Shown here piece by piece: positions 1 to 64,000 of a stretch of DNA of 64,000 bases. Origin of the DNA: Magallana gigas (lineage: Eukaryota); NCBI RefSeq assembly GCF_963853765.1, contig NC_088860.1, positions 5,704,001-5,768,000 of the forward strand, read 5' to 3'. Made by a program: the position numbers and the translations under genes. How positions within the stretch are numbered: the first letter of the stretch is position 1; the number at the start of each line of letters is the position of its first letter. The notes under the pieces were generated by a model. The model saw only the letters and a program-made list of their open reading frames with translations, had not been told where the DNA came from and did no database searches.

Positions 1-2215
1 GACAAGTACCGGTAAGTGTCTTTCATATTCAATGAATAAAATGGTGATTCAACTCAAATATAATGACAGGTTCATACTGTCATATTAAAAGTCAAACCAT
101 CATATCAGCCACTCAATTTGGGATAGTTTGATCAACAATTAGATTTGAATCACGGCAATACAGAAAACTGATAGTGCGCATGTCCGTGTTCCTGTCAGTT
201 GATGCCTGGTTAAATTAATTTTAAGAATGTCAAACTGCAAGTGCTTATTAACTCAATGTTTTAATGTTCATTAAAAAAGGAAGGAAAATAGCATGATAAT
301 GCAACAATCTTAATCAGCTTAATTAATGTGTGTGTGCTAAAATTTAACAGAAAACATGCCATGCTGATTTATAAAAGCAAAATTTGGTATTAATATAGTT
401 AATTGTGATCAAACTCAGACCACACACTGTATAAAATGTTTTAAAAGTCTTGAAAATTCCGTCAGTAAAATGTATTAACTTGCCAATTAAGTTTTTCACC
501 CTTTAGGTTAACTGGTAAACGTTTGCATTAAAATTTAGATATAGAAACCTGCATGGAATGACAACTGTATCCAACTCATGACTATTATTAAAAGCAGTTT
601 GTACACTTATGTGTGCATGAAAAAGAAATGTACAAATTAACGTTACCTATGTGTGCGCCTCTGATTCTACTAATACTGTGACATGAAGTAGAGCCTTCGG
701 TGATACACCAGCTAGTCGCTTTACGCTGGTTTCTTAGAAACAAAAAAAAAGTAGACGACTATTAATCAATATTGATAACTCAGACAGATGTAAGATTTAA
801 AACTGCTTGTAGACAGGAAACATCCTGCGTTAATGGCCCTACAATCCAGACTTTGCTGTTTGCAAACAATCTTATCGGGATATCGCACGTGAGGTTTTGT
901 TTCTTAAAATGTGGCAACTCATTTAATATAAAAAAAGAAGAAGCAAGACTATAATTGCTTAATCAATCCAATTAAAAAATATATCTTTCATCGCATCATC
1001 ACATTCTTTGTTTTGGTTTTGAAGTGAGAGATAGAACTAAAGATATGGCCTTTATGCTTCTAAATTGCAGTATACGGTTCAAGCAAATATGCATAGATAT
1101 AACAGACTTATACCTACTTACCTATTTGATTTGTTTACGTTTTCAAGTTTACATGAATCTATCACCGAGCATCTATCACCTCTATTGTTATCGCCTATAA
1201 GAAAAAAAATCCGAGCCCGATTGAATTATGTCGAAAGACTTTCGGGCTTTGAGATATTAATTTTTGATTCATCATTTTTATCACTATATAATACTACATA
1301 GAAACAAAAGCTCTTTAAACAGAGGATATTTAACCTGGGAACATAGCTATCTCATAAGAAGACAGAAAAAAGGACGCTAAATAAGACGTTTCTTATTTTT
1401 TTTTTAAAGAAAAGAGCCTCTCTTAACGTTTTCAGCTCTCTGTGTCACATTTTATTTCCCATTTTTAAGGCCTATAATGGAAAAGTTAGGCATTTCTAAT
1501 TTTCAAATCGTGCTATCAAGATTCATCAATTCTGATAACAAACAGAGGTATCGTATGGTTTGAATTTCTTATTTTGCAGAACTTCATCCATGTTCATCAT
1601 GGGTCGTTAATATTAGACCTAAACTGGAAATGGTCTGATCTTTATTGAAAATGCTGAGTCGGTTTTGCTCAGCTACTCCTAACGAATTCCTAACGAATAA
1701 ATGTAGCATAAAAACTGATACCACCAACCCCCCCCCCCAAAAAAAAAAAAGATGAAAAAAGACAAACCCTTGCAAAATTAATATAATGTATGTTCTATTA
1801 GTTTCATTTGCGTTTGTATCCAATTTAGCTATTGTTTCCCTCGATAGAGAACGGTATATAATGTATTCTATCTGATTAAAATCAGATCGGCATCGAATTT
1901 GTTGGAGCGGATCAAAGATCTGATTTTTATTAGATTGGCATGCATATAATGTTTAGTCATCAAAATACAAATATCTTTTTGTTATGTCTGTTTTCTCTGA
2001 CAATAATGTCACATTGTGAATTTTGAATTAACCTGATGACAGTATATACAAAATTAACAACACGACAATCAACATATTAATGAAAAATGTAACTATCAGA
2101 ACTTTTGTAACTTGAATAATGCTAAAAAAAAAAAAATAAAAAAAAAAAGAAGTACCGGTACTGTGCAAAAATACATCGTCCATTATATATTTATAAGTCT
2201 CTCTTGATCAATCTC

Positions 2216-2217
<2 letters not shown>

Positions 2218-2303
<86 letters not shown>
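2218..2303. repeat. (AG)n microsatellite; duplicate 28892-28957
   Basis: Direct reading. Confidence 0.98.
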
Positions 2304-2305
<2 letters not shown>

Positions 2306-2738
2306 TTAAAGTGATGAGGCTGAAAAAAATCCTAATTATATTCTACATGTATTGTTGTAATTTTTTTCCAAGTATATGTATACTATAATAATTATGTGAG
2401 GACACCCTACAGCTTTCCATAGTATACCATTTTTATTTATTTATTTTTTTTTTTTTGGTTTATAATATAGTTCATTCGGGATCGAAAATACTAATGAATT
2501 ATATAGTCGATGAAAACACAGACAATTTTGTTCGCTTAAACATACACTTCCGGATATCAGGTTATGGAATATATAATATTCAAAACTTTACGGATGAATA
2601 AATTGAAATTCTGTCCCCGGTCAAAATATTTTTAAAGACATCAGTTTTCTTCAGACCCTGCAGCATACATGCGGAAAACCTCTCTGGTGTTAATTATCAA
2701 CTAAATATAAAAGGAAAACATTATTCTGTATATTTAAA

Positions 2739-2740
<2 letters not shown>

Positions 2741-2789
<49 letters not shown>
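2741..2789. repeat. (TC)n microsatellite; duplicate 29381-29451
   Basis: Direct reading. Confidence 0.98.
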
Positions 2790-2791
<2 letters not shown>

Positions 2792-3966
2792 GCTGATAAT
2801 TGAGAACTGTCTCCGCAACGGTACATATATTGATGTTTGTCATTGAAATGTTGATTTTTATTCAGTAATCAACATTTCAATTACCAATTATTCGTAGATC
2901 AAAATCATTGAGACATCTTATCTTGAAACTGACTTATATATCTACTAATCTAAACTCAATTTATTAAGAAACATGACAAGTTGCAGGAATAAACCATATA
3001 TAATTTAGGTTCAGCTGTAGCTTTATTATTTTCATTGGACCTACTGACACGAATAGAGTAGAAATACTGCATATTCTGTCAACTTTCAAATGTAATGAAG
3101 ATTAATTACTACTAGTATATAATTTTGACAACTCGAGATCACCCGGTTGGTATGCAACAGGGAATTATTGGGGAAATTGCTATTTCATTAGTCTATGATT
3201 TTTTAATCATTACTTCTCTCTTTTATCGATATAACAATTTTTAATGCAAATTATGCATTCACAAGAATCGCTAAATGTTAACGAACTACAAATATCTATC
3301 CTTAATTTTCCAAATGCGCTACATTAATCTCCACCGCCTTACCTTTGGTATTAGAATCTTTTTGACTCTGGGATGGTACCAGGATTAATGACTGGAATGG
3401 TTAGTCAATACATAAAAATATAACGATCACTCAACACAACTCGAGAACTATCGCCTGACCCTGCTGAGATGCCTTGGGAGACTACTAGTATGTGCCAGTA
3501 ATTAGAGACCCTTGTTAAACTTCTAATTAAAAATTGAATACAATATTTTTAAAACCTGTGAAATAATAGATTCACATTGATTTTGTACCGTTTTACTCGA
3601 GCATAAATGAATTGCAGAGTTGTGCACTGAGCCTATATTTGCTTTTTAAAAATAAATTCGAAATGGTCTTTGTTATGTTTATCATTTTAAAACAGCATCA
3701 GCGAAGAATGTTTGATTTTAATTAAAAGTAATCAATATCATGTAGGAACTAATGTGAATCGAGTCAGCATGATGACCTCAAATCTATGCACTTTAATTTT
3801 GGTGAATGCGAGCCCAGAAACTCAACATGATTTACACTGAACAATAAACGATGTTTCTATGTTAGCTGTTAAACGCGGAAAAAGTCATCTGTCAGTAAAA
3901 GCAAACTTTTTCCCCAAAGGACCAGCTCTTAAACACGCTTCTAAATACAAGGACGAAGTTATAAAA

Positions 3967-4929
3967 GAAAGTGCGCGCACAAGATTGTAAGTTTGCAGGA
4001 ATCCTCGACACGAATCAATTGGGATTTAAAAATGTCTATAACCTCGAAAGGCTATGTACAGGTTTCAACAAAAATATATTATGTTGAGAGTCGAAGCACA
4101 TGGCTATTCCGGTTATTAAAAACTCACAAGCTTTCAAAAAATGGCAATAAGAGGAAAACCGATGTTAATGCAAACATATTTTAATGAAGTTATATTGTGT
4201 ATATCCTAAAAAAAAAACTAGTAATAAAAAAAGAAAATAGTGTTCAAACAGCAGATCTAGAAATCAATAACAACAAATTAAAATATACCGGTATAATATA
4301 ATTCAACATCATGGTATAATAACAAACATTTAAAACAAAAAAGTTTAATCTTTTAAAAAAAACAACAACAAAAACAAACAAAAAAACCACTAGATGGATT
4401 TGAACCCAAAACACTAAATGGTTGTATTCACTAATCCAGAACGAAACCAGTGAGCCATGCGAGACTTTTCAATATATGCTGTATTTATAAAGTACTGTTT
4501 GAAACAACATTGTCATTTCAATGGACTTTGTTTTTTATCCTTCAAAAAATAATTTGAAAAAGTACATAATTAGTCATCTCTGGGTCATCTCTCCATCTTT
4601 TTTTAAAAAGCGACATTTTTAATGTTGAAATATTTTATCTTTACACGTTTAAAATTTGTGGAGAGAAGACCCAGAGACAACAAAATCATTTAAAAACAGT
4701 TGTACATGTAAATAAGTAGGATTTTGCATGAATTGCATCGTGTTGCTATATTTAGACCCATATTTTGATAAAACCTTTTGCATTTCAAATATTTTTCCAC
4801 TCATTTCACATCCAACAGAAACCAAATAACGGTTATAATTCGAAAAATATTCAAAATAAATTGATGAAATTTTCACTCTCCTTGTGCGCCCAGATTCCTG
4901 CCGAATGTAAGTCTTAAGCGCCCACTTTC
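3967..4929. mobile_element. Non-autonomous Spy-type (PHIS) DNA transposon
   Basis: Imperfect TIRs GAAAGTG.GCGC..AAGA...GCAGGAATC; inserted AAA|TTT with no TSD; empty site AAATTT at 31795-31800 in the duplicate. Confidence 0.8.
4386..4462 (-). mobile_element. tRNA-derived SINE-like head inside the Spy element
   Basis: A box TGGCTCACTGG and B box GGTTCAAATCC on - strand; no proper cloverleaf. Confidence 0.45.
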
Positions 4930-5395
4930 TTTGTCGAAAAATACACCTATCATTGTACTTTAAATGTTTTGAATTCATGTTGATAAAATAAATGAGTTGA
5001 TTTACTTGACAAGGAATTTATTCTCATAACTAACATGCATGGTGTACAGTGTCTTAAATTACACAGTACCTCTAAAAAGTATCTATTTAGCATCACATAC
5101 ATGTTTCTCATGTTACAATCGTTTGTTGAGTTTAAATTCAGCTTGACTTGAACATACCGTATTACAGTGAGTGTTGAACCATGCAAAAGTAATGCGCAGA
5201 AACGATGCTATGAAAATTTTCCATTCGAATAAAAACTAATGCATATTTTGATGCATCAATTTCTATAATTAAGCACAAACGTTTGAATATAGGCAATAGC
5301 TTAGCCAGTGCATGCAGTTAGTTGCTCAGATTAACGCAACCCTTCAGCAAGCTGTAGACGGTGTTTGGACCTTTACAGGGAGAAAAGTATCAAAG

Positions 5396-5441
5396 ATGCA
5401 AACCACTCCTGCTCTGTTTCTGCTGTCCCTGCCAGCAATAG
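5396..5441 (+). pseudogene. Copy A exon 1, signal peptide MQTTPALFLLSLPAI
   Basis: AAGATG start, hydrophobic stretch, G|GTAAGT donor, phase 1 fits exon 2. Confidence 0.8.
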
Positions 5442-6127
5442 GTAAGTTTTATTTGAAGTGTTAAATTCATTGTTTAAATATCAAAGTAGTATAAGCTGTA
5501 ATTTTCATGTCGGAAATTTTTACCGGGAACTTGAATTTACGACTTTTAAAAATGACTTAAAAGATGATTGTTTATAAACTTCTGTTTGTCATATATTTGT
5601 TGGTAACGCAATTCATTGGGGTGGATTAAAGCGAAATGATATTATATTCTCACGGTAGAAAACAGTTTGCTATACATTTTTCACTAGATAAATCGTTCTT
5701 ATAAAACTCAATGATTCATCTTAATCTTATTCATCACGAAGAATTTAGTACCATGCGACATTGACACAATAATTTGCAGCAAAATAAAAATCTATTAAAA
5801 GCAGCTCACTTTGCTTCATTTACGTGCGACGTATATATGTTGTCTGAATATGTCGACATAAAACGTATTTCATTCACTTGCTTCGAACGTGTCTCATTGC
5901 CATGACTAAAACAAGTTTTTAAAATCCAACACTTTGTGTCTTGGTAACTACGAGGCAAGATTACATTAAACTGATTTTTTAACCATTAAATTTCAGCAAA
6001 AATCTCTCTAACAGTTTAAAACATAATCATTCGACTTGGGGCCAGCATGGGTGAAGAAGCAAACTAGGAGATTTAAAAGTTTGATATTTCCAGTGATTGT
6101 TCCGAACTCTTTGTAGGCTGTTTATTA

Positions 6128-6762
6128 TTATTGTGTTCCGATGGGACCACTTCGACCTTCGCACTTTCGCCTTTAGGGCGAAAATGCGAGAGCGCAAAGT
6201 TGCGAAGGCGAAGGAGCGAAAGTGCAAAGATGCGACCGGCGAAGCGCGAAGATGCGATGGCGAAAGTGCGAAGGCAAAGGAGCATACCCCCCTTCCCCCG
6301 GAAAAATTCATTATTAATATAATTTCATACAGTAAATGGGGAGAGGGGGTCCGGATCCCACTCCCCCATGGAAAATTTAATTTTATATAATAAAATTTCC
6401 AAAGTAAGCCTCGGAACCCCCTTCCCCCTTTCCAGTTTGTCTTCTGCCTCAGATGTCATTATATACAGCTAAAATTGTATTTAAACGATTATAAGCTTTA
6501 CAATTAAAAAAAGGCGAAGGCGAAAGCGCGAAGATGCAAAGGCGAGAGTGCGAATTTGCGAAGGCGAAGGAGCGATAGTTGTATTGCTTCTTCGCCTTCG
6601 CAACATTGCACTTCGCATCTTCGCGCTTCACCGTTGCATCATCCCACTTTCGCTTCTTCACCGTCGCACCTTTGCACTTTCGCCTTCGCAACTTCGCACT
6701 TTTGCATCTTCGCCCTATAGGCGAAAGTGCGATGGTCGAAGTGGCCCCTCGGAACACCATAA
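6128..6762. mobile_element. MITE with long TIRs built of TTCGC/GCGAA motifs
   Basis: TTATTGTGTTCCGATGGGACCACTTCGACC... mirrored by ...GGTCGAAGTGGCCCCTCGGAACACCATAA; explains the K/R/A-rich spurious ORFs. Confidence 0.8.
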
Positions 6763-7336
6763 GTAGGAGATGACTATATGAAGAAGAGGAGGAATGATTC
6801 AGCTCAAGTTATGTTTTCGTTGCTAAAATTGATACTTGACAGACGCGTCAAAAAGCCGATGTGACCTTGATAACATCTTCGCGAAGGTTTTCTAATCCGC
6901 ACAGCTTCTCACAAGTAAGATGCCTTGACAAATGCAAACTAATACAATAATATTTACGATGAGCATAAATTGTGAAAAGCAATGAATTGTCTTTGCCAGT
7001 TTGACAGTTGTTTTAATGGATGGTCATGTATTTCCTATAAAATGAATATCTAACCTTTTGACAATGGTTAGGTTTTGAATAATGATGACGATTAAATTAT
7101 TCTGGATGAATTTAGTTTAAACGTTTTCCCAGAAAACAGATGGGCGATAAGATAAAATTGTAATTGCCGGTAAACATCGTACGGTACAACATATTGAAGG
7201 TAATTTACTGATGAAGCTCATCAAATCGTTGTCAATGAATAGGATACTTAATGGTGCGATACAAACTATGTTTCTGACCTTAAAACCGACATCAAGTATT
7301 TGGCAATCCTTATACATGTAACTCTTTATTTAGAAT

Positions 7337-7607
7337 ACGTGGTTTGTTACAACGCACTTTGGAAAAAAAATTTAAAAGCGTTAAATTTGGGGCCAAGTCA
7401 ACGCACTTTGAAAATTTTTTTCAAAGTGCGTTTATATGGTTGATGTACGCACTTTGAAAAAAACTTTGTAAAGTGCGTTGACTTGGTCCCAAATTAAACG
7501 CACTTTTAAACAAAATTTCAAAGTGTGTTGATTTTGTCTAAAATTTAACGCACTTTAAAAAAAAATTTCAAAGTGCGTAAATTTTTAAAGTGCGTTGCCA
7601 CAATGGT
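7337..7607. repeat. Inverted array of AACGCACTTT / AAAGTGCGTT motifs (MITE-like); duplicate at about 33855-34122
   Basis: Multiple direct and inverted copies of the 10-mer. Confidence 0.65.
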
Positions 7608-8145
7608 TCCCTCTCATCCTTGTTAATCTAAAAAATACACGATGTCAGTGGACACCCCCCCCCCCCCAAAAAAAAAAAAAAACAAAAACAAAAACAAAAC
7701 AAAAAACATACACATATCGAAAGGTAAAATCAAATATTATTTTGCACCAATCGCTACTTCCATAGCCCAAAAGAGTAAAAAAAAATTCATTTACTTTTTA
7801 TACAACACCTACATGTACCTAAGGATCTTTCTTTAATAATATTTACTATATTCACTGCTAGAACAATTTAAAAAGTTGTACATTGAAAATTAATCCATAA
7901 CATTTCCCGTCACCTTCTTGCTTTCTGTTGTTCACTGCACAAGTAGATCGATCTAGAAATGACACACAACGAAGAAATGTTAAAGAATAAAAACAAAGTC
8001 TAATTAAAAAGTATCAACTTTCTCCTCACAGTAAAAACTAAACTAGAAAAAAATTCTTACATGGGTACAGTTAATACAAATCATTCAAACAGTATACTGC
8101 ACATTAAAAAGGGATAGAAATGGAATTAATGTCGTTTTTATACAG

Positions 8146-8326
8146 TGTTTGGAAGATGCACGATTCCTAAAAGATTCCACGGTGAATGGTTCAATCAGAG
8201 GTACGTTCCTGGGATGACCTTTCTAGTGACCGCAGACAAATAGGACATCAATGAAGACGGCAGCGAAGTAAATTGTGAAGATATATCCTCTCAAGGAAAC
8301 AGTGCTACCATGCTAATGGTCAAAAG
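8146..8326 (+). pseudogene. Copy A exon 2 with in-frame TAG (VFGRCTIPKRFHGEWF...ADK*DINEDGSEVNCEDI...TMLMVK)
   Basis: TACAG| and |GTGAG boundaries; homologous to 38095-38299; TAG at 8241-8243 aligns with TGG (W) in B. Confidence 0.88.
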
Positions 8327-9170
8327 GTGAGAACCATGACCTCTTTACCTGATAATTTAGTCTAAAAACCAGTAGTTATGTTACCCTGCATCAAAGTTTT
8401 AGAACCGCGAGTAGAAGATATTAGGCCTAATATGAAATCTAATCTGTAGTTTTATTTAAGAAGTCCGTCTAATCGTCAAGTTATAAAATAAGTAAGATTA
8501 AAAATAAGGTAAAAGGTTAAATCAAACTCCATCGCGGATCCGCTTCATATAGCTATGGATAAAATTATATAAGTATTCACTGTAAAACTCAATTATTTTA
8601 GCTAAAAATCCAAATATTTCAAGATATTATGGGAGGAAAGGGGGGGGGGGTTGTCGGATTTTTTGCTCCAAAGTGGCGTGGCCAATTCATGTTTATTCGG
8701 GTTTTTTTAATTACGTGTATTAAAGCAAGTAATTTATCACAGCTCTCTTGGTTAATGTACTAATCCTTCTTCACAATGTAATTTGTATATATTTTCTCTA
8801 CACTGTACACACAGTTTACTGAGAATAAAGTTCATTGTCATTGTCATTGCAAACATATGACTAGCTGGTGCTATGCCAACACATAGAGACTAAAAGTTAC
8901 TTTTTTTAATCAGATCTAAAAGAAGCATAATTAAATGTTCCACAGCTACTAAAAAACCTCTAATACGAAAATGTTGATACCCAGTCATAAGTATCCTGTA
9001 CAATGTAGACATTTTGAAAGAACCGTGTAAAAAAAAAACTGACTAATGCTTACAAATTTAATGCTAAATTAGACATTGTATTTTGTCTGATTTCCTTCTA
9101 TGTAAGTAAATCATTTATTATAGTGACTGTGTTTCAATTGAACATATACACATATATTGAAATATAACAT

Positions 9171-9335
9171 ATATAAGGAATAAGGAATCATTCTTTGAGT
9201 ATTATGAGGTGATAATTTTGGTCGGGGCGTGATCAAATCCAATAAAGCCCGAAGGGCTTTATGATAGATTTGATCACGCCCCGACCGAAATTATCACCTC
9301 ATAATATTCAAAGAATGATTCCTTATTACTTATAT
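9171..9335. repeat. Near-perfect long palindrome (about 72-bp arms, GAA loop), probably the end of a Crypton-like non-autonomous element
   Basis: Arms 9179-9250 and 9254-9327 pair with 2 substitutions and one small internal loop; TE class is inference. Confidence 0.8.
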
Positions 9336-9806
9336 TTATATAATCTTAGGCCATCGTACGATTAAATATTTAAATATAAATAAACAAACCCCGCTGGCGC
9401 CTCGATTTGGCGTCGTTTGTATTATGAGTTATATAGTACAAAATGGATACGTAGTGTTATCACAGGCAAAGACACTGGATAATGTAAATATATATATATA
9501 TATATTGTCACACCCGACCCATCGGACCTATATGTCACTGTTTTAAATTTAAATACGAATATAAAAGTCAGCTTGAAAGTTTGGTTTGTCTTATCCTGAA
9601 AGCTTTAAGTATGAATTGTGCACATTGTCGGGGAAAGTTACAGAATGATGTTTTAAATAAATCACTGTCATTAAAATTTACGGAGCCTATAGTGGTTTCT
9701 AGAAGAGAGTTGCGTAAGTCGTTAACTAATGAGCATTATAAAAGATGAGGGACCAATGGAGTTCTGTAATCATTTCATTGTAACATGCGATTATTCTTTC
9801 TGACAG

Positions 9807-9886
9807 TAAAAAAGGTAATTTGAACACTTGCTACATGTGTGTCGAAGTCATGTGGAGAACTCCCAACATTCTGAAGTACAGAAAAG
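9807..9886 (+). pseudogene. Copy A exon 3 (KKGNLNTCYMCVEVMWRTPNILKYRK)
   Basis: 80 nt, same length and phase as 38657-38736. Confidence 0.88.
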
Positions 9887-11166
9887 GTATTTATTTTTCA
9901 ATAAATGAATACTGTGTTATTGTTACATTTGTTTTAAACATGAATTTTATAAAAAAAAAAATATTCTAAATTATTATAAACATATATCATTCTAAATTAG
10001 TTGAAGTATGACATTCAGGTTTTGAATGATGGTGACAATTAAATTATTCTGGATGAATTTAGTTTAAATGTTTTCCCAAAAAACAGATGGGCTATATATA
10101 AAGATGAAAATGTAATTGCCGGAAAACATTCAATCACATGATGTAGCCTTATAGGTCCATTCCTATTCAAAGGTGAATGAGATTGAAGGATTTTTTTAAT
10201 TTTTTGTTTGTGTATGATTTATTGGTTTTATTTTTATCTGAAAGACACCGATTTAAAAAAAAAAACATAATTGAAGTAATATCCAGAACACTGTCATACA
10301 CATATAAACTTCACTCACTCACCAACAGCTTAGTAAGTGAAACAAAAAGATACAAAAGAAATCAAAGTACTGAGTAATGACGGTAGGGCAGTTTATTCAT
10401 TTACAATATCTACCTAAGATCAACGATATGTAATTCCGCAGATTTCTTTACTGATAGTAATTATCGGGTTTTCAAACAAATAAAAGCTGACTAATTTAAG
10501 GTATTTCTAAATAATTTTTCATAATTATGTTGCATCGAATTTATCGATTATTTTCAAGTATTGTAAGTCTTGTGTTGGTTGATGATTTGTGCTCAGGTCC
10601 AAACGCTGTTTTACTTCCGGTTTACCAGAGTTACTGCATAGAAGAGTTGAATAAATTCACTGCCAAAATACAAAAAAAAGCAAAAATATTAACAAAGTGA
10701 AAAGAATTGGATTAACGTTAATTCAAATAAAGGACGAAACATAAAAAAAAGAAGAAATGACTTCATATAACATATAGCAATATTTAGGAAAAGACTCAAG
10801 AAACAATTCTATGTGGGAGTGCAAAATCAAACATATGAAAAAAATCCTGTTAAAATGATATTGAAATGTATTTGGGTTATAATTCATATATACAAGGTAA
10901 ATCTTCTGAAAAAATGAATCTGTTTTAACCCACGTTAAATTTCCCCTTAGTGCAAGTTGAAGCTATGTACATCGGAAGTTCATTCACATTTGTACAACTA
11001 ACTGAAAAAAAGGAGAAGGTAAAAAAAAAAACCCACCCAAAATAACATTTAGTATTAGGATGATCATCGTAGCTCATGGGCCTTTTGTTCACAAATTATT
11101 TAATATCTCGAATCCTTGTCCTTACTTGATTTTTAATCTATCTTATTTGACCAGGTAGATTAATAG

Positions 11167-11325
11167 AATCATTCATTGTTAGTTTGTTACGAGTCTGGGA
11201 TAGTAAAATTCTACCGAGGGGACAAGATTCACTGTCTCGGACGAGGCTCTATCGAGTCTAGACCCTGAATCTTGGCCCCGAGGTGGGATTTCACTATCCC
11301 ACACAGGTATAAAATGAATGATGAT
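11167..11325. repeat. Imperfect long palindrome of similar architecture
   Basis: ATCATTCATT...TGGGATAGT...AAGATTCA mirrored by TGAATCTT...ACTATCCCA...AATGAATGAT. Confidence 0.6.
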
Positions 11326-11773
11326 TTTCTCGCATTATTTTGCATTAAAACGATGCCCGACAACTTTCTGTTATGATGTTCAAACGTTTACCTTTGGTTT
11401 CTTCCTCTGCGTGCTACAAATAGTGCCAGGCAAGAAGAGAGCAAGCGAGAATTTGTTCAATGAAAATATGTAAAATCTAGTCAATTAAGCTAAAGAACGA
11501 CTAAGCGATTAGCTTATTCCATCGTTTATGATTTTCTTACGGAGAGACGAAGTCTACATTTTACGGCGGCGTAGTAATATACAGTGTAAGACAAAGTCTC
11601 ACACTGATGTCTTACACCGTACAAACCGATCTCACACCGGTGATAATGAAAGAAAAAAACATTCACTCTGGGCATCACATTTTCTCACCGTTGACAGTTT
11701 AAATTAATATTTTTTGAATGGCTGAAGTATCATAGTGACGTAATGATTCCTAGAAGTCTTTTCCTTTTTGCAG

Positions 11774-11872
11774 GGAATTGTTATAGTTCGTTACAAGAAA
11801 GTATGGACTCGCCGATTGATTTTTGCTCATCCATGAACCCTAACTACTATACACACTCCTACACTATGTTCA
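11774..11872 (+). pseudogene. Copy A exon 4 (GNCYSSLQESMDSPIDFCSSMNPNYYTHSYTMF)
   Basis: TTTTGCAG| and |GTAAGT; phase 1-1; SMNP and TMF shared with 38965-39075. Confidence 0.8.
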
Positions 11873-12345
11873 GTAAGTAAGATGCATAGCATGGCCTTTC
11901 ATGCATATGATGATAACGTTCTCTATCTGTTGACAATGAAGAATTTTGACTTTACGTGGTTTAAAAATTGATCAGTTATTTAACTCAATTATTGCTGCGA
12001 GAAGATATCATTTTTGCTTTTTAACGAAAATTCAATTGCTTTGTTGCATTAAGTCTCTTTGTACTCCATTCAGTGTGCAAATAATGATTGTTTGAGATTC
12101 ATACCTGGATCCTTATAAATAATAAATGTAAAATTTCAGAATAGAACTGTATCAGATAAAGATATAAATTAACGTATTACAGCACTGTAGTAACCTGTCT
12201 GCGAAACCATTAACAATTTGGAGAAGAGTTCAATTACATAACTTCTTTGTGTAATATAACCATGAATTAAGTCTATGATAATAGTTACCATTGGCAAATC
12301 TATATTAACGCGAGTAGCTTGTAAATTGAGTAATCTTTACTGTAG

Positions 12346-12555
12346 GACAATCCTTAATTACTGTCAACTGTGCAACAACATTTGAGGGGGCGTATCAGTT
12401 TTCCTATGAGGAGGACTCTGGTTCTGGAGGTATTTGTAATCCTCCGGACAGCCAAATCAAAGCCTGCCAAGACCCCGGATCTAGGTATATCGACAACGAG
12501 GTGTTTTACATGACGTATCGGAAGTGCCTTGATGTACCCATGTCTCGGAATGCAA
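12346..12555 (+). pseudogene. Copy A exon 5 (RQSLITVNCATTFEGAYQFSYEEDSGSGGICNPPDSQIKACQDPGSRY...)
   Basis: 210 nt like B exon 5; about 73% aa identity by hand alignment (51 of 70). Confidence 0.9.
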
Positions 12556-12717
12556 GTCAGTAGTTCAATATACATGTCACCACTGCAAAATAATGTGGCT
12601 TTTCATTGTGGGAACAAAATGTTATATAGGTAGTGAGGTAAACCTCATTGTTGTTTGGTTTGCAAATACGACGACTTCAAGTCTCTTTGTTAACTACACA
12701 GTTCAATAATTTTTTAC

Positions 12718-15700
12718 TTAACTACTAATTGTTTCCCACTAAATACTAACTGTTTCCCACTAACTACTAACTGTTTCCCACTATCTACTTAGTATTTCCC
12801 ACTAACTTCTAACTGTTTCCCACTAACTTCTAATTGTTTCCCACCAACTACTAACTGTTTCCCACTATCTACTAACTGTTTACCACTAACTACTAACTGT
12901 TTCCCACTAACTACTATTGTTTCCCATTAACTTCTAATTGTTTCCCACTAACTTCTAACTATTTTCCACTAACTGCTAACTGTTTCCCACTAACTACTGT
13001 TTCCCACTAACTACTAACCGTTTCAAACTAACAAGTAACTGTTTCCCCACTGACGACTAACTGTTTCCTACTAACTACTAACTGTTTTTCATTAACTTTT
13101 AATTGTTTCTCACTAACTACTTACTGTTTCCCACTAACTACTCACTGTTTTCCACTTACTACTAATTGTTTCCCACTAACGACTAACTGATTCCCAACTA
13201 CTTATTGTTTCCCACTAACAACTTACTGATTCCCATTAACTACTGACTGTTTCCCACTAACTACTAACTGTTTCCAACTTACAATAATTTGTTTCCTACT
13301 ACTAATTGTTTCCCACTACTAATAAATTCCCACTAACAACTAACTGTTTCCCACTAACAAGTCATTGTTTCCCTTTAACTACTAATTGTTTACCACTACT
13401 AATTAATTTCTACTAACAACTTACTGATTACCATTAACTACTGACTGTTTCCCACTAACTTCTAACTGTTTCCAACTTACAATAATTTGTTTCCTACTAC
13501 TAATTGTTTCCCACTACTAATTAATTCCTACTAACAACTAACTGTTTCCCACTAACTTCTAATTGTTTTCCACAAACTACTTACTGTTTCCCACTAACTA
13601 CTTACTATTTCTAACTAACTACTAATTGTTTTCCACAAACTACTAACTGTTTCCCACTAGCTACGAACTGTTTCCCACAAACTACTAACTGTTTCCCACT
13701 ATCTACTAACTATTTCCCACTAACTTCTATCTGTTTCCCACTAACTTCTAATTGTTTCCCACCAACTACTAACTGTTTACCACTACCTACTAACTGTTTC
13801 CCACTAACTACTATTGTTTCCCATTAACTTCTAATTGTTTCCCACTAACTTCTAACTATTTTCCACTAACTGCTTACCGTTTCCCACTAACTACTGTTTC
13901 ACACTAACTACTAACCGTTTCCAACTAACAAGTAACTGTTTCCCCACTAACGACTAACTGTTTCCTACTAACTACTAACTGTTTTTCATTAACTTTTAAT
14001 TGTTTCTCACTAACTACTTACTGTTTCCCACTAACTATTCACTGTTTTCCACTAACTACTAATTGTTTCCCACTAACGACTAACTGATTCCGAACTACTT
14101 ATTGTTTCCCACTAACGACTTACTGATTCCCATTAACTACTGACTGTTTCCCACTAACTACTAACTGTTTCCAACTTACAATAATTTGTTTCCTACTACT
14201 AATTGTTTCCCACTACTAATAAATTCCCACTAACAACTAACTGTTTCCCACTAACAACTCATTGTTTCCCAATGCTAATTAATTCACACTAACAACTGTT
14301 TCCCACTAACAACTCACTGTTTCCCTTTAAATACTAATTGTTTACCACTACCAATTAATTCCTACTAACAACTAACTGTTTCCCACTAACTACTCACTGT
14401 TTCCCACTAACTTCTTATTGTTTTCCACAAACTACTTACTGTTTCCCACTAACTACTAACTATTTCCAACTAACTACTATTTGTTTTCCACAAACTACTA
14501 ACTGTTTCCCACTAGCTACGAACTGTTTCCCACAAACTACTAACTGTTTCCCACTATCTACTAACTATTTCCCACTAACTTCTAACTGTTTCCCACTAAC
14601 TTCTAATTGTTTCCCACCAACTACTAACTGTTTACCACTACCTACTAACTGTTTCCCACTAACTACTATTGTTTCCCATTAACTTCTAATTGTTTCCCAC
14701 TAACTTCTAACTATTTTCCACTAACTGCTTACTGTTTCCCACTAACTACTGTTTCCCACTAACTACTAACCGTTTCCAACTAACAAGTAACTGTTTCCCC
14801 ACTAACGACTAACTGTTTCCTACTAACTACTAACTGTTTTTCATTAACTTTTGATTGTTTCTCACTAACTACTTACTGTTTCCCACTAACTACTCACTGT
14901 TTTCCACAAACTACTAATTGTTTCCTACTAACGACTAACTGATTCCCAACTACTTATTGTTTCCCACTAACGACTTACTGATTCCCATTAACTACTGACT
15001 GTTTCCTACTAACTACTAACTGTTTCCAACTTACAATAATTTGTTTCCTACTACTAATTGTTTCCCACTACTTATAAATTCCCACTAACAACTAACTGTT
15101 TCCCACTAACAACTCATTGTTTCCCAATGCTAATTAATTCACACTAACAATTGTTTCCTACTAACAACTCACTGTTTCCCTTTAACTACTAATTGTTTAA
15201 AACTACCAATTAATTCCTACTAACAACTAACTGTTTCCCACTAACTACTCACTGTTTCCCACTAACTTCTAATTGTTTTCCACAAACTACTAACTGTTTC
15301 CCACTAACTACTAATTGTTTTCCACAAACTACTAACTGTTTCCCACTAGCTACGAACTGTTTCCCACAAACTACTAACTGTTTCCCACTAGCTACGAACT
15401 GTTTCCCACAAACTACTTACTGTTTCCCACTATCTACTAACTATTTCCCACTAACTTCTAACTGTTTCCCACTAACTTCTAATTGTTTCCCACCAACTAC
15501 TAACTGTTTACCACTACCTACTAACTGTTTCCCACTAACTACTATTGTTTCCCATTAACTTCTAATTGTTTCCCACTAACTTCTAACTATTTTCCACTAA
15601 CTGCTTACTGTTTCCCACTAACTACTGTTTCCCACTAACTACTAACCGTTTCCAACTAACAAGTAACTGTTTCCCCACTAACGACTAACTGTTTCCTACT

Positions 15701-16435
15701 AACTACTAACTGTTTTTCATTAACTTTTGATTGTTTCTCACTAACTACTTACTGTTTCCCACTAACTACTCATTGTTTTCCACAAACTACTAATTGTTTC
15801 CCACTAACGACTAACTGATTCCCAACTACTTATTGTTTCCCACTAACGACTTACTGATTCCCATTAACTACTGACTGTTTCCTACTAACTACTAACTGTT
15901 TCCAACTTACAATAATTTGTTTCCTACTACTAATTGTTTCCCACTACTTATAAATTCCCACTAACAACTAACTGTTTCCCACTAACAACTCATTGTTTCC
16001 CACTGCTAATTAATTCACACTAACAATTGTTTCCTACTAACAACTCACTGTTTCCCTTTAACTACTAATTGTTTAAAACTACCAATTAATTCCTACTAAC
16101 AACTAACTGTTTCCCACTAACTACTCACTGTTTCCCACTAACTTCTAATTGTTTTCCACAAACTACTAACTGTTTCCCACTAACTACTAATTGTTTTCCA
16201 CAAACTACTAACTGTTTCCCACTAGCTACGAACTGTTTCCCACAAACTACTAATTGTTTCCCACTAACTACTAATTGTTCCCATCTAACGACTTACTGTT
16301 TCCAACTAACTATTAATTGTTTCCCACTAACTACTAACTGTTTCCTACTAACTACTTATTGTTTCCCACTACCTACTTACTGTTTCCCACTAACTTTTAA
16401 CTGTTTACTACTAACTATTAATTGTTTCCCACTAG
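12718..16435 (+). repeat. 21-bp minisatellite (CACTAACTACTAACTGTTTCC)n, about 175-180 units, with higher-order repeat of about 855 bp
   Basis: Direct reading; marker AACAAGTAAC recurs at 13030, 13927, 14782, 15658. Confidence 0.97.
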
Positions 16436-16554
16436 GTAAACGGTACCGTTGTATGGGATCATGGTCGGAAATTAAACCAGATGGTTTAAATTATACTTAT
16501 GCTGCAATAGCTGAAATTGTAGCAGAAAATGCCGAAGAGAAATTCAAGTGCTTG
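16436..16554 (+). pseudogene. Copy A exon 6 (KRYRCMGSWSEIKPDGLNYTYAAIAEIVAENAEEKFKCL)
   Basis: Acceptor CCCACTAG is the last minisatellite unit; donor GTAATG; homologous to 39958-40073. Confidence 0.88.
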
Positions 16555-16881
16555 GTAATGTGTGTGTGTGTGTTTGTGGGAGTGCGTGCTGGTGAGAGGG
16601 ATTGCAGAAAGTTATCATCTTATTGCTCTTTATCATATTATTATTTTCAATTATTTTGGTTGAATGGAATCAAGGTGTCCTGCATCATTCACCTATATAC
16701 CTACACTACATTCCAATAAAGCAAAAAATAAACACTTTCAAATTAATTCTTGCAAATTGTATTCTTTTGCCCGTTTCAGTAATGAAGAATTTCATTCCTT
16801 TGTATTTGAATAACAGTAGCCAATATAATATATTGAAAGAAAAATTCTTTTATAAATCAAATCAGTTTGTTTACATTTTAG

Positions 16882-16999
16882 ATGACCTTGACAAAGGATA
16901 AAGAGAACATTGAGACCAGATGGGTCATGTCTTCCCGTGCTGAATGCAAGACTCTCATCTCCATCTACACAGGACCAGTCAAACTAGTTCTCACAAAAA
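16882..16999 (+). pseudogene. Copy A exon 7 (MTLTKDKENIETRWVMSSRAECKTLISIYTGPVKLVLTK)
   Basis: TTTTAG| and |GTGAGT; homologous to 40239-40359. Confidence 0.88.
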
Positions 17000-17539
17000 G
17001 TGAGTAATTTTTTTAAGAAACAGCTCACGATGCAGAGAATGAGATGATTGCTTAAGCAGGTTATCATGTTTTTAAATAACGTGACAATATGCATACACAC
17101 TTTCAAAATAGGGTTGAATGCTACACCAACAATTTTTTGCTGGATTGTTATTGTTATTGGTGATTGATGTATGTAAAAAAAATCTTTTATTTTGAAGAGA
17201 AAATTGAAAAAAAAAGTTTTGTTGGCTATAAAACATTAAAAATTAAAATTTTCTGTCAGTAAGTATATTGTTTCAAAAAGGTCATGTGTTTTCTACCAGG
17301 GAATTAATTTTTAGAAATATTCATATATATAAAAAAGAACTATTCAAATCCTGGCACGAATTGAAACAAAAACTCAATGTATTTCATTATATAGAATACG
17401 AATACCTCATCGTTAAAAAACATTCTTTAAATTGATTAAACTTTAAAATCAAAAAGATATCTCATTGACAGTTACAGGGATTTTATTAATTTTTATTTTT
17501 TTCTATACAATAATTTATTTTTTTTTAAATTGTTTATAG

Positions 17540-17743
17540 TTCCAATTTCCAACGAGTACAATATACCCCTCGCTGCAGTTTCGATAAGGATATAGTTGGC
17601 GATTGGTTCATAAAGCGTAATAGAATTACTATAGATGATAAAATGCATTTCCCCCCTGCACTGAAACAAATGGATTTCTATTTTTCCTGTCAGCAAACAA
17701 ATGGAACTCGATATCTTCTGTCACAAACAGTATTTGGTAAATG
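17540..17743 (+). pseudogene. Copy A exon 8 with +2 frameshift
   Basis: 204 nt vs 202 nt in B; TACAATATACCCCT vs TACAATACCCCT. Confidence 0.88.
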
Positions 17744-17826
17744 GTAAGATCTTTCTGTCTTATTTTTTCAACAGTTATTTAGAGAAAATGCATACATAGA
17801 ATTAACATCTTTCGTCAAAACATTAA

Positions 17827-17828
<2 letters not shown>

Positions 17829-17894
<66 letters not shown>

Positions 17895-18514
17895 CACAAT
17901 ACATTTGTATGTGAGATAATACCTCCGCAGCGGCTCTGTAGATATACATCACCTGGGGTGCCAGGGGCCCCCCTGGATCAGTAATGCTATTCAGCGGTAT
18001 AAATAAATCATGCATCTGTATGTTATGTACAAAATATATATTTTCTTTAATATTTATAATTGTATTTTATTAAAGCGTATTAGACATGTGATGAATTAGC
18101 ACATATAATATAAAATCTCGAACGTTGAACTTTTCTCCTTATTTCTTATAGTTTTCAACTCTCAGAAAATAATGGCGAGATTTTAAAATCCGCAAAGGAT
18201 GCTTCTCGCGATTTTACGCGGATATTAATTCCTCGCGTTTAATTAGGAATTTACAGTATTCAGGAAGGTAACATTCAGTCATTGATATAATGTTCGTATC
18301 ANNNNNNNNNNNNNNNNNNNNNNNNNNNNNNNNNNNNNNNNNNNNNNNNNNNNNNNNNNNNNNNNNNNNNNNNNNNNNNNNNNNNNNNNNNNNNNNNNNN
18401 NNNNNNNNNNNNNNNNNNNNNNNNNNNNNNNNNNNNNNNNNNNNNNNATAACACAATATTCTCTCAAATTTAATCCAGAGAGCGCTTTCACCTGATCAGC
18501 TCTTCAGTGGATTT

Positions 18515-18584
<70 letters not shown>

Positions 18585-18701
18585 CTAAAATGAGTGAAAG
18601 GTGATATCACACAGTATAAATAATCAAAAAAAAAGAAAGAAAATGAACAGTTTCAAAGTTTCTATTCACTTTGGAACTGTTCATTTTCTTTTTCTTTTTT
18701 G

Positions 18702-18768
<67 letters not shown>
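17829..18768. repeat. Cluster of three (TA)n microsatellites (17829-17891, about 18498-18581, about 18705-18768) around an N gap
   Basis: Direct reading. Confidence 0.95.
18302..18447. other. Assembly gap (N); others at 41257-41392, 41908-42077, 42433-42605
   Basis: N runs. Confidence 1.
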
Positions 18769-18775
<7 letters not shown>

Positions 18776-18894
18776 AAAAACAATCGGAACATTAAGCATA
18801 TATGCGCAGGACTAACATCAACATCCTGAGTCCTAAATTGCCTACCGCATATGTCAAGAGGGGCAGGTCTTCCTCTTATATATTCCATAGTACT

Positions 18895-20410
18895 TATATT
18901 AAAGTTTACAAAATTTCATTTATCAAATACTATTTGATAACTTAAACTAAACTTTTCAAAAATGCTAAAGTTAAAATTTATACATTTTGATTTATTTACA
19001 GTAAGATAATTTTGAAAAAAACAGCGGCTACCCACATATTCGTTTATGATTTTACATTTCATTTTATATTTGTAAACTTTGCATGCAATAACAACAATGT
19101 AACATCAATATTTAGTATCAGTAAAATTTTCCGCCAAAGTGGCATTAACAGGTCGCACTCAAAGATCAAATGTTTTATATTTTCTGGTATATTGCAATTA
19201 ATACAATTCCCATTAATGTTTTTATCCCATTTTCTAACCGATAGATTCATGGTCAACAGGTTGTGAAGTAATTCATAATTAAATTCTGATACAGATTTAT
19301 CAAATAAAGACCGAACCTTGTTCTTGAAAATTACATTAAAATAGTACTTGTCTATTTGGAATTCCTTACACCATATATTTTTCCATAATAGGTTTTTGGG
19401 ATTCCTTTTTTATATGGATGTTGTAGAAAAAATTAGACTTTTCATTTGAAGTATCTTCTAGCTTTTCTTCGAAATAGAAATGCAACTTAGTGAGCGAATT
19501 CTTGAAATTTATGGCTCGTAGATCTATTCTTGAAAGGTGCATCTTTATTGCATTTTTAACTATTAAGTACTCACATAAAAATTGTTTGTTGATGCCAAGC
19601 ATCTGTTTATGCATGTATCGTTTATTGTTTTGAAGCCATTCTCATTAAAATGTCTTTTACTTATAATAAACCACCTTTAGTCCAACTTGAAAAAAATAGA
19701 GATTTACCCTAAAAACATAAATGATGTTTTTATTGAACCAAATATTTTGATTAGCAAAATTGGTTAATGAAATATCTTTGCATTCGTTAAAGGCCACTAG
19801 AACCTCGTTACAGAACATGGGGAGGAAGTTCGATTTAAATTCTTCGTATTTTGTAATGCTTGAATTTAGCAAAAATGGAATATCGATATTATGTTTAACT
19901 ACACAAGCGTTTAAAAGTGAAGACAGACTACTTCTTTTTTGAATAATTTTCAAAACCCGTGGAGCTTTTAAAGCTTTGAGTTTTGATTCAAAGTCTGTAA
20001 TACCAATGCCGCCTTCATTTATGTTTTTAATTAAGGTGTTACGCTTGATTCGCTTTCGATTTCCCCAAATAAAGGAGAAATTACTTTATTAATACTTTTT
20101 ATTAAAGAATGTTCTGGGTTTTCTAAAATAGTAGCCGTGTACAAGACCTTTGAGATTAAAAGAGAATTTATAAGCTGACATTTTCAAAAAAAGTTAATTT
20201 TCTACTTCGCCAAGAGTCAAGTATTTTTTCAAATTCTTTAAGTTTACATAACCCGTTTCTTTCGTTATTTTCGGTTTTGTTATGCCCCATTATATCCAAG
20301 ACATTTAATTGTTTCAAAATTCTTGAAAAATTCAACTTCTTTCCTGATACAAATCCAGGACATGAATCACTTGCACATGTTGTCAAAATAATTGAAAACA
20401 TTAAGAGTTA
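18895..20410 (-). mobile_element. Degenerate 5'-truncated L1/Tx1-type LINE (ORF2 C-terminal region)
   Basis: Fragments KLKEFEKILDSWRSRKLT, FSFIWGNRKRIKRNTL...EGGIGITDFESKLKALK, CINCNIPENIKHLIFEC (zf-RVT-like) with frameshifts. Confidence 0.82.
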
Positions 20411-20434
20411 ATTGTTTGTTTTGTTATATTTCAG

Positions 20435-20499
20435 TGATGTGAACTATGTGTGTATGGACATTGAACCAAGAAATGAACACTTTCTTCAACTTAAAGTTG
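20435..20499 (+). pseudogene. Copy A exon 9 (CDVNYVCMDIEPRNEHFLQLKVG)
   Basis: TTTCAG| and |GTGAG; phase 2-1; matches 43968-44032. Confidence 0.8.
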
Positions 20500-20625
20500 G
20501 TGAGAAGTTGTTAGATAAGATGTTTTTTGAAGATTATTTAACAAAGTAAAATTCAGAAATAATCATCTTAACACCAAATCCTTTATCTTCTTTATCTTGA
20601 TTGTGTGTTTTCATTTTAAAAATAG

Positions 20626-20746
20626 GTGTTCCCTTCCGAGTGGATCTCCGCGAGTTAGAGGACCCAGAACTTTGTTTCGAGCTAATTGTGAAACCCTGGC
20701 GGATACATCCGACATCCTGCTTGATAAATACCCTATTTCTATTTAA
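20626..20746 (+). pseudogene. Copy A exon 10 with -1 frameshift
   Basis: GAACTTTGTTTCG vs GAACTTCTGTTTCG in B. Confidence 0.72.
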
Positions 20747-21689
20747 GATCTCAGTAAAAAGTTAATCATGTTATGCTGCATTGTTTTATTTTACCACTAA
20801 AATAAAACATTATTAAATACCATTATTTTTCATTATTTATTAACACATACATGTACACTGAAGTTTGCACAAAAGCATTTAGTGGTAGATATCAAGTAAA
20901 TCATTATACAGCCAGGTCCATGTTTTACAAATATATTTTGGTTTACAAAACCTCAAGATCTAACAGTAGTAACTCATAAAAGATTGATGCAGCCAAACAA
21001 AAACTGCATGACGGCAGTATATTTAAAATGTTATTTAGAGTAACAATTGGCACCAATTTAATATAATAAAATTTACAGTATTAGACAAGCTTGTCTGCGA
21101 ATGATACTGCAAATGAGAAGGTATCTTATGCAGGTTTGAGTCCTGTCAACATCTTGTTGCGTTTCACAAAAAGGCAGTCGGGAGTTAACTTGGGTTTAAA
21201 TCTACGCGTGTTAATGGGTAGGTATAAGTCCTTAGTCTGTACACAAAAATGGCGAGTGTTTAAATTGTTTCTTCAGTAAAATAAACAGAGAATTTTAATT
21301 TTGGAATTGTTTTACTTGTTATTAAGGAAACGATTATATTTATTGAAATATTTGTACATCTATGTAAAACTTTTTAAAAATACCTATTGTCCGATAACTG
21401 TTCCTATTTCTAAATAAATTAAGATTAAATCAATTTGATAAATAATGGTCTTAACTCATTAAACGTATGCAATATACATTACTACTCGTTAATGAAAATT
21501 ACCTAAAGTATGAAGAAGTAAAGATGGGGTATACCTGAGATAAACACAAAAAATAAAAAATATGCTATAATTCTAAATTAAACATGTATACAATATTACG
21601 TGTATTAAACAACAACTCCAAGTTTATACATCGTATGGATGAAAAATGACAATAACAAACCATCTCAAAATCCATAAAACGAATTACAA

Positions 21690-22080
21690 ATTCAAAGCAG
21701 AGCAACACGGACCTCTTAAAAGATAGAGGTAGGATCAGGTGCCTAGAAGGAGTGAGCATCCTCTGCTGAGGATCACCGGCCGTGCGCCCAATGTCATATC
21801 GGTAAAAATATTATTATCGGGGAAAATGTCGTAATTTGGGGAAAACGTCACGATCGGGAAAAACGGAGAAAAATCCGTGGACAATTTGGTATTTAATCAA
21901 TATTCCAGAGCAGAGCAATCACGGACTTCTGGAAAACCCCAGAGGTAGGATCAGGTGCCTAGGAGGCGTGAGCATCCACTGCTGACTGGTCACACCCGAC
22001 GTGTGCTCTTTGTCGTAATCGGGGAAAAAACGGAAAAGTCCGTAGGCAATTAGGTTATTAATAATGGTCTAATAAATAGA
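21690..22080. repeat. Interspersed repeat with internal direct repeat of about 210 bp (AGAGGTAGGATCAGGTGCCTAG); also at about 45250-45610 and partially 49668-49790
   Basis: Direct reading; class (possibly Penelope-like pseudo-LTR) not established. Confidence 0.55.
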
Positions 22081-25000
22081 ATGAACAAGTTGCTGTCCTT
22101 TAAAAAAGGACTACAATACGTGGACCATTTGCATGTGTTTCCAACGAAAACGTGAATTTTGTCAGATTCCATCGACTCTAGCTGTCTGCTTTTAACCACT
22201 AAATTTGTACGTTGTATTACGTATACATGTACATGTATATATAGCCCTGACTTTTTATCTCAGAATTTAAAGGATTCATACATCTAGAATAATTATGATA
22301 TATCTATGAATGATGCTTGCATGTTTAGTATCAGACATTCGGTGAATTCTACTATTTGCGCACATATTACGATTCACACTACTTTGTTAACTATGCAGTG
22401 ACAGCTTTGTGTAAATTAAACATTTCATATTTTGATGCATTTTTCTTCAGATTTAAACTTTTATATAGTGACATAATGATTCAATCATACTTAAATGCTT
22501 AAAAAAATTAATCGGGAAGTTCTCTTGCCTCGCCTACTATAAAAGAAAAGTTTATTTACATGTGTATTCGGAAAACAACAAAACATTGCAAATTATGCTA
22601 TTTGATGTATGTTGTAGTTTAGGCATAACATTAACTTATTTCATAATACTGAAAGTTCATATCACATGCCAATCATTTCTTTAAAATGAATACTTTGTTT
22701 CTGTACTGTTTACCGACAACTTTACAATTACAGCGCCTTTGAACTTATGTGTGAATATGGCACGGAATCCCGATCCCGATTCAGATAAACGTGTGCTAGC
22801 CTAGTTCCCTGAGCTACCCATTACGTACAGGAACCAGGTTAGCTCATGCGCAGGCTGAATTTTCCCCACAGCATCCGGTTTAACCTCGCTTATATATTTT
22901 CATCAGGGTCCACGCAAAAACGTCAGTCAGCGTCCGACCCAGTGGAAGGTTGTATTTGCTGACAAGGTCGTTATATCGAGCATACTGTAGAGCTTACGAA
23001 AAGATGACTTCAGACGAGACTCTTGGTAGACCTGATTATCAACTTGTTTGATTTATATAAAATCGGATAGATGATTAATTTTTAAATCAATACTTAGTCA
23101 GCAAAGACTAGATTTTAGTTTAAAAACCTCTTAAGTTAGCATTGTTAAACTAAGTCTATATTTATCTTCACATCATTTGAAGAAGTACCACGTGCATGTA
23201 TTATGTTTTAGACGAAGTCCGAGACCAATTTGATGTTTCTAAAAAAATTTGAACCCATGAAACGAAACTGATTTCAACATATTGAGAATACTTCTTGAAA
23301 TATGAGCAACTCAGAACGTTTACAGTTGTAATTTGTGCTTGTGGGTGGCTGTGTGCTCCTTATCTATATTAATTACAATTCTACAAAACGTATGTATTCT
23401 CATTCTCATATTTTACTCTTAGTATCTTTATAAAACCATATGAAAGCTACATGTTATTTTGAATGTTTATGAACTCGCATTTAAATACAATCCATTTTAA
23501 TTTGTTAAGATATTACTTAAAAATAAATCTTGAACGTAGAGTTTGTATCAACTTTAGATCTATTGACAAGCGTTTGTCAAGGTTCTCAAAGATTCTGAAA
23601 TTTCACATCCATCAATCTTATTAATTCAAGGATCATCAAATCAATATTTCCCTGTATACAGTATGACATACTATTTATTTTCTTGAATGAGGAGGTCATA
23701 TAAAAGGATGTAACATTTGGTCTTTTTTATTACGACGCAGTTTCAATTGCTCTGGTGATGGATTAAAATTCAAGGTTCCAACATTGGTATTCTAGTGTGT
23801 CCTTGGGTAATAGGATGACTTTTAGATTTCAAAGAAATGTTTAGAAATAACTTTGTTGAATTTGGTGAAAATTGGGCAATTCATTATAAATGCGAATTAT
23901 CTATTTGCAGATATTTTGCCTTTCTAGTTTTCCTTAGAAAATTGGATAATGTTTAGATTTCTTTGTTAAATTTGGAAAAAATGAGGCCAATTTTTTGTAA
24001 ATGCGACTTTTTGTGCAGATTTTTAGCTTTTCTAGTGCATCCTTAGATAATTTGATGATTTTTAGATTTCGGAGAAATGTTTAGAAATAATTTAGTTGAA
24101 TTTGCGTAAAATGAGGCTATTTATTGTAAATGCGACTTATTCTTGCGTACACTATTTATGAAAGGTTTTTAGAAGTAATGTAACAAATGCTAGATAATCA
24201 TCGACATAAAGCAAAAAATACGCTAAGTTTATGCTGTTTAATAATGACAAAAATAACAAATTATATAGAATGTGTAGTCGCAAAGGGTGGTCGCCACATA
24301 CCAAAACCAAAAGTAGTCGAGCACAATTGGCCGTGATGCTCTTGCACACTTTGTTATACTTTTTAATGAATAAAACATAAACTAATATTTTAAGATTCGT
24401 TAAAAAGATCTGCTTGGAATGGTGCTCTTTTACACTTTTTTGTATTTAATAAAATAAATAAACTAAAGGCTTATTCCTTGATCACATGATACAGTGATCT
24501 GTGCAAATCTTGTACTCTGTGGTGAGGAACACCCCTACACAAGTCATGGAATCATTAACCCGTTTAACAATGTAAATTTAGGTTTAAAATCTTGGAACAG
24601 TTATAGCAGTTGAATTATTGAATAAAATTGATCGAATTTTCAACTTGGAATTTTACAAATTAGGATTGTGCAAATTTTGATATATCGCAGCCCTCGAAGA
24701 CCACGGTCATTATAAATTGTGACATTACTTCAATCAATCCTTGTGTTTAAAATTATATAATTTTTCTCTGCCAGAGATTAAATCACACCTTCCTTGGCTC
24801 CCGAGCGTAAACAGCGAACATGATTTAGTTTATGAAACACAATACCGTAACTAGAATTTAAAGAGCATAATTTTGACAATAACTCAACTAAGAAGTGAAG
24901 AGAGGCACAGAAAAACATTTTATTTTCAACCAAATAAACGCGCCAAAATGTCCGTGAACATAACATTGCAATAGATATAGGTATAAGTATATATATATAT

Positions 25001-28000
25001 ATCGTTCACTTCATTTTTTTCATTAAGATGGGTTGTCATTTATCATGTCGCCATCTTGTGATCTGTAGGGGATCACTACCGGATTAGTAAACAAACTCAT
25101 CTATTTCGTAAGGAACTGTTTTCAGCTACTTCCAGTTTCATGAATGGTCAAGGTACCAGAAAAGAATTTCGTGACATTTATCAAATTCAAATCGATGAAA
25201 AATTTTAAGGAAAGTACCCTTTTTGCCATCTCTCTGCTCTTTCTGTGGTTCATGCTAGTTAGACATCGCCAAGTTTCAAGTTAGGCTTTATTTTTAAATC
25301 ATCAATTGATGTTTAAAACTGTCCTCTATGTCAACAGTTCAACGAAAATACTGTTTTTATTGTGCATCAATTTTTGGTAAACAGTACAAAGGATTATTGT
25401 TAAATGGTTAATATTCTAATTACTGATCTCGCTGTAAGCATTTTACAAGAATGTTAACACTGACGGACGGCAAGTGAAAATCATTGCACCATTATATTTT
25501 TATACACTCACAAAAAAAAATAGATGCTGTCATTAGACAGTAATACCCGCACCAAGTGTTTGCCCCTAAATAACACTGTTTTGTACCAGTATAATTAAAA
25601 ATGAAGGTCACATGCAAGTTCTGGTAATACATTTAAAAATTATAATTTTCATAATTGAAGGATGAGATCCCTTCCCATATGATAATACACATGAGCAGCA
25701 CTTTATGTGTAATTTGGGGTTGAACTGTTTGCAGTGAATTTTCAGTTAATCAATAATCTTAACATTTCATGTCATAGAAAGTATAACGGTCTATATAATT
25801 ATTACAAACAAAATTAAAAATTAATTAAATTATGCCCCCTCCCCGCGGTGGTTGCCGGTTTTAGATTTGCTTCTGTGTGCCTACATGTACATCATCGTGT
25901 GCACAGATTTAGAGTAGGGGTGGGAGTGAGGGGTCCAGACCCACCCCCTCCCCATGGAAATTCATTTATATCAATTGTAAAATTACCAAAAATACACCTT
26001 GGACCCCAATGCTCTTAGAGACATGTAAATGCTCTAACCCATTGCGCTTCAATTTAGGTAACATTATTTGGGGGGTAAATATTTAATTAATATTTAATAT
26101 ACTTTATTGTTTATCTCAATAGGAAGTATACATCACAATATGTAGGTGTCATGCACCTTCTTAAAGCTATTATTTACCTAATAAAATAGTGCAAGTGGAT
26201 TTGAAGAATAGGTCATAAAAATACATGCATGTTACAAATAAATGATCTTTGTCTGAAGTTACGTACACAACACAGGTCGATCTGCAGGTCTCATTAGCGG
26301 GTACTAGTTTTACCCAGCTGTTGGATTCACGTGTATACATACATGTCTGTGGTTTCCATATGCAGAAAAGGATTAGTTAAGATCAGCTAAAGGAATTCAT
26401 TATTGTGTTTAATTAAATTATTATTATGATGTTGACCAATATAGGTAAGCATAATACATGTAGGAGCAGTAGCACAATATAATGAGATGCCAGCATACAT
26501 AAGTTCTACTTTCACTTTCTAAATGTGATCTTCCTTTGACAGCATACTGTATCATCATCTTTTAATATTTAAATAAGCTTATCATCGTTACCTATCCTAT
26601 CGCATTTGTAAAGTTTCTGTCATTTTAGTTGCAAAAGTTATTTTTTTCATTTGTCAGACTTGCACTATTGAGTTGACCCCATTGTATAAACAATTTCTTA
26701 TTAAATTTGTGTATTACTTGTAAGTAAGTGTACTAGACACTTATCATTTTATATGAGTTATAATAGGAAGGAAGGTGTATTTCTTTTCTAATGTATTATA
26801 ATGCATCAAATACAATGTAGGTCATGACCTTATGGGACTGTTTTGATCATGAAGCGATCAGGAAAATACAAAATATCTTCTAATGTCATTATGATGCATC
26901 AAATGGTGTAAAGTACATTAATGACCCCCAGTTGTTGTCTTTAACCCTCCCCCCACGCCTTTATGAAATAGGAAATGATGATACACTGTATATTTTGTTA
27001 ACTTCTGAGATCTGAGATCCTCATCCCTAAACCATATAATTTATTCTTGCTCTTTGTGTCATTGCGCGTAAAATTGTATAAAGATTATGCCCCCTTGGAG
27101 ACACCCTGACATCCTACAACTAGAAATAATAAAGTATTATTCTTATTCATATGTTACAGTAGTGTTTGATCCATGTTGGTAATTCCTAGCCTAATGATAT
27201 CACTACTTTGTTTAGGAGACTTTACAATTGCCCAAAATAGGCGAATACACATGCATATAACATTTTGTTTATAAATCTATTAAAAATTGAATTAAGCAAT
27301 TTCCAAAATGTTAATGTGCATCAGGAGAGAAAAAGCAATCAAGAAATGATTTAAAATTTGCTACTGCACACATGTAAGAATGTATTAAGAAGACTGAATC
27401 TTTAGAACCAGGTTAGATTTGGGGGGGGGGGGTGAATGTGGAGTATAAACATTTATAATTTGAATCATTTATTGTTTTTAACTTGTCAATGAATACTAGT
27501 TATTGATCCCAAGGTAGAAATATGACCTCTGATCATATCTCAATAGATCATTTGTCAATTATGCAAGATGTAATGTAATTTTTTTTTAGAATAACATTTT
27601 TTACCAGTTTATAAAAGTTTTTAGACACCCAAATTATATTTTGATTTTAATAGATCATTCGACAATTAGGAGGGGGGGGGGGGGGGCAGTTTATATTTGA
27701 GTTTGTTAGGGGGGTGGGGGTTCCAAGTCATATATTTGACAATTTGTTAATGTAATTTAAAGTAAGACTAAGCCATACTCCATCATAAACATGAATAGTA
27801 TAGAACAAAACACAAACTAATACATGTATATATACATAAAAAGTATTACAAAACATAGATGATTGATATACATGTATATCTGGGTTCTTAAATTGAATCA
27901 TGTATCATGTACATATTATATTATTGTTTCTTTGTTCAAGGCATTTCAGATGGTATGTAGGCCATGATCCCAAGTGCTCTTCCTGAAATTATCAAATACA

Positions 28001-28191
28001 TGTATCATAAAAACCATTGAGATCCCCACCTTAATCCAAAGATATTATTCCTCCTTAGGTCATGGCGCATCAGATCATTATGGCATGTAAGTCATGACCC
28101 TAAGGGGTCATCATGACCCCCTTAGAATCAGAAATTGTCAATTATCTTTAAATTTTTGATGTTTGATGATTCTATCTCTAATTAATCTTTA

Positions 28192-28495
28192 TTATTAAGT
28201 CTCCCGAATGAAATTTGGAGACTTATTGTTTTTGTATGGTTCTTAATACATGTATTATTATTCTTCATCTTCTTCTTTTTCTTCTTTCCCGCTCTGAACT
28301 TGTTTCGCAGAGATGGCTGAACAGAATTGTACAAAACTCTAGGATATGATAGGCCTGCATATCTAGTTGTGCACCATGGTTTGATTTTTCTCATTTTGGG
28401 TTAAACAACCACTTTTCGGGGGGGGGGGGGGTTGTCAAAAGGGTTTGGGGTCTAACATTGAACATTGTAGGAAGAATTGTAGACTCTATTGTAAA
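28192..28495 (+). mobile_element. Helentron-associated (HINE/DINE-like) element fragment
   Basis: TTATTAAGTCTCC...GGAGACTTA short inverted repeat followed by (TTC)n and a core repeat. Confidence 0.5.
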
Positions 28496-28890
28496 TGTAT
28501 CCAATTAAGCTATTGTTTACCTCGATAGAGAACGGTATATAATGTATTCAATTTGATTAAAATCAGATCGACATCGAATTAGTTGGAGCGGATCAAGGAT
28601 CTGACTTTTATCAGATTGGCATGCATATAATGTTTAGTCATCAAAATACAAATATTTTTTTGTTATGTCTGTTTTCTATGACAATAATGTCACATTGTGA
28701 ATTTTGAATTAACCTGATGGCAGTAAGTACAAAATTAACAACACGACAATCAACATATTAATGAAAAATGTAACTATCAGAAAATTTATAACTTCAATAA
28801 TGCTAAAAAAAAAGTACCGGCACTGTGCAAAAATACATCGTCCACTATAAAACATACATCCATAATTATAAGATTCTCTTGATCAATCTC

Positions 28891-28959
<69 letters not shown>

Positions 28960-29378
28960 AAGATGATGAAGCTGAAAAAATCCTAATTATATTCTACATG
29001 TATTGTTGCAATTTTTTTCCAAGTATATGTACACTATAATAATTATGTGAGGATACCCAACAGCTTTCCATAGTATACCATTTTTTTTTGTTTATAATAT
29101 AGTTCATTCGGGATCGAAATTACTAATAAATTATAAAGTCGATGAAAACAAAGACAATTTTGTTCGCTTAAACATACACTTCCGGATATCAGGATATGGA
29201 ATATACAATATTCAAAACTTTACGGATGAATAAATTAAAATTCAGTCCCCGGTCAAAATATTTTTAAAGACGTCAGTGGTTTTTTTTTCAGACCCTGCAG
29301 CATACATGCGGAAAAACCTCTCTAGTGTTAATTATCAACTAAATATGATAGGAAAACATTATTCTGTATATTTAAGCA

Positions 29379-29453
<75 letters not shown>

Positions 29454-32254
29454 ACTGAGAACTGTCTCCGCAACGGTACATATATTGATGTTTGTCATTG
29501 AAATGTTGAATTTTATTCAGTAATCAACATTTCATTTACCAATTATTCGTGGATCAAAATCATTGAGACATCTTATCTTGAAACTGACTTATATATCTAC
29601 TAATCTAAACTCAATTTATTAAGAAACATGACAAGTTGCAGGAATAAACCATATATAATTTAGGTTCAGCTGTGGCTTTATTATTTTCAATGGACCTACT
29701 GACACGAATAGAGTAGAAATACTGCATATTCTGTCAACTTTCAAATGTAATGAAGATTAATTACTACTAGTATACAATTTTGACTACTCGAGATCACCCA
29801 GTTGATGCAACGTTGTCTTCCCACTTAGCCAACATTTTGAAAAAATACAGGTAAAATACAGGTAAATTTGTTTTGGCAAAGTGGGAATGGGGTGCAGGTG
29901 GAGAACAAAAGAATTTAATTACAGGTAAGCTATAGTCTGTTTTCAGATAAAAGTCGGAGAAATAAAATATCTGTTAGCTTACAGAGGAATAAATATGAAT
30001 TGAGCTTCTGTCCTGGTACTTTATATAATTGATTCAGATGAAAATATAATTTTAGAAAATTAACTGTTACATATTCCCTTATAATTTATGCCCTTGATTA
30101 AGGTACAAATATAATTTTTTGTCTATTTTCATCATTTATTGAGATAATTATACAAGCTGCCTTTTAAGCATTGAAAAATATTGTAATTATAAGAGTCACG
30201 TTTGAAATTCTATCTATGAATCATATGGGTCATATTTCATTTCCATTTTTTTTTCAATTTTCTTCCGTTCTGATTTGAACATATTTCATTGCATTATATT
30301 GCAATGGGATTGGGCACAAGTAATAAAAACTTAATTCGTCCTCTTAATTTCTTTGGTTTCTAAGATTATATTGAATATTTCCAATCTAGATTATATGAAA
30401 TTAACAAAATACAAAAGAAAAAAACGCTTGAGTAAATTAAGTCCTTAATTATATTACTAACGGTGATACTTCACATTTTATAAGATTCATTGTATGATGA
30501 TGAATACATCATTAGTTAATAAGATAAAATCATCTTTTGTTTTGTTTTTTTAAAGTTGACCTGCACCTGAATATCAGGCATTTTTACTTCTAACAGTCAA
30601 TAAAACAATTATAAGAAGTCATAATTTTCAGGCTTTTGATTCTGTAAATTAATCATAATTAATAATGCTTATCAATTTCAATTTGTTTATTCTCTCAAAC
30701 CATTAAAATACACATGTACATGAGATACAAAACTGTGTTATTTGCTTTAAATTGTAATGTCAAAAGTTTAATTATTTATAATATTGTATTGGAACATAGA
30801 AATACATGTGTCTAGTCTATTCTTTAAAAATTGCTGATCTATTAATGTATATATACATCCAATTTATAAACAGTTTGTTAATTTACATAAATGTTTTAAT
30901 CATGCAAGTACTGGCATTGGTTAATACTTATAAAATGTGTTATGTAATAATCTTGTTACAGAAGTCGTTCAAGGAAAGTTGAATACATCGTGTGAAATTG
31001 CTATTCATTAGTCTATGATTTTCAATCATTACTTGTCTCTTTTATCAATAAAACAATTTTTAATGCAAATTATAATATAATGCATTCACAAGAATCGCTA
31101 AATGTTAACTAACTTCGAGTATCTATCTTTTTCCAAATGCGCTACATTAATCTCAACCGCCTTACTTTTGGTATAAGAAGCCTTTTGACTCTGGGATGGT
31201 ACCATGATTAATGACTGGAATGGTTAGTCAATATATAAAAATATAACGGTCACCCAACACAACTCGAGCACTATCGCCTGGCCCTGCTGAGATGCCTTGG
31301 GAGACTACTAGTATATGCCAGTAATTAGAGACCCGTGTTAAAGGTGTAACTTCTAATTAAAAATGGAATACAATATTTTTAAAACCTGTGAAATAATAGG
31401 TTCACATTGATATTGTACCTTTTTACTCGAGCATAAATGAATTGCAGAGTTGTGTACTGGGCCTATATTTGCTTCTTTTTTTTTAAATTCGAAATGGTCT
31501 TTGTTATGTTTATCATTTTCAAACAGCATCAGCGAAGAATGTTTGATTTTAATTAAAAGTAATCAATATCATGTAGGAACTAATGTGAATCGAGTCAGCA
31601 TGATGACCTCAAATCTATGCACTTTAATTTTGGTGAATGCGAGCCCAGAAACTCAAAATGATTTACACTGAGCAATAAACGATGTTTCTATGTTAGCTGT
31701 TAAACGCGGAAAAAGTCATCTGTCAGCAAAAGCAAACTTTTCCCCCAAAGGATCAGCTCTTAAACATGCTTCTAAATACAAGGACGAAGTTATAAAATTT
31801 GTCGAAGAATACACCTATCACTTGTACTTTAAATGTTTTGAATTCATGTTGATAAAATAAATGAGTTGATTTACTTGACAAGGAATTTACTCTCATAACT
31901 AACATGCATGGTGTACTGTATCTTAGATTACATATAGTACCTCTAAAAAGTATCTGTTTAGCATCATATACATGTTTCTCATGTTACAATCGTTTGAGTT
32001 TAAATTCAGCTTGACTTGAACATACCGTATTACAGTGAGTGTTGAACCATGCAAAAGTAATGCGCAGAAACGATGCTATGAAACTTTTCCATTCGAATAA
32101 AAACTAATGCATATTTTGATGCATCATTTTTCTATAAAAAAGCACAAACGTTTGAATATAGGCAATAGCTTAGCCAGTTGGTTGCTCAGATTAATGCAAC
32201 CCTTCAGCAAGCATACACGGTGTTTGGACCTTTACAGGGAGAAAACTATCAAAG

Positions 32255-32300
32255 ATGCAAACCACTCCTGTTCTGTTTCTGCTGTCCCTGCCAGCAATAG
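32255..32300 (+). CDS. Copy B exon 1 (A-type), signal peptide MQTTPVLFLLSLPAI
   Basis: Near-identical duplicate of 5396-5441; G|GTAAGT. Confidence 0.7.
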
Positions 32301-33997
32301 GTAAGTTTTATTTGAAGAACATGTATTAAATTCATTGTTTAAATATCAAAGTAGTATATGCTGTAATTTTCACGTCGGAAATTTTTACCGGGAACTTGAA
32401 TTTACGACTTTTAAAAATGACTAAAAAGATGATTGTTTATAAACTTCTGTTTGTCATATATTTGTTGGTAACGCAATTCATTGGGGTGTATTAAAGCGAA
32501 ATAATATATTATCACGGTAGAAAACAGTTTGCTATACATTTTTCACTAGATAAATCGTTCTTATAAAACTCAATGATTCATCTTAATCTTATTCATCACT
32601 AAGAATTTAGTACCATGCGAAATTGACACAATAATTTGCTGCTAAATAAAAATCTATTAAAAGTAGCTCACTTTGCTTCATTTACGTTCGGCGTGTATAT
32701 GTTGTCTGAATATGTCGACATAAAACGTATTTCATTCACTTGCTTCGAAAGTGTCTCATTGCAAAGATGCGACCGGCGAAGCGCGAGGATGCGATGGCGA
32801 AAGTGCGAAGGCAAAGGAGCTTAGCTCCCCCCCCCTCGGAAAAATTCATTATTAATATAATTTTATACAGTAAATGGCGAGGGGGGGGGGGTCCGGATCC
32901 CACTCCTCCCTGGAAAATTTAATTTTATATAATAAAATTTCCAAAGTAAGCCTCGGAACCCCCCCCCCCTTCCAGTTTGTCTTCTGCCTCAGATGTCATT
33001 ATATACAGCTAAAATTGTATTTAAACGATTATAAGCTTTACAATTATAAAAAGGCGAAGGCGAAAGCGCGAAGATGCGAAGGCGAGAGTGCGAATTTGCG
33101 AAGGCGAAGGAGCGATAGTTGTATTGCTTCTTTGCCTTCGCAACATTGCACTTTCGCATCTTTGCGCTTCGCCGTTGCATCATCCCACTTTCGCTTCACC
33201 GTGGTACCTTCGCACTTTCGCCTTCGCAACTATAGGCGAAAATGCGAAGGTCGAAGTGGCCCCATCAGAACACCATAAATAGGAGATGATTATATGAAGA
33301 AGAGGAGAAATGATTCAGCTCAAGTTATGTTTTCGTTGCTAAAATTGATACTTGACAGACGCGTCAAAAAGCCAATGTGACCTTGACAACATCTTCGCTA
33401 GCCAAGGTTTTCTAATCCGCACCGCTTCTCAAAAGTAAGATGCCTTGACAAATGCAAACTAAAACAATAATATTAACGATGAGCATAAATTGTAATAAGC
33501 AATGAATTGTCTTTGCCAGTTTGACAGTTGTTTTAATGGATGGTCATGTATTTCCTATAAAATGAATATCTAACCTTTTGACAATGGTTAGGTTTTGAAT
33601 AATGATGACGATTAAATTATTCTGGATGAATTTAGTTTAAACGTTTTCCCAGAAAACAGATGGGCAATAAGATAAAATTGTAATTGCCGGAAAACATCGT
33701 ACGGTACAACATATTGAAGGTTATTTACTGATGAAGCTCATCAAATCGTTGTCAATGATTAGGATACTTAATTGTGCGATACAAACTATATTTCTGACCT
33801 TAAAACCGATATCAAGTATTTGGCAATCCTTATACATGTAACTCTTTATTTAGAACGCGTGGTTTGTAACAACGCACTTTGGGAAAAAAATTGAAGTTCG
33901 TTAAATTTGGGACCAAGTCAACGCACTTTGAATTTTTGAAGTATGGTTGATGTACACTCTTAACGCACTTTGAAAAAACTTTGTAAAGTGCGTTGAC

Positions 33998-34028
<31 letters not shown>

Positions 34029-37000
34029 ATTTTAAAGTGTGTTGATTTTGTCTAAAATTTAACGCGCTTTGAAAAAAATTTCATAGTGCGTAAATTATTA
34101 AAGTGCGTTGCCACAATGGTTCCCTCTCATCCTTGTTAATTTAAAAAATACACGATGTCAGTGGACAACGCCCCCCCCCCCAAAAAAAAAACAAAAAAAC
34201 AAAAAAACAAAAAAATCGAAAGGTAAAATTAAATATTATTTTGCACCAATCGCTACTTCCATAGCCAAAAAAAGTAAAAAAAAAATCATTTACTTTTTAT
34301 ACAACACCTACATGTACCTAAGGATCTTTCTTTAATAATATTTACTATATTCACTGCTAGAAAAAATTTAAAAAGTTATACATTGAAACTTTGGCCATGA
34401 CATTTGCCGTCACCTTCTTGCTTTCTGTTGTTCACTGTACAAGTAGATCGATCTAGAAATGACACACAACGAAGAAATGTTAAAGAATAAAATCAAAGTT
34501 TAATTAAAAAGATGAAAGTTTGTACCAGTACTTTAACTTTAGCCCTTGTTGAATCAGAATGAAGATTAAAATATTAATTTTTAAAATCAGAGTAATTAAA
34601 GTTACATTTTCTTATACAGAGTTAAAAATAACTCACCTGATGACAAGAATGCCCTGTGAAATCTTCTTTGCTCTGTCACGGAGGGGGTGTTGACCAAAAT
34701 GTTTGTTGGCCGAGCCCTTGCTGGGGTCCCAGTCAGGGGGGTAGTACTTGTTTTGTGACTTTCTCTCAGCCTAAAACATTAAACAAAATATATCTTTGAA
34801 GGTGTGACCAATTTGAGGGTGATACCAATAAAACAATCACATTTTCCTTATCAGTTGGCATCTATAGATTCATGTGAAACATAAACAGTTGGATCTGCTT
34901 ATCTATTTATAATGATATATTCATCATGCTAATGATCACATGCTCAGACAATATCTTTGAAGTCAATGAAGTGATTGATTTTAATCAGATATGAACATGA
35001 CTCTTTTGCCGAGATTCCATTGCAGGATATTCAAAATGGTCAAGAGTAGGGACTGCCATCTTGAAACACAATTTTCAAGTTCATAGGGTATAATTTGTAA
35101 TCTCTTCAAAGGCTATTATTCTTCTGTACATTTTCGCTCTCACAGAACTAATTCGTCCTCTAAAATACATGGCAAAAAGAAAAATAAATTGCAAAACTGG
35201 AGCAAGCAAGGCAAATGAATATTCCAATTTAAACCGCAACAAGCTACATAAAATGGATAATAGAGCAGAAATTCAGAAAAATGATTATGAAAGACTGTCC
35301 AAAGATTAAGTGAAGGCATCAGTCAAATATCAAGCTAAGGCGAATCTCTATAGAGAAGAAGGATCAACCAAACTGTCTTGGTTATCTAAAACACTTCACG
35401 GGAGTTCGAATTTTTATCAATAAAAAGCCCAAAAACTTACTTTATTGACTGATTCATGAGCTTTGCTCTTTTATAACCCCATATTACCACATTAACTGTT
35501 TTTGCAACAAAATCGCTGCCACTTTTAACATCACATTTGAAAATTCGCTGTTAATGGTTGCCATGTTAATGATAACATCCGAGACATTCCGAGTGCGATT
35601 TACGACAAAATGGCAGGCAAATTAAAGCATATATTTTACCAAAATGCCTTGGTAAGACTCATTAAATGGATATTTTGTAGACTAAACTACACATGCATGT
35701 TCAAAAAGGTTTGTTATGTATAAAAATGTGTTTTTCCTCTGCAGTTTATTTTTAACAGACTTAAAATCGATGCAAAGCTAATCCGCTTTGCGGCTGCTAC
35801 ATTGCAAGTATATGGGACGAATTCTTACTGTGACCTGAGTGTAGCCTGGTCACGGTAAGATTATTCTTTCTAATAGCTCATGGGTCAGTCAATAAAGTAA
35901 GTTTTTTTGGCTTTATTGAAAAAAATTCGAACTCCTGTGAACACTTTCACACTGCTACAATTTTGTAAGGCAGTTACGACAGAGTGGAAAAACAACTGAG
36001 AGTCGAATCAGAACTGTTATGATGTTATTTTGAAAATAACTACACTATGATGACTATCAAATTTATTCATATGTCAGAATGGTTAGAAAAATGTTCTCAG
36101 ATTTTTTTGTCAGTGCAATTATCATACCATGTTTACTGTACGATTCAACCAATATATACTGTAAAACTAAATAGTACACGTTTATAAACAAAAGTGTGTC
36201 AAAAACGTTAGACGTACCATTTTGACAGGAAGTTGGAGTTCCAATACTCTAGTCACTGTCGTTCAGACGCTTGTTTACGATTGGCTGTTCGTTTGCTCTA
36301 AAACGCGTTCGCCCTTGACGCCTTTCGCTCTAGTTTTGGTATGTCCGTTCGCTCTTGAAACCGTTCGCACTGTGTCCGTTCGCCTTAATTTTATATAGGA
36401 TTAATTATAATTTATATATTTTTGTGTATTCTTGTCAATTTAAACATATATAATTAATGAAAACAATACCGCCCTTTCTACTTCTACCTACATAATATTC
36501 ACCATGGTTGACAGTAGTTTGATACAGTTACATACAGTTACATGTTCCATTTCCGTATATATCTCATTTAGAGATCAAAGGATTGTGTGATGTAAATTCT
36601 TTAAAGATAGAATAGGTGATAATCATCTGCTAAGCTTCTGAATGTGCCAATTAAAGTCTCAAAGTCTTTAATTGTTTAAAAAACACCAAGCAAATCATTA
36701 TAAAAACAAGAAGACGGTTATCGACAATGTAGGCCTACGGCAATAAAATCTTACAATTTACATATACCAATTACGTCATTTTTGATGAAGGAAAAACATA
36801 TTATATACGAATAATTAATAAAAGTTAACAAGTTTTAAGTTAAAAGTAAATGAAATAACTTATAATATTGTTTATTTATAAACAAGGAGCGAACGAGGTT
36901 TAAGGCGAACGATTATTTGGGCGAACGATAATTAGAGCGAAGGGACCTAGAGCGAACGGACCAAGGCGAACATGTGGATAGGGCGAACGCACCCGATACC

Positions 37001-40000
37001 AATTTTCAATTTTTTTTTCTGATATAGGTGGAGACAAATCATTTAGCCAGTTTGATATGTAGTTTATCAAATATGATATTTTAAAAAGCAAAAATGGTTT
37101 TAAATTTTTTAACTCTGGAGATTCTGAAAAAGTTTTTTTAGGTAAACTTGAATTTGAAAGACTGATCCCAAAGGAGAGTTTGGTCTACTGAGGAATCAAA
37201 CTAATTACCAAATTATTAGTCCCCTACCGGTTTTCACTGGAGGGGACTATAGTTTTTCTCTGCGTCCGTCTGTCCATCGGTCCGTCTGTCTGTCTCACTT
37301 CAGTTTCCACACTTTTTTTCTTTATGCGTTTAAGGAATAATATGAAATTTGCTGAACAGCTTCAAAATGTCAAACTACAGATCAAGTTTACACTTTTGTA
37401 GCGTTGGTTGATATATTTTCGAGAAAATTAATTTTTTATATTCCAGTTTTTTAATGTTCGGGTTCGAAATTATGCATAACAGTGCATTGTTTTCACAATT
37501 TCCACAAACCGGTAGGGGACGTGTATTGCTTATGCAATACTCTCAGAATGCTTGTTGTTTCTGTAAATGTGTATTTACGGGTTAATTAAAAGTTTAAATT
37601 TAATTTTTTCAAAATAAAGTACCTCCTCTTTTTTTTACTCTCTATAATACTAAATTGCCTGTCCAAGATATTTATGCAGCACCTTTTGACCATTATATAT
37701 AATGTTATACCTACTGTGAAAAAAAATGCAATTGAAATCAATGAAAGGAAAAATATCCAAGATACCTTCATTGAATCATTATTTAGCTTTTTCTCTCTGA
37801 TTGATTGACAGGAACTAATACAGATTTAATTCTTATGACAGATTAAATTCTTATGGAGTTTTATAATTTCAAAGTTGATGTAAAGTTTTATGATACAGAG
37901 CTTTCAATTATTTATTCTGTTAAAATTTAATGTTTATTTTTAAAATATCTTTCTCTTTAAAAAACAAAAAACTGTTAAATGAATTTGAAACCATTTAAAA
38001 GTGTTTGATATAATTATTCCGATATAGATTCAAGAGTTCTTAATCAATAATTATAAATAAATTACATGTATTGAATAATCATTTTTTACTGCAGTGTGGG
38101 GGCGGTGCAACATCCCAGCCTACTTTCACGGTGACTGGTACAGTCGAGAATCGGGTACAGACATCAAAACTCTGGTCAACGCCGACAAGTGGGACAGTAA
38201 TGAGGATGAAACACAGCTAGAGTGTGTGGACATTTTCATCCACTCCAACCCCGGGCTTCAGCAAGACGGAGACAATGTGACTATGCTTATGGTCAAAACG
38301 TAAGACTTCATGCAGAAAATGATTATTGAATCAATAACTTTTTCATTAGCCTAGTTGACAAATGATGTCCAAAAAATTCGGTATTCTCTAAACAATAAAA
38401 TTATTGTGTGAGGTTGGTAATTAATGTGGAATTAACTTTATATTTTGTTGGTTAAGGTGTGCTTAAGATCATGAATTACTCATGAATATTAGAGTTTGCA
38501 TACTCAGTAAATGTCAGATCTTTTGTATTTATCATGTATACATTTCTCTAGGTGAAACTTTTTAACGTAGATGTTTAATAATATATCCTAAAATAAAATT
38601 TTTGATTTTTCAGAAAGGAGCCTGTGAAAATGACTTTATGTTCTGTTTTATTGCAGGGGAGGGAGTAATTTGAACACATGCTACATGTGTGTCGATGTCT
38701 TGTGGAGAACTCCAAACATTCTACAATATAGACAAGGTATGAATAATATCAACAGACTAAATATTGAAAACAAGAGTATGATAATTAAACTAAAAAAAAG
38801 TAAAGTTTCTATAAACTCTTAGTACAAATAAGTTTCATGATATGCACCATGAATGTAGATTGACAATGTAAGTTTGTGACTCAGTTTTAGGGCAAGTTTG
38901 AATAAAAACAGAATTTCAAATGTTGAAGAGTCAACACTGATTGTGATTGTGTGTCTTTAAATAGAGGACTGTATAACAGCGCGGTCTAGGAGCCAGATTT
39001 CGCTGAACGATTCCTGTAAGTCGATGAACCCTTGGTACGGGCTTCCCAGCATTGATGTCACTTTCACCATGTTCAGTAAGTGTATTAAGCCATTCTATGC
39101 AGATTAATTTGACTATTGTGACCATTACCTATGCAAACAAGTAAAATGAATACAAACGTCATGAACTGTATATATGTATGAAGGCTGTACGAAGAAAACA
39201 ATGATATCGAAAGTAGATCTGTTAAAATGATCCATTTTTGCGATTATTCATTGAGCACCTGTGGCCTGCTGGATTAGAAAGTGGTCAATGGCTCCACTGT
39301 CAGGGTTCATATTCCAATAGACCATAAATTAATTTTATTGCAATTTTTATCATTTTTATCATTTATATGAAAAAAAAAGTATAGTACATGTATCTTCAAT
39401 TTGTCAACTCACATTATATTTGTATTTTCCAGAACAATCCCTAGAGAAGATTAACTGTGTAACAACATTTGAGGGGGTGTATCAGTTTTCCTATGAAGTG
39501 GATACCGGTGGTGGAGGTATCTGTAACCACCCAGATAGCCAGATCAAAGCTTGCCAAGAACCTGGATCTCAATATGTCGACAACGATGTGTTTGTCATGA
39601 CGTATCGGAAGTGCCTTGATGTGTCGACGTCAAAAAATGAACGTATGTCATGTTTGCAACTTTACAAAAATAGGTTTATGAGAAATTGAATATGGCAATG
39701 ATTTTTATCTTTTTTTCAAAATAAAACATATAAGAGTTCTGAGCTTTGAAATTGAAAAAATGATCTCATCTTAATTACATATATACTTAAAGGTACTTTT
39801 TATACAAAATCATGAATAATTTCTCAATATTTTCAGTGACTGAAATGTGACATTTGTGTAAGATGTGTGGTTTGATTGTTGCTGATAGTTTGTTTTTGAA
39901 TGTTGCTGATTATAATAATTTGTATTTTTCACTAATAGTTTAATATATGTTAATTAGAGATTCGGTACCAGTGTATGGGTTCGTGGTTCGCGGTGAGGAA

Positions 40001-42315
40001 TGGAATCGGCTACACCTATGCTGCTGTTGCTGACACCGTGGAACAGGATACCAGAGAAAAATTCAAGTGCATGGTAATTGATACATGACATTGTATTGTT
40101 TTAACAATTATTACCAAATTCTGATAAAAAATTACTGCAATTCTTCCAGATTGAAATACACTTTGTCCTCATACACATGTACATGTAGTTGAAGAATCGT
40201 CAAGCCAACAAACCTTCATTGTTTGATTTATCTTATAGATGACATTGAAGAACCAGAAAGATGCCAACAATCAGATCCGATGGGTCATGTCTCGTTTCCC
40301 CGATTGCACAAGTTTGAGTGGCGTTTACAGGGGTCCACTCAAATTAGTTTTAACCAGAAGTAAGTCAATTTCATGTCTACCCGTGCTGAATGCGAGACTC
40401 TCATCTCCATCTACACAGGACCGGTCAGACTAGTTCTCACGAAAAGTGAGTAATTTTTTTAAGAAACAGCTCACAATGCAGAGCATGAGATGATTGCTAA
40501 AGCAGGTTATATTATCATGTTTTTAAATAACATGACAATATCCATACACACTTTCAACATAGAGTTGAATGCTACACCAACAATTTTTTGCTGGATTGTT
40601 ATTGTTATTGGTGATTGATGTATGTAAAAAAAATTCTTTTATTTTAAAGAGAAAATTGAAAAAAAAAGTTTTGTTGACTATAAAACATTAGAATTTAAAT
40701 TTGCTGTCAGTAAGTATATTGTTTCAAAAAGGTAATGTGTTTTCTACCAGGGAATTATTTTAAGAAATATTCATATATATAAAAAACAAATATTGAAAAC
40801 CTGGCACGAATTGAAACAAAAAAGCAATGTATTTGATTTTATGGAATACGAATACCTCATCGTTAAAAAACATTATTTAAATTGTTTAAACTTTAAAATC
40901 AAATAGATATCTCATTGACAGTTACAGGAATTTTATTAATTTTTATTTTTTTTCTATACAATAATTTATTTATTTTTAAATTGTTTGTAGTTCCAATTTC
41001 CAACGATTACAATACCCCTCGCTGCAGTTTCGATAAGGATATAGTTGGCAATTGGTTCATAAAGCGTAATAGAATTACTATAGATGATAAAATGCATTTC
41101 CCTCCTGCACTGAATCAAATGGATTTCTATTTGTCCTGTCAGCAAACAAATGGAACTCGATATCTTCTGTCACAAACAGTACTTGGAAAATGGTAAGATC
41201 TTTCTGTCTTATCATTTCAACAGTTATTTAGAGAAAATGCATACATAGAATTAACANNNNNNNNNNNNNNNNNNNNNNNNNNNNNNNNNNNNNNNNNNNN
41301 NNNNNNNNNNNNNNNNNNNNNNNNNNNNNNNNNNNNNNNNNNNNNNNNNNNNNNNNNNNNNNNNNNNNNNNNNNNNNNNNNNNNNNNNNNNNAGATAATA
41401 CCTCCGCTGAGGCTCTCTAGATATACATCACCTGGGGTGCCAGGGCCCCCCCCCCCCCCCCCCCCCCCCCGGATCAGTAATGCTATTCAGCGGTATAAAT
41501 AAATCATACATCTGTACGTTATGTACAAAATATATATTTTCATTAGTATTTATAATTGTATTTTATTAAAGCGTAAATAGACGTATATATGAATTAGCAC
41601 ATTGTATATATCTCTGCATACATGTATATAGTAATAACAATACTACTGTAAATTCCTTATATTACGCGAGTACTTAATTCCGCGATCCCGCTTTTTTGTA
41701 TCAAATCGCGAGAATATAAAATCGCAAACGTTGAACTTTTCTCCTTATTTCTTATAGTTTTCAACTCTCAGAAAATAATGGCGAGATTTTAAAATCCGCA
41801 AAGGATGCTTCTCGCGATTTTACGCGGATATTAATTCCTCGCGATTAATTAGGAATTTGCAGTATTCGGGAAGGTAACATTCAGTCATTGATATAATGTT
41901 CGTATCANNNNNNNNNNNNNNNNNNNNNNNNNNNNNNNNNNNNNNNNNNNNNNNNNNNNNNNNNNNNNNNNNNNNNNNNNNNNNNNNNNNNNNNNNNNNN
42001 NNNNNNNNNNNNNNNNNNNNNNNNNNNNNNNNNNNNNNNNNNNNNNNNNNNNNNNNNNNNNNNNNNNNNNNNNNNNNTCCCGATCCTCTCAAATTGTCGT
42101 TTAACTGCATTCCACCTGTATCTCAAAGGACCGTGTAGTGAGCGACCAGCGCGCTAGTTTCCCTTCGTCATCGAAAGCAAGATTTTTGTCTTGCCTAGAT
42201 GGCCCAGTGGTAAGCGCGGTGGCCGCTCACTGCTAGGAGAATGGGTTCCAGAGGTCGTGAGTTCAAGCCCCGGCCGGGGCGGAGGTGGAGCTCCAAAAAG
42301 GTGAATATCTCTGTG

Positions 42316-42369
<54 letters not shown>

Positions 42370-44280
42370 GTTTTCAGTAGACAATAACACAATATTCTCT
42401 CAAATTTAATCCAGAGAGCGCTTTCACCTGATNNNNNNNNNNNNNNNNNNNNNNNNNNNNNNNNNNNNNNNNNNNNNNNNNNNNNNNNNNNNNNNNNNNN
42501 NNNNNNNNNNNNNNNNNNNNNNNNNNNNNNNNNNNNNNNNNNNNNNNNNNNNNNNNNNNNNNNNNNNNNNNNNNNNNNNNNNNNNNNNNNNNNNNNNNNN
42601 NNNNNATATCACTCAGTATAAATAATCAAAAAAAAATAAAGAAAATGAACAGTTTCTATTTCATTTTATATTATTTTAAACTTTGCATGCAATAACAACA
42701 ATGTAACATCAATATTTAGTATCAGTAAAATTTTCCGCCAAAGTGGCATTAACAGGTCGCACTCAAAGATCAAATGTTTTATATTTTCTGGTATATTGCA
42801 AATAATACAATTCCCATTAATGTTTTTATCCCATTTTCTAACCGACAGATTCATGGTCAACAGGTTGTGAAGTAATTCATAATTAAATTCTGATACAGAT
42901 TTATCAAATAAAGACCGAACCTTGTTCTTGAAAATTACATTAAAATAGTACTTGTCTATTTGGAATTCCTTACACCATATATTTTTCCATAATAGGTTTT
43001 TGGGATTCCTTTTTTATATGGATGTTGTAGAAAAAATTAGACTTTTTATTTGAAGTATCTTCTAGCTTTTCTTCGAAATAGAAATGCAACTTAGTGAGCG
43101 AATTCTTGAAATTTATGGTTCGTAGATCTATTCTTGAAAGGTGCATCTTTATTGCATTTTTAACTATTAAGTACTCACATAAAAATTGTTTGTTGATGCC
43201 AAGCATCTGTTTATACATGTATCGTTTATTGTTTTGAAGCCATTCTCATTAAAAGGTGTTTTTATTGAACCAAATATTTTGATTAGCAAAATTGGTTAAT
43301 GAAATATCTTTGCATTCGTTAAAGGCCACTAGAACCTCGTTACAGAACATGGGGAGGAAGTTCGATTTAAATTCTTCGTATTTTGTAATGCTTCAATTTA
43401 GCAAAAATGGAATATCGATATTATGTTTAACTACACAAGCGTTTAAAAGTGAAGACAGGCTACTTCTATTTTGAATAATTTTCAAAACCCGTGGAGCTTT
43501 TAAAGCTTTGAGTTTTGATTCAAAGTCTGTAATACCAATGCCGCCTTCATTTATGTTTCTAATTAAGGTGTTACGCTTGATTCGCTTTCGATTTCCCCAA
43601 ATAAAGGAGAAAATTATTTTATTAATACTTTTTATTAAAGATTGTTCAGGGTTTTCTAAAATAGTAGCCGTGTACAAGACCTTTGAGATTAAAAGAGAAT
43701 TTATAAGCTGACATTTTCAAAAAAAGTTAATTTTCTACTTCGCCAAGAGTCAAGTATTTTTTCAAATTCTTTAAGTTTACATAACCAGTTTCTTTCGTTA
43801 TTTTCGGTTTTGTTATGCCCCATTATATCCAAGACATTTAATTGTTTCAAAGTTCTTGAAAATTTCAACTTCTTTCCTGATACAAATCCAGGATATGAAT
43901 CACTTGCACATGTTGTCAAAATAATTGAAAACATTAAGAGTTAATTGTTTGTTTTGTTTTATTTCAGTGATGTGAACTATGTGTGTATGGACATTGAACC
44001 AAGAAATGAACACTTTCTTCAACTTAAAGTTGGTGAGAAGTTGTTAGATAAGATGTTTTTTGAAGATTATTTAACAAAGTAAAATTCAGAAATAATCATC
44101 TTAACACCAAACCCTTTACCTTCTTTATCTTGATTGTGTGTTTTCATTTTAAAAATAGGTGTTCCATTCCGAGTGGATCTCCGCGAGTTAGAGGACCCAG
44201 AACTTCTGTTTCGAGCTAATTGTGAAACCCTGGCGGATACATCCGACATCCTGCTTGATAAATACCCTATTTCTATTTAA
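32255..44280 (+). CDS. Copy B: intact mosaic gene for a 425-aa secreted Cys/Trp-rich protein (DUF7044/7042/7043, PTHR22255-like)
   Basis: Join 32255-32300, 38095-38299, 38657-38736, 38965-39075, 39433-39642, 39958-40073, 40239-40359, 40991-41192, 43968-44032, 44159-44280 = 1278 nt = 426 codons including stop, with no internal stop and all phases compatible. Use of exon 1 at 32255 and the terminal exon are inferred. Confidence 0.75.
32760..33278. mobile_element. Duplicate of the 6128 MITE, left TIR deleted
   Basis: Deletion joins CTCATTGC to GCAAAGATG via TGC microhomology. Confidence 0.78.
34637..34770 (-). pseudogene. CCDC130: CCDC130/YJU2B (CWC16-family splicing factor) second coding exon, orphaned
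   Basis: TTTTAG| ... |GTGAG on - strand; translates AERKSQNKYYPPDWDPSKGSANKHFGQHPLRDRAKKISQGILVIR, matching the recalled N-terminus of CCDC130; no downstream FEMP exon seen in window. Confidence 0.9.
35397..35939. mobile_element. MITE with TIRs of about 66 bp (CACGGGAG.../...CTCCTGTG) and 7-bp TSD AACACTT; P-superfamily-like
   Basis: TIRs and identical 7-mers at 35390-35396 and 35940-35946; CANRG terminus and 7-8 bp TSD are typical of the P superfamily. Confidence 0.7.
36128..36130 (-). pseudogene. CCDC130: CCDC130 start-codon-only first coding exon (AAACATG|GTATGA)
   Basis: Phase-0 donor directly after ATG supplies the missing Met for the 34770 exon. Confidence 0.6.
36283..36999. mobile_element. 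Foldback/MITE-like element with GTTCGC repeats at left and GCGAAC repeats at right
   Basis: Several inverted-orientation copies of the hexamer flank an AT-rich core; left terminus decayed. Confidence 0.55.
37216..37556 (+). mobile_element. Helentron-derived MITE (pearl/DINE-like)
   Basis: subTIR GTCCCCTACCGG / CCGGTAGGGGAC, (CGTC/TGTC)n microsatellite, 3' hairpin GTATTGC...GCAATAC, ends CTTGTT. Confidence 0.75.
38095..38299 (+). CDS. Copy B exon 2 (VWGRCNIPAYFHGDWYSRESG...TMLMVK)
   Basis: CTGCAG| and |GTAAG; open; ORF track 38094-38303. Confidence 0.9.
38657..38736 (+). CDS. Copy B exon 3 (GGSNLNTCYMCVDVLWRTPNILQYRQ)
   Basis: TTGCAG| and |GTATG; phase 2-1. Confidence 0.88.
38965..39075 (+). 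CDS. Copy B exon 4 (EDCITARSRSQISLNDSCKSMNPWYGLPSIDVTFTMF)
   Basis: AAATAG| and |GTAAGT; phase 1-1. Confidence 0.82.
39433..39642 (+). CDS. Copy B exon 5 (KQSLEKINCVTTFEGVYQFSYEVDTGGGGICNHPDSQIKAC...)
   Basis: TTTTCCAG| and |GTATG; ORF track 39420-39689. Confidence 0.9.
39958..40073 (+). CDS. Copy B exon 6 (QIRYQCMGSWFAVRNGIGYTYAAVADTVEQDTREKFKCM)
   Basis: AATTAG| and |GTAATT; phase 1-0. Confidence 0.88.
40239..40359 (+). CDS. Copy B exon 7 (MTLKNQKDANNQIRWVMSRFPDCTSLSGVYRGPLKLVLTR)
   Basis: TTATAG| and |GTAAGT. Confidence 0.88.
40371..40445 (+). pseudogene. Orphan 3' half of A-type exon 7 (MSTRAECETLISIYTGPVRLVLTK) with its own GTGAGT donor
   Basis: Near-identical to 16925-16999; begins 11 nt after the B exon 7 donor; out of frame with B exon 7. 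Confidence 0.88.
40991..41192 (+). CDS. Copy B exon 8 (A-type; IPISNDYNTPRCSFDKDIVGNWF...SCQQTNGTRYLLSQTVLGK)
   Basis: TGTAG| and |GTAAG; open; ORF track 40915-41196. Confidence 0.88.
41644..41864. mobile_element. TA-flanked MITE (Tc1/mariner-like); left-deleted copy at about 18110-18260
   Basis: TACTGTAAATTCCT..TTACGCGAG vs CTCGCGATTAATTAGGAATTTGCAGTA. Confidence 0.7.
42190..42320 (+). mobile_element. tRNA-derived SINE ending in (TA)n
   Basis: A box TGGCCCAGTGG, B box GAGTTCAAGCC, GC-rich body, (TA)n tail. Confidence 0.55.
42655..43945 (-). mobile_element. Duplicate of the L1/Tx1 LINE fragment in copy B intron 8
   Basis: Same peptides as 18895-20410. Confidence 0.82.
43968..44032 (+). CDS. 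Copy B exon 9 (CDVNYVCMDIEPRNEHFLQLKVG)
   Basis: TTTCAG| and |GTGAG; phase 2-1. Confidence 0.8.
44159..44280 (+). CDS. Copy B exon 10, probable terminal coding exon (GVPFRVDLRELEDPELLFRANCETLADTSDILLDKYPISI*)
   Basis: AAATAG| acceptor; open to TAA 44278-44280. Confidence 0.68.
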
Positions 44281-45500
44281 GATCTCAGTAAAAAGTTAAT
44301 CATGTTATGCTGCATTGTTTTATTTTACCACTAAAATAAAACATTATTAAATACCATTATTTTTCATTATTTATTAACACATACATGTACACTGAAGTTT
44401 GCACAAAAGCATTTAGTGGTAGATATCAAGTAAATCATTATACAGCCAGGTCCATGTTTTACAAATATATTTTGGTTTACAAAACCTCAAGATCTAACAG
44501 TAGTAAATCATAAAAGATTGATGCAGCCAAACAAAAACTGCATGACGGCAGTATATTTAAAATGTTATTTAGAGTAACAATTGGCACCAATTTAATATAA
44601 TAAAATTTAGAGTATTAGAAAAGCTTGTCTGCAAATGATACTGCAAATGAGAAGGTATCTTATGCAGGTTTGAGTCCTGTCAACATCTTGTTGCGTTTCA
44701 CAAAAAGGCGGAAACTCAGTCGGGAGTTAATTTGGGTTTAAATCTACGCCTGTTAATGGATAGGTATAAGTCCTTAGTCTGTACACAAAAATGGCGAGTG
44801 TTTAAATTGTTTCTTCAGTAAAATAAACAGAGAATTTAAATTTTGGAATTGTTTTACTTGTTATTAAGGAAACATTTATATTTATTGAAATATTTGTACA
44901 TGTATGTAAAACTTTTTAAAAATACCTATTGTCCGATAACTGTTGCTATTTCTAAATAAATTAAGATTAAATCAATTTGATTTGATAAATAATGGGCTTC
45001 AATCATTAAACGTATGTAATATACATTACTACTCGTTAATGAAAATTACCTAAAGTATGAAGAATTGAAGATGGGTATACCTGAGATAAACACAAAAAAT
45101 AAAAAAAATATGCTATAATTCTAAATTATGCAGGTATATAGTATTACGTGTATTAAACAACAACTCCAAGTTTATACATCGTATGGATGAAAAATGACAA
45201 TAACAAACTGTCAACCATCTCAAAATCAATAAAAGGAATTACAAATTCAAAGCAGAGCAACACAGACCTCTAAAAAGATAGAGGTAGGATCAGGTGCCTA
45301 GAAGGAGTAAGCATCCTCTCCTGAGTATCACCCTCCGTGCGCCCAATGTCTTATCGGTAAAAATATCATTATCGGGGAAAATGTCGTAATTTGGGGAAAA
45401 CGGAGAAAAATGCGTGGACAATTCGGTATTTAATCAATATTCCATAGCGGAGCAATCACGAACCTCTGGAAAACCCCAGAGGCAGGATCAGGTGCCTAGG

Positions 45501-48500
45501 AGGAGTGAGAATCCACTGCTGACTGGTCACACCCGCCGTGTGCTCTTTGTCGTAATCGGGGAAAAAACGAAAAGTCCGCAGGCAATTAGGTTATTAATTA
45601 TGGTCTAATAAATATTATGAAAAACGTCAGTCAGCGTCCGACCCAGTGGAAGATTGTATTTGCTGACAAGGTCGTTGTATCCACCATAGAACTTACGAAA
45701 AGATTACTTCAGACGAGACTCTTGATAGACCTGTTTTATCAACTTGTTTGATTTATATAAGATCGGATAGATTATTAATTTTTAAATCAATACTTAGTCA
45801 GCATAGACTAGGTTTTAGTTTAAAAACCTCTTAAGTTAGCATTGTTCAACTAAGTCTATATTTATCTTCACATCAATTGAAGAAGTACCACATACATGTA
45901 CATGTTTTAGACGACGTCCGAGACCAATCTTATGTTTCTAATAAAATTTGAACCCATGAAACGAAACTGATTTCAACATATTGAGAATACTTCTTTAAAT
46001 AGGAGCAACTCAAAACGTTTACAGTTGTAATTTGTGCTTGTGTGTGGTTGTATGCTCCTTACCTATATTAATTACAATTCTACAAAACGTATGTATTCTC
46101 AGTATCGTATTTTACTCGTAGTATCTTTAAAAACCATATGAAAGTTACATGCTATTTTGAATGTTTATGAACTCGCATTTAAATACAATCCATTTTAATT
46201 TGTTAAGATATTACTTAAAAATAAATCTTGAAAGTAGAGTTTGTATCAACTTTAGATCCATTGACAAGCGTTTGTCAAGGTTCTCAAAGATTCTGAAATT
46301 TCACATGCACCAATCTTATTACTTCAAGGATCAATAAATCAATTGGGTTCATTTTTGTTAAATATGTATGGTTTACTATTACTGATCTTCGTGCATATGC
46401 ATAAATATGTGTTGTTTATTTGTACTCATATATTTAAATTGATCTTTAATCGCTCTTATTCATAAGAGCTAGTTTTGTTTCATCATATTTAAGATGTATG
46501 TATGTTAGGGGATTTTTTTGATGTTCAAGTTGTCGACTTGCGATAAAAAAAAGCATTGTTTTAGCACTTAACAACAGTGTGCATTATTAACAAATTTAAC
46601 TGGCTTGTCATACTTATTATATAAACAATTGCATACCCTCAATAACTCAGAGAAGATAGGGAAAAAAATAGTAGGACTAAAATGTACTTGTTAAAACCAC
46701 AAAGACCCTAAATATCTTATTCGGAAGGATATAGCGGATTTTTTAAAATTCCTTTTCGATTAATCTTTTAGAAACCTTTCATTCATAAATCTTCAAAAAG
46801 GGGTAGGGTTCTTAGATTATTGCTTTTATATCTATATTTTAATCAAGAAACTGTATACAGGGGTATTTTTGTCCTGTGTAATCTTCGCCCTTCTACACTT
46901 GCAAAGAGTTTCTCCCCATCGAGAATTCGCCCAGTCACAGTTATGTTTCAAATTAGACATTGAGATTCTTAAAATTCTTATATTCGCCTGTTGACAACGA
47001 AGGTGAAATGGTTGAAAATTAAACGAGGGCGAATAATAGATCCCTAATATCCCTAATATTTCCCTGTATACAGTATGATATACTATTTATTTGCTTGAAT
47101 GAGGAGGTCATATTAGAGGATGTAACATTTGGCCTTTTTTTTTTATTACGACGTAGTTTTAATTGCTCTGGTGACGGATCAAAATTCAAGGTTCCAACAT
47201 TGCTATTCTAGTGTGTCCTTGGGTAATAGGATGACTTAGATTTCGAAGAAATGTTTAGAAATAACTTTGTTAAATTTGGTGAAAATGGGGCAATTCATTA
47301 TAAATGCGAATTATTTTTGTGCAAATATTTTGCCTTTCTAGTTGTCCTTCGAAAATTGGATGATGTTTAGATTTCGAAGAAATGTTCAGAAGTAACTGTG
47401 TTAAATTTGGAGAAAATGAGGCCAATTTTTGTAAATGCGACCTTTGTGCAGATTGTTAGCTTGTCTAGCGCATCCTTAGATAATTGGATGATTTTTAGAT
47501 TTCGGAGAAATGTTTAGAAATAACTTTGTTGAATTTGCGAAAAATGAGGCAATTTATTGTAAATGCGACTTATTTTTGAGTACACTATTCATGAAAGGTT
47601 TTCAGAAGTAATGTTACAAATGCTAGATAATCATCGACATAAGCAGAAAATATGCTTAGTTATTGCAGTATTCTAATGACAAAAATAACAAATTATATTG
47701 AATGTGGACAAAGGGTGGTCGCCACACACCAAGATCAAAAGTAGTCGAGCGCAATTGGCCGTGATGCTCTTGCACACTTTGTTATACTTTTAAATGAATA
47801 AAATAAACTTATATTTTAAGATACTTTAAAACGATCTGCTTGGATTAATGCTCTTTTAGACCTTTTAATATTAAAAAAATAAATAAGCTAAAGGCTTATT
47901 CTTTGATCACATGATAGAGTGATCTGTACAAATCTTGTACTCTGTGGTGAGGAACACCTCTGCACAAGTCATTAATCATTAACCCGTTTAACAATGTAAA
48001 TTTAGGTTTAAAGTCTTGAACAGTTATAGCAGTTGAATTATTGAATAAAATTGATCGAATTTTACAAATTGGGATTGTGCAAATTTTGATACATCGGAGC
48101 CCTAGAGAAATACGGTCAATATAAATTGTGACATTACTTCAATCAACCCTTGTGTTTCAAATTATATAATTTGTCTCTGCCAGAGATTTGATCACAGCTT
48201 CCATGGCTCCCGAGCGTAAACAGCGAACATAATTTAGTTTATGAAACACAATACTGACACTAGAATTTATAGAGCATAATTTTGACAATAGCTCAACTAA
48301 GAAGTGAGAAGAGGTACAGAATCATTTTATTTTCAACCAAATTAACGCTCCAAAATTCAGATGTGTCCTTGAACATAACATTGCAATAGATATAGGTATA
48401 AATATATATATAACGTTAATTTCATTTTTTTTATTAAGCTGGATTGTCATTTACCATGTCGCCATCTTGTGATCTGTAGGGGATCACTACCGGATTAGTA

Positions 48501-51500
48501 AACAAACTCATCTATTTCGTAAGGAACTGTTTTCAGTTACTTCCAACTTCATAAATGGTCAAGATACCAGAAAAGAATTTCGTGACATTTATTAAATTCA
48601 AGTAGATGAAAATTTTTAAGGAAAGTACCCATTTTGCCATCTCTATGCTCTTTCTGTAGTTCATGCGCTAGTTGGACATCGTCAAGTTTCAAGTTAGGCT
48701 TTATTTCCGAAACACAAATTGATGTTTAAAAATGTCCTCTATATCAACAGTTTCAACGAAAATACTGTTTTTATTGTGCATCAGTTTTTGGTAAACAGTA
48801 AATAGGATTATTGCTAAATGTTAATATTCTAATTACTGACCTCACTGTAAGCATTTTCCAAGAATGTTAACACTGACGGACGACAAGTGAAAATCATTGC
48901 ACCATTATATTGTTATACACTCACAAAAAATATTGAAGAAGTAATTATTGAATTTCATTAAACGAAAGCTAGCAAAAGATATATGAACATTTAGGCGCAG
49001 CAACAAATGTATTGATGAATGTAAAAAAGGAATGCTATTTTATTTAATTTCATTTTTGTTCTTGTTAAAGCTGTCGTTTCATGTAAGCGATACTACAGTA
49101 TACTAGTATTGCATCCGTTGTTTTATCATTTATCATTGTATTTCAATATGTTGTTTACTGCATTTACCACTACCGTCAAAGCCCATGTAGACACCAATGA
49201 AAGCATTTAGCCTATCATTCATGGGATAACAAAATTTTGATAATTCATATACTTCTGCCCCTTTTATAAAATTTCCATTGCGGCTAAGCATAGTTAGTTA
49301 CATGTACACATATCTTGGGAGAGCGGTGTCCTAGAATGACAAATTAATTCCACTGCACACCTTCAAACACGTGGCCTACCGCGTGATACTCTGCTTGGTG
49401 CTTTCGATGTGATATATGGTGCTCGAGGAGCACTACGAAATATTGCCGGATAACTGGAAAGCCTTGTCTCTAAACGGAAAAACAACATCTGTTACTCCTC
49501 AAGATTGGTCTCTAATGCGTCGTGCTCTGCTTAACGCATTCAAGGTTGATTAAGGTATTTGGGGATGCAACGCAAAACTACTAGTGAAAAGGTTCACTTT
49601 TATCTCCTTACGTAACGTATAATTTGTTATCTTGTTAAAATTGTCAAAAGAATCACTACTAATCGATAGGAGTGAGCATCCACTGCTGACTTGTCACACC
49701 CGCCGTGTGCTCTTTGTCGTAATCGGGAAAAAAACGGAATAGTCCGTAGGCAATTAGGTTATTAATTATGGTCTAATAAATAGTATGAAAAACGTCAGTC
49801 AGCGTCCGACCCAGTGGAAGATTGTATTTACTGACAAGGTCGTTGTATCCACCATAGAACTTACGAAATGATGACTTCAGACGAGACTCTTGATAGACCT
49901 GTTTTATCAACTTGTTTGATTTATATAACATCGGATAGATTATTAATTTTTAAATCAATTCTTAGTCAGCATAGACTAGATTTTAGTTTAAAAACCTCTT
50001 AAGTTAGCATTTTTCAGCTAAGTCTATATTTATCTTCACATCATTTGAAGAAGTACCACGTACATGTACATGTTTTAAACGAAGTCCGAGACCAATTTAA
50101 TGTTTCTAATAAAATTTGAACCCATGAAACGAAACTGATTTCAACATATTGAGATATACTTCTTTAAATAGGAGCAACTCAAAACGTTTACAGTTGTAAT
50201 TTGTGCTTGTGTGTGGTTGTGTGCTCCTTACCTATATTAATTACAATTCTACAAAACGTATATATTCTCATTCTCATATTTTACTCTTCGTATCTTTATA
50301 AAACCATATGAAAGCTACATGTTATTTTGAATGTTAATGAACTCGCATTTAATACAATCCATTTTAATTTGTTAAGATATTACTTAAAAATAAATCTTGA
50401 ACGTAGAGTATGTATCAATTTTACATCTGTTGACAAGCGTTTGTCAAGGTTCTCAAAGATTCTGAAATTTCACATGTATTAATTAATTCAAGGATCAATA
50501 AATCAATTGCGTTCATATTTTTTGAAATATGTATTGGTTTACTATTAGTGCTCTTGGTGCATATGCATAATTATGTGTTGTTTATTTGTACTCATTTATT
50601 TGAATTGAACTTTAATCGCCTGATTTCGTGATAGCTAGTTTTGTTTCATCTTATTTAAGATGTATGTATGTCAGGGGATGCTTTATTTATTATTTTGAAG
50701 TTGTCGACTTGCAATAAAAAACATTGTTTTAGCAGTTTTACAACAGTGTGCATTATAAACAAATTTAAGTGGCTTGTCATACTTATTATATAAACAATTG
50801 CATACCCTCAATAACTCAAAGTAGATAGGAAAAAAATTAGTTGGACTAAAATGTACTTGTTATAATTAAAACCGCAAAGACCCTAAATATCTTATCCGGA
50901 GGGGTATAAGGGATTTTTTTAGATGCCTTTTCGATTAAACTTTTAAAAACCTTTTATTCATAAAACTTTCTTCGAAAAGGAAGCGGTGTTCTAATTAGAT
51001 TACTGCTTTTATATCTATATTTTAATCAAGATACTGTATACAGGGGTATTTTCGTCCCGTGTAATCTTCGCCTTCTACACTTGCAAAGAGTTTCGCCCCA
51101 TCGAGAATTCGCCCAGTCACAGTTATGTTTCAAGTTACTTAATATTAGACATTGAGATTCTTAAAATTCTTATATTCGCCTGTTGACAACGAAGGTGAAA
51201 TGGTTGAAAATTAAACGAGGGCGAATAATAGATCCCTAATATCCCTAATATTTCCCTGTATACATGTACAGTATGACATACTATTTATTTGCTTGAATGA
51301 GGTGGTCATATAAGAGGATGTAACATTTGGCTTTTTTTTTATTACGACGTAGTTTCAATTGCTCTGGTGATGGATCAAAATTCAAGGTTCCAACATTGCT
51401 ATTCTAGTGTGTCCTTGGGTAATAGGATGATTTTTAGATTTCGAAGAAATGTTCAGAAGTAACTGTGTTAAATTTGGAGAAAATGAGGCCAATTTTTGTA

Positions 51501-64000: not shown

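What the first reader, a model, noticed from the sequence alone, without database searches (positions are those of the whole stretch)
12718..16435. A 3.7-kb minisatellite that is an amplified 3' splice-site signal
Seen: the 21-bp unit parses as CACTAAC-TACTAAC-TGTTTCC on the sense strand of intron 5, i.e. two branch-point consensus heptamers plus a pyrimidine run, repeated about 175-180 times. The array ends exactly at the exon: the last unit reads TGTTTCCCACTAG|GTAAACGG, so the usual TAA becomes the acceptor TAG. A TACTAAC at 16409-16415 puts the branch A 21 nt upstream of the AG. By eye only about a dozen AG dinucleotides occur in 3.7 kb, giving a very large AG-exclusion zone. The orthologous B intron is 315 bp and has no array. 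Established: UACUAAC is the optimal U2-pairing branch site, and the first AG downstream of a branch point is normally chosen. Inference: the intron's own branch/PPT region was tandemly amplified, and AG-free units were tolerated or favoured. This would be a satellite constrained by splicing grammar, offering hundreds of candidate distal branch points.
Basis: partly seen in the sequence, partly recalled or inferred. Interest (0 to 1): 0.85.

Follow-up and report, generated by a model that had tools for sequence, protein, structure and literature searches.

The report
Branch-site minisatellite forming an intron's end
One copy of a duplicated gene has an intron swollen from about 0.3 to 3.9 kb by 183 tandem copies of a 21-base unit that looks like a splicing branch site plus pyrimidine tract, and the last copy supplies the acceptor actually used in mRNA; it is a real, tidy variant of the already known splice-junction repeats, with no sign that selection shapes the array.

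Summary
A 21-bp minisatellite (12719-16435, about 183 units) fills the intron. It carries 131 YACTAAC motifs and only 12 AG. It ends exactly at the acceptor AG, and an RNA-type contig joins 12555 to 16436 there. The unit occurs nowhere else in the 564-Mb genome, so it is not a dispersed satellite or a transposon.

The selective reading is not supported.
- AG count equals a column-shuffle null (11 vs 11.4).
- About one random 21-mer in three lacks AG.
- The branch-like heptamers are no better conserved than the spacer.
- A variant unit carrying an acceptor-identical TAG was amplified five times.
- The real AG-free zone is 208 nt, not 3.7 kb.

The array is four ~870-bp higher-order copies of an old ~42-unit array. 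Two other RNA assemblies show exon-6 skipping (out of frame) and a retained intron start, so splicing may be inefficient.

I found similar junction-abutting arrays in Nup155 and beta-mannosidase. Earlier notes of this scan report many more on other DNA of this genome. The class is known as "mirages" in amphioxus and from human F7. This array differs because its unit holds no exon sequence.

Best reading: a tolerated passenger born at the intron's 3' end.

The parts
11773..11872 (+).
   Evidence: The loose-end consensus of contigs X1, X2 and X4 before 12346 maps at 11843-11872 with one mismatch. The GTAAGT donor and open frame are seen. The start coordinate is approximate, placed after ...ttttgcag.
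12346..12555 (+). Exon 5 of paralogue A, the first half of a DUF7042 domain.
   Evidence: Contigs of X1, X2 and X4 cover 12346-12555 exactly. Pfam PF23069 E=2.9e-9. The donor is CAA followed by GTCAGT.
12556..12718 (+). Unique, non-repeated 5' part of the intron.
   Evidence: It has a single match in the 564-Mb genome, itself. It shows no significant likeness to the repeat unit.
12719..16435 (+). 21-bp minisatellite of about 183 units. The sense-strand unit is CACTAAC-TACTAAC-TGTTTCC. Its last two bases are the acceptor AG.
   Evidence: TRF, unit alignment, motif counts. All genome-wide matches to the unit lie here, all on the + strand.
12919..13815 (+). Higher-order repeat copy H1 (897 bp).
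   Evidence: Lag profile. It is 90-94% identical to H2-H4.
13816..14670 (+). Higher-order repeat copy H2 (855 bp).
   Evidence: It is 97% identical to H3.
14671..15546 (+). Higher-order repeat copy H3 (876 bp).
   Evidence: It is 96-97% identical to H2 and H4.
15547..16435 (+). Higher-order repeat copy H4. It runs into the acceptor.
16213..16225 (+). Nearest of five internal pseudo-acceptors (TGTTTCCCACTAG). Over these 13 bases it is identical to the real acceptor. The other four have their AG at 13659, 14514, 15348 and 15390.
   Evidence: AG context listing. No joint to any of them was seen in three RNA assemblies.
16226..16433 (+). The true AG-exclusion zone upstream of the acceptor (208 nt, about 10 units).
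   Evidence: It holds 6 YACTAAC and 10 CTRAY motifs.
16409..16415 (+). TACTAAC, the most likely branch site (branch A at 16414, 21 nt from the 3' splice site).
   Evidence: Read from the sequence. Its use as a branch point is inferred, not mapped.
16434..16435 (+). Acceptor AG, the last two bases of the array.
   Evidence: Joint 12555 to 16436 in an X1 contig at depth 8.6 with GT..AG ends. It is homologous in position and phase to the paralogue B acceptor.
16436..16554 (+). Exon 6 (119 nt), the continuation of DUF7042. It is absent from the X2 contig, which joins exon 5 directly to exon 7.
   Evidence: (E=0.0075). Skipping gives a stop codon after 6 codons.
16882..17000 (+). Start of exon 7. 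The end coordinate is approximate.
   Evidence: The 30-nt loose end behind 12555 in X2 matches only at 16882.
39433..39642 (+). Exon 5 of paralogue B.
   Evidence: It is 84.7% identical in DNA to paralogue A and 75% in protein. Pfam E=2.6e-9.
39643..39957 (+). Homologous intron of paralogue B, 315 bp, without an array.
   Evidence: It cannot be aligned with the paralogue A intron.
39958..40073 (+). Exon 6 of paralogue B.

Best explanation
This is a locus-specific intronic minisatellite that arose by local tandem duplication at the 3' end of a short intron in paralogue A of a DUF7042-family gene. It now is that intron's 3' end. The final units supply the branch site (probably TACTAAC at 16409-16415), the pyrimidine run and the acceptor TAG, which differs by one base from the unit's TAA.

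An old array of about 42 diverged units was later copied about four times as an ~870-bp block. That took the intron to 3.9 kb.

The array is a passenger. It is tolerated because whichever unit lies next to the exon rebuilds a usable branch site, pyrimidine tract and AG, and because the unit by its composition has almost no AG.

It is an intron-only relative of the splice-junction minisatellites ('mirages') that are frequent in this genome.

What is shown: the array, its uniqueness, its architecture and the splice junction. What is inferred: branch-site use, local origin and neutrality.
For: Array and motifs.

Acceptor use: the joint 12555 to 16436 is seen in RNA-type contig X1, and exon 5 is spliced to the upstream exon in X1, X2 and X4. 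Because array sequence reaches the AG, the branch point must lie in array units.

Local origin:
- All 87 matches to the 22-mer unit (up to 2 mismatches) and all 40 matches to two units lie in this array, all forward.
- The 5' intron flank is single-copy.
- Paralogues B and C lack the array.

Two-step growth: adjacent units are 72% identical, while ~870-bp blocks are 90-97% identical.

No selection signal:
- AG 11 vs 11.4 +/- 1.9 under column shuffle.
- From the window's AG frequency, (1-0.047)^21 = 0.36 of random 21-mers lack AG.
- Heptamer conservation is 0.88 and 0.80, against 0.90 for the spacer.
- A pseudo-acceptor variant was amplified five times.

Same habit elsewhere in the genome:
- A different 40-bp unit runs, through a diverged terminal unit (P=0.0004), to within about 12 nt of the acceptor of the last Nup155 exon.
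- Donor-side arrays occur in beta-mannosidase and another gene.

Tolerance logic from the literature: repeats between branch site and 3' splice site impair splicing unless they carry a branch motif without creating an AG (PMC10078293).
Against: - No branch point has been mapped.
- Only one contig shows the canonical junction, and the run types are guesses.
- Two other assemblies show exon-6 skipping and a retained intron start. The array may therefore be mildly harmful or regulatory rather than neutral.
- The unit shows no significant likeness to the 3' end of the paralogue's intron (local P=0.75; last 45 nt P=0.026). Descent from the ancestral branch/PPT region is therefore not demonstrated.
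- No sister-species orthologue could be examined.
- With about 42 independent units, the conservation tests have limited power.
Confidence: 0.6

Rival explanations
1. It is an ordinary intronic minisatellite whose likeness to splice signals is a by-product of an A/C/T-rich unit. It arose anywhere in a short intron and spread to the exon edge. The branch-like heptamers have no link to the ancestral branch site.
For: - The genome is crowded with minisatellites; nearly every 7-10 kb I fetched holds more than one.
- Arrays with periodic TACTAAC are not enriched over the reversed-motif control (136 vs 612 hits), and many of them carry AG.
- The unit is not significantly similar to the paralogue's intron end.
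- There is no selection signal.
Against: - Ending with zero spacer at the acceptor is expected in under about 1% of random placements in a ~300-nt intron (my estimate).
- Orientation, branch-like motif and pyrimidine run all fit an intron 3' end.
- The Nup155 array shows the same layout with a diverged terminal unit at the acceptor.
- Several other arrays are clearly copied from junctions.
Confidence: 0.22
2. It is a selected splicing element. The hundreds of UACUAAC-like sites bind SF1/U2 in cis, or serve as distal branch points. This slows or tunes 3' splice-site commitment and produces regulated unproductive splicing (exon-6 skipping or intron retention) of this paralogue.
For: - 131 exact YACTAAC motifs.
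- Tandem UACUAAC repeats bind SF1 with high affinity and delay splicing in vitro in Gomafu/MIAT (PMC3116199).
- The X2 contig joins exon 5 to exon 7, which is out of frame with a stop after 6 codons. The X4 contig retains the intron start although the upstream intron is removed. Array contigs have depth similar to the exons.
Against: - Motif positions are no better conserved than the spacer, and intact motifs are no more frequent than column shuffles predict.
- The recent four-fold block duplication looks like drift.
- Only the last 208 nt can feed the true AG.
- There is no baseline for paralogue B.
- Contigs cannot give isoform levels.
Confidence: 0.1
3. It is a degenerate true 'mirage'. The original unit spanned the intron-exon boundary (AG plus the exon start), and the array later lost the exon-like part.
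For: - Mirage-type arrays are reported as common in this genome (earlier scan notes; my own donor-side cases).
- Five internal units carry the same TAG as the acceptor.
Against: - The consensus unit has no AG and no likeness to exon 6 (score 7-8 vs null 9-11).
- The TAG variant differs from the canonical unit by two substitutions and continues as unit sequence, not as exon sequence.
Confidence: 0.05
4. It is a transposon-borne or dispersed satellite inserted into the intron, or an assembly artefact.
For: None was found. Only a weak 70% match to a different 20/40-bp array on another chromosome.
Against: - Every genome-wide match to the unit lies inside this array.
- The flank is single-copy.
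- There is no room for a transposon end between the array and the AG.
- Array pieces recur in independent runs X2 and X4.
Confidence: 0.03

Closest known systems
[quoted passage not shown] Sources: PMC3087553, PMC3902484.
   Same: These are tandem arrays inside genes, sited at a splice junction, on either the 5' or the 3' side. The authentic site next to the exon is used and normal mRNA is made. They are length-unstable and their mechanism of origin is unknown.
   Different: Mirage units span the boundary and contain exon sequence plus the AG or GT. Here the unit is purely intronic (branch-like motifs plus a pyrimidine run), has no AG in its consensus and no likeness to the exon. The copy number (183) and the higher-order structure are far larger than the amphioxus cases described.
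Human F7 intron 7 37-bp VNTR, whose first unit spans the exon 7 donor (PMC1557585).
   Same: It is a minisatellite butted against an exon, giving pseudo-sites identical to the authentic one that stay silent. It serves as a natural model for how the spliceosome chooses among identical sites. Here five pseudo-acceptors are identical to the real one over 13 nt.
   Different: It is on the donor side, its unit includes the exon end, and it has few copies. The selection rule there is 5'-to-3' scanning for the first donor. Here the last acceptor is used, presumably through exon definition and the first-AG rule.
Tandem UACUAAC repeats of the nuclear lncRNA Gomafu/MIAT, which bind SF1 (PMC3116199).
   Same: The RNA carries many copies of the optimal branch-site heptamer. 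Those repeats bind SF1 more tightly than ordinary metazoan branch sites and slow splicing in vitro.
   Different: The Gomafu repeats sit in a retained exon of a stable nuclear RNA and are conserved across vertebrates. Here they sit in an intron that is removed, in one paralogue only, with no conservation signal. SF1 binding is untested.
AG-exclusion zones and distant branch points (PMC1431707).
   Same: There is an unusually long AG-free stretch (208 nt) upstream of the acceptor.
   Different: In that class the branch point lies at the far end of the zone and is often regulatory. Here a consensus branch motif sits 21 nt from the AG. The zone is a side effect of a G-poor repeat unit and is interrupted 11 times across the array.
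Human splicing-associated tandem repeats, e.g. the NARS2 GTTTTTT repeat between branch site and 3' splice site (PMC10078293), and the CFTR TG/T tract cited there.
   Same: These are tandem repeats at the 3' end of an intron that affect use of the downstream exon. In that study's model, added units are harmless only if they bring a branch motif and no new AG. That is the tolerance logic proposed here.
   Different: They are short microsatellite-type repeats of a few units, and the effect arises from pushing the branch site away. Here each unit brings its own branch motif.

Membership tests
Mirage / splice-junction minisatellite | A tandem array inside a gene, lying directly at an exon-intron boundary. 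| tested here: met
   The last two bases of the array are the acceptor AG of the RNA-supported junction 12555/16436.
Mirage / splice-junction minisatellite | The repeat unit spans the boundary: it contains exon sequence and the splice dinucleotide. | tested here: not met
   The consensus unit has no AG. Unit vs exon 6 gives a local score of 7-8 against a shuffle null of 9-11.
Mirage / splice-junction minisatellite | Only the site next to the exon is used; repeated pseudo-sites stay silent. | tested here: inconclusive
   The canonical joint is seen in X1. No joint to the five pseudo-acceptors is seen in three assemblies. Depth is low, and contigs drop rare forms.
Mirage / splice-junction minisatellite | Length instability between alleles. 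| tested here: inconclusive
   X2 and X4 contigs join array parts differently (skips of 438 and 866 nt, and go-backs). Short-read collapse of 97%-identical blocks would look the same.
AG-exclusion-zone / distant-branch-point introns | A long AG-free stretch immediately upstream of the 3' splice site. | tested here: met
   208 nt, 16226-16433.
AG-exclusion-zone / distant-branch-point introns | The branch point actually used lies far upstream, near the 5' edge of the zone. | not testable with these tools
   This needs lariat or branch mapping. A consensus motif 21 nt from the AG makes a distant branch unnecessary.
SF1-binding UACUAAC tandem repeats (Gomafu type) | Multiple tandem UACUAAC motifs in the transcript. 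| tested here: met
   53 TACTAAC and 78 CACTAAC on the sense strand.
SF1-binding UACUAAC tandem repeats (Gomafu type) | The repeats reside in a stable, retained RNA and are conserved. | tested here: not met
   They are intronic and spliced out. They are absent from paralogues B and C. Motif columns are not preferentially conserved.
SF1-binding UACUAAC tandem repeats (Gomafu type) | Binding of SF1. | not testable with these tools
   This needs CLIP or pull-down.
Dispersed or transposon-borne satellite | The same unit at several loci, or flanked by transposon ends. | tested here: not met
   87 of 87 and 40 of 40 genome-wide matches lie inside this array. The flank is single-copy.
DUF7042-domain gene (host gene) | A match to Pfam PF23069 above its cut-off. 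| tested here: met
   Exon 5 of A and of B score 37.4 and 37.5 bits against a cut-off of 27. Exon 6 continues the profile. There are 19 family matches in the genome.

The most novel reading that the evidence does not exclude
Intron 3' ends (the branch-site to AG segment) are a recurrent birthplace of minisatellites in this genome. They would give a distinct, intron-only subclass of junction arrays. In that subclass the unit composition is filtered by splicing: a unit must carry a branch motif and few AG. Large members such as this one would measurably lower splicing efficiency (exon skipping, retention) and so act as length-variable modifiers of gene output.
Probability: 0.25. Interest if true: 0.65.

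Novelty: new variant of a known kind. Interest (0 to 1): 0.4.

Why it matters
The array is a natural experiment in 3' splice-site choice. One intron offers 131 consensus branch motifs and five pseudo-acceptors identical to the real one, yet mRNA with the correct junction is made. It mirrors the human F7 donor-side array that was used to establish scanning rules.

If array length proves polymorphic and correlates with the exon-6 skipping and retention hinted at here, it would show how the very abundant junction-associated minisatellites of this genome modulate gene expression.

It also gives a concrete example for asking why tandem arrays nucleate at splice junctions, a mechanism the amphioxus literature calls unclear (PMC3087553).

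The claim that would have made it remarkable, a satellite held in shape by splicing grammar, finds no support.

Tried and rejected
1. Selection against AG: rejected. The column-preserving shuffle gives 11.4 +/- 1.9 against 11 observed. AG-free 21-mers are common by composition.
2. Preferential conservation of the branch heptamers: rejected. Intact YACTAAC 132 vs 124 +/- 5.6, P about 0.1.
3. Dispersed satellite or transposon: rejected.
4. Coding repeat: one frame of the consensus unit is open on each strand, but indels break it. The only ORF of 30 aa or more overlapping the array is 36 aa.
5. Homology of the unit to the paralogue B intron end, to exon 6, to exon 5 or to the 5' intron flank: none significant.
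6. Paralogue C as an outgroup: it is nearly identical to B and carries an unrelated insertion at the relevant place, so it is uninformative.
7. Genome-wide enrichment of TACTAAC-periodic arrays: none seen (136 hits vs 612 for the reversed control). Hit counts scale with array size, so this is a weak test.
8. Pfam on short flanking exons of other arrays found nothing for four of six. PDB searches gave nothing for L054 and only insignificant matches (E about 0.7) for L053.
9. Paper searches for a described acceptor-side branch-site minisatellite and for oyster intronic minisatellites found no direct precedent.
10. Earlier-findings look-ups by place (near) and by the word TACTAAC gave nothing.
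11. An annotation-based census of array-to-splice-site distances could not be done, because no gene annotation is available through the tools.
Full report
**Observation.** The array is real and is as described. Tandem Repeats Finder reports one array at 12719-16434 with period 21, 182.1 copies, 76% matches and consensus TAACTACTAACTGTTTCCCAC. A wrap-around alignment cuts it into 183 units. In 12718-16435 there are 53 TACTAAC and 78 CACTAAC, or 35 per kb against 2.1 per kb in the whole window. There are 12 AG, or 3.2 per kb against 47 per kb. The sequence ends ...TGTTTCCCACTAG followed by GTAAACGG. TACTAAC lies at 16409-16415, which puts its branch A 21 nt from the splice site.

**Gene and RNA evidence.**
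- The flanking exons encode a DUF7042 domain. Exon 5 scores 37.4 bits (E=2.9e-9) and exon 6 continues the profile.
- The window holds two tandem paralogues, A at about 1815-25517 and B from about 28496. A third paralogue, C, lies 79 kb away on the other strand.
- In B the homologous intron is 39643-39957 (315 bp), with the acceptor in the same position and phase and no array. B is a paralogue, not an orthologue.
- I laid contigs of three RNA-type assemblies and one raw RNA run on 12250-16750.
  - X1: a 616-nt contig joins 12555 to 16436 (3880 nt skipped, GT..AG). The acceptor at the end of the array is therefore used.
  - X1, X2 and X4 all show exon 5 starting at 12346, spliced to an upstream exon that ends at 11872.
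  - X2: a contig joins exon 5 directly to the start of exon 7 at 16882. Exon 6 is 119 nt, so this form is out of frame and stops after six codons.
  - X4: a contig with the upstream intron removed runs 30 nt into this intron.
  - X2 and X4 also hold array pieces at depths similar to the exons.
- Contigs cannot give isoform levels, and the run types are guesses. This is therefore only a hint that the intron is spliced inefficiently.

**Uniqueness.** The genome has 564 Mb in 29 contigs. All 87 matches to the 22-nt unit (up to two mismatches) and all 40 matches to a two-unit pattern lie inside this array, all on the + strand. A 401-nt piece finds only itself and, at 70%, a different array on another chromosome. 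The 163-nt intron segment before the array is single-copy.

**Architecture.** Adjacent units are about 72% identical. Blocks 855-897 bp apart are 90-97% identical. The array is therefore an old run of about 42 diverged units that was later copied about four times. Only about 42 units are independent observations.

**Tests of the selective reading.**
- Shuffling letters within each unit column keeps the unit's composition. It predicts 11.4 +/- 1.9 AG, and 11 are observed.
- The consensus has one G, preceded by T, so AG poverty follows from the unit itself. With AG at 47 per kb, about 36% of random 21-mers lack AG on a given strand.
- Intact YACTAAC motifs number 132 against 124 +/- 5.6 expected.
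- Mean conservation is 0.88 and 0.80 for the two heptamers and 0.90 for the spacer. The figures are the same within one block.
- Five internal units read TGTTTCCCACTAG, identical to the true acceptor over 13 nt. They were spread by the block duplication.
- The uninterrupted AG-free zone before the exon is 208 nt, with 6 YACTAAC and 10 CTRAY motifs.
- In sum, nothing indicates that selection keeps branch motifs or excludes AG. 'Hundreds of candidate distal branch points' shrinks to about ten that can reach the true AG.

**Origin.**
- The unit shows no significant likeness to the paralogue B intron (local score 12 vs 12.9 +/- 2.1). The last 45 nt of the two introns align only marginally better than shuffles (P=0.026).
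- The unit shows no likeness to exon 6, exon 5 or the 5' flank.
- Local birth is therefore inferred from uniqueness and from the zero-nucleotide junction with the acceptor, not from a recovered seed.

**The same habit elsewhere.**
- Nup155. The weakly similar array on another chromosome lies in the last intron of Nup155; the exon matches PDB 7fik residues 1344-1386 with E=1.7e-7. It is on the sense strand and has a different 40-bp unit with CTAAC and CTGAC motifs and no AG in the consensus. It continues through a diverged terminal unit to about 12 nt from the acceptor (P=0.0004).
- Acceptor side, other cases. Among arrays found with a periodic TACTAAC pattern, a perfect 24-bp triplication sits 15 nt before an acceptor of a long open exon. 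A 20-bp array with two AG per unit ends 7 nt before a probable TPR exon.
- Donor side. Two arrays are copies of exon end plus donor. One is in beta-mannosidase (6ddt, E=1.1e-20); the other has the unit ACAGATACCAG followed by GTATGTTAGT.
- These cases were picked by a splice-like motif, so they give no unbiased rate.
- Earlier notes of this scan, on other DNA of this genome, report many splice-junction minisatellites. They name the amphioxus 'mirages' as precedent and call the genome Pacific oyster. I checked the mirage literature (PMC3087553, PMC3902484). I did not check the species or those loci.

**Mechanism.** The array reaches the AG and the AG is used, so the branch site and pyrimidine tract of this intron are array units. 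This is the firm functional statement, although the exact branch is inferred. The rest of the array is best read as a passenger. It is tolerated because any unit left beside the exon rebuilds a working 3' end. Upstream pseudo-acceptors lack a downstream exon within reach, except the one at 16224. That logic agrees with the human NARS2 repeat, where added units are harmless only if they bring a branch motif and no AG (PMC10078293). A role as an SF1/U2 sink, as for the UACUAAC repeats of Gomafu (PMC3116199), is possible but has no support beyond the skipping and retention contigs.

**Comparison and novelty.** The array sits with the splice-junction minisatellites: amphioxus mirages, and human F7 intron 7 (PMC1557585). 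It fails their defining feature that the unit spans the boundary, because it contains no exon sequence and no AG. It meets the AG-exclusion-zone criterion (PMC1431707) only in the trivial sense of a 208-nt G-poor repeat. I rate it a new variant of a known kind. It is notable for its size and for being built of the optimal branch heptamer, but not for any demonstrated constraint.

**Limits.**
- No branch mapping was possible.
- Only one read-laying run was allowed.
- There is no annotation for a census.
- There is no sister-species sequence.

Noticed in passing
L013:173-2706 (G000:C7:41857077-41859610): The last intron of a Nup155 gene carries a 2.5-kb sense-strand array. An older 20-bp unit is overlain by 47 copies of a 40-bp unit at 91%, with CTAAC/CTGAC motifs and no AG in the consensus. 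Through a diverged terminal unit it reaches about 12 nt from the acceptor of the terminal coding exon.
   Followed up: partly
L050:3232-3426 and 5163-6123 (G000:C5:957231-957425 and 959162-960122): In a beta-mannosidase gene (exon ...RVWGGG followed by GTAAGT, PDB 6ddt E=1e-20), a 42-bp array of 4.7 copies at 98% identity starts in the exon end and repeats the donor. A second 42-bp array, rich in GTAAGT/GGTAAC, lies 1.7 kb further along the + strand.
   Followed up: partly
L053:3611-3756 (G000:C4:398610-398755): Seven 97%-identical copies of a 21-bp unit, ACAGATACCAG followed by GTATGTTAGT, begin at the end of an open exon (...ILDGNISDRYQ). This is an amplified exon end plus donor. The gene family was not identified.
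   Followed up: partly
L054:3538-3624 (G000:C2:58412037-58412123): A perfect triplication of a 24-bp segment containing TACTAAC lies 15 nt upstream of an acceptor. That acceptor opens an 84-codon open frame containing GFLMKRRRWPLKGW. It looks like a very young branch-site duplication.
   Followed up: partly
L056:1807-3383 and 4108-4755 (G000:C2:4995806-4997382 and 4998107-4998754): Two arrays lie near exon edges in what looks like one gene (the exons are inferred from open frames). A 19-bp unit repeated 84 times starts 23 nt after a GTAAGT donor. A 20-bp unit repeated 32 times, with two AG per unit, ends 7 nt before the acceptor of a probable TPR exon. AG-rich arrays are therefore also tolerated next to acceptors.
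   Followed up: partly
window 1815-25517 vs 28496-52992: This is a tandem segmental duplication carrying the two DUF7042 paralogues. The flanks are 92-98% identical. The stretch holding exons 5-6 is only about 85% identical in exon 5, and its introns cannot be aligned. This suggests either gene conversion of the flanks or fast divergence of this part. Within copy B, 45620-48930 recurs at 49788-52992.
   Followed up: no
G000:C8:5795361-5795564 (- strand; L048): A third paralogue, nearly identical to B in exon 5, lies 79 kb downstream on the other strand. Its homologous intron carries an unrelated insertion with a (GGCGTC)n run where B has its branch/PPT region.
   Followed up: partly
window 6186-6714, 7447-7595 and 33054-33227, 33960-34091: Paired clusters of 22-30-bp GCGAAAG-type repeats occur in both orientations, together with 50-bp hairpin-like repeats (ACGCACTTT...AAAGTGCGT). 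They are present in both duplicated copies and are possibly a foldback or MITE-like element.
   Followed up: no
window 12344-12375: One 60-nt X2 contig enters exon 5 two bases early (12344) from a different upstream sequence. This could be an alternative upstream exon or acceptor, or a chimeric contig.
   Followed up: no

What the first reader, a model, noticed from the sequence alone, without database searches (positions are those of the whole stretch)
12718..16435. Array as a potential STAR-protein (SF1/Quaking/How) sponge RNA
Established: SF1/BBP binds UACUAAC, and Quaking-family proteins bind ACUAAY with a nearby UAAY half-site. Seen: every consensus unit has two ACUAAC cores 7 nt apart, so the intron RNA would carry hundreds of bipartite sites. 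Inference: if copy A (coding-dead) is still transcribed, its intron or stable lariat could act as a lncRNA that sequesters these proteins or nucleates nuclear foci, like a repeat-expansion RNA. This could give a pseudogene an RNA-level function.
Basis: inference. Interest (0 to 1): 0.7.

Follow-up and report, generated by a model that had tools for sequence, protein, structure and literature searches.

The report
Branch-site minisatellite in oyster pseudogene intron
A 3.7-kb tandem repeat that copies an intron's own branch-point signal about 180 times fills one intron of a transcribed but broken oyster gene; its RNA would be dense in binding motifs for the splicing proteins SF1 and Quaking, but nothing found here shows the repeat is kept for that purpose.

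Summary
A 21-bp minisatellite of about 182 units lies at window 12719-16435 and occurs nowhere else in the 564-Mb genome. On the + strand it carries 154 ACTAAC, 53 TACTAAC and 158 bipartite Quaking-type sites, and none on the other strand. That is about 160 sites rather than "hundreds", and only 36 of 183 units keep both cores.

The array makes up 96% of intron 5 (12556-16435) of copy A of a duplicated DUF7044/DUF7042 gene and runs up to the acceptor AG. Each unit is a branch site plus a pyrimidine tract.

- Copy A has an in-frame TAG in exon 2.
- A public RNA-derived contig shows copy A transcribed, carrying that TAG, and spliced exactly 12555|16436.
- SF1-type and Quaking-type genes exist in the genome.
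- The array RNA is predicted to be almost unstructured.

The sponge function is untested, and the evolutionary signs look neutral:
- Motif positions are no better conserved than spacer positions.
- The array grew recently in blocks of about 870 bp that are 97-99% identical.
- The two paralogous introns lack it.
- Only one copy-A transcript turned up.

The best reading is a passenger minisatellite born from the intron's 3' end. The closest functional analogue is Gomafu/MIAT. The same stretch was also noted in this scan as an amplified 3' splice-site signal.

The parts
12719..16435 (+). 21-bp minisatellite of about 182 units, consensus CACTAACTACTAACTGTTTCC. Each unit holds two branch-site cores and a pyrimidine tract. 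The units are organised in about 4.3 higher-order blocks of 855-897 bp.
12556..16435 (+). Intron 5 of copy A, 3880 nt with GT...AG ends. The first 162 nt are unique sequence and the rest is the array.
   Evidence: The spliced contig L028 joins 12555 to 16436.
12346..12555 (+). Exon 5 of copy A, with an open frame. It encodes the first part of a DUF7042 domain.
   Evidence: Pfam PF23069, E 2.9e-09..
16436..16554 (+). Exon 6 of copy A, which continues the DUF7042 domain.
16409..16415 (+). The last TACTAAC of the array. Its branch adenosine at 16414 lies 22 nt before the exon, making it the likely working branch site.
   Evidence: for position and distance. Its use as the branch point is inferred.
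16214..16225 (+). The nearest of five internal TTTCCCACTAG sites whose sequence context is identical to the true acceptor. The AGs are at 13659, 14514, 15348, 15390 and 16224. This one lies 210 nt upstream of the true acceptor and in frame with it.
8241..8243 (+). In-frame TAG in exon 2 (8146-8326) of copy A, at a position where copy B has Trp.
   Evidence: Also present in transcript contig L028.
39645..39957 (+). The equivalent intron of copy B, about 313 nt, with no array.
   Evidence: The third paralog has the same intron type.

Best explanation
This is a single-locus intronic minisatellite in a Pacific-oyster-type genome.

Origin. A 21-nt piece of the 3' end of intron 5, holding the branch site and the pyrimidine tract just upstream of the acceptor, was duplicated in tandem by slippage. 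It was then enlarged by unequal crossing-over in blocks of about 41 units.

Host gene. The host is copy A of a tandemly duplicated secreted DUF7044/DUF7042 gene. It carries a nonsense codon in exon 2 but is still transcribed, and the intron is still removed at its authentic sites.

The RNA. Each transcript briefly yields a 3.9-kb intron or lariat that is G-poor, almost unstructured, and holds about 160-180 optimal SF1/Quaking-type sites, each followed by a U2AF-type pyrimidine tract.

My reading. The motif density is a by-product of which 21 nt happened to be amplified. The array is a neutral or mildly harmful passenger, not a selected protein sponge.

What is shown and what is inferred. Shown: the anatomy, the uniqueness in the genome, the block structure, the stop codon, transcription and exact splicing. 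Inferred: the origin from the 3' splice region, neutrality, and protein binding.
For: - Uniqueness. All 92 matches to the 21-mer at up to 2 mismatches lie in this one array on the + strand. None lies elsewhere in 564 Mb, and the reversed control found none.
- Anatomy. The array ends in the acceptor AG, and the last TACTAAC places its branch A 22 nt before the exon, about one unit length.
- Possible origin. The 3' end of copy B's intron aligns weakly to the unit: score 19 against a shuffle mean of 12, with 6 of 500 shuffles reaching it.
- Recent growth. Higher-order blocks of 855-897 bp are 97-99% identical to their neighbours.
- No motif constraint. The twelve motif positions are 85% conserved, or 88% if C or T is accepted at position 14. 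The nine other positions are 88.7% conserved.
- Not shared. Copy B and the third paralog have introns of the short type with no array; copy B's is about 313 nt.
- Broken gene. Exon 2 carries a TAG.
- Transcription. One spliced copy-A contig carries that TAG and the exact 12555|16436 junction.
- Low apparent expression. No other copy-A transcript was found.
- No known RNA family in 11500-17500.
Against: - The motif load is extreme. There are 48 ACUAA per kb, about three times the density quoted for MIAT (16 in about 1 kb, PMC11483029).
- The RNA is predicted to be open: MFE of -22 to -25 kcal/mol per 500 nt, against -100 +/- 15 for control windows.
- The array is transcribed in sense, and the binder genes exist. 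Binding of SF1/Quaking-type proteins is therefore likely whenever the intron RNA is present.
- Conservation across species, expression level and lariat stability could not be examined, so a function is not excluded.
- The per-position conservation test is confounded, because units copied within blocks are not independent.
Confidence: 0.7

Rival explanations
1. The excised intron or its lariat from the dead copy A is a selected, Gomafu-like multivalent decoy. It sequesters SF1 and/or Quaking/How-type STAR proteins, perhaps with U2AF, or it nucleates nuclear foci and so tunes splicing in trans.
For: - 158 bipartite Quaking-type sites and 53 TACTAAC in 3.7 kb, confined to the sense strand.
- An unstructured RNA.
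- Sense transcription with the stop codon present.
- SF1-HH and STAR_dimer genes in the genome.
- Published precedents: Gomafu UACUAAC repeats bind SF1 and slow splicing in vitro (PMC3116199); dual ACUAAC is a high-affinity site for dimeric QKI (PMC11483029); PNCTR sequesters PTBP1 (PMC6224606); lariats can act as decoys (PMC5147768, PMC3933050).
Against: - The repeats are in an intron that is removed, and lariats are normally debranched and degraded quickly (PMC12238851).
- Motif positions are not preferentially conserved, and 42 of 183 units have lost every core.
- The array grew recently by block duplication.
- It is missing from both paralogs.
- Only one copy-A transcript contig was found.
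- A transcript with an early stop codon is expected to be scarce, and intron output cannot exceed transcription of the gene.
Confidence: 0.07
2. The array acts in cis only. About 180 decoy branch sites and pyrimidine tracts, plus five decoy acceptors, slow or derail removal of intron 5. Possible routes are competition for SF1 and U2AF, Quaking-type repression at dual ACUAAC sites, or use of a cryptic acceptor. This would lower or alter the output of copy A, and may have contributed to its decay.
For: - Five internal TTTCCCACTAG sites are identical in context to the true acceptor. AG is otherwise depleted, with 12 seen against 58 expected.
- The decoy at 16224 lies 210 nt upstream and in an open frame.
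- QKI represses splicing at tandem ACUAAC branch sites (PMC11483029).
- The one transcript contig has an irregular 3' part, with intron 6 retained as far as an AATAAA at about 16716.
Against: The only junction seen across the array uses the authentic sites exactly, as does the NCBI model XP_011414794.2. The gene is already null through the exon 2 stop, so any cis effect now has little consequence.
Confidence: 0.15
3. The array works at the DNA level, for example as a cluster of Myb-type YAACKG sites acting as an intronic enhancer or silencer, or as a recombination hotspot.
For: TAACTG occurs 59 times in the array against 13 times in the other 60 kb of the window.
Against: A 6-mer inside an amplified unit is expected to be frequent by construction. 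There is no conservation, no paralog shares the array, and the host gene is dead.
Confidence: 0.04
4. The array, or its length, is an assembly artefact.
For: One public contig (L035) crosses the whole intron with only about 16 units.
Against: Six independent genomic contigs from other runs start inside the array and carry about 283 nt of it next to exon 6. L035 has the array abutting both flanks. The two halves of L035's array meet at a stretch longer than 31 nt that is shared between early and late units, so a short-read assembler collapse is the likelier cause. The array therefore exists; only its length per allele is uncertain.
Confidence: 0.03

Closest known systems
Gomafu/MIAT lncRNA, whose tandem UACUAAC repeats bind SF1 and also QKI
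   Same: Clustered optimal branch-site motifs in a transcribed RNA that does not make protein. The motif grammar is the same: UACUAAC/ACUAA, as in PMC3116199 and PMC11483029. The proposed mode of action, competing with introns for branch-site binding proteins, is also the same.
   Different: Gomafu has 6-7 UACUAAC, or 16 ACUAA in about 1 kb, inside a mature, nuclear-retained exon, and the feature is conserved from chicken to human. Here there are 53 TACTAAC and 178 ACTAA in an intron that is spliced out. The array is a true 21-bp minisatellite, found in one paralog only, with no evidence of conservation, stability, binding or foci. There is no sequence homology between the two.
Dual ACUAAC branch sites of RAI14 intron 10, a target of QKI/SF1 competition
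   Same: Two ACUAAC elements close together upstream of a 3' splice site, either of which can serve as the branch site. Together they form a bipartite high-affinity site for dimeric QKI (PMC11483029).
   Different: RAI14 has one pair, 9 nt apart, regulating a cassette exon. Here the pair is 7 nt apart and is repeated. Only 36 units keep both cores, and the host is a pseudogene.
Repeat-rich architectural or sponge RNAs such as PNCTR (PTBP1), and the lariat decoys seen in dbr1 mutants
   Same: Multivalent arrays of RBP sites created by tandem repeats (PMC6224606). Intron lariats are able to sequester proteins (PMC5147768, PMC3933050).
   Different: Those cases have demonstrated accumulation and binding. 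Lariat decoys need impaired debranching. Nothing of the kind is shown here.
Ordinary intronic minisatellites (VNTRs)
   Same: Head-to-tail units of 21 bp. Units are 76% alike on average. There is a higher-order block structure, strand asymmetry and a single locus.
   Different: The unit is the intron's own branch site plus pyrimidine tract, and the array abuts the acceptor. It therefore multiplies a functional splicing signal. A full-text search found no described case of this.

Membership tests
Minisatellite / VNTR | Tandem head-to-tail units of about 10-100 bp forming an array of 0.5 kb or more | tested here: met
   Period 21, 182 copies, 3.7 kb.
Minisatellite / VNTR | Internal variant units and block duplications that indicate unequal exchange | tested here: met
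   Blocks of 855-897 bp that are 97-99% identical.
Minisatellite / VNTR | Length polymorphism among individuals | tested here: inconclusive
   Contig L035 has about 16 units, but an assembler collapse at shared 31-mers is a plausible cause.
Dispersed satellite or transposon-borne repeat family | Copies at many loci in the genome | tested here: not met
   All 92 hits to the 21-mer lie in this array. A DNA search found only one other locus, an unrelated array at 70% identity on C7.
Quaking response element | ACUAAY core followed by a UAAY half-site within 1-20 nt, on the transcribed strand | tested here: met
   158 matches on the sense strand. Sense transcription is shown. This is a sequence match only.
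Quaking response element | Bound by a Quaking/How-type protein | not testable with these tools
   A STAR_dimer gene is present in the genome. There are no binding data.
Gomafu/MIAT-type SF1-binding lncRNA | UACUAAC cluster located in the mature, stable, nuclear-retained transcript | tested here: not met
   The cluster is an intron that is excised at 12555|16436. The stability of the excised intron is unknown.
Gomafu/MIAT-type SF1-binding lncRNA | Repeat feature conserved between species | not testable with these tools
   No other oyster genomes were within reach. The array is absent from both paralogs.
Gomafu/MIAT-type SF1-binding lncRNA | SF1 binding and an effect on splicing kinetics | not testable with these tools
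   An SF1-HH gene is present. No assay was possible.
Transcribed pseudogene | A disabling lesion in a gene that otherwise resembles its parent, plus evidence of transcription | tested here: met
   TAG at 8241-8243, where copy B has Trp. The spliced contig L028 carries the TAG. Exons 3-6 are open.

The most novel reading that the evidence does not exclude
A dead paralog has been kept as a carrier for an intron that evolved, by amplification of its own 3' splice-site signal, into a natural multivalent decoy for branch-site binding proteins (SF1 and Quaking/How, with U2AF on the adjacent pyrimidine tracts). This would be a Gomafu-like function arisen independently in a mollusc and delivered by an excised intron or lariat.
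Probability: 0.06. Interest if true: 0.75.

Novelty: new member of a known kind. Interest (0 to 1): 0.3.

Why it matters
As it stands this is an ordinary class of sequence, an intronic minisatellite, with an unusual unit: the branch site and pyrimidine tract of its own intron.

It is a clean natural example of a splicing signal amplified about 180-fold that still allows exact splicing. That bears on how the spliceosome picks one branch site and one acceptor among many equivalent ones.

If the intron RNA proved stable and bound by SF1 or Quaking-type proteins, it would be an independent invertebrate counterpart of Gomafu/MIAT. It would also show how a pseudogene can gain an RNA-level role. No evidence for that step exists yet.

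Tried and rejected
- Dispersed satellite or transposon origin: rejected. The 21-mer is confined to this locus.
- Coding repeat: rejected. One frame of the array reads as CFPLTTN heptads and is continuous with exon 6, but it is broken by stops along the array, and the transcript splices the array out.
- Known RNA family in or near the intron: none at E <= 0.1.
- Proto-unit in the paralogs. Copy B and the third paralog at C8:5795361-5795564 have a different, short intron. Only a weak similarity of the 3' end of copy B's intron to the unit was seen.
- Transcripts retaining the array. A protein search with the array-plus-exon-6 frame returned only hits anchored on exon 6. Six of the contigs are plain genomic pieces.
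- Orthologs in other oysters. A search with XP_011414794.2 gave only paralog-type fragments and one distant Patella protein, and that protein's own locus is not on record. Cross-species conservation could not be tested.
- Literature search for branch-point minisatellites: nothing relevant found.
- Earlier notes of similar arrays in this genome, searched by words: none.
Exons were scanned one by one by reference, and the only spliced sequences used were proteins returned by the database (P0001, P0002).
- N stretches in the window were left alone.

Full report
**What is there**

The window is AT-rich eukaryotic DNA. It holds a tandem segmental duplication: copy A at about 1815-25517, copy B at about 28496-48930, and a further partial copy.

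Tandem Repeats Finder reports one large array at 12719-16434, with period 21, 182 copies and 76% matches. Written in another phase, the consensus is CACTAACTACTAACTGTTTCC. It holds two ACTAAC cores whose starts are 7 nt apart, followed by a short pyrimidine tract.

The array is very strand-asymmetric. G makes up 5.5% of the + strand, and GC skew reaches -0.68.

**Motif counts**

| Motif (+ strand) | In the array (3.7 kb) | Rest of the window (60 kb) |
|---|---|---|
| ACTAAC | 154 | 7 |
| TACTAAC | 53 | 1 |
| ACTAAY | 177 | 38 |
| ACTAAY-N1-20-TAAY (bipartite) | 158 | 9 |
| GTTAGT (complement) | 0 | 8 |

Shuffling the array gives about 2-3 such sites.

Of 183 aligned units, 36 keep both cores, 105 keep one and 42 keep none.

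**Where it sits**

The flanking sequences are exons on the + strand.
- Exon 5 is 12346-12555, followed by GT.
- The last two bases of the array, 16434-16435, are the acceptor AG.
- Exon 6 is 16436-16554.
- Both exons are open and match Pfam DUF7042. Other exons match DUF7044, DUF7043 and DUF7045 weakly.

The array is thus 96% of a 3880-nt intron and would be transcribed as ACUAAC.

The last TACTAAC puts its branch adenosine 22 nt before the exon, which is about one unit length. Each unit therefore looks like a copy of the stretch from branch site to acceptor.

AG is depleted inside the array: 12 occur against 58 expected. Five of the 12 are TTTCCCACTAG sites identical in context to the true acceptor.

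**Uniqueness and history**

In the 564-Mb assembly, all 92 matches to the 21-mer at up to 2 mismatches lie in this array on the + strand. A DNA search found only one other locus, an unrelated array at 70% identity.

Exon 5 has just three copies in the genome: A, B and a third paralog about 52 kb from copy B. The equivalent introns of B and of the third paralog are short and have no array.

The array itself is built of about 4.3 blocks of 855-897 bp, roughly 41 units each. Neighbouring blocks are 97-99% identical. That identity is as high as, or higher than, the 94-97% seen between this assembly and public contigs from other samples. Most of the array's length is therefore recent.

**Is copy A dead, and is it transcribed?**

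Exon 2 of copy A (8146-8326) has an in-frame TAG at 8241-8243, where copy B has Trp. Exons 3-6 are intact.

A protein search with the frame running from the array into exon 6 returned two useful hits. One is XP_011414794.2, an uncharacterised Crassostrea gigas protein that is a partial model of copy A. The other is a 187-aa protein from a 978-nt contig of run SRR14803154.

That contig, L028, aligns to the window as exon 1, exon 2 (100% identical, TAG included), then exons 3, 4, 5 and 6. Its exon 5-exon 6 junction is exactly 12555|16436.

So copy A is transcribed in sense, carries the stop codon, and has its array intron removed at the authentic sites.

The 3' part of the contig is irregular. 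Intron 6 is retained as far as an AATAAA near 16716, and the sequence after that resembles copy B more than copy A. I do not rely on that part.

A second search, with XP_011414794.2 as query, found no further copy-A transcripts.

**Independent support that the array exists**

Six genomic contigs from other runs begin inside the array and run into exon 6 and beyond.

One contig, L035, crosses the intron with only about 16 units. Early and late units share stretches longer than 31 nt, so an assembler collapse is the likelier cause, though a short allele cannot be excluded.

**Would the RNA bind STAR proteins?**

At the level of sequence, yes.
- UACUAAC is the optimal SF1 site. Gomafu, with 6-7 such repeats, pulls down SF1 and slows splicing in vitro (PMC3116199).
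- SF1 and QKI compete for ACUAA branch sites. Two nearby ACUAAC elements form a high-affinity site for dimeric QKI. MIAT is quoted as having 16 ACUAA in about 1 kb (PMC11483029).
- This array has 178 ACUAA in 3.7 kb.
- Its predicted folding energy is -22 to -25 kcal/mol per 500 nt, against -100 +/- 15 for control windows, so the sites would be single-stranded.
- The genome has an SF1-HH gene and a STAR_dimer gene.

**Is it kept for that purpose?**

I aligned all units to the consensus. The twelve motif positions are 85% conserved on average, or 88% if C or T is accepted at position 14. The nine other positions average 88.7%. The two invariant positions are the TT inside the pyrimidine tract.

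So there is no sign that the ACTAAC cores are protected more than the spacer. This test is weakened because units copied within blocks are not independent.

Several other points lean towards a passenger repeat:
- The growth by blocks is recent.
- Both paralogs lack the array.
- Only a single transcript was found.
- The repeats sit in an intron. Lariats are normally debranched and degraded quickly (PMC12238851, abstract).

Precedents for repeat-based sponges and lariat decoys exist (PMC6224606, PMC5147768, PMC3933050). The idea is therefore legitimate, but it is not supported here.

**Verdict**

The sponge function is untested and, on indirect evidence, unlikely (about 0.07).

The most likely account (0.7) is a locus-specific minisatellite born from the intron's own 3' splice region. 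It rides in a transcribed pseudogene, and its motif richness is a by-product. A purely cis effect on splicing of this intron is the main alternative (0.15).

**Limits**

I had no RNA-seq coverage, no other oyster genomes and no binding data. Exons were scanned one by one by reference, and the only spliced proteins used were those returned by the database.

Noticed in passing
L011 173-2669 (G000:C7:41857077-41859573); probable exon from L011 2707: A second long minisatellite of about 2.5 kb, with a 20/40-nt period and units holding CCCTAAC and CCCTGAC. It ends about 40 nt before a pyrimidine tract, an AG and an open frame that looks like a last coding exon (RPFTTTCLDYVSNYLVDLQ...). Tandem amplification of branch-site-like sequence at intron 3' ends may recur in this genome.
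   Followed up: partly
window 16090-16716, + strand: The frame of exon 6 stays open for 115 codons back into the array, reading as CFPLTTN-type heptads. The decoy acceptor at 16224 is 210 nt upstream and in frame, so using it would insert 70 residues without a stop.
   Followed up: partly
window 16555-16724 and L028 716-884: The only copy-A transcript contig retains the start of intron 6 up to an AATAAA followed by an A-run near 16716. It then continues with sequence that matches copy B (97%) better than copy A (93%). This could be intronic polyadenylation, or a chimeric assembly of A and B transcripts.
   Followed up: no
In the third paralog, the intron after exon 5 carries an extra insertion containing a GGCGTC hexamer run.
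   Followed up: partly
window 45501-53724: A further tandem duplication of about 4 kb downstream of copy B (45501-49668 against 49668-53724, 90-93% identical). It includes 127/128-bp repeats that are also present at 23851-24070.
   Followed up: no
window 6128-6760 and 33054-33280: GC-rich 22-30-bp repeats (GCGAAAG.. units) arranged as inverted arms, upstream of exon 2 in both copies.
   Followed up: no

What the first reader, a model, noticed from the sequence alone, without database searches (positions are those of the whole stretch)
32255..44280. Mosaic gene built by cassette replacement: A promoter/exon 1, foreign paralog exons 2-7, A exons 8-10, all in frame
Seen: similarity to copy A stops at TAATTAAAAAG (8011/34511), 134 bp before exon 2, and resumes at TCATGTCT in the middle of exon 7 (16925/40371). 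The 5.9 kb between carries exons 2-7 of a diverged paralog (about 73% aa identity in exon 5, far lower in exons 2 and 4, introns unalignable). Conserved intron phases yield a stop-free 425-aa ORF with a signal peptide. No separate signal-peptide exon was found inside the block. Inference: exon shuffling between paralogs swapped the N-terminal domains while keeping regulation and the C-terminus. This is a diversification mode expected for secreted recognition or immune-type proteins.
Basis: partly seen in the sequence, partly recalled or inferred. Interest (0 to 1): 0.75.

Follow-up and report, generated by a model that had tools for sequence, protein, structure and literature searches.

The report
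Expressed mosaic oyster gene, donor found
In the Pacific oyster genome, one copy of a duplicated secreted-protein gene had its exons 2-7 replaced by a copy of the same exons from a third paralog 50 kb away; the chimera is spliced in frame and expressed, a clear but not unprecedented case of exon shuffling.

Summary
Copy B (28496-48930) resembles copy A (1815-25517) except for 34512-40370.

That 5.9-kb block is 90-97.5% identical to the reverse complement of a third paralog, C. C lies about 50 kb downstream, head-to-head with an intact CCDC130/YJU2B gene.

Both junctions are non-homologous, with 1-2 bp of microhomology:
- The left one joins A-type intron 1 to CCDC130 intron sequence.
- The right one joins C exon 7 plus 12 nt of its intron to the middle of A-type exon 7, leaving a half-exon relic.

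The donor's own signal-peptide exon is missing in B. A 720-bp interspersed repeat sits in its place.

The 10-exon, 425-aa ORF is real:
- A 1694-nt public RNA contig shows every predicted splice.
- That includes 32300>38095, 40359>40991 and exon 8>9 across the three N gaps, which are all intronic.
- RefSeq XP_011453013.3 (Magallana gigas LOC105346213) is identical to the model.
- M. angulata has the same mosaic.

Copy A is a transcribed pseudogene with one nonsense codon and two frameshifts.

The protein has a signal peptide and three lipocalin-like barrels (DUF7044, DUF7042, DUF7043). The swap exchanged barrels 1-2.

The gene is already annotated; I found no description of its mosaic origin. 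No immune role is shown.

The parts
28496..34511 (+). A-type 5' flank of copy B: promoter region, exon 1 and most of intron 1
   Evidence: 88-94% BLAST identity to copy A 1815-8011; substitution divergence 3.6-6%
31921..32300 (+). 5'UTR plus exon 1; CDS 32255-32300 encodes the signal peptide MQTTPVLFLLSLPAI, donor GTAAGT, phase 1
   Evidence: mRNA contig L030 nt 2-384 match here at 97.4%, against 93.4% to copy A; RNA contig in run X15 joins 32298>38093 with GT..AG
34511..34512 (.). Left junction: A-type intron 1 joined to donor sequence from a CCDC130 intron, at most 1 bp microhomology
   Evidence: Three-way alignment; the junction string occurs once in the genome
34512..40370 (+). Block copied in inverted orientation from paralog C (C8:5791937-5803136)
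   Evidence: BLAST 90-97.5% to the reverse complement of extended coordinates 99136..87937; 3.4% substitutions overall
34636..34770 (-). Relic of the CCDC130/YJU2B exon encoding residues 2-46, carried in with the block
   Evidence: Pfam Saf4_Yju2 E 2.7e-6, 27.7 bits, just under the 27.8-bit cut-off; intact gene copy at C8:5803214+; translation
35693..35708 (+). Alternative first exon (MHVQK) of RefSeq isoform X3, inside a B-specific insertion; encodes no signal peptide
   Evidence: P0123 sequence and pattern match; no joint seen from here in the four runs laid
36280..37000 (.). Interspersed repeat occupying the place of the donor's 264 bp that hold its ATG, signal peptide and splice donor
   Evidence: At least 56 genomic copies at 80-95% identity; alignment to C
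37218..37551 (.). Very high-copy repeat inserted in B only; supplies the first exon (..QFPQT, 37496-37510) of an Ensembl/UniProt model
   Evidence: Absent from C; word depth about 4e5 in DNA run X12
38095..38299 (+). Exon 2 (donor type)
   Evidence: 97.6% to C, 60.8% to A
38657..38736 (+). Exon 3 (donor type)
38965..39075 (+). Exon 4 (donor type)
39433..39642 (+). Exon 5 (donor type), first half of DUF7042
39958..40073 (+). Exon 6 (donor type)
40239..40359 (+). Exon 7, entirely donor type (identical to C), with its own donor GTAAGT
40370..40371 (.). Right junction: donor intron 7 (12 nt) joined to the middle of A-type exon 7, 2-bp microhomology TC
   Evidence: Three-way alignment; string unique in the genome; read through in UniProt models from two other assemblies
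40371..40445 (+). Relic 3' half of A-type exon 7, now inside intron 7
40991..41192 (+). Exon 8 (A type), start of DUF7043
   Evidence: 96.5% to A, 58% to C
41257..42605 (.). Span holding the three N gaps, all within intron 8
43968..44032 (+). Exon 9 (A type)
44159..44356 (+). Exon 10 (stop codon ends at 44280) plus 3'UTR with an AATAAA signal
5396..20765 (+). Copy A: transcribed pseudogene of the A-type paralog. TAG at 8241-8243 (exon 2), 2-bp insertion near 17562 (exon 8), 1-bp deletion after 20672 (exon 10)
   Evidence: independent RNA contig L031 carries the same TAG

Best explanation
Copy B is Magallana gigas LOC105346213, a chimeric gene.

Origin. An A-type paralog was first duplicated in tandem into A and B. 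In B, about 8.9 kb (measured in today's copy A) was then lost: the end of intron 1, exons 2-6 and the 5' half of exon 7. In its place sits an inverted copy of part of the paralog C locus, which lies 50 kb downstream. That copy runs from a CCDC130 intron, through C's upstream region, to 12 nt past C exon 7. Both joints carry only 1-2 bp of microhomology. The event was therefore non-homologous. I think a single replicative template switch (FoSTeS/MMBIR type) or a break repaired with a templated insertion is most likely, at about 0.5. Homologous recombination and gene conversion are excluded.

Why it works. Introns 1 and 7 are both phase 1 in this family, and the donor's exon 7 kept its own splice donor. 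The cassette of exons 2-7 therefore splices in frame between A-type exon 1 and exon 8.

Later change. A repeat took the place of the donor's own first exon, so the A-type first exon supplies the signal peptide.

Product. The protein is 425 aa, has a predicted signal peptide and models as three lipocalin-like beta-barrels. Barrels 1-2 (DUF7044, DUF7042) come from C. Barrel 3 (DUF7043) and the tail are A-type. C itself is longer and ends in a hydrophobic tail that B lacks.

Status of each step. Shown: anatomy, donor, junctions, splicing, expression, presence in several assemblies. Inferred: order of events, repair mechanism, secretion, ligand-binding role.
For: Donor and direction:
- B 34508-40372 matches the reverse complement of C8:5791937-5803136 at 90-97.5%.
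- The match includes a CCDC130 exon that belongs to a larger CCDC130 gene at the C locus, with further exons downstream and is cut off in B.
- B keeps a half A-type exon 7 relic.

Junctions:
- Three-way alignments show at most 1 bp and 2 bp of microhomology and no filler.
- Each junction string occurs once in the assembly.

Mosaic pattern per exon:
- A-B identity is 97.8-100% in exons 1 and 8-10.
- B-C identity is 97.6-100% in exons 2-7.
- All other pairs are 51-80%.

Transcript:
- Logan RNA contig L030 (1694 nt) aligns as B 31921-32300, then all nine further exons at the predicted borders.
- A 968-nt RNA contig in another study joins 32298>38093 with GT..AG and has no mismatch in B exon 2.

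Annotation and other assemblies:
- XP_011453013.3 is identical to the model.
- M. angulata XP_052706484.1 has the same mosaic.
- K1Q9G9 and A0A8W8IXM1, from other M. gigas assemblies, read across the right junction.
- 14 DNA-type runs from several studies (20 holder runs span 13 studies in all) hold at least 82% of the sampled words of 40239-41192.

Loss of the donor's exon 1.

Relative age: B-C divergence is 3.4% and A-B is 4.9%.

Protein: Pfam; AlphaFold model with pLDDT 83.8; barrel matches.
Against: - No listed DNA contig of run X12 bridges the left junction. Its contigs stop at 34499 and start at 34511, as expected at a repeat boundary in a de Bruijn graph, but this is not direct proof.
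- One event cannot be told from two (insertion, then deletion).
- A-B divergence varies from 1.3% to 8% along the flanks, so the order 'duplication first, replacement later' rests on noisy numbers.
- The X15 RNA contig has an A-like 5'UTR upstream of 32217, and RefSeq isoform X1 has the A-type residue at position 6. Some transcripts may therefore start at copy A's exon 1, or B alleles may share A-like variants there.
- dN/dS between B and C is about 0.8 on only 12 differences. Selection on B is therefore not shown.
Confidence: 0.85

Rival explanations
1. Two separate events. A duplicated fragment of the C locus first inserted into intron 1 of the A-type copy. A later deletion then removed the distal end of the insert together with A-type exons 2 to mid-7, creating the right junction. 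The product is the same; only the history differs.
For: Each junction alone looks like an ordinary end-joining scar. The block has clearly gone on changing after arrival: three repeat insertions, and large length differences from C.
Against: It needs the deletion to end by chance 12 nt past a splice donor. No intermediate allele was seen in the assemblies and transcripts sampled. It is no more parsimonious than a single event.
Confidence: 0.3
2. Homology-driven exchange, that is, interlocus gene conversion or unequal crossing-over between paralogs, as a recurrent diversification mechanism.
For: A and C share intron positions and phases. B alleles carry a mixture of B-reference and C states at 6 of 8 variable residues, which could reflect later short conversion tracts.
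Against: Neither breakpoint lies at corresponding positions of the two paralogs. The left one joins A intron 1 to a CCDC130 intron; the right one joins C intron 7 to the middle of A exon 7. Microhomology is only 1-2 bp. The donor is inverted, so a crossover would invert the interval rather than replace a cassette. The shared allele states are as easily explained by young mutations private to the reference haplotype.
Confidence: 0.03
3. Assembly artefact: the A-like and C-like sequences were joined wrongly near gaps.
For: Three N gaps lie 0.9-2.2 kb from the right junction. The DNA contigs laid did not bridge the left junction.
Against: Full-length spliced mRNA joins A-type and C-type exons at both ends. 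Three M. gigas annotation sets and M. angulata carry the same 425-aa or junction-spanning models. Misassembly normally happens within shared repeats, not at non-homologous joints.
Confidence: 0.01
4. Reverse polarity: B is the ancestral arrangement, and A and C inherited parts of it.
For: None beyond the formal symmetry of a three-way mosaic.
Against: B carries a cut-off piece of CCDC130, whereas the C locus has that exon followed by further CCDC130 exons. B also carries one and a half exon 7s. C continues into exons 8-14, which have no counterpart in B.
Confidence: 0.02

Closest known systems
Young chimeric genes formed by partial duplication and fusion (for example Drosophila jingwei and Sdic, and chimeric duplicates surveyed in D. 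melanogaster); named from my own knowledge
   Same: A duplicated piece of one gene is joined to another, keeping one partner's promoter and first exon. The product is transcribed and in frame. The parent copies persist nearby.
   Different: Here both partners are paralogs of one family, and an internal cassette was replaced rather than two genes fused end to end. The domain architecture therefore stays the same while two of the three domains change origin. One parental-type copy (A) has decayed.
Exon shuffling of symmetrical phase 1-1 modules in secreted proteins (Patthy's rule); from my own knowledge
   Same: The exchanged unit (exons 2-7) is bounded by two phase-1 introns and encodes whole domains of a secreted protein.
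   Different: Only the left break is intronic in both partners. On the right, the recipient was cut inside an exon, and the frame is saved because the donor brought its own splice donor.
Microhomology-mediated template switching (FoSTeS/MMBIR) and templated-insertion repair, as described for human structural variants; from my own knowledge
   Same: A deletion is combined with an inverted copy of nearby sequence (50 kb away), with 1-2 bp microhomology at both joints and no target-site duplication.
   Different: The mechanism is inferred from the scars alone. End joining of a captured fragment would leave the same scars.
Interlocus gene conversion in immune and recognition gene families (MHC, bivalve antimicrobial peptide genes such as big defensins, PMC7203481)
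   Same: Sequence moves between paralogs of a secreted-protein family.
   Different: Conversion needs homology at the tract ends and does not import neighbouring-gene fragments. Both conditions fail here.
Lipocalin/calycin-fold proteins with several barrels (for example mouse APCDD1, PDB 8e0r; Treponema Tp0751, PDB 5jk2)
   Same: Each of the three modelled domains superposes on 8-stranded barrels: Z 10.5 (rmsd 2.3 over 93 residues) for domain 1, Z 7.0 for domain 2, Z 6-6.5 for domain 3.
   Different: Sequence identity is 3-13%. Only the domain-1 match stands above the background level the tool describes. No ligand or function is known for DUF7042-7044.

Membership tests
DUF7044-DUF7042-DUF7043 protein family (Pfam PF23071, PF23069, PF23070) | Each domain scores above its Pfam gathering cut-off (27 bits), in the order 7044-7042-7043 | tested here: met
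   P0113, an allele of B: 61.3, 79.9 and 56.4 bits at residues 19-130, 155-294 and 305-389. Saccostrea and other homologs show the same order.
DUF7044-DUF7042-DUF7043 protein family | Conserved cysteine framework shared with homologs | tested here: met
   Eight cysteine columns are invariant (C128, C156, C178, C188, C208, C223, C255, C279), and C95 is nearly so, across 18 homologs from several bivalve genera and other animals.
Chimeric gene by exon shuffling | Different exons of one gene have different closest relatives | tested here: met
   Exons 1 and 8-10 are 96.5-100% identical to A and 57-62% to C. Exons 2-7 are 97.6-100% identical to C and 51-80% to A.
Chimeric gene by exon shuffling | Donor locus identified, with polarity established | tested here: met
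   Donor at C8:5791937-5803136 beside an intact CCDC130 gene. B carries a truncated CCDC130 piece and a half-exon relic.
Chimeric gene by exon shuffling | Phase-compatible boundaries giving an open frame | tested here: met
   Introns 1 and 7 are both phase 1; the ORF is 425 aa.
Chimeric gene by exon shuffling | The chimeric transcript exists | tested here: met
   L030 covers all ten exons. The X15 contig shows the 32298>38093 joint. RefSeq isoform X2 is identical to the model.
Interlocus gene conversion / NAHR | Tract ends lie within sequence homologous between donor and recipient | tested here: not met
   Both joints connect non-corresponding sequences with 1-2 bp shared.
Microhomology-mediated template switch or templated insertion | Short (0-5 bp) microhomology at both joints, a nearby template, deletion at the recipient, no target-site duplication | tested here: met
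   These features do not exclude simple end joining of a captured fragment.
Retrocopy-derived chimera | The inserted part lacks introns and carries a poly(A) tract | tested here: not met
   The block keeps donor introns 2-6 and the donor's upstream region.
Lipocalin/calycin fold | Eight-stranded antiparallel barrel superposing on solved lipocalins | tested here: inconclusive
   The model is confident (pLDDT 83.8). Z is 10.5 for domain 1 but only 6-7 for domains 2 and 3, within the range the tool calls common. Foldseek on the whole model found nothing at E<=0.001 in PDB.
Immune or recognition protein | Induction by infection, binding of non-self ligands, or signs of diversifying selection | not tested
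   I found no literature on the family or the gene. dN/dS of about 0.8 on 12 differences is uninformative.

The most novel reading that the evidence does not exclude
The replacement rescued a dying gene. If the nonsense codon now seen in copy A's exon 2 predates the A/B duplication, then copy B also carried it. Importing intact exons 2-7 from paralog C would then have restored an open reading frame. That would be a pseudogene repaired by a non-homologous patch from a paralog. The evidence does not exclude this, because B's original exons 2-7 are gone. It is not favoured. A's exons 3-7 and their splice sites are otherwise intact, and A's two frameshifts lie in exons 8 and 10, where B is intact, so they arose in A alone.
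Probability: 0.1. Interest if true: 0.65.

Novelty: new member of a known kind. Interest (0 to 1): 0.5.

Why it matters
Here every stage of an exon-shuffling event can still be read:
- the donor locus, with its neighbouring gene as a marker of direction;
- the recipient backbone;
- both repair scars;
- a half-exon relic;
- the later loss of the donor's own first exon to a repeat;
- the decay of the sister copy;
- the spliced, annotated product in two closely related oysters.

It shows that an in-frame domain swap between paralogs can arise from a non-homologous accident. Conserved intron phases and an imported splice donor were enough to keep it in frame.

For oyster genomics it flags LOC105346213 as a chimera, so trees built from the whole protein will mislead. 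It also marks this DUF7042-7044 locus as structurally unstable.

It does not open a new kind of mechanism.

Tried and rejected
- Foldseek of the whole model against PDB and Swiss-Prot AlphaFold models found nothing at E<=0.001 apart from one borderline fascin-3 row with TM 0.12. Only the domain-wise VIA-align search was informative.
- An exact left-junction string in JGI metagenome contigs gave no hit, which is uninformative.
- Literature searches for DUF7042-7045, the run and protein accessions, and LOC105346213 or LOC128181940 returned nothing relevant. The only hits came from a placeholder term of mine. A broader search on oyster gene conversion and exon shuffling gave no paper on this locus.
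- The last protein search, restricted to the A-type C-terminal part (residues 296-425), found only the gene's own cluster. No intact A-type ortholog could be found to date the event.
- The genome search with copy A's replaced segment returned only a small repeat, so no second A-type copy was seen. That search scores few candidates.
- DNA contigs of run X12 did not bridge the left junction.
- Transposon capture (Helitron or Pack-MULE style) was considered and dropped. The block ends do not look like element termini, and a simple insertion does not explain the 8.9-kb loss.
- A complete model of paralog C was only roughly built. The exon 11 acceptor is probably misplaced.

Full report
**Setting.** The window is G000:C8:5704001-5768000. 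A RefSeq protein of Magallana gigas sits on a contig of the same length (51,133,819) and is identical to the gene model below. The genome is therefore the Pacific oyster.

**1. The observation**

A self-comparison of the window shows a segmental duplication: copy A at 1815-25517 and copy B at 28496-48930, with 88-98% BLAST identity. In between, only a 170-bp exon core aligns.

Splice-site analysis gives ten exons in B, all with AG/GT borders:
- 32255-32300
- 38095-38299
- 38657-38736
- 38965-39075
- 39433-39642
- 39958-40073
- 40239-40359
- 40991-41192
- 43968-44032
- 44159-44280

Together they total 1278 nt, a 425-aa ORF without stops. Pfam finds DUF7044, DUF7042 and DUF7043 above their cut-offs.

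**2. The gaps**

The three N runs all lie in intron 8 (41193-43967). The sequence pieces between them are collinear with copy A. A public mRNA contig splices 41192 directly to 43968. Order, orientation and reading frame therefore do not depend on the gaps. I did not try to fill them.

**3. The donor**

A Saf4/Yju2 (CCDC130/YJU2B) exon lies on the minus strand at 34636-34770, inside the foreign block. In the whole genome, a CCDC130-type gene and one more DUF7042 gene lie 27-35 kb beyond the window's end, head-to-head.

I fetched 50 kb downstream. B 34508-40372 matches the reverse complement of extended coordinates 99136 to 87937 (C8:5791937-5803136) at 90-97.5% identity. The match ends at the same two points where similarity to A ends. 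I call this paralog C.

C has a signal-peptide exon, exons 2-9 with the same intron positions and phases, and further exons ending in a hydrophobic tail. It is about 630-650 aa by a rough model.

Per-exon nucleotide identity shows the mosaic clearly:

| Exons | B versus A | B versus C |
|---|---|---|
| 1 and 8-10 | 96.5-100% | 58-62% (exons 1, 8, 9) |
| 2-7 | 51-80% | 97.6-100% |

**4. Direction**

The CCDC130 exon at the C locus is followed downstream by further CCDC130 exons. In B the piece stops 125 nt into the next intron. B also holds C's complete exon 7 plus, 12 nt later, the 3' half of an A-type exon 7 (40371-45), still followed by its old splice donor. These relics mean that B is an A-type backbone that received C sequence, not the reverse.

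**5. The junctions**

Three-way alignments show that neither joint lies at corresponding positions of the paralogs.
- Left: A-type intron 1, at the point 134 bp before A's exon 2, is joined to a CCDC130 intron. At most one base is shared.
- Right: C intron 7, 12 nt after the donor GTAAGT, is joined to the middle of A-type exon 7. Two bases (TC) are shared.
- There is no filler sequence and no target-site duplication.
- Both junction strings occur once in the assembly.

This excludes gene conversion and unequal crossing-over. It fits a microhomology-mediated template switch, or end joining with a templated insertion. A two-step history (insertion, then deletion) cannot be excluded.

The cassette is bounded by two phase-1 introns and brought its own exon 7 donor. 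That is why the frame survives.

**6. Changes after arrival**

C's first exon (MAVLQTARVLLLFFLPVM, donor in phase 1) lies in a 264-bp segment that is absent from B. In its place B has a 720-bp element present in at least 56 copies in the genome.

B also has two other repeat insertions, at 35546-35739 and 37218-37551. It lacks 0.5-, 3.2- and 2.7-kb stretches that are present in C.

Substitution divergence is 3.4% for B-C (4509 sites) and 4.9% for A-B (11553 sites). The A-B figure ranges from 1.3% to 8% along the flanks. The replacement is probably somewhat younger than the A/B duplication, but the numbers are noisy.

In exons 2-7, B and C differ at 12 of 843 nt. That is 8 of 280 residues, with dN 0.0136 and dS 0.0176. 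These exons diverge less than the non-coding part of the block (Fisher p = 2e-4). With so few changes, no selection claim is safe.

**7. Expression and independent support**

- The protein search returned a 425-aa Logan protein, P0113. Its 1694-nt contig, L030 (SRR12564944), aligns as B 31921-32300 at 97.4%, against 93.4% to A. All nine further exons then follow at the predicted borders, and the contig ends after an AATAAA signal.
- Reads laid on 32200-38199 show one RNA contig of run X15, from another study (968 nt, word depth 332). It carries a GT..AG joint 32298>38093 and has no mismatch in B's exon 2, including the two B-specific bases. Its remaining 738 nt equal exactly the summed length of the rest of exons 2-7. 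This is my arithmetic; the tool did not show it.
- The 90% cluster of P0113 holds several annotated proteins:
  - RefSeq XP_011453013.3 is identical to my model, and older versions of the same gene are also present.
  - M. angulata XP_052706484.1 is 425 aa with nine differences.
  - K1Q9G9 and A0A8W8IXM1, UniProt models from other M. gigas assemblies, read through the right junction (...LTRSKSISCLPVLNARLSSPSTQDR).
- Fourteen DNA-type runs from several studies (the 20 holder runs span 13 studies) hold at least 82% of the sampled words of 40239-41192.
- One weak point remains. The contigs listed for DNA run X12 break at 34499 and 34511 rather than bridging the left joint. This is expected at a repeat border but is not proof.

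**8. First exons**

L030 uses B's own A-type promoter and exon 1. The X15 contig has an A-like 5'UTR upstream of 32217, and RefSeq isoform X1 differs from X2 only by the A-type residue at position 6. Either some transcripts start at copy A's exon 1, 32.7 kb upstream, or B alleles share A-like variants there. I cannot tell which.

RefSeq X3 starts at 35693-35708 (MHVQK). A UniProt model starts at 37496-37510. Both lie in repeat insertions, and neither encodes a signal peptide. No joint from either was seen in the four runs laid.

**9. Copy A**

Copy A is broken in three places:
- TGG>TAG at a conserved Trp in exon 2 (8241-8243)
- a 2-bp insertion in exon 8 (about 17562)
- a 1-bp deletion in exon 10 (after 20672)

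An independent spliced RNA contig, L031 (SRR14803154), carries the same TAG. A is therefore a transcribed pseudogene, and B is the only intact carrier of the A-type exons 8-10. A search restricted to that part found no other protein.

**10. The protein**

An AlphaFold model built with 18 homologs has pLDDT 83.8 and pTM 0.78. It shows three beta-rich domains at residues 23-153, 157-299 and 310-425.

Whole-model Foldseek searches were empty or weak. VIA-align matched each domain to 8-stranded lipocalin-like barrels:
- Domain 1: Tp0751, Z 10.5.
- Domain 2: APCDD1 and others, Z about 7.
- Domain 3: lipocalins, Z 6-6.5.

Only the first match stands clearly above background.

ESM Atlas neighbours are DUF7042-7044 proteins of molluscs and arthropods. 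The exon 7/8 border falls between barrels 2 and 3, so the swap exchanged two whole domains. The function is unknown, and I found no paper on these domains or this gene. A secreted binder of small hydrophobic ligands is an inference from the fold only.

**11. Verdict**

The finding is real and well supported. The gene is already annotated as an uncharacterised protein, and I found no description of its mosaic origin. It is a clean, young, expressed example of a known process.

Noticed in passing
window 12704-16434: A 3.7-kb tandem array with strong C-over-G skew fills intron 5 of copy A. B's intron 5 is only 315 bp, and C's intron 5 carries 2.7 kb that B lacks. The same intron has thus expanded independently in different paralogs.
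   Followed up: partly
window 9160-9500: A palindromic element of about 330 bp in copy A's intron 2 has at least 40 genomic copies at 95-99% identity. It looks like a recently active MITE.
   Followed up: no
window 42669-43940, minus strand: Open-frame pieces of 79-115 aa on the minus strand inside intron 8 look to me like a degenerate non-LTR retrotransposon (reverse-transcriptase tail region). The same pieces occur in copy A's intron 8. I judged this by eye and did not run it against Pfam.
   Followed up: no
window 45501-49668 and 49668-53724: A further tandem duplication of about 4.1 kb (90-93% identity) lies just downstream of gene B. It is also related to copy A 22916-25517.
   Followed up: no
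window 18302-18447 and 41908-42077: Copies A and B each have an N gap at the same homologous position. Copy A's gap has (TA)n-type runs on both sides, and copy B has a (TA)24 run further on at 42319-42366.
   Followed up: partly
window 34636-35400, minus strand: The imported CCDC130 exon keeps an open frame and its upstream region. Raw poly(A) reads of run X21 show faint cover there with the first mate on the + strand. This could be antisense transcription towards B's exon 1, or reads of the true CCDC130 locus (95% identical) laid here.
   Followed up: no
L030 and proteins P0112, P0113, P0126-P0131: B alleles from different sources differ at up to 9 of 425 residues. At 6 of the 8 sites where the reference B differs from C, P0113 has the C state. 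The reference haplotype therefore carries several private changes, or short B/C exchanges continue.
   Followed up: partly
L031 nt 891-965: The last segment of the copy A transcript contig matches B's relic half exon 7 (40371-40445, 97.3%) better than A's own exon 7 (92.7%). This could be an assembly chimera or exchange between A and B.
   Followed up: no
G000:C2:44026550-44076733: At least 13 DUF7042 hits fall within 50 kb on contig C2, marking a large tandem cluster of this family elsewhere in the genome. Intronless members with an ShK-like cysteine motif and a hydrophobic tail lie on C3 (L009, 652 aa, intact) and C6 (L008, frame broken).
   Followed up: partly
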